DNA of 52,013 bases from contig WELB01000004.1 of NCBI GenBank assembly GCA_009602725.1, positions 885,938 through 937,950 on the forward strand, given 5' to 3'. The notes under the pieces were generated by a model. It saw only the letters and a program-made list of their open reading frames with translations. It ran no database searches and had not been told where the DNA came from. The DNA is from Spirogloea muscicola. Lineage: Eukaryota. Positions 1 to 52,013 of the stretch are shown in pieces. The first letter of the stretch is position 1, and each line of letters begins with the position of its first letter. The position numbers and the translations under genes were made by a program.

Positions 1-45
1 GCCGCCGCCGCCGCCACCGCCGCCGGCACCGGCGGGCGCGCCATG

Positions 46-131
46 ACCCTAATCCCAAACCCTAAATCCTTCTGCAGAGGAGGCAGCCGGCCCACCTGCT
101 TAAACCCCAAGCCCTTAGCACAGAACCCTAG
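46..131 (+). promoter_or_regulatory. Telo-box-like degenerate (AAACCCTA) cluster upstream of CFIm25
   Basis: ACCCTAATCCCAAACCCTAAA at 46-66, followed by AAACCCC and AACCCTAG. Similar clusters lie upstream of POLH (33218-33248) and elsewhere. Confidence 0.5.
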
Positions 132-444
132 CTCCGGATGGTCAGACCCCGATTCTGGTCCGAGTTGCTTGCTCCTGCGCTCCTTGCCGCCGCCGCCGCC
201 GCCGCCGCCGCCGCGCCCGAAGCGCAGCAAGGCCGAGAAGGGCGTGCGCGACGTCTTGGTCAAGCGACCGGGCCAGAGCCTCCGAGCAAGCGCGGGCGTG
301 CGCTGCCGCGCGAGCGCCAGGCTGGGCGCGGCGCGCGTCCCGCGACGACGGCTCGAGCCAGTGGAGACGCCGTGGGCGGCCGAGGCGCCAGACCTTCCCG
401 GCACCTCCGGCTCGGCGGCGGGGCTTCGCAGCAGCGGCAGCGAG

Positions 445-2497
<2,053 letters not shown>

Positions 2498-3059
2498 CCT
2501 TTGTTTCCTCTGAGGCGCTGGAAAGTGCAGTTGAGTGCTCGGCGCAGTTGGCTTGGGCAGGAGCAAGCCTCCTGCTTGATCAATCTTAGTGAGAAGCTAC
2601 TTCTAGAAATTTTCACTACATTGCGATATTGCTCAGTGATGTAGCCCACGTGTACAATAGCGGCACTACTGCTTAGGCTAGCAAGTGCAGCAGCGAAAGC
2701 TTCGCACCGTGGTACAGACTGAGTTGTACACAAGACAATCACATACCTTAGTGGACAGAGGACTGGCACTCCGTGTGGATGTGCCCTTGCACTCACGACA
2801 TTGGCTGCAGGATCGCGGAGCTTGTAATTTAGGCAATCTGTACACGCCTGCACCGGTGCTGGCTGATGTGGCAGGATGCTGGAGCAAATCTGCAGCTAAT
2901 GAGTGGGAGGAAGCCTTTTTAAGTGGCCGTAGAGGAGCAGCCCAGGAGGCATAACAGAATCTGAAGGTGCCAGAAGATGTAAGCCACATAGCTATACTTG
3001 TTGGCTATTACAAATGGCTGCTCAATAACCTTCAGTCAAGAGCGGAGCCTCGGGTTAAG

Positions 3060-3620
3060 TAGCAGCTGTGAAACAGTTGCCATGCCAAAAAGCCGGAGAC
3101 GGTAGCCAAGTCACGGCATGCCCGACAAATGCAGTAAGTGCCTGTGAAGTGATGGAGCAAGATGGCTGTGAAGTGGTGGAGCACGATGGAGAGACTCACC
3201 TGAGGCACACTTAAAAGAACTACATGGTGTTATGGAAGCCGGGCTCCTCGCCCTGCTGCCCTGGACGCCTGGTCACTGCTCGCACGAGAGCCTTTCAGGA
3301 GTGAACGCAGGAGATGTGTTTGAGTAAAGGATGTGACCTTTTGATGTGGGCGATGGCTGTGAATGACGAAGTAGCTGTGAAGAGTGACAGCTGTGAAAGG
3401 CCAGCTCAAAGATGGAGAATGAAGTCCATCATATACAGCCCAGAGGAAAAGCAGCCCTTCTGAAGGGGACGATGGGCTGTGAATGTCCAGACTTGGGGTT
3501 TGAAGGATTCAGGGTCCAAGGGCGACGACTCCTATTGGGTGTTCCAGTGAACCCTTATCCACTCATTTCTGGGCTGCCTTCTCACATCCATCGCCTTACC
3601 TTAGAAGAGCTATTTTCTAT
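3060..3620. repeat. Degenerate GCTGTGAA-rich repeat patch with a 24-bp tandem duplication
   Basis: CTGTGAA recurs near 3066, 3142, 3166, 3357, 3375, 3391 and 3477. A tandem pair lies at 3142-3165/3166-3189. The patch shares a GGCTG..CAGC motif with segments near 9236, 24660 and 32890. Confidence 0.6.
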
Positions 3621-4005
3621 TCAGCAATCCGTCCGTAATTGGAAGTCTTCTCTTGTCGTCACAGCCATTGCCTCCTTCGCTTTGGAAGAGATTCTTCTCT
3701 AGGCAGCGCTTCCAAGCTTTGGCTATGCATCAGTGTGCTTTGCGCGCGCTAAGCCAGGCCACTGGCTTCTGTGGCGGCGCTCCGTCTCCCCAAGTTAGGC
3801 TGTCAGATATACATGTGCTCACTTCTGGGTACTGTATTGCATGACCTGACACTCACGGATATTTAAGTTGGGATTATAGCATCCTGCACTGCAGTGTGCG
3901 CAGCTCCGCAGATTCCTACAGCCTCTATCACTCACTCTGCAAGGTCTAGGTTTTAGGGTCCCTGACCAAGCAGGCTCAAAATCAAACAGGGGTTAAAACA
4001 ACAGA

Positions 4006-6143
4006 TCAAAGCTGCTGCGGCAACAGCGCGAGGGCCAGCGAATTGGCTGTCAATCTAAAGGACTGAGCTGCCTGGGTCAAAGAGTCCCGTTGCTCGGGCC
4101 ACAAAGCCTCCGGGCACTGAGCATTGAATGAGTACAGGTTGTTGTCATAGCTGGCATACACAGATACATTGTGACGAAAGAATGTCGGGGCCTGCACAGT
4201 GTACTCAAGCACGTAGTAGGTGGTGGCAGCTCCAGCATTGCCTCCTCGTCGGCTTGCTTGCACCAGGACGGCCTCCTTGTTGGACCCCTTTGGCGCTATG
4301 ACGTTATTGAGAAGTCGCTCGCCCACTTGCTGCACACTCCCAAAGGCCTCAAGCCTGGCCGTCCCAGCAGCATGCACCAATATCAGTGCAAGTAGCAATT
4401 CAACAGTAAGCTCGGGTAGATCAGGATCAAGACCCCATCTAGGCTTCCTTCAAAGCAGGACTCAGAAGAAAAGGGCGTGAACATGGCCCATGGCTCAGAC
4501 CTCTAGGTGGCCCCAGGATGTCACATCATCATTTAGCAATATGACTGACACGATCTGGGCAGCTAGCAATGACTCAGGTAACATCTGCTGCCATTGGGCA
4601 TGACTCTAAGAGCTGGTCTAGTCAGCTCACTGGAAGCCTGGCGCAACTGGCGCCACCACAACGCTGACATTTAGCTCTCCTGCACTCCCTGGCGGTCCAA
4701 AAGCCACTATGGGCTCTACCGCCGCTCGACGTTCTGCCTGCTGCTCCTTTAACCTGATTGAGGGGAGGTCCAGTGACCGCTCCCTCTCAGCCCGTTCTGC
4801 TGCCCGATAGAGCAACCGCTGGTCCCCAACCCACCTCTCAGGGTACATAAATTCTGCACACATCGTTTTAATGCCTGCTCTTATATTCCGCACTTGCCAC
4901 AAGTGCACTGCACACTACGTGGGGGTAGTTCCCCTACCATGACTTGCAAGCAGTTAGCAAGATCACGATACCATAGGGACAGCAACCAATAACAGTCTGG
5001 ACTGAGCCCGACAACTGTGACCGCGCAAAGGTGGGCTAGCAGAAGTGCTGTGAACGCATGTGACTCTGGGAAGGAATGAACATACCGAAGCCGAGGCTGC
5101 CATCTAGGCATCTTTTGAACCCTGCGACAGGGAAGAGGACGTCCAATTGGAGCCTCCTCGAGAGGGCAGTGTTCGTGCTGAGGAGGAGGCTCGTCACACC
5201 AAGGAAGTTGCTTCCAAAGGCCACCGAGAGGCCCACGAGGCTTCCGAGGAGCAGTCTTCTGCTTGAAGGCAGAGTGCCCCCCCACTCCACCAGCTCCGTA
5301 GGCGACTGGCCTGGCAAAGAACTGAGGCCCACCAAAGCATGAAGATGGAGGTCTTCCTGGTCCGATGCAACATCGACCACTATGCACATCTTTATGGCAA
5401 GCAGCTGGAGATTGGAAGATTCTGGTTATGTGCGAGGTTAGCACGAGGGCACAGTTGCTCATTCAAATTAGGGTGTCTGCTTTTGGCACTATCGTGGTTA
5501 GGGTTTAGGGTTTAGCATCAGGACGTCTGCTAAGCAGGCCACTTTCCTCTACGGCCCTCGAAACGTGACTGAGTACAGCAGCGGCAGTGATGGACTATCA
5601 CCTGCGGGTCGAGGCCGAGGGCCTGCCTCCAGTACCATCGGCAGCGGCTGCTGCACCACACAGCACGCATTGCAGGGGGCTTCAATCAACGCTGATTGGG
5701 TCTGGCTCCCTTTACCTAGATTTTCCCTTCAATGCTCTGGGATCGTCCGTCCATTCGGAGCCATAAGGCAAGACTTGGACTTTTATCAGCGTGAGAGACA
5801 TGGCGGCCTTGCCTTGAGACTTGCCGTCCGCTTCGGCTTGCTGGCCCTCCTGCAGGCCCGCCCGGGCGGCCCCAGCAGGCCTCCGCCTCCTCGCCGACGG
5901 CGCAGGCGCCCGCTCCTCCTCCCTCGAGCTCCGCCATGGCCTCCGCGGCGGGAGGCCCGCGCCCAGATGGCTCGGGCCGACAGACGTGGGGAGCGGGCTG
6001 CGGCCCATGCCGCCGCTCCTCCACGAGCAGTCGCTGTGTGGAGGCCGCGGCGGGCAGCTGGGCGAGCGGAGCGGCCGCGACGGCGACTCCGCCGCGCCGG
6101 GCGCCAATGGCGGCGGCGGCGGAGGCGGCGAGGTGATGGCCAT
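4006..6143 (-). CDS. PPD7: PsbP domain-containing protein 7-like (chloroplast thylakoid lumen), multi-exon
   Basis: Exons encode LQLDVLFPVAGFKRCLDG, EFMYPERWVGDQRLLYRAAE, EPIVAFGPPGSAGELNVSVVV and YYVLEYTVQAPTFFRHNVSV..LYSFNAQCPE, matching the recalled PPD7 sequence. The Pro/Ser/Arg-rich N-terminus from ATG 6143 resembles a transit peptide; the 5' exons are less certain. Confidence 0.88.
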
Positions 6144-6289
6144 GGCGGCCCTCGTGGGCGGCACAGGCAACCTGCCGTGTGAAATCGTTAATTATGCGGC
6201 TGCGATCATTATAAAAGCTGCTGTACAAGAAGTGAGCTCTTCCAAGTTGGGCGGAGGCTGTGTCAAGCCAGCCCAGAAACAACGACAGA

Positions 6290-9200
6290 GAAGGGCTCGC
6301 TCATTGAGGATAGGGGGCTCCCCCTTCTCGTACTCTGTTCATTCTTTTTCGGGCTGGTTGTTCCAGCCCCTATTCTCAATGGGCGAGCACTTTCTCGCTG
6401 GAGAAGGCCAGCCCGAAAGAGAATGAACAAAGGACGAGTAGAGCCAGGGGAAGAAGAGCTCGCCCGTAGAGAAGAGGGGCTGGCAAAGCCAACCCAAAAA
6501 GAATGTCCAATGCCAAAGAAAGAAGTGCCGAAAAGGACTACACTACAAAGCGCGAGACGGTGCAGAGGGAGATGCAGATCGATGCTCAGTATCCAATTGT
6601 GAGCAACAGCAGATCAGAGTAACTCGAAGCAGGAAAAGCGGCACTCTGCCGCGACCCGGAAGCAACAGCCATAGCACGGCCAGCGCGCGTGGACCGCATG
6701 AGCCAAAGAAAGTGCTCGCCCATTGAGGATAGGGGCTGGAAAAGCCAGCCCAAAATAGAATGAACGGAGTACGAGAAGGGGGCCAGGGGAAGCGCTAAGA
6801 AAAAGAAGCACACAAAGAAACAAAGCAGCTACGAAACACTCAGTAACCCCTGCTAAGCAGCCGCAGATCAGAGATGCTAGGCTCCTGGAAGTGGGTCCCC
6901 TGGCCAGAGCCAGAGGCAGCAGCTAGGCTCCTGGAAGTGGGTCCCCTGGCGCATGAGCGAAAGAAGAAAGTGCTCGCCCATTGAGGACGGGCTGGAAAAG
7001 CCAGCCCAAAAAGAATGAACAGAGTACGAGAAGGGGGCCAGGGGAAGCGCGAAGAAAATCAAGCACACAAAGAAACAAAGCAGCTACGAAACACTCAGTA
7101 AACCCTGCTAAGCAGCCGCAGATCAGAGATGCTAGGCTCCTGGAAGTGGGTCCCCTGGCCAGAGCCAGAGGCAGCAGCGAGGGCTCTGCCGGCACGAAGG
7201 TGCAGCGCCCGGGCCAAAGACCTCTATGTTGGGTGTGGGACTCGTTGCACCAGCCGAGAAGAGCGCTGTAGCGAGACCGCCAGCCTCATCCGAAAGACCC
7301 TGCGCGAGGGAGCCTGCAGCATTGAAGCCTGGCGAACCCTGCCGCCGCTCGATGGCCTCTCTGGCAAGCCGCTGGAGGAGATCCAACCAGCCACTGCCGA
7401 AGGCCCTGTGTACGTCAATGGCCAGTGCCGCGAAGGCATCCCCCGGAGGGGTGGTCAGAGTACTTGCGCTCCTTACTCCGAGCCGCCAAAGCGACCGCGT
7501 GCCCGACGAGCGTCGCCGACTTCGCGGGGCTGGCCGAATCAACGCAGACTGCAGTCACCACATCAGCGATGATACGCGGACCTCCTCCAGGCGGGATGGC
7601 AACGAGGTCCGCGTGGTGGGTGCGGTGTCCCTGCAGGATGGGCATGATCGTCGAGTTCTCCACTGCCACTTGTAGCCGGCCTCCAGGATAAAGAAAGCGC
7701 GGCCAGATTGACTGGTGGCTGGGAAAAGGAACAGGAACACACCTCCAGGAACACACCCTGCATGGCGTCCCGCAGGAGGTCGTGTGAACCTGTCCGCTCG
7801 CCCCCGTGCGCGCAGCGGAGCATATGGGCCGCCAGCACCGCAGGGTCATCGTGGCGGGCACCGCACTCGCACTGTTGGACCCCGACGAGGCAGGGAGGGA
7901 TGAGGCCAAGGAGCCGGTGGGCCGCCGTCCTGAATACCGCGTCTGAAATTGGCAGCGCCGTATAGATGGGGAGCGCTGATAGAGAAGAGCTCGCCCATAG
8001 AGAATAGGGGCTGGAACAACCAGCCCGAAAAAGAATGAATAGAGTACGAGAAGGGGGCCAGGGGAAGCGCTAAGAAACAGAAACAAAGCAGCTACGAGAC
8101 ACTCAGTAACCCCTGCTAAGCAGCCGCGCTGATAGCCACGCCGCCGCCTCGGGAAACGTGTGTATAAAGAGATGTGGAGGCCATATGTGGCCAAGGGGGA
8201 GGAGGCGGAGAGGATCCGGGCGCGCCCTCGAATGTCGTGCGGCGGAAAGGGGGAAAAAAAGAAATGCGGCTGCTGATCTTAAAGAATCGGCTGTGAACCG
8301 CCAGCCAGATGCATACAGGTGTTCATGACGCCCTCGGATGTCGTGCGGCGGAAGACTTCGTAGCTGCTTTGTTTCTGTTTCTTTTGAAGGAGCTCCACCA
8401 CCTGGTCATAGGCCGCAGGGGAAGCACTAAGAAGAACAAGCACAAGAAGAACGTAAGCAACTACGAAGCACTCAGTAACCCCTGCTAAGCAGCCTCAGGT
8501 CAGAGAGAGGTCCACAGAGAAGAGGGGCTAGCAAAGCCAGCCCAGAAAGAATGGACAATGAATGAAGCCAGAGAAAGATGGAGCCGAAAAAGGACTACAC
8601 CACAAAACACTGCCACCAACATCACCAAGTTACCAGAATCACACTGCTATGCAAGAGATTACACCAAGTAGGAGCTCAGGCTTAGTTAGAGAACGGCCAG
8701 CTGTATACGGAAGGTGTTCTCACAGTGTGAACGCGCCCGCCTGGCTCGCCGCTTAAGGCTGACACCTGGCGCCACAGTGGGGGGCCACCATTCCGCGCCA
8801 CGTGTCCATCAAAGGCAGCGGCCAAGCCTGCCACGGTGGCAAGCGGCCGGAGTTGCGGACTGTGCGGCACGTGTCCTCCACGTGCAGGGTATATCGGGCC
8901 CGGAGCCGACAGTGCCCGCCGCCGCGGCCGCCGCCTTGGCCGCGCTAGCTTAGGTAGGCCGAGAAGTTCAGGGTTGCCAACTCAAACTGAATGATTCGCA
9001 CGTAAGAGAAGCACACAGAAAGAAAGTGCTCGCTCATGGAGAAGAGCGGCTGGCAAAGCCAGCCCAAAAAGAATGGACAATGCCACATAGCCCCCAGTTG
9101 ACACAATGCTTGGTTTGACTATTGGACGACTGTAACAGTCTAGGCTGAGCACCACCGCCATGCTCGTACGCTGCTTTATGCCACATTGCTTATTGACCTA

Positions 9201-10320
9201 AACTTCAATGGACATGCTGGAGCTTGTGATTTCCTTCTGGGCTGGCCTCTCACAGCCATTTCATTGATCTTAAAGTTTTCTCTCTGTTTTGGACCTTGTA
9301 CATTACTCTGTGGGCTGTCTTCTCTCAGCCCTCGCCCCCTTCAGAGCTGCTTCTTCTGGAAGAGCTGCTTCTTGTGATCTTCGCCTTATTGGCTGCTGGG
9401 TACCGCTGGCCGTCACAGAGAGAAGCAAGCCCAGATTGCGAAGAAAGTGCTCGCCCATTGAGAATAGGGGCTGGAACAACCAGCCCGAAAAAGAATGAAC
9501 AGAGTACGAGAAGGGGGCCAGGGGAAGCGCTAAGTAACAGAAACAAAGCTGCTACGAGACACTCAGCCGAAGCCGGCATTGGCTGTCTGAACAGTATTCG
9601 TTGGCTGTCTAAACAGTATAAGAGGGAAGCGCTCATCAAAATAGGGGCGAGGGCTGTGAAAAGCAAGCCCTCAAACGCGAAAGGCTGCCGCTGGCTCGCT
9701 CGCTCAGCTTTTCCGCATGCGCATTCAGACTTGCGTATCTGTGTGCTTCAGCGCTGTCTGGGCCCGTCGGACTTTGTCCAGGTCGTTCTTGAGCTGGCTT
9801 CTCACAGCCTATCTTTAATTTCCAAAGCCATTGCCTCCCTTGTCCACGGAGGAGCTAATATGGTTGATCACCCTTTTGCGCTAACCTCTCACAGCTATTG
9901 CCTTGTTTGTAAGAGCTGAGAAGAACAAGTAGAAGCTGTTTCAAAGAAGGAGCCGCCTGTCTTCTCTCTTCTTCAAACGGGGCGACGGCTGTGAAAGAAG
10001 GGACCCACTTCCACGAGCCTAGCATCTCCGACCTGCGGCTGCTTAGCAGAGGTTACTGATTCGTAGCTGCTTTGTTTCTCCGTGTGCTTGTTTTTCTTAG
10101 CGCTTCCCCTGGCCCCCTTCTCGTGCTCTGTTCACTCTTTTTTGGGCTTGCTTTTCCAGCCCCTATTCTCAATGGGCGAGCACTTTCTTCTGTGAAAAAA
10201 GCCAGCCCACAAATGGGGACAGAAGGAAGTGCCCGCCCATTGAGAAGTGGGGCTGGTAAAGCCAACCCAAAAAGAATGGACAATGTTCAAAGCCAAAGAA
10301 AGAAGTGCCGAAAACAGAGG
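6290..10320. repeat. Mosaic dispersed repeat cluster of direct, tandem and inverted copies of two related modules; probable non-autonomous or degenerate mobile element
   Basis: Long module (GAAAGTGCTCGCCCATTGAG..GGGCTGG-N5-CCAGCCC..GAATGAACAGAGTACGAGAAGGGGGCCAGGGGAAGCGCTAAG..CCCTGCTAAGCAGCCGC) at ~6707, ~6966, ~7984 and ~9443 (+), and at ~6320-6396 and ~9999-10189 (-). Short module at ~6453, ~8515, ~9022 and ~10225 (+). Confidence 0.85.
7180..7980 (+). pseudogene. Degraded coding-like segment of unknown origin between repeat copies
   Basis: GC-rich, protein-like stretches in shifting frames (ASLIRKTLREGACSIEAWRTLPPL; PEGWSEYLRSLLRAAKA; RKRGQIDWWLGKG..HRRVIVAGTALALLDPDE) interrupted by stops and frameshifts. 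No family recognised. Confidence 0.35.
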
Positions 10321-10994
10321 CTCGCAGCCCAGAGTCCCTGACGTACTCGACCGCCCCCCGGACCCCCCGCGAGCGGCGGACGGCTCCCACGGACTGTCGG
10401 CGAACGGCGGAAAGCGTGCCGGACTGTCGCCGACACGCCGTCCGATGAAGCTCATCGGCGGCTTGGACACGGCCCGGCAAGCTGCCCGGAAGTTGACGGT
10501 GGGTGGAGGGAACTACCGCCGGCGCGCAGGTCAACGCTAACGGCGCGAGCGGGTAACTCCGACCGGCAGGCGGCCCTTGTCAACCAGCCTGCTTCGCCTC
10601 GTCCAGCGGCCATCTCTGCCCGCAGTCCGCGCCGCCGACGCCGCCGCGCGCCGCGCCGCGCGTGACGCCCGCGGCGCTTCTCGCGGGGCCGGCCTGCGGC
10701 GCAGGCCAGCGGCGGAAATTCATTTCCGTAGCCGGCTGCGATTGAAAATTGGCTAAGAAGTTCACAGGAGCTGCCGAGGGACTGCCGGGAGATCGTGCTG
10801 CGCTCTGCGGGCTTGCCACTGCCCGTCCTCGGTCCCCGGCCAGGGCTGGGGCCTGACTCCAGATCTGGCGCCATGTGAGCTGCCGCGCTGCTGATGGCAG
10901 CCGGCAATGCCATCGCCGGGCCGCTCTAGCATGAGAGGGGCCGCGCGAGGGGGACATCGACTGGCCCTCCATCGCCCGCCCGGTGGCGTTGGAG

Positions 10995-13715
10995 ATGGAG
11001 AAGTCCTGCCCGGGCGCCACTGCCGTGGTAAGTCTGTGACCTGCGCCCTCGCCACCGCTTGACCGTCAGCGGGGCTTGGAGGCCCCAGTCGGGCCTAGGG
11101 ATCTGCCACTGGCATGTTGAAGGACTGGCCTTCAACGACCGCCGCTGGTCTGCCACGATACTCTGGCACGATACTCAGCCTCGGCCTCGCGCTTGATACT
11201 TTCTCAATCAGAACGTGTGGTCGCAAGGAGTGCGCACTACGAGCTTGCCTGGCCAGGCGTCATCAGTATTGCATGCTTGCATTCAGCGTGTGCGTTCGAG
11301 TCTTACATCGAGTTCCTTGGCCAAAGCAAGGAATGTGATGTAAATTGGTGATGCAAAGGCTCCGCTAATCGCTCTCCTGTAAGTGAGAAGATGAGGCTTA
11401 GCACCGCACGGTCCATTCAGTCGAGGTTCACATGCATGGACATGGTGTCTTCTTTGCAGGCAAGGTGCCCTGTCAAAATGTACGAAGCTCTGCGGGGCAG
11501 CCGCTTCTGGAACTTGAAGGGCGCAATAGGAGAGCTTCACGTGCATTCACTCGGTCCAGGCGCCTTCAAATTCGAGCTTCAGGACCTTCTTGTAGGTGCA
11601 GCTTGCAGTATGGCTTGTGTCAATGTACTATGTCAATCTCAGAACATGCAATCAATGCTCTTGGCAAATTGCAGAGCATTGAATTGCAATTCCTGCAAGT
11701 ACTTCCACTCCCATCCCCAGCAAGTCAGTCCAGCAAGCCAGTAGCTTGCACTTGCTGGCCATCTAGTGAAGTCTGCTGTGAAATTGAAGAACGATCAAAC
11801 AAGTCAACCTTTACTACCTTAACAGCTTACTCTTACTCGCGCAACTTATACGGAGTGTCACAGTGTTTCATTCGAAATGCAAGCCCTGAGGTGCTCAGAA
11901 TATTGGTACCAATGTGCTGCTTTCAACAGGATGGTCAGATACTGTTCGAGTATACTCTGCGGGCTCCAAGCTATTTCTCTGCTCCTGCTAAGAGGTTCTT
12001 TGCTCTTCGTCAGCAGGTCAAGCCCGTGGCCAAGCATCAGCCCTATGCTTAAGCACTCCCATATTGTACCATTACGTGAATGAGAACGTGTTTGGTAAGC
12101 AGCTGTCCTGTTTACTATGTGGTATAGTCTTAGTTTGCATGAGGTGCTCATGTTGTGCTCTCTTGCTCTGCAGAATGGGACATTTGTTGGACTTGGATTC
12201 AGCGACCTGGAAGCTGCATTGACAATTGGAAACAAAATCTCTCATGGTCTTGGAGACCCGAGCCAGTGGGCAGGCTGTTCGCATAAGCAAGTCTCACGTA
12301 GTAACTCTGAGATACCTCGTTCAGGGAGGCCAAGCTCAAGTCACGAAGGAGCAGACCCCATTGTGACTTACAGGAGCCTCCCCAAACGTGGATCAGCTGC
12401 CTCCAAGGAAGGTGGGCATGAGATGCAAAACATGCGTAGATGTAAAAACATGTTCTCTGACTTGCCAGTCTTGATGCCTGTTGTAGCAAAGAGCAGGAAA
12501 GCAACAACTGACCGGCATCACTCAAATTAAGAAAACATCCTGACTATCTTGCACCAAAAGTTGTTGCGGCCTTTTCTTGTCATTTATTATTGGGTGTCAT
12601 GCAATACGTTTCTTTGCAGATCCTCAAAAACAGCAGTTCAGTGAGCAAGCAAGGGTCCTCCGGAAGACAAAGTCAGCTCCTCCTATACCCAGGCGTCGTG
12701 GTTCTGCTCAGTCCAGTGCTACAATCCGGAGACCTGGACACAAGAAGAAGGTCCGCTTACGGCTTGCAAGTGTACTGAGCATAAGTCGAGGTAAGCCATT
12801 GTAGCCTCCACCATTACGCCTTGGTGCATGCAACATATGGTGCTGCCTCATGCATGCAAGTTGTGAATGATTTATCAAGGAATGCAGGATGATTTAGTTA
12901 CTGAAGTATGTCCGGTAATGTCCAGGTAACAACCTCCCAGACATGGACATTGGCTACCCTACAGATGTCAAGCATCTTGGACACATTGGCTGGGACTTTC
13001 ACACCACCTCTGAACCTTCCTGGGTGATTTGCCAAGCCCTTGGTTTGCATGAAAGCATGCATAATACAAAGTCTGCTTAGCTGAGAAGCAGAGACTGGGG
13101 AGTCCTCCCATGTGCAAGACCTAGGTGGAAGTCTTCTCTGTGCCATGCCAAGGTGGACGTCCTTTCTGTTGTTTGACATTCTAGAATCTGCTACTGTGTC
13201 TCAGGCAGGTCTCTTCCTCTTTTGCAGATGGATGAATTCAAGACAAAGGCCAATTACGCTTTTGCACCATTGTCAGACTTTGCCCAGCCTCAGGATCCCC
13301 ATTGGTTCCACGACGCTTACTCGGCTGGTCAATGGGACGCCGGTAGCTCCTCGTCAGGTGCAAGATTCAGGCACTGTTTCCTTGATGCGTCGCCAGATCC
13401 TCATGTGTCACTTCCATTTCATCAGGCTGCCATCAATCTATACGATCTTTGGGCCTGTCAATGTTGCAGCATGTGTGCAATAGGTCACATAGTGGTGTGT
13501 ACTTGCTCCATACATCTACATTTTCACATTTAGCCCTGTTGGGGTGAGTCTGCTCAGACGAGGAGGACTCTGACTGTGACGAGCCTCCACCACCACCCCC
13601 TCAAGAGTATGCCGATTCACCAGAGGTCACATCAGGCACACAGGCTCGGCAAGGGTTAGCAAAGACATTGTCGTCTCATCTGTGGCTTCACAGAAACGAA
13701 TCAGGACGGCCATGA
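10995..13715 (+). CDS. RIC-like CRIB-domain protein with an N-terminal WH1/EVH1-like domain and basic region
   Basis: Phase-consistent GT-AG exons 10995-11027, 11460-11591, 11930-12016, 12174-12411, 12620-12790, 12926 (or 12941)-13023, 13228-13357 and 13558-13715. The spliced protein contains [32 protein letters not shown], a RIC-type CRIB motif. The start and the last exon(s) are uncertain; an alternative end is ~13890. Confidence 0.85.
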
Positions 13716-14323
13716 AGAGACAGGCGGAGTTGCAGTGGACCCTCCATCAGCATGTGGCAGATCAGATTTTGGAAATCCACTGCCTCTGCCTGCCTATAAC
13801 CCTGCGCTCCTTCCTGCTCCATCCCACAATTCCATTGCCATCTCTGCTGCTTTTGCTTGCCCACTTGGAGCACATTCATTTGTAAATTGAGGATCAAGGC
13901 AGGAAGCAGCATCATTGCGCCTGCTTGCAAGTCCTCCTTAGCCCGCCCTGTTCAACTCGTAACTTGTACAGACTTCTTCTGTGGCCGCTACATGCAGCCA
14001 GCCTTAGGAATGTGCACGCCCGTATGTACAGACACGTGGCTGCTCCCTTCAAGATGTAGGGATCATATGCAGCCACTGCAAAGAGATTGCTGCATGGCCA
14101 GGCCATGCACTTGATAAGTAACAATAATATCATTGTGGGCCGCTTGCTATGCTGCAGCTGTCAGATGCAGCTTAAGCACCACAGCAGGCAACAAGCACGA
14201 CCAAGGTTTAGTCTAGACCCGCACCAGAACTGAACTTGCAAAATTGGGCCCAGGACAAGTTGGCTGACAATCTGGACGTGAAGCTATGTAACATCAGGTA
14301 AGCACTACTTTGGAAATGATACA

Positions 14324-16167
14324 TCAAGAGGTGTACTTCACGCCATCTCCTTGGACAATTCGGCCTATCTCAAACGCCGAGCCCGACTCCAGCAATGTGT
14401 CGAGGGCCGGATTGGCTGCCCCGGCGCCGACCACCAGAACCATGCCTACGCCCATGTTGAATGTGCGGAACATCTCGGCCTCGTCAACGCCGCCGACCTG
14501 TGGTGCAGCACTGCTGTGTTGTTAGACCTGCACAGTCACTTAGAGTGCAATGCCGCCAAGAGAAATATTGTTTATTCAGGCACTGGCTCCACAAACCTCC
14601 TGCAGCCACCGGAAGATGGCCGGCACGTGCCATGAGCCCATCCGGACAGCAGCGGCCAGGCCGCTCGGCAGAACGCGTGGTATGTTGTCCGTGAAGCCGC
14701 CGCCGGTAATGTGAGCGATGGCATGCACGCCACCCTGGGCAACGAGGTCCAGCACCTGCGCAGTTATCATTGCGGCCGCCGAAACAACAAGTCAGGTGGA
14801 GTTGTTGCCATGAGCTTAAGCAACAAACCAGTCAGCAGACGCTGATGCCGGCTGACAAACCTGGCGTACGTAGATGACTGTCGGCGCCAGCAGCGCCTCT
14901 CCAATTGTGATGCTGCCATTGCAGCCCGGCAGCACCATGTCCAGTGCCGTCCCCGTTCTTTCCAGGATCCTGCGGGATTTCCACCCCACACCGCTGCATT
15001 CATTGCAATGCTCTGACTGGGAGCATGGTTGGTCTAAGACAGACTTAAGATGGCACCCCACTTACTGGTATTGCCAGCGCATGAACCGCAGTATACTCAC
15101 TTGCGCACAAGGGAGAAGCCATTGGAGTGGACGCCGCTACTGGGAAGCGCGATGAGGCGGTCACCTTCCGCCACGCTGCGGCCGTCAATCACAGCATCCT
15201 GCTTGACTGCGCCGACTGCAAAGCCGCTGAGGTCGTACTCCCCTTCCGCATAAAAGCCTGGCATCTCTGCTGTCTGCCCAGCCAGTAGCACGCGCGTACG
15301 CTAAGTCATTGGCTGCTCACTCTTGACCACAAATTCCGGGGCTCGCAGCATGCTAGTATGCATTCAGGACACAGCAACAAGCAGCTCGGTTGCTCCAGGC
15401 AAGGCGGCAGGCAGCGACCCAACGGCAGCTTTCAAAATTTACAAGTACCGCAGGCAAGCCAGACATAACCTGGCATCCAACCTGAGCACCCAATTGGTGT
15501 ATACATGGGAGTGCGAGAGACAAGCGCTAAACTTGCAAAACCCTGATTAAAAAATGGTCAAATCTAGTCCAGTGTCCTTGTTAGTGTACCTGTACCTGTG
15601 AAGCCTTGACCACAAACGTGACCTCAACAGCGGCACTGCCCTTGACCACTGGGCCCCGAGAAGCGTGCCAACAGAGGGGGCCCCACCTCGCCACCCAGGA
15701 GCACGCAGCCCGCCTGCTCGCAGCCGTCGACGATGCCGTGCACGACGGCCTCGGCGACATCCACGTCCAGCCGCCCGGTCGCATAGTAGTCAAGGAAGAA
15801 GAGCGGCGCGGCGCCGGACGTGACGATGTCGTTCACGCTCATTGCCACCTGTGCCGCTACGGTGCCGGTCCAGTCGCCGCACGGTCTGCGATCAGGGGCC
15901 GCGCGCTTGGGCATGCAGCGCTCCACAGCGTGCAGAAGCACTGTGGAGGCAGTGCCTTCCGGTCCAGCAAGTGAATTATGGCGCCAGCGGAGAAGCGAGG
16001 GCAAACAATGGCGGCAGCGGCGGCGCTCACGAGGTCGATGCCGATGGTGTCGTGGCGGCCCATCTCGAAGGCGAGCCTGAGCTTGGTGCCGACGCCGTCC
16101 GTGCCGGCCACAAGGTAAGAGTCGCCTGCGAGCAAGCGCGCCGGACCAAGGCGCGACCCGTCAGAGC

Positions 16168-16205
<38 letters not shown>

Positions 16206-16368
16206 GCCACCGCCAGAGGGAGGTCCAGGGTTTGGGGTTTGGGGACGGCCAGCCAGCACCGAAGGGGAAGAGGCCGCCGAAGCCGCCAATGCCGGGGGCC
16301 ATGCGGGCGATGCGGCGCACGAGCTCGGCGCCGGCGTCAATGTCCACGCCGGCGTCCCTGTAGGTCAG

Positions 16369-16403
<35 letters not shown>

Positions 16404-16411
16404 GTCGCGAG
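14324..16411 (-). CDS. purM: Phosphoribosylformylglycinamidine cyclo-ligase (AIR synthase, PurM/PUR5); 5' end unresolved
   Basis: Exons encode [84 protein letters not shown] and [13 protein letters not shown]. Stop TGA at 14326-14324. No in-frame ATG is visible upstream. Confidence 0.95.
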
Positions 16412-16454
16412 CCTGCAGGGTGGCGTTGCTTGCCTTGGGCAAGCTGTGGCTGTG

Positions 16455-16645
16455 GAAGAAAGCGGCTGCTGATATGAAAGAATCGGCTGTGAAATGCCAG
16501 CCAGATGCATACAGGTGTTCCTGACGGAGCCAAAGGCTAGGCAGACAGGGCGCCCTCAAAAGGCTGTGAAGCGAAGAAAGCGGCTGCTGATGTCAAAAAA
16601 GCGGCTGTGAAAGCCAGCTCGGTGCCTACAGAGGGTGTTCATGTG
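16455..16645. repeat. Tandem pair of a ~75-bp dispersed repeat also present at ~8260-8335
   Basis: GCGGCTGCTGAT..AAAGAATCGGCTGTGAA..GCCAGCCAGATGCATACAGGTGTTC occurs at ~8265 and ~16461, with a diverged copy at ~16580. Confidence 0.8.
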
Positions 16646-16787
16646 GCTGAGGGGGAGCTAGTGGCTTTGTTGATTCTTTTTTCTGGGCTGGCCACCTCCC
16701 AGCCACCGCCCTCTCTTCAACGAATGCGCCTCTCATGGTAGCGTCTTTCTTCGGCTGTGAGGGCGAAGACTCTTCCAGTAGAGGCCG

Positions 16788-19030
16788 ATGGCTGNGCCGC
16801 CGCGGCGGGCGGCCGCGGCGGCGAGGGCGTCGACGGCGGCGGCCGGCGGAGGCCTGCCGGACCTGTCGGTGACCGTCGACGGGCTGCGGCTCCCCAACCC
16901 GTTCGTGATCGCGTCGGGCCCGCCCGGCACCAACTACGTCGTCATGAAGCGCGCCTTCGATGAGGGCTGGGGCGCCGTCATCTGCAAGACGGCAAGCACC
17001 CCTTCCGTCATTGCCACTGCCACCGCCGCTGCCGCCGCCGCCGCCGAGGCCCTCGCCGCCTGCACCGCCAGCGAGGCGTTCTGGCCTTCGCAGAATCTGA
17101 TGTTTCCTTTCCTCCGCGCCGCAGCTGTCGCTGGACTCGGCCAAGGTGGTGAACGTGACGCCCCGGTACGCGCGGCTCAAGGCCGGCGGGAGCCCCGGCG
17201 ATGCCAAGGGCGGTCGCGGCGAGGTGATCGGCTGGCAGAATATCGAGCTCATCAGCGACCGGCCGCTGGAGACGATGCTGGACGAGCTGGCGCGCCTCAA
17301 GGCCGAGTACCCCGACCGCATCCTCATCGCCAGCATCATGGAGGAGTACGACCGCACGGCGTGGGAGGAGATCATCGAGCGCGTCGAGGCCACCGGCGTG
17401 GTCAGCCCTCGCCCTTGCTCCAAGGCTCGCGCTCTGAAACATTACTGCTGCGCTTGACTCAAATATGGCGTGCTTGCAAGTAGGCTTCGTATGCCTCCCT
17501 TAAGTATTGGCACAGATTATACAGCGAAATAGACACTCTCAAGCTTGAGAGTGTCCATATTACCACCGCACAATGGGCAGCATATTGCTACTACTGAGCT
17601 TCTCGTGACTTGTTCTCCTAGTCCCTGGCACATCTTGCACCAACGGCAGCTGCCACCCGGGCAGCCGCTGGTGATAGTGTTCACAAGCCTCACCCCCGCC
17701 GGCCAGCCGCGTCGGCTCCTGGTGCTGCAGGACGCTCTGGAGATCAACTTCTCGTGCCCGCACGGCATGCCCGAGCGCAAGATGGGGGCAGCCATGGGCC
17801 AGGACTGCAGCCTGCTTGCGGAGGTCTGCGGCTGGATCAACGCCAAGGCCACCGTGCCAGTGTGGGCCAAGATGACGCCCAACATCACCGACATCACGCA
17901 GGTCGGCCCTGGCATGCTCCAGCATGGATTGCTGAAGCTGGCCGGATGCCGCTTGCTGGTGAGGTCGTTGCAAGGTCTGCTCTGACGCTGGCATTGCCTG
18001 CATTGGCCACCATGGTACAGCCAGCGCGCACAGCACTTGCTGCAGGCTGCGAGGGCGTGTCAGCCATCAACACGATCACAAGCGTCATGGGCATTAACCT
18101 TGACACACTCCGGCCCGAGCCGTGTGTGGAAGGGTGAATTAGCCTGGCCCCGATGGCACGTTGTCATTGCGTTCCATGCAACGCATGCATATGCTGCTGG
18201 AGTTGCCTTGTGGGATTTCCAAGATCGTGCATATAAAGTCAATCTGGCAAACTTGCAGGTACACGACGCCTGGCGGCTACTCCAGCAAGGCGGTGCGGCC
18301 CATTGCACTTGCCAAAGTCATGGCAATATCGCAGATGGTGGCAAAGGAGTTCCCTGCTGCATCCGTGTCCGGCATAGGGGGCATTGAGGACGGTGGAAAT
18401 GCAGCCGAGTATCTCCTCCTTGGGGCCTCCACTGTGCAGGTGCTGCTGATCTGCAAGCCCACTTCAGTGTCTGTGCAGAAAGTTGGATGCATGATCATTG
18501 GCACGGACATGGCAATATTGTGGCCATTTATGCCCCTGGTGAGCTCGTGATGGTGACACAGTCCTTGATGTCTGCTTGTAGGTACGTAGCTTGCCGCTGA
18601 TACCTTACAGTCATGCACGTGCAGGTGTGCACGGGTGTGATGATGCACGGGTACGGCCTGGTCAGCAAGCTGTGCGAAGAGCTGCAAGAGTTCATGCGCC
18701 GCCACGACTTCACCTCCATCGAGGATTTCCGAGGGTATGTGCGCTGCCCCCTCTGTGATCAGCTCTGCAAATCCATCCAACATCTCCTAGGCGCTGCTTG
18801 CTAGCTGGTGCGTGTTGTTAGAGCTGCTCCAACAGCGTGGCCATTGTAATGAGCACTGGAATGCGTCGAGCAGGGCATCGCTGCCGTACTTCACGACACA
18901 CCACGAGCTGGTGCGAATGCAGCGAGAGGCGCAGGAGAAGAGGCGCAGTGCTCGGCGTGGCCTGGCATCTGACAAGGAGTGGACTGGTGATGGCTTCGTG
19001 CGCGAGACCGAGACCATGGTCTCGAACTAG
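16788..19030 (+). CDS. PYD1: Dihydropyrimidine dehydrogenase (NADP+), plant PYD1 type, 7 exons
   Basis: Exons 16788-16991 (GC donor), 17125-17400, 17731-17901, 18021-18133, 18259-18439, 18625-18734 and 18874-19030. Motifs: LPNPFVIASGPPGTNY, IGWQNIELISDRPLETML, EINFSCPHGMPERKMGAA, WAKMTPNITDI, YTTPGGYS and GFVRETETMVSN. The N at 16795 makes the start uncertain. Confidence 0.95.
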
Positions 19031-19506
19031 TCACTCCTGCCATCAGTACCGGTTCTCGTACCTCAGGACGTGATTTCTTACCTCGCCACCTGCGAGCCTT
19101 GACAACTACGAGCCTAGTGAAGCCGACACTGCGCAGACCTGCAGATGCTGCTGCTTGTTGACCTCGGTCACTGACGTGCAAGTGTATAGGCAATGACACT
19201 TGCGCTTACATTTAAGGCCGAATATTCAGGACGGCCACGCACCCATCCCGCTGCTGGCACCTCAATTGTGCAGCCACTGATGCTGCACTCGTAGCTGTAT
19301 AGTTGTGCAGTCCCAAGCTTGACTACCGACAATGCTGTATTTTACTTTGCAATCCATGCGCACCCTGAGGCTGCTCAGAAGTGCAGTAGTTTAGCCCTGA
19401 CCCTACTGCACGAGGCCATGTAACTTGCACCAAGCAAGTCAACCTCCATTGCCAGCAGTGTCAGGCTTCAAGGGAAGCAGATGGCAACGATGTGATACTG
19501 CTGCAG

Positions 19507-20303
19507 ATGCTCCAGGAGGACGACCTGGGGGTGGAACGGCCGTAGCGGCCGCCGGATGGTCTGCCGCCACGCCCCGCCAAGCAACGAAGTCAAGTCAAAG
19601 TCACGGAGCACTTGGCTCGAGAAAGTTCTGTCAGCCTGTCATGCATGCGCCGTGACTGCTCCACTGCATTCCGAGGTAATTGTCGCAGAGGCAAACAGGC
19701 TAGCGCAGCCGTCGGCAAGTTGGCATGCCAAAGGGACGAGGCCTGGCGGCGCTCACTCCAGTGTAGTTGAACTCGGCGAGGACGACTTTCGCCGGTGCGT
19801 ACATGTCGAGCGCCTGGATGTCCACCAACTCCAGCAGATGCGACTTGAACGGCGTCAGAGCCAGCTCGTTGATCAGGCGCCGCAGGCCGGAGCAGCTGCG
19901 CACGGCCGCGACGCCACCCACCACCATGCGCTTGTGGGCCTCAAGTCGATCCAGTTGTTGCTTCAACTCGAAGAAGTTTCCGATAATGGGCATCTAACTT
20001 TAACGGCACAGAGCTCGAACCTGGATGGCTGGCCATCGCTGAGTTCCCCTGCGGCCATGCCGCCGCTGCTGCCGGGAACGGCACGGACCTGTCGCCCTGG
20101 AGGCGGTCAGTGGACACGTCGACGAGGACCTGGCCGTCGGGGAGGAGGTACTGGAGCTCGGCGCCCAGGGCCTGCAGCTCCGGCGCGTCCCAGTCGCCGC
20201 CGTAGAGCGCAGCGCACGCGGCTGCCCCGTCGCCCAGCTTGGCGAAGCCAAACGCCGTGCGCACGGCGCCCAGGACCTCGCGCTCCGCACGCCGCGCCGC
20301 CAT
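19507..20303 (-). CDS. Hypothetical protein, multi-exon, family not recognised; 3' end uncertain
   Basis: ATG at 20303 opens a strongly GC3-biased exon (MAARRAEREVLGAVRTAFGFAKLG...LQYLLPDGQVLVDVSTDRLQGD|GT donor). Further coding-like exons follow (LRRLINELALTPFKSHLLELVDIQALDMYAPAKVVLAEFNYTG; ADRTFSSQVLRDFDLTSLLGGAW) with plausible GT-AG sites. Confidence 0.6.
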
Positions 20304-20637
20304 CGCGGCGCCCCCGTCGCCCTCCGCGGNGCCGCCTCCGCGGGCGGCACGAGGCCGCCATCCTGTCCGGCCGCATTGCCCGCGGGAGCGGCGCCGGCGG
20401 CGCCGGCGGCGCAGATCGCGGCGGACGCCAGCCGCTCCACTGCCGCAAGTACGCACAGCTGAAGATCCGTCTGGCCGCGCTCGCGCCTCCTGGCCAGCGC
20501 TCCTTAAAGAATACAGTCCAGACAAGGATTGTCACTGTCTGGTTGCGGAAGGCTTGGCGCTGCTTGGCATCCCATGCGCTCCTGGCAAAAAAATGTGGCC
20601 CGGCGACGGAATCTTGCCCCAGGTTGATGGGATGGCT

Positions 20638-20790
20638 CAGCATGGCTTGGCACCGCGTGCGCTCCTGGCAAGGCTTGGCACGGCGGGGCACGGCATGCGC
20701 TGGAAAGGCCTCGCATGGCTCGACATGGCCTGGAACGGCAGCGGGCTAGCCAGGGAAAGGCATGGCATGGCATGGCATGGCACGGCGCGA
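20638..20790. repeat. Degenerate pentamer satellite (GGCAT/GGCTT/GGCAC)n
   Basis: A pure GGCAT run lies at ~20759-20778, with degenerate GGCWY units upstream. Confidence 0.7.
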
Positions 20791-21110
20791 GGGCTGGAGG
20801 AGGGGCCCTTGTCTCCCAGACCCTGAGGCCAAAGCCTGACCTCGAGATGCTAGCTGATTCTTTAACCCCCAACCCACCTTAAACCCTGACTACTGAATCC
20901 CTAGAGCTGCCAGGGCAACTCCGAAGCCTGACCCCAGCTGAGCCCCAGCTGCGCAGCCGGCACCGGTGCACGGCGACTGCTCATCGAGCCACTTCCTGGA
21001 CCTTTGACAGCGTGACGCATGCTTGGGTGCTCTCGGCGTCGAGGCTTCAGCATGAAGCTCTAGGGTTTCAAAGTTTAGGCCCGCCTGCAGGAGGCAGGGT
21101 TTGGGCGGTC

Positions 21111-24100
21111 ATGCTGGCCGCAGGCTCTGCCGCCGGGGGCCTCCTGCGGCGCACCGCCCGCGGCGTCACGGCAACGAGCGCCAGAGCCGCAGCGGCGTCT
21201 GTGCAGCGGACGTCCGACCCCCAGTGCGACGAGACCAACGGCTCTAGCCTCCCTTTGGCGAGCCAAGATTCGGTGGTGGGGACGGCAGGTTTAGTGGGAA
21301 AAGAGGAGCCGGTGCAGCCTGCGCAGCAGTCCATTGGCTTACTGCAGCTGCCGGACGGCCTCCAGGCCGCCATCGCCGCCTTCATCGCCCGCAGCCCACG
21401 CCGCCAGGTGCGGCAGGACGCGGCGCGGCTCTCGGGCGCCCTGCGGCAGCGCGCGCGGCTGTCAGCCCACCGCGCACCCCGTGGCCCAGCGGCGACGGCA
21501 ATGTGGGCGGCGGCGACGGCGGAGGAAGAGGAGGGGCGGAGCTGGGAGCACCTTGCCGCCGCTGCAGACGAGCGGCGGCTGGGCGTGGTGCCCAATGCCG
21601 ACGTGGGCGCAGCACCCCATGTGCCCCGCTACCGGGAGCCGGAGGTGGCGGCCTACATAGCCGCCCGCATGCCCGCCACCTACGCCGCGCTGCACCGGGT
21701 TATGCGTGAGGTCTGTCTGTCACGTAGCTCGACGACCTTGCCTTCGCACTGCCGACGTTGTCTAACCGTGCCCTTTTGCTGATGTTCAAAGGCATCCCAG
21801 CTGAAATTTTAAGTTGCTGACTACCTAGTGCTGTCAATAAAGTGTTGCCGCAGGTTGCGCTGCGGCTGCCAGCCTTCTCGCCATCGTCAATGGTCGACTT
21901 TGGAAGCGGCCCTGGCACCGCTATCTGGTGGGCTTGCGCGCCCGTCAGTGCCCGGCAGCACACCGGCTCTGCCCAGCGCCTGTGTTGCTCACGGCAGGCT
22001 GATGTTTGCCGCCACTACAGCCTGTTGCTTGAGTGGTTGCTGGCAGGGCGGCCATGCAGGCATGGCCGGGGCAGCTTCGGCGTGTGGCCATTGTGGAGAG
22101 TTCAGCACCCATGTCGCAGGCGAATGCCACTCTCCTCCAAGGTTCTACACGCCCCAGAGATGCTTCGCACATCTAAGCCTTCACCTCTATATGTCTCTGC
22201 CACTTTGACAGTTACCGGCTACATCACTGTGGGACTGACTTATAGCCTGGTCGAGCTGGCTGCAACTTTTGTTGACACGATACGGCGGGTCTGCTGCTAC
22301 AAAGGGGCCAGCGGGGCACCACCGCAGCTGCGCTACTTCTTGCATGTCGACACGCTCTCCCGCAAGCTCCGCGGCGAAGATCGACAAGTTGACGCAGTTG
22401 TTGCAGTGAGCAGCCGCCCTGCCAAACTGGCTCGTATATTGGTGGGCAAGCACTTTATGGTCTGGTTCTGAACGGCATGTGTGCTCCTCGGTGGCACTTC
22501 CGTGAGGCTGGTATAGGCATATGCGCTCAGCGAGCTGCCGAGCACCGAGGCGCGGGAGTCGATGGTCCGCCGCCTGTGGAGCCGGCACACCAAGCAGCTC
22601 CTGGCATGATCCTGGACCTTGAGATTCTCAAGTCTCTTGTGATACTGATCTGCAGTCTAAAGAGCACACTAGTTGCTCCCACCCCAGCCGTCTTGCATGA
22701 GGTGCAGGATAGGCTGGCCCCTTCATTGCTGCACAATGATGCCAAGGGCCTCAAGCTGTTGGAGTGCTCTGGGCTGCTCATGGGCCAGATCATTGTTGAG
22801 AGCGGCAACCCCTTTGGCTCGACCGTCGTGCGAGAGGCACGAGAGCATGTCCTGCGGCTGGAGCGGAAGGTAATCTGGCACCTTGGCAAGGAGTTGGAAG
22901 CGGAGATTTTAGAATAGCTAAGATGGTGCTTGACTTTTTGGGCTCTCGCATGACTTTCAGCAACCTGCTTGCTAGAAATTTGCTCGTCAGATTATTTTGG
23001 GCACTCATCATCATCCATGTCTTGCTGAGTGGAGAGGTTCACACTGCTGGATGTGCAGGCCACCTGGCAAGCTCCGGCGCAGCAGCTGCATGGGCGTGGC
23101 AAGACTGATGGACAGCATGGGACACAGGACGTGCGGCAGGAGGGTGCCCATGTTGTTGCTCCGGTACGACTGAACCCTTCACCTGCACGCCATTCTTGTG
23201 CAGTGGTCGGATTTCGCCACTAAGTCTTGCTGGGGGGTCAGCATGGCTTCCGCAGTGTGCCCACGATGGGTCGTGCCCAATGGACAGGACGGCAAGCTGG
23301 TGCTACTTCCGCCAAAGGCTGCTGCGTACACCAGCGCAGAAGATGGCCAAGGTTGGCTGCTGGCTGGACATTTGACAGGCTGTAATTTGGCAGTACACAA
23401 AGTGCTTGGGACTGCTGAACAGATACAGGATCGCTTAGATTAGCAAGGTTCTTCGGCCCTACCCTACATACATTGTGGTAAACTGTTGGCTCCCATTTTC
23501 ATATCGCGACCTATGGATGCATTAGTCTGAGTTAGGAGCTCATCCTGGAGACCATGGGGGCTCTGCAGAGGGGCCTGGAGTCGAGCCCTCAGGCACACTA
23601 AGACGAAAACTTTTCCTTTGTGGTCATCAGGCGCGGCGTGCGTCCACAGTGAGGATCTCGACCTTAATCTCGAGTTGCAGAGTGTCTGCACTCTGTACCT
23701 GATTTCCTCATCCATAATCACCAACCCTCGTTATCCTGATGGTTGCGCCGTTGAGCTCTATGTCTCACTAAGCTGCCGAAGGGCGACCTGCAACATGGCC
23801 ACTAAAGAGAGCCTAATGTGGGATGCTGCTGCTGGCCGGTGACTTGAGCCTTGCAATTAGTAAGCAGGTCGGCCGGGCCGTACGAGGTGAATCCTGAAGA
23901 TGAGCCTGCAGCATTGAGCCTCGCTGGCGTCCCTTTGCCAAAAGGACGATCGCTGCCAGTCCCAGGTATTGTAGCCACAGCAGCTGTCATCAGCAGTCTG
24001 GCGCCTCAGCGGATGTCAGAGCCTTTGTTGTATCTCTTCCAACGCTGCTGTTGTGTTGCAGAAGTGGAGATGCCACTCGAGGAGCCTGAATCAGAGAGTG

Positions 24101-24519
24101 GAGAGGCCCACGAACATGCCGCCGTTGAGGTTGCAGCCAGTACTGACGCCAATGGGCAGGTGATTGTGACTTCAAGTGAGCAAGTTGAGGATGAGGAGGA
24201 GGATGAGGGAGGTGAGGAGGAAGGTGGGGGCCACAGAGCACGGGACTTGCATGCGGCCGTGAGCACAGGGTGGGCACGCGTGGTGCGGCCGCCGCTGCGG
24301 CGCGGCGGGCACGTCATCCTGGACGTGTGCGCGGCGGCCGACGCCGGCGGGCGCAGCGGCGCGCTCGTGCGCAGCATCGTGTCTCGCGGGCGGGGCGGCA
24401 GTGCTCGATACCGGCGCGCCCGGCACACACGGTGGGGTGACCTCTGGCCACTTGCTGTGTGGCTGGACGACGGTCCGCGGTCTGCCGCACCTCCCAAGCC
24501 TGCCTCGACCACCTCCTAG
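21111..24519 (+). pseudogene. RSM22: RSM22/METTL17-family mitoribosome small-subunit assembly methyltransferase-like gene with an apparent premature stop
   Basis: Motifs include AYIAARMPATY, SMVDFGSGPGT, AYALSEL, IIVESGNPFG, HVVAP|CAHDGSCPM..WCYFRQR, DENFSFVVIRRG, GWARVVRPPLRRGGHVILDVC and RRARHTRWGDLWP. An in-frame TAA lies at 23599-23601. The family is confident; pseudogene versus base error is unresolved. Confidence 0.7.
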
Positions 24520-25070
24520 TCATCGTACTTGGGCACTCAGGCACTCCATCACTCAATACTCACTCCATTTTCCTAGTCGTGTTGGGGTGCTTGGGCCACA
24601 TGGGCAGCCCAGTGCATGGTCCATGCCGCTCGTCAACGTCGGAGGAAAGACTCTCAAAGGGCGATGGCTGTAAAAGGCCAGCCCAAGTGGGTGGACAAGG
24701 TCCGGAGGGGTCGACATTCGCAACGCATGCCGACACGCGCGCGGCTGCCACAGGGGTTGCTCAATACGTCCTAGTCAACTGCAGCAAGTCGGAGTGACTA
24801 GCAGCACGGGAAGAAGAAAGACTCTGCCAGCACGGGAGAGTCAGCACCTCGAGATCCAGAGGCGGCGGCCAGGACATAGCCTATACGCAAAGCATCCGGG
24901 GTCAAGTCCACAGAGGCCCGGGGGAACCCGCAGAGGGTTTAGGTTTCAGGACCAGACGACTTTTAGGGGTTGCTGGGGTTTATGGATGCAGGGGTTTAAG
25001 ACCCGAGCTCCGTGCCCTGCAGCCCAGCGGCAGCGGGCGCGCGCAGCGTAGGCGAGCGGCGGGGGCGCCN

Positions 25071-25790
25071 GGCCAGCGCGCGCCGAGCACCGCGACACGC
25101 GTATCCACTGGTCCGACCCGGACGAGGGCTGGATCGGCGGCCCTGCCGCCGGGCGCGCCGCCGAGTCCGCGCCGCCCGGCACCGCCCTCCCGGTGCTGGG
25201 CGCCGACCTCGTCCCGCTGCTCCTGCAGGCCGAGGACAGCCACTACCTGTGCGTTTGCCAGCGCCACCGCCGCCGCCACCGCCGCCGCCACCGCCGCCGC
25301 TGCCGCCGCCGCTTCTGCTGCTGCCTGATTGACGTAATGACAGCAGCTGCTGCTGCGGCGGCGCAGGTACCTGGGCGTGCCGCCGACCGCGGGCGTGGAC
25401 GAGATCAAGGCGGCCTTCCGGCGGCTGTCCAAGCAGTACCACCCGGACGCGACGGCGCTGCCGCTGGAAGTGGCGGCCGCCAAGTTCGTGCGCCTCAAGG
25501 AGGCCCACAGCGTGCTCACGTCGCCCGAGCGCCGCCGCCTGTACGACTGGCAGACTGCCCAGGAGGCCTCGCGGCGGCAGGCCACGGCGAGGAGGCCGCC
25601 GCCGCGGCCCGCGTACTACCAGCAGGAGGGGTCGCCGGACCAGCGCGCGGACGAGCTCGGCCGCCACAACATGCCCCTCAGCAACCAGGCTCAAGCTGCG
25701 CTGGCCTTTGACGTCTTTGCGCTACTTGTGTCACTTGCTGCCATTGCTTTTGCCGTGCTTGTCAAGGGCCACGGTGCCACCACACCCTGA
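25071..25790 (+). CDS. ndhT: Chloroplast NDH complex subunit T (J-domain protein CRRJ); 5' end missing at an N
   Basis: Exon to 25248 (DTRIHWSDPDEGWIGG...DSHYL) plus 25367-25790 (YLGV..IKAAFRRLSKQYHPD..YDW..NMPLSNQAQAALAFD and a C-terminal hydrophobic helix) match the recalled NdhT pattern. Confidence 0.88.
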
Positions 25791-26293
25791 TCATCCTCCT
25801 ACCCTTCCCTCCAACCTCAACACCTCCCCACGTTTCTGATTGCTAAGAATAACACGCGCCTTTGAGGTGCCAAGCGCTGCTTGCCCAGCCAGTGCCATTG
25901 TGCTGCTTGGACTGCATGCAGCGAAATAGGTTAAAGGTCAATGCTGGTCACTCCGGCATGGTGCTTCTGGCCAGAATGGCTAAGAACAAAAGTAGCAGTC
26001 GCTTGACTGTATCTGCCTGGGAGTCGCAAGTCAAATTTTTTTTTTGTGTACTCGAAACAAACGAAGGCCAAGATGGCCATGTACGAAGGCAAGCACATCC
26101 AATCACGTACATAATCGCATAAGGGAGGAATGACAATTTCCCACCTGGCGAGAAAGTAAGGCAGACTGCAAGCTGGCCATCTAGCTTGCACCCTCAGTGC
26201 GTACAGCGCGGCACATTGCCGGCAGAATCGTTGACCTCTGACATACATCGAAGAGCTTATTGACATAGTAGCCATGGCACATAAGTGTGCCGC

Positions 26294-29200
26294 TCACTTC
26301 TTGCTGCCACGACCTCGCCCCCTTCCCCGGCCTCGCCCACGGCTGCCAGTTGCAGACGCGGCTGTTGCAGCTGGAAGCGGGTCGGCAGCGACTTTGCGGC
26401 CTCGGCCCCTGCCCCTCTTGTTGGCACTACCCCGAGCTGCTGCCTCTTGACCTTTGCGTTTGGCGGCTCCCTTTTTACTTGGGGCCTCGTCCTCGCCACC
26501 GACCTCATCCTCCGGTACTGCTTCCTCATTGCCCACAACTGCTTTCATCGCCTCCGCATTTGGTTCATACTCCGGCAGCTGCATGGCAAGACTCCAGTAT
26601 ATCACCATTGTTAAACATGCGCCTCAAACCTACTTGCTTGTCTGAGTAGGATCAGAATACTTAGGCTCTGGTTACTTGCAAGTGCAAAAGTACAAGATAC
26701 CAGGAGATGTAGAATAGACATATACTGAATAAACTTTGAGTAGGTTCTAAGGTCAGGACAGTATTTGGACTTCAAGTTGCCTAGCCGTCAAAGAAGGCGA
26801 CCTGGTCCAACTTTGCCAAGTCTTTGGTGCGGTCGACCACGTAAAGGGTGTGGCCGAGCCCTGCTGCAACCCTGAAGCCATAGCAATGCTGCATGCGTGA
26901 GCAGGCAGGCCCCGCAGCGATTTTGCTTGCTGCTCAGCTTGCAAGAAGGGGGTCCAACATGCTGGTCCCTATCACCTGAGCACACGGAGCCCCTCAAGCG
27001 AGTCTATCTTCCGGGGTGTGGCAGAGGACCTGAGCGCAAGGATTGGCCAGTTGTCAATAGGACCAATGCCAATGCAGGCACGCCAAGAGAGGAAGGTAAG
27101 GCAATGGAAGGGAAAGCAGGAGAACAATGGAAGGGGGGAGGGGAGGGGAGAGAGAGATTGGGATCAAAAGGGAAAGATGTAGGAGGGACTAAGGCACAAG
27201 GTTAACCCAGATCAATTGGGCCAAATAGGGCCCCAAAATTGTTGGAAGCAAAACGAGCGAGAAGAAAGAGGAGGGAGGTGGTGAGCGACCACCGCACTTG
27301 GGGCCACTGGGGCCATAACCGAGCTCGCCATAGAGGGCCGTGCCCCAGCTGATACACGAATCCTCTGCTGCCACCACTGAGCTCGTGTTCCCGCAGTCCA
27401 TGCTCCGCACGTGCCAGCCGCTGGCAGCGCCTCACAATTCCGTTAGCAACCAAGCCACAAGAAGCTGATGGACAATGCTCGCTTGCAGCAGATGGAGGGG
27501 GACAGGCAGGGTCCTGCCTCAGCTCCGAATGCGGCTTTGGGTACATCCAGTTGTCGCCAGTCGACTTGACGCGGCCCCACATGTAGAGCTGCCCGCCACC
27601 TGCAGGACTGAGTGAGCGTGTAAGGCCAGGCCGCTGGAAGCTGATGGTGCGGCCCTCGGCCTGTTGGTGGTGCAGCACTCACCAGCTGTGCAGGCGGAGA
27701 AGGCCGCGCCCGCAGCGACGACAGCATCTTGCGGCAGCAGGTTGCGGCGCAGGCCCTCGACGACAGTTGGCTTCCACTCGTCCTTCTGCTCCCGGTGGCC
27801 CAGCCTGGAGCCCCGCCCCCGGTGGCAATGTAATGGCAATGCAAGGCTTGAGCTTGAGGTCTAAGCTCAAGATTGAAACTATGGCATCAGGGGCCACACG
27901 GCCATTGCCGTCAAGGCCCGCCGTAATAAAGCATAGGCAGCCGGAGCTGACACCGCAGCACAGCCTGACCACATTTGCGCAGCAGCAACAAGGAGCTGCT
28001 GACTGGCGACTGCTGTTGAAGCCTCACCGCCCATAGCCACCATAGCCCCATCTGCACGGCACCAGCATCACCAGTCTCAGCAGCTGAAGCATCCAGGCGC
28101 CACAGGTAGCCGCAATCGCCACAGAAGGGGTCACTAAACGGAAAATACAAGAGCGGGGTGGGGCATTCACGTGTACAAGAGGCCGTCCTCAGTAGCCGCC
28201 ACTGACATTGAGTGCCGCCCGCGCCCCATGAAACAGCAGATCAATGATCATATCAGGGCAATTTAGTGAAGGTTAGCCACCAAATTCTAGTCAGAGCACA
28301 GCTCCAGTCAAAGTTTGTCCTAGGTAGTGCCTTATGCCACTTCCAATTGCAGGAAATACATTGGCCCATTTCAATAGAAGCAAAGGTATAAGCACAGGTG
28401 GGGACGGCGGAGCTCACCGGTATGGTTGTTGCCGCAGGCGACCTTGGTGACGGTCTTAGATGCGAGCGCCTGTATCGGCTGTGGCGTCGGCTGCGGCTCA
28501 TACATGATCTTCACCGACCCCTCCTTGGCATTGTACTGCAGCAGCGGCCCAGCAACAATGGCGGCGGGCCAGTGGCAGGCCAGCGGCAGTCTCAGCTCTT
28601 TGCCAATGGCAGCAATAACAATGGCAGCCGCAGCGGCGGCTGCTGCGGTGGTGGGCCACCCACCTCGTTGTCAGAGCCGTGGCCGAGCTGGCCATACTGC
28701 GGAAGGCCGGCGCTGAGTATGGTGCTGCCGGCTTTCGAGGTCAGCCACATGGTGAACTCGGCGCCGCATGCGACGGCCGTTGCATTGGTCACGGCCACCT
28801 TCACCGGTGCGCTCTCCACCTCTGCAGAAGGTGGTGCCGCTACTTCAGGCAGCCGCAGCAGCAATGCGTGCAACACCAGAGAGCGGGCAGCCTGGAAGGC
28901 AGGAAGGAGGTAAGGAAGTGAAGGAGGGGGAAGAAGAGGGTTAGGGTTAGGTTTTAGGATTTTAAGACCCTATATCTAACCCTAAACCCTAAATCCCTGC
29001 TTTTGCATTAGGTGATTTGAAGGTTAGGTGATGTGAAGGTCAGCCAACATCACCTTTTCGGTGGGAGCCGGTGCCGAGTTGGCCGCACTTGTTGGCGCCA
29101 AAGCCATACGACTCGCCGCCGACGCCAACGACGACCGTGTGCTGCCGCCCCGCGCCGGCCGCTACCACCTTCACCCTGCATGCCGGGACAGCCCAGCCGC

Positions 29201-30027
29201 GTGTCATTGGCTGGTGCGTCGGCCTGGCGGCTCTCCTTGTCCGTGTCCACGGGCACAGCCCACGCAGGCGGGCTTTACAGTTTGGGTTTGGGATGTAGAG
29301 AAGAGAGAGAGGGGGGAGAGAGAGAGGAAATGGAGAGAGGCGCACTTGGAGAGGCCAGCGACGGCCGTGGGGACGTGACGCGTGGCCAGGTCGCCGTGGC
29401 CGAGCTGGCCGTTCTGCGCTGCCCAGCAGGCCACTGCGCCTAGTCAAGTAGAGGGGGTCCCACGGGGCTGCAGGCCCTTACCCCCTGGCCGCCTTGCGTG
29501 GCCCGCTAGTTGAGGGGTGCACCTTACCTCGTTGCGGCCCCATGTGTAGCAGCTGCCGTCCACGCTGAGCGCCACACAGTGGCACGACGCTGCAGCAGGC
29601 TGCTATGATTTTTAGTAGAGCCTCGGCTCAAGCACAGTGAATACAACGTGGGCGTGGAAAGGGAGGGAGGGAGGGGCAGGGGCGGAGAGAGAGACAGAGA
29701 GAGAGGTGGGGACAAGAGATAGAGCGAGAGAGCGAGAGCGCGAGAGAGGTGGGAGTGAGCCTTGAGGCGCTCACAGCAGCCGGCGGCGACGACGGCGATG
29801 GCGACGCCGGCCAGGGCGGGCAGGCGGGAGGGGCTCGGGAGCGGAGGGAAGAGCTCCGCGCGCTGCGCCTTGGTGGCGGCGGCGGCGCCGGCGCCGGAGC
29901 CCTTGCGGGGCTCCGTGCGGCCAATCATGTCCCAGTCGGTGCCACCGCAGAAGAGCAGCTCGCCGCCGCCGCCGCCGCCGCCGCCATCGGCCCCCGGCTC
30001 CGCTTCTCCCGCCGCGCCCGCCGCCAT
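26294..30027 (-). CDS. RCC2: RCC2/TD-60-like RCC1-repeat protein, multi-exon
   Basis: Exons encode GELLFCGGTDWDMIGR, YTWGRNE|NGQLGHGD, ACGAEFTMWL, AGLPQYGQLGHG, WGYGGYGRLGHREQKDEWKP, LYMWGRVKSTGDNWMYPKP and CISWGTALYGELGYGP, and end in a basic RG-rich tail. Confidence 0.92.
28938..28997. repeat. Inverted interstitial telomere-like repeats in an RCC2 intron
   Basis: GGGTTAGGGTTAGGTTTTAGG followed by CTAACCCTAAACCCTAAATCCC. Confidence 0.75.
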
Positions 30028-30030
30028 GGC

Positions 30031-30441
30031 NNNNNNNNNNNNNNNNNNNNNNNNNNNNNNNNNNNNNNNNNNNNNNNNNNNNNNNNNNNNNNNNNNNNNN
30101 NNNNNNNNNNNNNNNNNNNNNNNNNNNNNNNNNNNNNNNNNNNNNNNNNNNNNNNNNNNNNNNNNNNNNNNNNNNNNNNNNNNNNNNNNNNNNNNNNNNN
30201 NNNNNNNNNNNNNNNNNNNNNNNNNNNNNNNNNNNNNNNNNNNNNNNNNNNNNNNNNNNNNNNNNNNNNNNNNNNNNNNNNNNNNNNNNNNNNNNNNNNN
30301 NNNNNNNNNNNNNNNNNNNNNNNNNNNNNNNNNNNNNNNNNNNNNNNNNNNNNNNNNNNNNNNNNNNNNNNNNNNNNNNNNNNNNNNNNNNNNNNNNNNN
30401 NNNNNNNNNNNNNNNNNNNNNNNNNNNNNNNNNTCCGATCT
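30031..30441. other. Assembly gap ending in a probable adapter remnant
   Basis: N 30031-30433, then TCCGATCT, which is the 3' end of the Illumina primer/adapter sequence CTCTTCCGATCT. Confidence 0.75.
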
Positions 30442-32176
30442 CGCGGCGGCCGTCGCGGGGGCTCGTCGCCGCGGCGCCGCCTGGCTCCACCCGTCGCCGC
30501 CGGCGCTGCCGTTGAGCCAGGTGCCTCCGTTTTGCCGTGCTTTTGGCGAATCTGTGTTGGCCATGCCGCCTGTCTTCCAGCTGCCTCGCGATGGCCGAAT
30601 TGACGAGCTTGCTCATGGCGAGCTTGCTTGTGGCGCCAGGCTGACAGATCCGACGGCGGCGTCGGCGGCGGTCGCGGCAGCGGCGGCGGCGGCTGGGACC
30701 TCCGCCATGCGCGCGGCCTCCACCTGGATGACCGCCAGCGACAGTCCTTCTCGTACTGCATAGACCAAGTCAGGTCCTCCTCGCGACGAGCCAAACCGAG
30801 CGCTGTGCCCGCGACGCCGCCGCAGCGCGCCTCCCGGGCGCAGTGGCGCGCCGTTGCGTCACGGCAGCACCTCGACAGCGCCTCGACTGCGAAGCGCATC
30901 GAGCTGAGCGCAGCCCCCTGGGCGCGGCGGGCCATGCAATGGCAGGCGGCACGACTACGAGCACTACCTGTGCAGCCTGCAGCTGCCGGCACAGCAGCGA
31001 CCTGCAGCTTTTGCCTTGCGGGCCTTCAACGTGGAGGTTGCCCGCGTGCGTGACCCTCGATCCCTCCGGCGAGGGCTATGCTTAGATTGGCGCACGCCAT
31101 GTCGCGGCTCGCTTCAGTGAGCGACCATGGTCCTTCGCTTATGGCTCAGCTGAAGCTGTTGTTGTGCAGGTCGCTGACAGCGCCAAGGATCCCACGCTCT
31201 GCATGATGCGCCTGGTCTGGTGGCGCGACGCCTTGGCCAACCTCTACAAGGTCTGCAGCACCTGTTGAGCACGTTGCGCGAGAGCAGTCTGCAGTGGCTC
31301 CCGAGCACGTTGCACACGACCTTAGAGATTCTCGTCAAGCTGCTGGAGATTCTGGATCACCTTGGCGTTGCTGTGCTCTCAGTTGAGCCTCCTTGCACTT
31401 CGGCAGGGCACCGTGCAGGAGCACCCAGTGCTGCTGGCGTTGGCAGCTGTGCTGGCGAGCTGCCGCCTGTCCAAGCCCTGGCTTGACCGCATCGTCGAAG
31501 CAAGGGTGCGTTTGGCCACCTTGGCGCCCTTGTCCTGCTCTGCGACTGCTGCAACAGCTCTGTCAGACCCAATGCTGTGATGTCGACAACAGTCGACGTC
31601 TGTCGCTCCTGCCAGATTCAAGACGTGGAGCATGAGGGCGCGCCGCAAGACATCTCAGCGCTGGAGGCCTATGCCGAGAGCACCGCGTCGTCGCTCCTGT
31701 ACCTTACACTACAGGCTGCTGGTGTAGCGAGCACGCAGGCCGATCATGCGGCCTCGCATGTCGGCAAGGCGGCCGGCATGACGCTCCTGCTGCGAGCAGC
31801 GCCTCACCATCATGCACGGCGGCGAACGTACATCCCCCTTGACACCGCTGCCAAGCACCGGTTATCGCAGGAGGACCTCTACTCCCTGAACCCCCCTCGG
31901 GAGCCGCTTGCCGATGCTGTGCTGGACATTGCCAGCCAGGCGCAGGCTCACCTGGTGACCGCGCGGGCAATGCTGCCCAAGCTCAAGGAGGAGGGGTTAC
32001 TGAATGCCGCGGCACCGATGCTGCTGCCGGCTGTGCCGGCGGCCACCTATCTTGCGGCCCTTGAGCGCCGAGGCTTCCATCTCCTGGATCCTTCGTTAGC
32101 GCGTGGCGTGTGCGCCACTCCGCCCCTCTGGCTGCAGCTGCAGCTCTTCTGGCACTCTCGGAACCAGTCGTTCTGA
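30442..32176 (+). CDS. NDUFAF6: NADH dehydrogenase complex I assembly factor 6 (squalene/phytoene synthase fold); start probably in the N gap
   Basis: Spliced motifs [68 protein letters not shown] and HLVTARAM. Confidence 0.92.
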
Positions 32177-32779
32177 TCGTGCTCCCTCTCCACCGCCTGG
32201 CTGCTCCAAGCTTGGAAGCTCCATGTCACTCCACACATTATTATGCAGGATGCATGGCTTGATTGAGGCGCTGCTCACAGCCATGACACACCAATAATGC
32301 CCAAGAACATGTGCAGCTGCAGTGAGAGCTCTGCCCTGCTTCATGCATGCCCATGTGCATGTGGTTACTTGATTGTACAGCAAATGACATTTGAGGACAA
32401 GTACCGTATATTCAAAAGGAAGTACTGAAACAAAGAAGAAGCTTTGATTAGGCAGGAGATTTGTGGCTGTTACACTTCTCGTCAGCTACCTGCCACTTGA
32501 AGCCATATTAGAAAGTAGGCATTGCCAGGGGCTCCGTTGCAAGTACCCGTGTCACTTGCCCTTGCACCGTTTTAGTGGGCTTCCTCTATGACAAGGACAT
32601 GATCAGCTGCTACGTGTAGAGGGAAGCAGCAGGGCAGCAGTGTTTGCAGGCATGCAGGTGACTAACAGAAGCAAAGCAGGCTGCAGCACCGTGTGCCCAA
32701 CAGAGCTTCATCTATGCCGCTGTCCTGCAACTTCTGTCAGCGCACCAAGCGGGACGCATTGTCAACCGCCAAGAGCTCT

Positions 32780-33095
32780 TTTCCAAGTTGCCCCTTTCAC
32801 TTTGTCGCCACCAGCGTCGAGCTCGTGGGTCCACGCCTTCGCTGGTAGCAACTTGGCGCTTGTCGAGTGCTTCTTGCCCTGTACGTTCCTCTGGGCTGGC
32901 CTCTCACAGCCATTGCCTTACAGTGGCAAGAGCTGTTCCTTTCTTTTGTCTTCGCTTTCCAGAGGTGACATCGTCAGTGGAGAGCTGTGCGTCATTTTAC
33001 TTTTCGGCATCGTTTTAGGCTCTTTGGGTTTCGTTCATTCTTTTCGGGCTGGCCACTGCCAGCCCCTCTTCTCTATGGGCGCGCACTTTCGTCTT
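32780..33095 (-). repeat. Distal inverted copy of the short repeat module from the 6-10 kb cluster
   Basis: TTCATTCTTTTCGGGCTGGCCACTGCCAGCCCCTCTTCTCTATGGGCGCGCACTTTC at ~33033-33090 is reverse-complementary to the module. CTGGGCTGGCCTCTCACAGCCATT at ~32891 is identical to ~9237. Confidence 0.75.
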
Positions 33096-33309
33096 GTGCG
33101 TCATGCTGGCTTCATCGAGACTCCAACCATAAATTTAAGTACCACATGTTCCCGCTGCTTAATCCGACCTGAAATTTCAGTCAAGGAAGAGGGCATCCGC
33201 CGGACCCCTCCCTACACAAACCCTAAACCCTTAAACTCCCAACCCTAAGACCACCTCTGGCGCCGGCGGCCGCGGCGCCATTGCCGCCGCCGCCACCGCC
33301 ACAGCCGCC

Positions 33310-36300
33310 ATGCCCGGCGTCGTCCTGCACGTCGATCTCGACTGCTTCTACGCTGCGGTCGAGCCGCAACCGCCGCCGCCAGCGCCGGCTCCGCCGCCAC
33401 CGCCGCCGCTGCCACCTCTCGGGCTGAGCCGAGCTGCGGCTGCGCCGTGTCCCGCCGCCGCGCAGGTGGAGCAGGTGCGGCTGGGCATACCGCTGGAGCA
33501 GCCGCTGGCGGTGCAGCAGTGGGAGGTGCGGCCTCCACACCGCGGCCTTAGATGAGGCCCGAACGGATCCCCAATTGCTGCTGGGACTCGGCGACGGCTT
33601 GAGCTCTAGATGTGCTGTTGGCGGCTCAGCTGCGTTGGCTTGGGATATAGCCGTCCCAACGCAGCGCTATCATCATAAATATCCTGTTAGATGCCCGCCG
33701 TAATTGGCATTGGTTCAGCATGACACTTTGGGGCTTGTGCTTTATGAAACCGGCTACCGTCGACTGCACCGACAGCTAACACGTTGCATGGTCCGGGTGA
33801 CGTTCATTCCGGTTGTTTGACGGCATGCAGGGGCTCATTGCTATCAATTACGCCGCCAGGGCCAGGGGTGTCACCCGCCACGAGCGCGCTCCAGAGGCGC
33901 TGCGCAAGGTACTGCTCAGTCCCTCGTGCAATGGGGAGCTCCATGATAGCCGTGCTGTTGCTATGCCTCTGTGATTCTCTCCAGGATTGCATGAGGTTTC
34001 ACGTCGCTAGCAGATGAATTTTCTCAGTGCAGGTCTGAAGGGCTTTAGGGTCCAAGATGTTGCTTGCTTGGCAAGGAGGATGTAGCGAGATGGTCATGAT
34101 ATATATGATTTGAGTGCGAACAGTGCCCGGAGCTCCACCTTGTCCATGTGGAGGTCATCGGAGGCGTTGCTGGTGGTGATCGCGGCACTGGCAAAGCATC
34201 CCTAGAGCGCTACCGGCAGGTGCTTCTCCTACAGTCCCCCGCCCCTCTCCTCCATCCGTCCTCGGGAGCGCTTATCGAGTCAGCAGTGAGCTGCTAGTGT
34301 CCTGCTATTAGAGCAGACAGACAAGTGGATGTTGGTACTCTGCCAAAGCCTGCAGCAAATCTGTACTTTGTTGTATACTGCTTACGGTGGCCATACAAAT
34401 TCTTAGGTTTGGGGAACTTACAGACTCTTATGTTTAGTTTCTGATTACCTTGAGCAGGCTTCAGCTGCCATCTTTCCCATCTTCCGGCGGTTTGCTTCAG
34501 TGTGTGAGAAGGCCAGCATAGACGAGGCCTTCCTTGACATAACAGCGCCAGTAAGCTGCCTCAGCATAGACAATTTCTGTCATGAGCTGTAAATTCACAG
34601 TCAGCATTCACGCCTGCAATGCAGTGAAGCAACAGCAGTCGAAGATACAGCATCTGGTACAGATACAGCATGTTATGGACCCCAAGTATGTGTGGATAAA
34701 ATAAAAGGAGGAGGGCGGACCTGTCATGCTCATCTTGTTGACCAAGTTCTGCAAATAGGTTGAAGAGATGGTTAAGGGTGGGTTCGATGTTGGGGAGATC
34801 GAGCAGCTCTTAAAGGTGGAGGCGGATCGCAAGAAGCCGAGGCTCTTCGTGCTGGATGGCCCCCTGTCCAGCTCAATCTCATATGACTGCAGGCAAGACC
34901 AGGCCTGGATGCTTGCAACGTGCTCAGCATGCTTGGAGCGTGGAGTGTGTCTTGAGAGATGGGGATACCGGTTTATAGTTGAGTTGTCAGAGGCTGATGA
35001 GTGAGCTGGGCCCGCTTCCAGGCTTCTTGCAGGCGCTGTGATCTCTGCGAGGCTGCGAGCCACCTTGAAGACCGAGCTTGGTTACACGTGCTCAGTGGTG
35101 AGGATCCTGTGGTACTTGAGTGTGTGGCAAGCAAGCCGAGAGCATAAACAGCTTGGAGGTGCAGCAGACACCCTGATGGACCTTGTTGTACATACGTTGT
35201 CCTGTAGGGAGTAGCTAGTAACAAGCTGCTTGCCAAGCTCGGGTCGTCCATGAACAAGCCGGACGGGGTGACAGTGGTAAGGATGCCAACTGCTGCCTTT
35301 TAGCTTGCTGTGATCCGCATGCTTTGTGCTTGTGCGGTGTGAGTTTACTATTCTTGTACCTAGAAAGTTATTGTATTTAGAAGGTTCACTGCTGCTCACA
35401 CTGTTGCAGGAGTGCAGATACCACCCCGGGCAGTTGCCACGCTGATGGGAGAGCTCCCGCTCAGAAAGATTAGGAATTTGGGCGGCAAGCTCGGAATGGT
35501 GAGCAAACGCGGCTGTTACAGTAGCATATCAGTCTTTCCCTTCCTCAGCAGAAAGGCAGATCCACCTTCCATGATGAGTTCCTGCGGCCTTGCTACTGTG
35601 TCTGCAGAAGTTGGCAAAGATGGGCTGTGAGACGGCAAGGGATGTACAAGCTGTCCCACAGGTAAAGCTGGTCCAGGCCTTTGGGGAGCGGCTTGGGAAC
35701 TACGTGTACAATGCCGTCAGAGGGGAAAATGATGAAGCAGGTTAACCCCTGACTGACCTTGCTTTTGGAAAAGCTACTAGCTCCTATGACCTTGTTGTGC
35801 TGTGCTGCAAGGCAAGGAAAGCTTGGCCAATCATGCCTGACATTCACAGACTGATCTTGCACAACTTCACCTGGCAGTAGCGGAAAAGGCTACTACCAAG
35901 TCAATGTTGGCAGCCAAGACTTTTGGCGCCACCTCCGACTTTGAGACATTGAGGTCAGGGGTCTTTGCTGTGTCTTGCAAAGAGAAGTCACCTCGTGAGA
36001 GCTGGCTGCTGAGTAGGCATGTCTGCTAGTCATAAGTAGTGTCACTCTTGTTGACAAAGCAAGGTTTTCCTTTTTCACATGAAGCTTATAACTGCCACTT
36101 GAAATGTAGCAAATTCGCTGTTTTTGATATCGCCATGTTGCATGACCCTATGATCGTCACTTCTACAGTCTGACGCTGTGAATGCATCACGCAGGAGGTG
36201 GATGCATGTCCTTGCCATGGAGCTTGCCGGGCGGATGATACGGGACGCCCGCCGCAACCAGCGGCGTCCCAAGACTTTGCAGCTCTATTACCGGCGGCCT

Positions 36301-37510
36301 AAGTTTGGGGACCACTCCAAGTCTAGCCCCATGCCGGCGGCTGCAACGCACAACATCGAGCAGGTGGCTGTTCAGCCGAGGTCTGCTGTAGCAGTCGACC
36401 AGCAGGGCCATGAGAACAACGACGCAGTTCCTCGCGAGGCTACTGATCAAGAAGCACCTGGGGCAAGGTTGTCAGAAGATGACCTGGCAGAGGGTGATGA
36501 GGACGAGAGGGAGGAGCTGGGCGAGTCCTCTGCTCTTGAGGATCGGGACGAGGAGCTCATGCCAAAGGCAGCCGAGGAGCCACGGAGTCGCGAGCTTGCA
36601 GAGGTGCTGGAGCGTGCGGCGCTGGCGATGCTTCGGAAAGCAGAGGGCTGCCTCCCATGCTCCAGGCTTGCTCTTGCGGCCGGCGACTTCACAGATCTCC
36701 CAGCTCAGGTAGACATCTGCCTGCAGTAACACAATCCTCACTTGTAGATACTTACAGGTAGCACATGCAGGTGCATCTATGCAAAAAGAACCAATTCCAA
36801 GTTGCATTCTCATTATGCAACTTGCTTGGCCTTGCTTGCAGTCGCGGTCAATCACCAAGTTCTTCAGCCCAGCTCTTCAGGCCACTGGGAGCAGCAGAGG
36901 GCCGCAGGCTACACACACGTCTCAGAACATGCCGCCACACATTAGCCACAGAAGCGAGTTGGGCAAACGGGCTCGCGAAGAGCGGACAGAAGTGGCTTCA
37001 GGCACTCAAGATCACAAGCAAGGAGCATCTGCAGATGCCTCTGCTGCAGACATTCATCAAAGTCACAACCACAGAAGTTCACCCCTGTCCAGTTCTGCTC
37101 GTGAATGTCAATCTCGAGATGAAGGCAAGGACGAGCTTGGACTCGGAGGCCAGCTGACAATCATCGACAATATTGTGGCAGACAATGTCGTTGCTGGCCA
37201 GGCCAAAGAGGACAGCACCAAGGCAAGTGCAGCGAGCTGCCAGAGCAGCGATCCAGAAGGGGCGGAGCACAGGCAGAGTGCAATGGAGGTGGCGCTGGAA
37301 GCTGTGGATGTGGCGGAGCAGCGCCGCATTCTAGCTGGTATTGCTAAGCAAAGAAGGCAACAAGGGCAACTCGCAGCGAATTTGCAGAGGCCTCATGTGA
37401 GAGCTGCCGCTGTTACAAACAGGCAGAAGAGGTTGCCGCTGGAAGATGGAGCTTCTGGCAAGCAGCAGAACATGTCCACGTTTTTCAGACGGTCCGACAC
37501 TGGAAGTTGA
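33310..37510 (+). CDS. POLH: Y-family translesion DNA polymerase eta, multi-exon
   Basis: VLHVDLDCFYAA|VEQ, LAVQQWE|GLIAINYAAR, KASLERYR, CEKASIDEAFLDIT, GYTCSV|GVASNKLLAKL..MNKP and IRNLGGKLG. The C-terminal QQNMSTFF resembles a PIP box. Confidence 0.92.
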
Positions 37511-38535
37511 TGTCAAGCTTGCAGCAGTTCTACAGTTGTGGTGCTGTGTTGAAGGCGCCTTCATCACACACACACGCTAGCCGCTCCAAGCGGGCTGTAC
37601 AGCTTAAAGTGCACTTCGGAAACACTGGTGCTATATACAGTGAAATAGTTTAGGCATTACTCTTTGGCTTCGGTGCCTCGTGGGCTCTCCCCAATTGTCA
37701 AAATTCACGCCTTAAGTGAGGCCCCTATGACATAAGCTTATGCTATAAGAGTCAGGCGCCCTGGGTGCCGTTGGCAACGCATGGCGACTGCACCTTGGCG
37801 ATATAGCAGTCATGTTTTTAAGGCAGGGCACAGCAAATCTAGGCTTACTGTTAGATGGCGGTGACAGCTAAACCAGGTGTAATTTTGGAACGAGATTGTT
37901 GCTGCATGTCTAACAGGCCTCATAGGCTAACGGCTCCTGTGTCAGCAGCCCCTCAGTCTTCGACCCCCAGTAATAGATTTTGACATCTATCACTTGTATA
38001 CATGTGAACCAAGTAAGAAGTTGAAACAATTGAGCATGAGAAGTAGGATGTAGAGATTGGGATGAAGTGCAAAGAGTATGGTCTGTAGCCTCCAAGACAT
38101 TCGGAGTAGCTAAGCCACAGTAGCGAAGAGGACCCTGGTGACCTTGTCAATCGCTTGTGTTAGACAGCAATCAACAACCAGCAGGCGAACAAAGAGGCAT
38201 GCTCGGCAAGTGGGCTGCTAAAAGTGGCAATGGGCCGACAAATGAGGCAACAGTGTGCCCAGAAGTCCATATCTGCTGCAGCCAATCTCCGGGGCCTAAG
38301 GTTGGAGGCTCAGGACCCCCTCCAAAATTATCAACTTAGGAGCTATATCACTGACAGTTTGCCGCCCATTTAAGAGCACGAGTGACTGTCTTGCCAGAGC
38401 ACTTATGCTGTTGATGAGGGAGTAGGAAACATTGTCAACCTGAAAGTCAATAAGAGACACAAAAAGGGTGAAACCAGTAATGCAGTACACTAACTGTTGA
38501 CAAGGGGCCACCACATGGATGAGCGCACACCCGTC

Positions 38536-40166
38536 TTACGCCTCCCCTGGCGAACCGCCATCGTCCATCTCTTCCTCGGGGAGCACGTAGAACTCAATAT
38601 AAGAGATGCGCATGCCCTGGTCCGGGCTGGCGTAGTGGTGCTGCTGGTGCGGTGTCGCCCGCACAGTAACCAGGTGCTGCACCTTGAGCAGGCCGCCAGC
38701 ATCGATTGTTAGCTTACTGCCCTGATTCTCCTTGAGGATGCTTGTTGGGATGTTGGCTGTCGTTGCGCTCAGGTGCTTGTACTTGTACCTGACATGTGCA
38801 GCGTCACCAAGAAGCACATCAAGCTATTGCCTTCAAGCTGACACCTCTGCTCGGTTCTCGTTCAGTGTTGCAGAGACGTTGCCCGTTGTATTCTCGACTC
38901 CTCATCCAGCGTCATGAATTACTGGCGCTAATATCTTGAATTGATGTCGATGAACGTCAAGGTTAATTGATTACAGCGCTAGGCCAGTGTGTAAAAAATA
39001 CCGACGACGTTCTGGACTTGGGTGGCACACTGCTACCTGAAGGAGACCTTGTGGTCGCACTGAAAGGCAATGAAGAGGTCTGACTGCTCCTCATAATGCA
39101 TGTCAATCTTCACACAATAGAAGCAAACATACAATGAATTGACAGTGCACGCATGGTTCGTTGTGCGCTGCGGCGCCCTTCTAGCTCTAGCCAGCACTAA
39201 TGCAGCACTTCTTCTCTTCAGGAGATGGAATGACACAACTCTGAATGCAGGAAATGAAAATGGTGGTAAGAAGACTCCGGGGCCAGAATTGCAGAGACCT
39301 CTTCCTTAGCAACATGCAGAAGATGCAGAGAACTCGTGTTAAATGGCCGGAAATGCACGCTGCCAGCTTCAGAGGCATGCATCTGTCGGGGGGGTGGGCG
39401 CGCTGGCAGGCTGGGACCTGCAGGTCGCCAGCTCCTTCACAGCGGAAGCTGACGGTTGGAGGCACGGGCGTGGCGATGACTTGCACACTTGCGCCAGGCC
39501 ACTCGAGGTCCTCAATGGCCTCCTTCAGCGCGGCAGACTGAGCAGCAAGGGGCAATGCTTCGGTTGGATGGTCAGTCTGAACTCGAAGACTAAAGCCAAC
39601 ATTCCTCACTGACAGCTGTGACAGCTGCTGCTTTTGATCTGACGTGCATTCCAGCTATACCTCATTCACGTGCGAGACCTGTGCATGGAGGCGCTGCATG
39701 AGGGATCCTATGGTTTCAGCTCCCCTTGAGGGCGAAGACGATGGCGCTGCGCCCCTGGCCACCGGCGTCGATGCTGTACCCGCGAGGGATGCGGTCCCGC
39801 ACCCGCGTCCGGATCTCTGCATCTGTGCACGTCCCGGACTCGTCTGTCAAACTGGCAGGGGCAAGGCTTGCCTCATTTCCCAAGCTGCCTCCTGACCTCA
39901 TGAGCGGTACCTGCAGGCCTCGAGCGCAGTGTGCTCTTGCCACAACTCCATGAAGCGGGCAAGCCGGTGCAGCCTGGACGTGACTTTGGCGAGCAGGGAG
40001 ATTAGACGCACTTGAGGCAGAGCTGAGCGTCGGGGCCCGGGTACCGGAGCTCCAGGGCGGCGGCGGTGGCCAGCGAGGCAAAGACGTTGAGGCAGTCGAC
40101 GAGGAGGGAGAGGCTGACGCCAAAGCGCATGCGCGCCGCCGCCTCGTACCGGTACTCCTGGAAGAG
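38536..40166 (-). CDS. RAD1: 9-1-1 checkpoint clamp subunit RAD1 (5' exons probably in the gap at 40915-41780; one aberrant splice donor)
   Basis: LFQEYRY..FGVSLSLLVDCLNVF, LRYPGPDAQL, SAALKEAIEDLEWPG, GAGDLQ|ID, YKYKHL, SKLTIDAGGLLKVQHL and ISYIEFYVLPEE match recalled plant RAD1. Confidence 0.9.
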
Positions 40167-40893
40167 CTGCAGCAATAGGTTGGCAGCCAGCATTCGTCAT
40201 TGGGACCGCGGCTCCAATCAATTTGTGGGCAGCTTCAAGCCTCAGCCACAGCCAGCACTGCTTTGACGGAAGCCAAACGGTCACTACATCGGAATCCAAA
40301 AAGGTCACTGAATCGCAATGTGGCACTGCCGGCTTCACTGGCCTGCTGTACTGCTCCTGGGCGCAGCGGCTTTGAGGGCAGGCTGGGCGTGCGCCAGGAG
40401 CGAGGCTGGGGCATAGTCGTGTTTCTGCCTCGAGCTCGACAAGCCAAAGCAGACAAGCGCGCGACCAGACTCGCTATCCCCAACCCTCGAGTAACCAAAC
40501 CTCAAGGTTATCAATGTCAGCAGGATCATGCAACGTTGGGGTCCTGCGACAGGAGGAGCCTGGATAGTAGTCGAGCCCCCCAGGTTTTGGACATGTGCGG
40601 AGCCGGGAGCCGAGCTGCACGGAGCTCATACGTGCCCGAGGATGTGGTGCCAGGCGCCTCTAACCAGTTGCAGGCCACAACTTAAGAGTCAAGCTTCACA
40701 ATCACCAGGTGCAGGCTACGACTCAAGACTCGAGCTTCACAACTGTCAAGCAGAACCCCAGAGGCTTGGGTTTGTTGACTGAGGGGGCAATTAGGTTTCT
40801 TGGAGTTTCAGGGTTTAGGCAGCTGGGCTTTGAACTAGGGTTGTGGGATGGGGGGTTTAGGCTGCTGGTTTCTCTGCTCTGAAGGGGTCTATT

Positions 40894-41906
<1,013 letters not shown>

Positions 41907-42068
41907 GACGCCGCCTTGATGCTCCGCACGGCTGCTGGCGCCGTGGCCGGGCGCGCCCGCGCGGCGGCGGAGTCGCGCTCGCTGCGCTGAGCGGCGGCGA
42001 GGGAGGAGTCCTCCGGGCGCCGCCGCCTCGTCGCCGCAGCAGCGGCGGAGGCTGTCTACGCGACCACG

Positions 42069-45000
42069 ATGAAGCGCAAGGGCGAAGACGGCGTGGCCGG
42101 CCAGCACAGCAAGCGCCCGGCTGGCGCGGCGGCCAAGCAGGAGCCAGCGTGAGCGCTGCCGGCAGAGCTCCTCATGCCGCCGCCGCCGCCTCCGCGGCCT
42201 CACTGTCGCAGTGCGCAAGTTGACGTCCCCGTGGCGTTGCCTCGGCGCGCAGGTCCGAGGCGCCGCTGGCGCCGGGCGGCTCGCGGCTGACGACGGACGA
42301 TGCGCTGGCGTACCTCAAGGCGGTGAAGGAGAAGTTCAAGGACGACAAGGACAAGTACAACGAGTTCCTGGAGGTCATGAAGGACTTCAAGGCGCAGCGG
42401 TGCGGCGCCGCCGCCATGGCCGTCCTTGCCTGCTTGCGTGCACAATCGTGGCCCCTTAGCACTGACGCGGCTCTGCTGTGGTACCTCTGCTGTGTCTGCT
42501 GTGACGGGGCGGCGCTACCAGGATAGACACATCGGGCGTCATCGCGCGCGTCAAGGACCTCTTCCGCGGCCACCGGCCGCTCATCCTCGGCTTCAACACG
42601 TTCCTGCCCAAGGGCTTCGAGATCACGCTGCCGCCCGAGGACGACGGCGGCGGCGGCGGCGCGCCCAAGAAGCAGCCCGTTGAGTTCGACCAGGCCATCA
42701 GTTACGTCAACAAGATCAAGGTGACTTCCGCTGCACCTCCGCAGGCGCCGCCGTTTGCTGTTGTGCCGCTCCGCAGACTGCCTGGTACTGACGCGCCTCG
42801 GCTGCTGCCGCCGTTGTGAGTGAGCGCAGACGCGCTTCCAGGCCGACGAGCATGTGTACAAGGCGTTCCTCGAGATCCTCAACCACTACCGCAAGGGCAA
42901 CAAGAGCATCAGCGAGGTCTACCAGGAGGTGGGATAGCTCGCCATCGCCGCTGCCGCTGTCACCTCGCTATTGCGGCCGTGGCCAAGCACTCGGGCGGTC
43001 CAAGGCCACCCGCAGCTTTTTCTGAGTCAAGGACGATGCGAGGTGTGTGAGGTGCGCAGGTGGCGAGCCTCTTCCAGGACCACTCTGACCTGCTCGACGA
43101 GTTCACCTACTTCCTGCCGGACTCCACCGGTCCGCCGCCACCATCGACAGCAGCAGGCGCAGCGCCAATGCACGCCCCGGCTGCGGCGCGGCAGCCTCTT
43201 GGCGGCGGTGCCGGCGGCGCTGGCCGCCCCGACAAGCAGGGCGGCGGAGGCGTCAGCGGCGGTAATGGGCCCCTTGGGTACCATGCTGGCGAGAAGCCGC
43301 CCAAGGTGCGTGCGCTGCTACTGCTGACACGGTCTTCTTGTGGATTGCCTTTGTCATTGCATCAATGTTGTGGCGTCCCAACCAGTAGCCGTGCTCCGTC
43401 TTTGCCATTGCCACGCAGGAGAAGGTCTGGCTGACCTTAGAGTCCTCCTGCCATTGCTGCCACTGTTGCTCGCAGAAGGTGAAGGTGGGGCCGAGCGAAC
43501 GTGGTGGCCAGCGCAACGTGCAGCTAGATCCGGACAAGGCCTTTGCTCGCGCCGAGCGCGAGCGCCTGAAGCGCAGCGAGAAGGAGCGCGAGCGGCAGCA
43601 GCAGCAGAAGGACCGAGACTCCGCGGCTGCCGGCGACGGCGGCGGCGGCGGCGGCGGCGGCGACGATCCCGACGACCCGCGCCTTCCGCATAAGCGCAAG
43701 TCGGCGCGGCGCGCCGATGAGCTGATTCGTCGACAGGCGCACGGGCCGGAGGCTGGCGCCGCCGCCGCCGACGATGGCATGGACGCCGTCGAGACCTCAG
43801 GCATGGCGGCAGCCCCGGTGGCGTTGGGGCCGGCGGCGGCGGCGGTGGCAGCAACGGCAGGAGCCGTAAATCAGAGCGCTGAGGACAAGAAGATTGCCAC
43901 GAGTATGTGCTGTTACCACCTATCTTGCTCGCCTTATTGCTATCGACTAATTCGTCATCAGATACTCAGGCAGATGCACGACTCATGCCCAAGTCGCATG
44001 CGAAACACAACCTCGTCGCCGTTCAGCAAAGGAGTGTGCAAGCTGTTGTGAGCTGAGCTCCTCTGCTTGCTTGCATTTGGCTCGTGGCAGGTCTGCGCAT
44101 GCTCCTGCTCCAGCACCTCTCAACGACTCCTCGCGGAGCGTCAGGTCCACCACAGGCCGCCTCCTTCCATCATTTAGAAAGTGCGGCAGCACCGCACACT
44201 CGCTGTTGTGCAGCATCGCTGTCAGGCTGCTATCGGTGACACTGACAGAGATTGCCACGTGCAGCAGCGACGCTGGTCAAGGAGCTGGGCTTCTTCGAGC
44301 GCGTCAAGGGGCGGCTGCGCAATCGGGAGGCGTACAACGAGTTCCTCAAGTGCCTCAACCTCTTCAGCAAGGACATCATTGGCCGCACTGAGCTCCAGAG
44401 TCTGGTGTGTTCATGCAACGTCCTTCACCGTACCGTCAATCTGTCAAGGCAGGCACTCATTGCCGTGTCTCAGAACCAGGGCCAGCTGTGGACCTCAGCC
44501 GCTTTTTGACGCCGTCGTGAGTGGCAGGTGAGCGACCTGCTGGGGCGCTTCCCTGACCTGCTAGACGGCTTCAGTGATTTCCTGTCGCGCTGCGAGAACC
44601 TTGGTTAGTGCCTGAGACTGCCCTCAAGTGCTCATCTCTTGCTCGCTCGCTCGTCACAGCCCGAGCAACTGAGACAGAGCGGGACTCTGGGTGGTCGCTC
44701 ACGGGTGACTGGCCCGAGCATCGCTGCTGGTTGCAGAGGAGTCGGACCTCGCGGAGGCCTTGTCTGGGAAGCCGGTGAAGGTGGAACGCGAGCGGGAGCG
44801 CGACCGTGAGCGAGAACTGGCGATACGGGACCGCGAGCGCTCAGAGCGCAGCGAGCGGCCCATGCCGACCGCGGCGGCCAAGGACGGCGGAGTCGTCAGC
44901 CATAAGGGTGGGGGCCTGGCACCTAGCGGTGGCGGTGGTAAGGACAAGTACATGTACAAGCCAATCTCAGAGCTTGACCTCTCTGGCTGGGAGCGCTGCA

Positions 45001-48000
45001 CGCCCAGCTACCGTCTCCTGCCGAAGAATGTAAGCATTGCCACATCTGCTTGACACATCAAATCTCGTGATTCTGGAGTTACTCCCTTGAGGTCAAGCCT
45101 AGCTTGATGCACCAATGCTTCCTCAGTATTTGGTCCTAAACACTCTGAGACTACGAGTTATAATCATCCTGCAAAGGCTGCTCTATAAGCCTCTATCCTT
45201 TGATCTTATGAACCTCACACTGGCGCATTCGAGTACCGGCTGTGCGTGTTGGTACCTCTGTCTCCTGCTCGATGTCGTTGTACTGGGATGCTGACCTGCA
45301 CTGAGGCGTACCTTAAGATGCTACCGTGGTGCTTCTCTTGAGATCCTGGATGTGTACCTGCAATCTGACCTGTCGTCGTGGTCCTCTCTGACAGTATCCC
45401 CGGGCCATCTCAAGCCACCGCACGGAGCTTGGGCAGCGTGTGCTGAATGACCACTGGGTGTCTGTCACGTCCGGTTCAGAGGACTACTCCTTCAAGCACA
45501 TGCGCAAGAACCAGTACGAGGAAAGCCTCTTTCGCTGCGAGGACGACAGGTACGTTGCAGATGCTGCACTGAGCTGCATGTGGTGCACTAATGTGCTGCT
45601 GGGGTCAAGCAGCAAGAAGGGTTGAGGCTGCCATGCATGGCCGTCTCTAAATACCTGTGGGTCCCCCCACCTCCCTACCTCCCCTCCCCACTTGGCCCCG
45701 GTTTCTCACCCGCCCTCTTCTGTCTCAGATTTGAGCTGGACATGCTGCTAGAGTCGACGTCAGTAACAGCGCGCCGTGTGGCCGAGATTGTGAACAAACT
45801 CCATGTCATGCCCACAGAAGAAAAGGCCGCATTCCACATTGATGACCACCTCAATGGTGTGCTCCTGGAATCTGCTCCTCTTTCTTGCATCTTGTCCAGT
45901 CTCTTTGCTACCCCGCATGGTGCTGTGCTTTCTTCTTCTTGCTGAATAACTTGAAGGCCAAGGCCGAGGTTGCAGCAGCCTGCTCCTATGTAAATCCTCT
46001 TCCTTGACACTGTCCTGTCCACTTGGTCAGCTATCAACTTGCGGTGGATCGAGCGGATCTATGGGGACCACGGTCTCGACATATTGGAGCTGCTGCGGCG
46101 CAATTGCGCTCTAGCACTGCCTGTGGTGCTCAATCGCCTGCAGCAGAAGCAAGAGGAATGGCTCAAATGCCAGGATGAGATGAACAAGGTGTGGGGTGAG
46201 GTTTATGCTAAGAACTACCACAAGTCGCTCGATCACCGCAGCTTCTACTTCAAGCAGCAGGACAAGAAGAGCCTCAGTACCAAAGGTAAGCGCCCCTTCT
46301 TTGCGTGTGAGTTCAGTTCGTCTTTAGACTGCCAGACTTGCTCCAACATGCACCCTTGTGTACCTAGTCTAGAAGAAGCACGTTACCGATGTGGATGTAT
46401 GAGCTCTTCTGATGATATCATTTACCTCAGCTTATAAAGATCAACGGTCGCCTTACTTGATAACAGCAGTTTCCAACAGGGCACAGCTTCAGCTTGTCAA
46501 ATTTCTGGGTATACAGGTGTGACTTTAGGGCCACAATTAGCCGGCAGATGCTAGCTAACCTCAAAGGCCATGTTGTGCAGGTCTGCTGGCCGAGATTCGG
46601 GAGATTGCAGAGCAAAGGCGGCAGGAGGACGCAACGATGTCAGTCATTGCAGCGGGCAGCGGGCGCCCTCTGCTACCGGACCTGACCTTTGAGTACGTGG
46701 ATGACAGCATCCACGAGGACCTTTTCAAGATTGTCAAATTCTCAGCGGAGGAGGTGTGCACCAGCGCAGAGCAGAGCCGCAAGCTGATGCGGCTGTGGGC
46801 CACATTTTTGGAGCCGCTACTTGGTATCCAGTCCACTCACCTGGCTGCGCTGGACGACGAGGACAACGACGACGGACCGGCAGCAGGGCCACGGGAGGGT
46901 GAGGATGGCGAGGACGATGGGGAGCATGAGAGAGGGGACGACGAGGAGGAGGAGCATGAGGATGAGGCGGAAGGGGCCGGCGGTGGCGCCGCTGAGGAGG
47001 ACGAGGAGGAAGAACCTCACAGCAGCTCGCCCGAGATGGCCGACATCCCCGCCAACCCATTGCTGCACAAGCAGGCGGCCGAGGCAGCGGCCAGCGTCGA
47101 CGCTGCCGTCGTGCTGGAGGCGTCGAGTGCCAAGGAGAGCAGGCCGGACGACAAAGGAAAGGGTGTGGACGAGGTCAAGGAGCCGGTGAGGGGCGAGGCG
47201 CATGAGGAGGCCAAGTTGGCAGCGGAGCCAGCGAGCAGTGAAGCCATGGAGAGGGGGCCGGAGAACAGTGCGCCAAAGGGTCTCCCAGAAGTGGCTGGTG
47301 TGGCATCCGTTGCTCCTGCTGGCGATGCAGCGGTAGCAGCGAGGGACTCTGTCTTGAGCAGTCGAGTGGGAGCCGCGAAGGGCGACAAGCCCACGGAGCT
47401 GCAGTCAGGCGACCATGCACCACCTTGTGAAGAGGCCACCTCCACTCTCAGCCCCCGGCCCTCTGCATACGAAACGAAGCCAGCAGTGAAGGAGGAGACT
47501 GCTGGGATGGCGGATGGAGCGGCGCAGACACCAGCAGTTGCCAACGTTGTCGTGAGTGCCGCTGCTAAGGTGCGGAGGCATGCATGTAAATGTTGGCCAT
47601 TTTTCCTGCAGGTTCCTGCAAGTCAGCCGGCTGCTGAGTCTGACACCTTGCTGAGGCCGTGCCTGCAGCACGAGGAGGTCCTGAATTCGCTCCTGGAGAA
47701 CGGCGTCATGGGTGCTGCGCCAGCAGCGGAGGCTGATGCGCTGCTCCCGGCTGCCACTGCGTCGCTCTCGGGCACGCCCGATGGGCCCGTCGCTAGCACC
47801 GCCGAAGCTGCCGAGGGTGGCTCCTCGCCGTCCTTGGAGCTGCCTCTCAAGGCCAAAGCACGCATCAACGGCGTCAAGGAGCGGGGCGGCAAGCGGGGCC
47901 GGCGGAAGGACGAAGACGTGGAGGAAGAGGAAGGGGAAAGTGCGCAGCAGAAGGGCGGCAGTGAGCCAGAGGACAGCGAAGAGGCATCGGGCTCCGAAGA

Positions 48001-50927
48001 GCCGCCGCTCATGGACGAGGAGCATGACGATGATGAGGAAGACGAGGAAGACCACCAGCAAGTAAGTGTGATGGTAACAGTTGCTGGATCAGAATTGTAG
48101 ATTGAAGTTTCCCACAAGGGAAGAGTATGAGAAGAGCACATATCATGTGAATTGAAGCAGCATTCCAAGCTTTGGAATGATCTCTTCCATACTCACTACG
48201 TCGTATGTGTCTGCTTAAATCTCAAACCCCTGACTGTCGAAGCTGAAGCCCCTGTACTCCAGATTTTCTGACAAACTTCTTCTACGCCCATAACTACTTC
48301 CTTTGGTGTACGGTCTTAGTTTGCAAGCAGGGCCCCACAGGTCATGTGTGGTCGCTGTTTACAATTGTTGCTTGATGACACTCATCGAGGGACTGCCACT
48401 CCCAGGCTCGCCGCGACAAGGCCGAGAGTGAGGGCGAGGCTGAAGTGGCGGATGACGATGAGATGGACGGCAATACGTCCCCAGCCGCCGTGCAGGACCG
48501 CATCTTTGTGTCCTGCCAGCCGCTGGCGGCTCATGCTGCCTCCATCCAGGGGCTTGCTGCAGAGCAGAAGGATGACAGAGCTGGCTGCAGCAACATCTTC
48601 TACGCCAACGACTCGCTCTACATCCTCTGTCGCCTCCACCAGGTGATCTTCCACATGACCAGTATCTCTCAAGGGGCTGGCTTGTTGGATCAAGTTCTTG
48701 GACAACTCATTGCTTTGTAACCGTGTTGGATACAGACCCTGTCAGAGCGCATCTACTCGGCGAAGATGAATGCCCGCATTGCCGAGCAGAAGTGGAGGCA
48801 GCTGAACGACAGAAGTCCACCGGACCTCTACAACAAGTAACTGTTTCAGACATGGATGTCCATAGTTGCAGTGTTGATGGAGTTTGCCAAGTCGTCTCTA
48901 TGAGCGGGCATCTTTGCAGAGGCCTAATTGGTGTGATCAATCACCTTCTCCTCATATTTGCATTTTGAGTGCAGATTTATTTCAAGCTTGCACAAGTTCC
49001 TTGATGGGTCCACCGAGAATGCCAAGTTTGAAGACGAGTGTCGGGCGATCATTGGCACACAGTCATACGTACTCTTCACCTTGGACAAGCTCATCTACAA
49101 GCTCGTCAAGCAGGTCACTTGCAGTGCCATTTAGACCTCCTGGCGCAGCAGATGAGTCCTTCGTTAGGCTCACTGTCAGGTGCCCTTTGGGGGCTTCTTC
49201 GTTGGTCAACATACATTGGCCGCGGAGCTCATTCATTTGACTTCCAGCCTGATGTGGGGCTCAAATATCTGAGCCTAACTTTCCACTTGTGCTGATGCAG
49301 TTGCAACTTCTGGTTGTGGACGAGGTGGCCATCAAGATGCTGCAGCTGCATGCATATGAGCAGTCCCGGAAGCCCGCTGGAAGTATTGTGGACCTCGTCT
49401 ACCACGCCAATGCAGCCACCATTCTCCATGACGAGAGCGCTTACAGACTCGAGCATGTGAGCTGCTCGTCGCTTGCTACATGGCTGATTTGGATGCCTGG
49501 CCTGTCCTGCAATAGCTGCATAGGCAGATGTAACAGTTGACCAGCTGAGCAATATCTCTTGATGTAGTAGCTTAGCCGTCGCCACAGTGATTGAGGACTG
49601 CAACCTTGTCAGCATTCCTGCCATCTGGCCAGCTCGGTCGCCATCTGGCCAGTTCGGTCTGTTGCTTGCATGCTGCCCCTTGGCAGCTGCAGGCACCCAA
49701 GGAGGGTGTCCAAGGAATACAGGGCAGAACTCCCAAGGAGTAGTATCCTAGGGCTGGTGGCGCTCATCATGTTCAGCTATTATCCACAACAGTGGGACTA
49801 CAAGAGGTCCAAACCTACTTACCTCCTGAACCAAATGATTTTTCCTTCTTGACAGACATCCTCTCCCAGTCGGCTTAGCATCCAGCTGATGGACGTGGGA
49901 CCCACAAAGCTGGATGTACCGGCTGTGACAATGGAGCCAGCATTTGCCAAGTGCGTGAACGACTTCACACACACGGAATCGACACCAAAGGAAGGACGCA
50001 GGATTTACCTCAGCAGGTGGGACTTGAGGCAACTCCGCTTGTGCAGTTGCTTATACGCAGGGCGCTATGCAGACTTCTTAGGCCAGCATGCTGTATCAGC
50101 AGCTTGGTATAAGACACCACCTTAGAGCACAAGGGAAGATGTCAGCAAATGGACACGATTTAGCTATGGGAGAGCTGGAGGAGACTTTATTTGTGAAGAA
50201 TGGAAAGGAGCGCAGGGTTATCGGGCTAGCATTGGTTGATTGTACAATGCTCCACCACTGAGATCCTTCTGTCATCTATGCTGCCAGAAATGCGGCCAAG
50301 TATGACAAGGCGCATGGAGACGAGGAAGCCATGCTGCGGGCTCTTGAAACTGTGGAGGTTCGCAATGGCCTCGAGTGCAAGATGGCCTGCGGCACTTGCA
50401 AGGTTGCATAGCCTTCAGAGGCCTTGCTCTTATCCTCAAGATGCAGCAAGATGTGACGATGACGACTTGCTGTGGTCTGCCAGCAATTGCCACAGTGCTC
50501 TGATCTGAAGCAGTGCTGCTACCAGGAAGTCGCAGCTGCTTAAGATACTCCTGTTGTGTAAGCGCAGGTGTCGTACGTGCTGGATACGGAGGACGTCTAC
50601 TGCCGCCGGAGGTGGCAAGCAGCGCCAGGAGCCCGGAGGATGGTCAAGGCTCCGAGTCCACTGAGGAGGAAAGGAGAGAGGTTCGCAGCGTGGCTGGCAA
50701 ATCGAGCGCAGGCCTTGGCGGCTCTGGACGATGGGGTGGTGCAGCCGCCGGAGGTGGCGGAGGCAGCGCATGCCGGCGTGGAGGAGGGCAGACACGGGCC
50801 TGCCGCTGCCGCCCAGGAGCCCGAGCGCGAACGGCACCCATCGCCCCCAGCTCTGGCTGCTCCCCCGACGCCGCCCACCTTTGCATCTTCGTCGGACCCC
50901 ACTACACCTACGCCAACGGAGTCCTGA
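42069..50927 (+). CDS. SIN3: SIN3-like transcriptional corepressor (3 PAH domains, HDAC-interaction domain, Sin3a_C), >20 exons
   Basis: MKRKGED start; [142 protein letters not shown]. Confidence 0.96.
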
Positions 50928-51612
50928 CACTGCTTGGCCTTTTCTACTGCTTGGCCTTCTCTATGGCGGGGGACATTCAGACGATGCTCCAGACCCCACA
51001 CTGTCCCCTTTGGCCACAACTCCACTTGTGCTCCTCTCTGAGCACGTTGAGATTCTGAGCAAGGGGCTCTTGCTGTGGTGAAGTAACAGAGGTAGATTTC
51101 TTCTTAATGAATGGCTGCATGCGGTGTATATATTACGCAATGGCGGGGCTTCCAAAGACACCTGCTGGCCTGCCTGCTGGCAGTCTGATGCCACAGCAGT
51201 GCTCCTCCATTGCCTGTTCTCCGCATTGGTCAATTTGACACTCGGGGACGAAGTCGGCTTCGCTGCTTCAGATGATGACGATGAGCAGTCAACTACCTAC
51301 CACTCAATCAGAGGCCTCTTTGAGGCACTTGCTGGCTAAGCAACCCCTAGATGTAGGGCAACAGAGGCCCAAGAGGGCATGTCTTGAGGTCCAATTTAGG
51401 TAGCCATGCTCTTCTTCACTGATGCCCGGTGCCAAAGCAACCATGGCCTTGGCATGAGCCACGTGCATGAGGAGCCAGGTGTGTTGGTCCATGCTGTGAC
51501 TCGACTGGTATCAACGACTCAGCTGAAGCCAACAGCTCCCGAGATCAGACAATTGCCTGGTTATGACGCACAGCAGCAGTCGTCGCTAACCCCCACTTGC
51601 AAGCCTTCCCGG

Positions 51613-51640
51613 CTTTAGGGTTAGGGCTTAGGGTTAGGGT
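51613..51640 (+). repeat. Interstitial telomere-like repeat
   Basis: TTTAGGGGTTAGGGCTTAGGGTTAGGGT. Confidence 0.75.
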
Positions 51641-51868
51641 TCGCTACTCCGGACATGGCAAAATTCACGGTCGACATACTGGGGCTCGAACAGTGTCCCG
51701 TCGGAGCAACGGAGACGGCACCTATCTGTGCAGCACGACCGGCCGGCCGTCAGCTGCGGTGGCGCATGGCGCCCGCGACGCCCAGCGCCGGCCCGGCGAC
51801 GAGCGTCGGGAGGAGGAGTGCCGCGGCGGCGGCGGCCGGGCGCCCAACGACCGGCACGCGCCGCAGCA

Positions 51869-52013
<145 letters not shown>

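What the first reader, a model, noticed from the sequence alone, without database searches (positions are those of the whole stretch)
10995..13715. WASP-like WH1-basic-CRIB architecture on a plant RIC-type ROP effector
Seen: eight phase-consistent exons give [106 protein letters not shown], a Ser-rich linker, a basic patch ([12 protein letters not shown]), [32 protein letters not shown] and an acidic/poly-Pro tail ([15 protein letters not shown]). Known: IGxPTDVxHxxHIGW..PSWMxEFK is the signature of plant RIC proteins, which are ROP GTPase effectors and in flowering plants usually small with no other domain. WASP/N-WASP start with WH1, a basic region and CRIB, and plants are considered to lack WASP. 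Inference: the first ~105 aa align by eye with recalled WASP WH1 (VKMY~VQLY, the conserved Trp, ILFEYTL~LLWEQEL, RFFAL~[16 protein letters not shown]~AGLNFADEDEA). This would make it a possible evolutionary link in which RICs derive from a WASP-like ancestor that lost VCA and later WH1. No WH2/VCA module is visible. I cannot check whether this has been described.
Basis: partly seen in the sequence, partly recalled or inferred. Interest (0 to 1): 0.9.

Follow-up and report, generated by a model that had tools for sequence, protein, structure and literature searches.

The report
Ancestral plant RIC: likely truncated WASP
This algal gene is the long form of RIC, a likely partner of the plant Rho switch ROP; its front domain is predicted to fold like the proline-binding WH1/EVH1 domain, is kept from algae to conifers, and has introns placed like those of animal and fungal WASP genes, so plant RICs are likely a cut-down remnant of WASP, a protein plants were thought to have lost.

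Summary
The eight-exon, 348-aa gene is real (Spirogloea muscicola; six introns joined in run contigs, the seventh by a loose end). It is an orthologue of the single moss RIC. The same N-domain + basic patch + CRIB + PPxPP layout occurs in Klebsormidium, mosses, lycophytes, ferns and gymnosperms; no named angiosperm hit has it. The N-domain models as an EVH1-type PH fold (pLDDT about 90) and keeps the Y/F-W-F proline-binding triad in 30 of 30 members. Fold and profile scores do not single out WASP: Dcp1 tops the Z-scores, and NECAP ties in sequence. Gene structure does point to WASP. Exon 3 is 87 nt, phase 0-0, like human WAS exon 3. Its 5' intron matches 64 of 67 such introns in WASP loci exactly, and its 3' intron matches exactly or within one codon. 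The CRIB's best PDB hits are WASP/N-WASP. There is no VCA, so it is not a WASP-family Arp2/3 activator. Best reading: a ROP-recruited EVH1 scaffold descended from WASP (about 0.65-0.7), with WH1 lost later in flowering plants. Intron controls from other EVH1 genes were not obtained, and two key papers were not readable.

The parts
10995..11027 (+). exon 1 (start codon; 11 codons, phase 0)
   Evidence: joint 11026>11459 GT..AG; homeolog P0003 annotated with it
11460..11591 (+). exon 2: strands 1-3 of the EVH1-type domain, with triad residues Y14 and W23 (P0001 numbering); ends D-L-L before intron 2
   Evidence: loose end at 11592
11930..12016 (+). exon 3: 87 nt, phase 0-0, strands 4-6 with triad residue F73; same length and phase as human WAS exon 3 (c.274-360)
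12174..12411 (+). exon 4: strand 7 (GxGF), C-terminal helix of the EVH1-type domain (to about 12254) and Ser-rich linker
12620..12790 (+). exon 5: linker and basic patch (12727-12762)
   Evidence: 8 K/R in the 35 residues before CRIB
12926..13023 (+). exon 6: CRIB motif (core 12943-12996)
   Evidence: Pfam PBD E 3.6e-6; best PDB hits N-WASP and WASP CRIB
13228..13357 (+). exon 7: conserved post-CRIB block, predicted mostly disordered
13558..13715 (+). exon 8 coding part: short acidic run, PPxPP motif (13584-13601, present in 30 of 30 aligned members), stop at 13713-13715; no WH2/VCA
13716..14346 (+). likely 3' UTR, covered unspliced by contigs; its end overlaps the 3' end of the convergent AIR-synthase gene
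   Evidence: table 8

Best explanation
This is the ancestral long form of the plant RIC protein, likely descended from WASP by loss of the actin-nucleating VCA tail; it likely works as a scaffold that active ROP recruits through its CRIB and basic patch, and whose predicted EVH1 domain would bind proline-rich partners. Shown: the gene, the domain order (N-domain, basic, CRIB, PPxPP), its conservation from Klebsormidium to gymnosperms, and the absence of WH2/VCA. Predicted: the EVH1-type fold with an intact aromatic triad. Inferred: ROP-GTP binding (from the CRIB and from the moss orthologue, described as a PpROP effector), membrane contact by the basic patch, ligand binding by the groove (possibly its own PPxPP motif as a closed state that ROP opens), WASP ancestry, and later loss of the N-domain in flowering plants. 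Without VCA it would not activate Arp2/3 itself.
For: Fold: AlphaFold2 gives seven strands plus a C-terminal helix at pLDDT about 90 in two models. Foldseek's top rows are EVH1/PHear domains, with N-WASP EVH1 at rank 2 both times and the highest identity among the ten best rows (22%, E 2.4e-5 and 2.1e-5). Atlas features rank WH1 clusters first (0.86-0.88, lead only). A 10-sequence N-domain profile aligns end to end with WASP WH1 and Mena EVH1, and 13 of its 14 PDB hits at E<=10 are EVH1 or PHear domains. Triad: Y/F14, W23 and F73 are aromatic in 30 of 30 members and align with WASP Y54, W64 and F114. Introns: human WAS has introns at c.273/274 and c.360/361, so its exon 3 is 87 nt, phase 0-0, as here. 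Among 97 distinct WASP loci from metagenomes, 67 had an intron just before the WEQE/WDQE motif, all phase 0 and 64 of them right after D-x-x; RIC intron 2 lies after D-L-L in the same alignment column under three MAFFT modes. 11 loci had a second intron, all six residues after the groove Phe, which is where RIC intron 3 lies in the HMMER register. Chance of one exact plus one within-a-codon match: 0.002 under a uniform null, 0.065 under a harsh null. CRIB: best PDB hits are N-WASP and WASP; no PAK chain is listed at E<=10. CRIB-to-first-PPxPP spacing is 58-64 residues in 28 of 30 RICs and 60 in WASP locus L022. Ginkgo long RIC and Colocasia short RIC are 69% identical over 62 residues around the CRIB, and the N-domain gives no significant match. 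Kollmar 2012 (PMC3298513, passages) places WASP in the last common eukaryote ancestor, so a plant copy needs no transfer.
Against: VIA-align ranks Dcp1 (Z 13.2, rmsd 3.0, 104 aligned) and the CARM1 PH domain (12.7-13.1) above Ena/VASP (up to 12.0), NECAP (10.8) and N-WASP (10.5, an NMR model). Pfam DUF1681 (NECAP) hits 5 of 10 N-domains (best E 1.5e-3) against WH1 3 of 10 (6.5e-3), none at cut-off for member 1. A WASP-WH1 profile scores 27 RIC N-domains at only 1.6-14.4 bits, below Ena/VASP (22-32) and Spred (17-22), with chance antibody hits at 12-16. Profile-profile probability is only 6-7%. The 95% hhalign match to a full WASP is driven by the CRIB (score 61 of 65 remains with WH1 shuffled), and the post-CRIB block adds nothing. 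MAFFT puts intron 3 one codon off; intron 1 is two codons off; the intron after the CRIB is three codons off human c.777. 54 of the 67 WASP introns come from one group of related fungal-type loci. Intron positions of Dcp1, NECAP and Ena/VASP genes were not obtained, so an intron shared by all EVH1 genes is not excluded.
Confidence: 0.65

Rival explanations
1. A plant NECAP-PHear or Dcp1-type domain was fused to a CRIB motif in early streptophytes, independently of WASP. The domain order is convergent, and the domain binds FxDxF-like or decapping-type motifs.
For: NECAP leads or ties in sequence searches and shares the GxGF strand and the RxFV/I strand; NECAP1 is Foldseek rank 1 for model 1; Dcp1 has the top Z.
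Against: The NECAP alignment covers only profile positions 34-103 and needs two four-residue insertions, whereas WASP and Mena align over 7-110. Atlas puts DUF1681 at 0.79 against WH1 0.86-0.88. No DCP1 Pfam family is listed for any of 10 N-domains. It leaves the exon 3 match and the WASP-type CRIB as coincidences. Recalled, not checked: human NECAP1's nearby introns are phase 1.
Confidence: 0.2
2. The domain comes from a WH1-class ancestor other than WASP (an Ena/VASP/Spred-like or unassigned EVH1 gene). The shared intron is older than the split of these genes, and CRIB was joined separately.
For: Mena is Foldseek rank 1 for model 2 and has higher Z than N-WASP. A WASP profile scores Ena/VASP and Spred above RIC. 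No control introns were seen.
Against: It needs a second, independent WH1-basic-CRIB-polyPro assembly. Sequence identity in structural alignments is 20-22% to N-WASP against 13-19% to Ena/VASP. Recalled, not checked: the ENAH and SPRED1 intron lies three codons further downstream.
Confidence: 0.1
3. It is a lipid-binding PH-type membrane anchor, for example a remnant of a PH-CRIB kinase of the Cla4/PAK type, and not a proline reader.
For: It has the PH superfold; phosphoinositide-binding PH domains appear at Z 8-9.
Against: EVH1-type domains rank above the phosphoinositide-binding PH domains; the triad is conserved in 30 of 30; no PAK CRIB is listed among PDB hits at E<=10.
Confidence: 0.05

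Closest known systems
PpRIC of Physcomitrium patens and other long RICs of non-flowering plants (Selaginella entry named RIC1-1 by UniRef)
   Same: Same layout and motifs. Its moss relative P0230 is 115 of 318 residues identical to the window's protein; Selaginella P0018 matches over the N-domain at E 5.5e-29. PMC12630451 (passages) calls PpRIC the single moss RIC, a PpROP effector 'structurally very different' from all 11 Arabidopsis RICs.
   Different: Databases label these proteins only 'CRIB domain-containing' or uncharacterized. The passages read give no fold or WASP link for the N-domain. The algal protein has an extra acidic run before the Pro motif.
Flowering-plant RIC1-11
   Same: CRIB and its flanks (69% identity over 62 aa, Ginkgo long RIC against Colocasia RIC).
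   Different: Described as small and unstructured apart from CRIB (PMC11194304, passages). No named angiosperm protein is among the 37 N-domain hits.
WASP / N-WASP / fungal Las17-type proteins
   Same: Order WH1-type, basic, CRIB, polyPro; aromatic triad; 87-nt phase 0-0 exon in the WH1 domain; WASP-type CRIB.
   Different: No WH2, central or acidic-Trp VCA tail, and only one short Pro motif. No detectable homology of the post-CRIB block to the GBD helices. WH1 similarity is near noise.
NECAP PHear (DUF1681) and Dcp1 EVH1 domains
   Same: Same fold, with equal or better structural and profile scores.
   Different: No CRIB in those families (own knowledge); partial or gapped sequence alignment for NECAP.

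Membership tests
RIC (ROP-interactive CRIB proteins) | CRIB motif | tested here: met
   PF00786 at 24.7 bits against cut-off 21.3
RIC (ROP-interactive CRIB proteins) | Orthology to described RICs, with no GAP or kinase domain | tested here: met
   Full-length hits E 1e-26 to 1e-59 to land-plant and Klebsormidium CRIB proteins; cluster links to Physcomitrium and Selaginella RIC; PBD is the only Pfam family passing cut-off
RIC (ROP-interactive CRIB proteins) | Binds GTP-loaded ROP | not testable with these tools
   Inferred from CRIB and from the moss orthologue (PMC12630451 passages citing Ntefidou 2023)
EVH1-like PH superfold | Seven-stranded sandwich closed by a C-terminal helix | tested here: met
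   Foldseek E about 1e-5 and Z 10-13 to EVH1-type domains; predicted model, not a solved structure
WH1/EVH1 proline-binding domains (PF00568) | Aromatic triad in the groove | tested here: met
   Y/F14, W23, F73 in 30 of 30, aligned to WASP Y54, W64, F114
WH1/EVH1 proline-binding domains (PF00568) | Pfam WH1 match at the curated cut-off, ahead of sister families | tested here: inconclusive
   WH1 in 3 of 10 N-domains (best E 6.5e-3); DUF1681 in 5 of 10 (best E 1.5e-3)
WASP family (Arp2/3 activators) | N-terminal WH1 followed by basic region and CRIB/GBD | tested here: inconclusive
   Order and CRIB met; WASP-specific identity of the WH1 rests on introns, not on sequence or fold scores
WASP family (Arp2/3 activators) | C-terminal VCA (WH2, central, acidic with Trp) | tested here: not met
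   No WH2 hit in 12 long RICs while control WASP loci give WH2; D/E share of the last 30 residues 0-0.2 against 0.5 in WASP; 3' end covered unspliced
WASP family (Arp2/3 activators) | Autoinhibitory GBD helices after CRIB | tested here: not met
   Shuffling the WASP post-CRIB segment does not lower the match; region predicted at pLDDT about 45-57
WASP family (Arp2/3 activators) | Phylogenetic grouping with WASP against other EVH1 families | not tested
   No outgroup sequences (NECAP, Dcp1, Ena/VASP) were held as usable records; two NECAP motif scans found nothing
NECAP (DUF1681) | PHear domain match at Pfam cut-off | tested here: inconclusive
   Best 16.2 bits on whole proteins against cut-off 29.2; best E 1.5e-3 on N-domains

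The most novel reading that the evidence does not exclude
Plants never lost WASP. It survives as RIC: streptophytes dropped the VCA tail and kept a ROP-gated WH1-basic-CRIB-polyPro scaffold from Klebsormidium to conifers, and flowering plants then dropped WH1, leaving the small RICs. The moss RIC that controls filament differentiation would act through a WH1 groove and an unknown WIP-like proline-rich partner, possibly held shut by its own PPxPP motif.
Probability: 0.6. Interest if true: 0.85.

Novelty: new variant of a known kind. Interest (0 to 1): 0.72.

Why it matters
RICs are treated as plant-specific, largely unstructured ROP scaffolds, and WASP as lost in plants (PMC11194304, PMC12630451, PMC3298513; passages). 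If RIC is a VCA-less WASP, Rho-effector wiring in plants and animals shares an ancestor, and the origin of RICs has an answer. Whatever its ancestry, the ancestral RIC has a conserved, foldable EVH1-type domain with a testable ligand groove. That gives a direct handle on how the single moss RIC acts, and on what flowering plants gave up when their RICs multiplied.

Tried and rejected
Single exons gave no WH1 hit in Pfam. No whole genome is held for this window. The run search listed one holder, not on record as RNA; a second, narrower read-laying gave no result, so contig-level linkage across exon 4 stays open. The idea that the post-CRIB block is a remnant of the WASP GBD helices was rejected: shuffling that WASP segment left the score unchanged (66.5 against 64.9). 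The 95% hhalign result was rejected as evidence for WH1 homology. A complex prediction of the N-domain with the protein's own Pro segment gave 'no answer' (0.26 against mark 0.34, alignments not used). In both full-length models the structural alignment to an ENAH-peptide fusion (7lxf) reached model residues 308-310, a weak hint of docking that was not confirmed. Scans for NECAP genes as an intron control found 0 matches in prokaryote genomes and 0 in viral contigs, which are the wrong collections for it. Paper searches for NECAP1 and SPRED1 exon borders gave none in the passages read. Atlas search with full-length moss RIC scored only 0.75 to a WAS cluster. Earlier findings of this scan: none. 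Ntefidou 2023 and Mulvey and Dolan 2023 are not held.

Full report
Gene. Splicing the eight exons by coordinate gives GT..AG introns and a 348-aa frame ending at 13715. A search with exon 2 returned the annotated product P0001, filed as Spirogloea muscicola, in a cluster with two further copies, P0002 and P0003. Contigs of run X1, RNA by the tool's guess, join six of the seven introns at these sites; intron 2 shows as an 11-nt loose end equal to the start of exon 3; the region after the stop is covered unspliced to 14346. Nine of 26 contigs are 90-95% alike, so homeologs contribute.

Family. P0003 found 14 proteins at E<=1 among 2785 candidates, full length and 30-40% identical apart from its own cluster. 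An N-domain profile found 37 proteins at E<=10 among the 7993 candidates scored. 18 of the 37 carry an organism name: Klebsormidium, Spirogloea, Sphagnum, Ceratodon, Selaginella, Diphasiastrum, Psilotum, Pteridium, Ceratopteris, Adiantum, Ginkgo, Araucaria and Taxus. One further cluster holds Physcomitrium. None of the named is an angiosperm, chlorophyte, liverwort or hornwort; the rest are unnamed, and the search was cut, so absence is weak evidence. The unfiltered HMMER search gave 247 hits at E<=0.001; of the 150 listed, all but eight match only the CRIB-containing C-terminal half. A short Colocasia RIC matches the long Ginkgo protein over 62 residues at 69% and nowhere else. The N-domain, the CRIB and a PPxPP motif are the conserved blocks of the 30 aligned members.

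Fold. Two AlphaFold2 runs (22 and 30 sequences) give residues 1-107 as seven strands and a C-terminal helix at pLDDT about 90, the rest mostly disordered except the Pro motif. Foldseek returns EVH1-type domains: NECAP1 9.6e-6, N-WASP 2.4e-5, ENAH 3.1e-5 for model 1; Mena 1.8e-5, N-WASP 2.1e-5 for model 2. VIA-align ranks Dcp1 first (Z 13.2), then CARM1 PH, Ena/VASP up to 12.0, NECAP 10.8 and N-WASP 10.5. The fold is therefore EVH1-like, but it does not choose a subfamily. Sequence does not either: NECAP 15.9, WASP 15.4, Mena 14.3 bits; Pfam DUF1681 5 of 10, WH1 3 of 10. From the WASP side, a 12-sequence WH1 profile scores 27 RIC domains at 1.6-14.4 bits, against 99-103 for WASP, 22-32 for Ena/VASP and 17-22 for Spred. 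A 21-sequence profile scores them 2.5-17.0 against at most 4.7 for 1080 shuffles. The residues aligned to WASP Y54, W64 and F114 are aromatic in all 30 members, and Klebsormidium keeps the FH pair seen in WASP and Mena. That these residues form the proline-binding groove of EVH1 domains is my own knowledge.

Introns. Splice variants in PMC9304939 (table passages) put human WAS introns at c.132/133, c.273/274 and c.360/361, and its missense entries fix the numbering. WAS exon 3 is thus 87 nt, phase 0-0, residues 92-120. RIC exon 3 is also 87 nt, phase 0-0, and aligns without gaps from its first residue to the groove Phe. Two loci checked in Pfam carry WH1, PBD and WH2. Within 45 nt upstream of the motif, 67 of 97 had an intron, all phase 0, 64 directly after D-x-x; the three others are one N-x-x, one with an extra residue and one poorly resolved. 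54 of the 67 are related fungal-type loci, 11 have the animal-type offset and 2 lie between. RIC intron 2 follows D-L-L and falls in the same column under three alignment modes. Within 40 nt downstream, 11 of 97 had an intron, all at one site, six residues after the groove Phe. RIC intron 3 is at that distance in the HMMER register and one codon earlier in MAFFT's, because RIC has one extra residue in this region. Intron 1 is two codons away. Simulated chance for one exact plus one near match is 0.002 (uniform) or 0.065 (35 phase-0 sites only). Sphagnum-like read-through fragments P0117 and P0021 break at the same three places, which suggests mosses keep these introns (indirect). The missing control is other EVH1 genes. 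I recall that NECAP1's nearby introns are phase 1 and that the ENAH and SPRED1 intron lies three codons downstream, but no call confirmed this.

CRIB and tail. In four PDB searches the CRIB's best hits were N-WASP and WASP, with no PAK chain at E<=10. The 95% profile match to a full WASP rests on this motif, and the block after it shows no WASP homology. There is no WH2 and no acidic Trp end, so this is not a member of the WASP family of Arp2/3 activators, though its front half is built like one.

Mechanism and rivals. Most likely (0.65): active ROP recruits the protein by CRIB and basic patch, and the EVH1 groove binds a proline-rich partner or its own PPxPP motif; the protein descends from WASP, lost VCA early and lost WH1 in flowering plants. 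All binding steps are inferred. Rivals: independent fusion of a NECAP- or Dcp1-type domain (0.2), another WH1-class donor with an older shared intron (0.1), a lipid-binding PH anchor (0.05).

Literature. Kollmar 2012 (PMC3298513, passages): WASP was in the last common ancestor and was not found in plants. PMC12630451 (passages): PpRIC is the single moss RIC, structurally very different from Arabidopsis RICs, and RICs are listed as plant-specific. PMC11194304 (passages): RICs are small and unstructured apart from CRIB. PMC8847673 and PMC3663805 (passages) do not link RIC to WH1; PMC12445832 has no hit for RIC, WASP, WH1 or EVH1. Searches listed no paper that, by title, abstract start or the passages read, names a WH1/EVH1 domain in RICs. 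The two papers most likely to describe the long layout (Ntefidou 2023; Mulvey and Dolan 2023) and their supplements were not held, so the long form itself is probably known, and the fold or WASP link may be.

Verdict. Observation confirmed; EVH1-type domain well supported by prediction and general to non-flowering streptophytes; WASP ancestry likely but open. New variant of a known kind; interest 0.72.

Noticed in passing
window 6300-10290: A dispersed repeat lies upstream of the gene in both orientations (8 copies of a 63-nt core; pairs up to 178 nt at 96%; an inverted pair at 10139-10273 with a 25-nt spacer), MITE/SINE-like.
   Followed up: partly
P0001 annotation (SM000004S15035) against window 10995-14346: The public gene model starts inside intron 1 and adds a last exon near 14160-14230; run contigs support exon 1 and an unspliced 3' end instead.
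   Followed up: yes
P0002 (homeolog on scaffold 45): Annotated without exon 3, which would remove three strands of the domain; annotation slip, assembly gap or a decaying copy.
   Followed up: no
window 14280-16540 and 16600-18800, 4009-4449, 21000-24500, 25341-25787, 31487-32173, 36154-36726: Ordinary neighbours by Pfam on single exons: AIR synthase (PurM), a dihydroorotate/dihydropyrimidine dehydrogenase-like gene, PsbP-like, Rsm22, DnaJ, squalene/phytoene synthase-like and a Y-family polymerase.
   Followed up: partly
window 42900-50000: ORFs read by eye like a Sin3 corepressor gene (recalled likeness; two exons gave no Pfam hit).
   Followed up: no
window 30031-30433 and 40915-41780: Assembly gaps (runs of N), the second followed by a long poly-A run.
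   Followed up: no
P0019, P0020 (Ginkgo Gb_01193, Gb_01194): Adjacent gene numbers carry the N-domain and the CRIB half separately, probably one long RIC split by annotation.
   Followed up: no
L030 (metagenome locus): A WASP-type WH1 unlike the animal- and fungal-type loci also has the D-x-x intron, hinting that the intron is older than opisthokonts; its taxon was not determined.
   Followed up: partly
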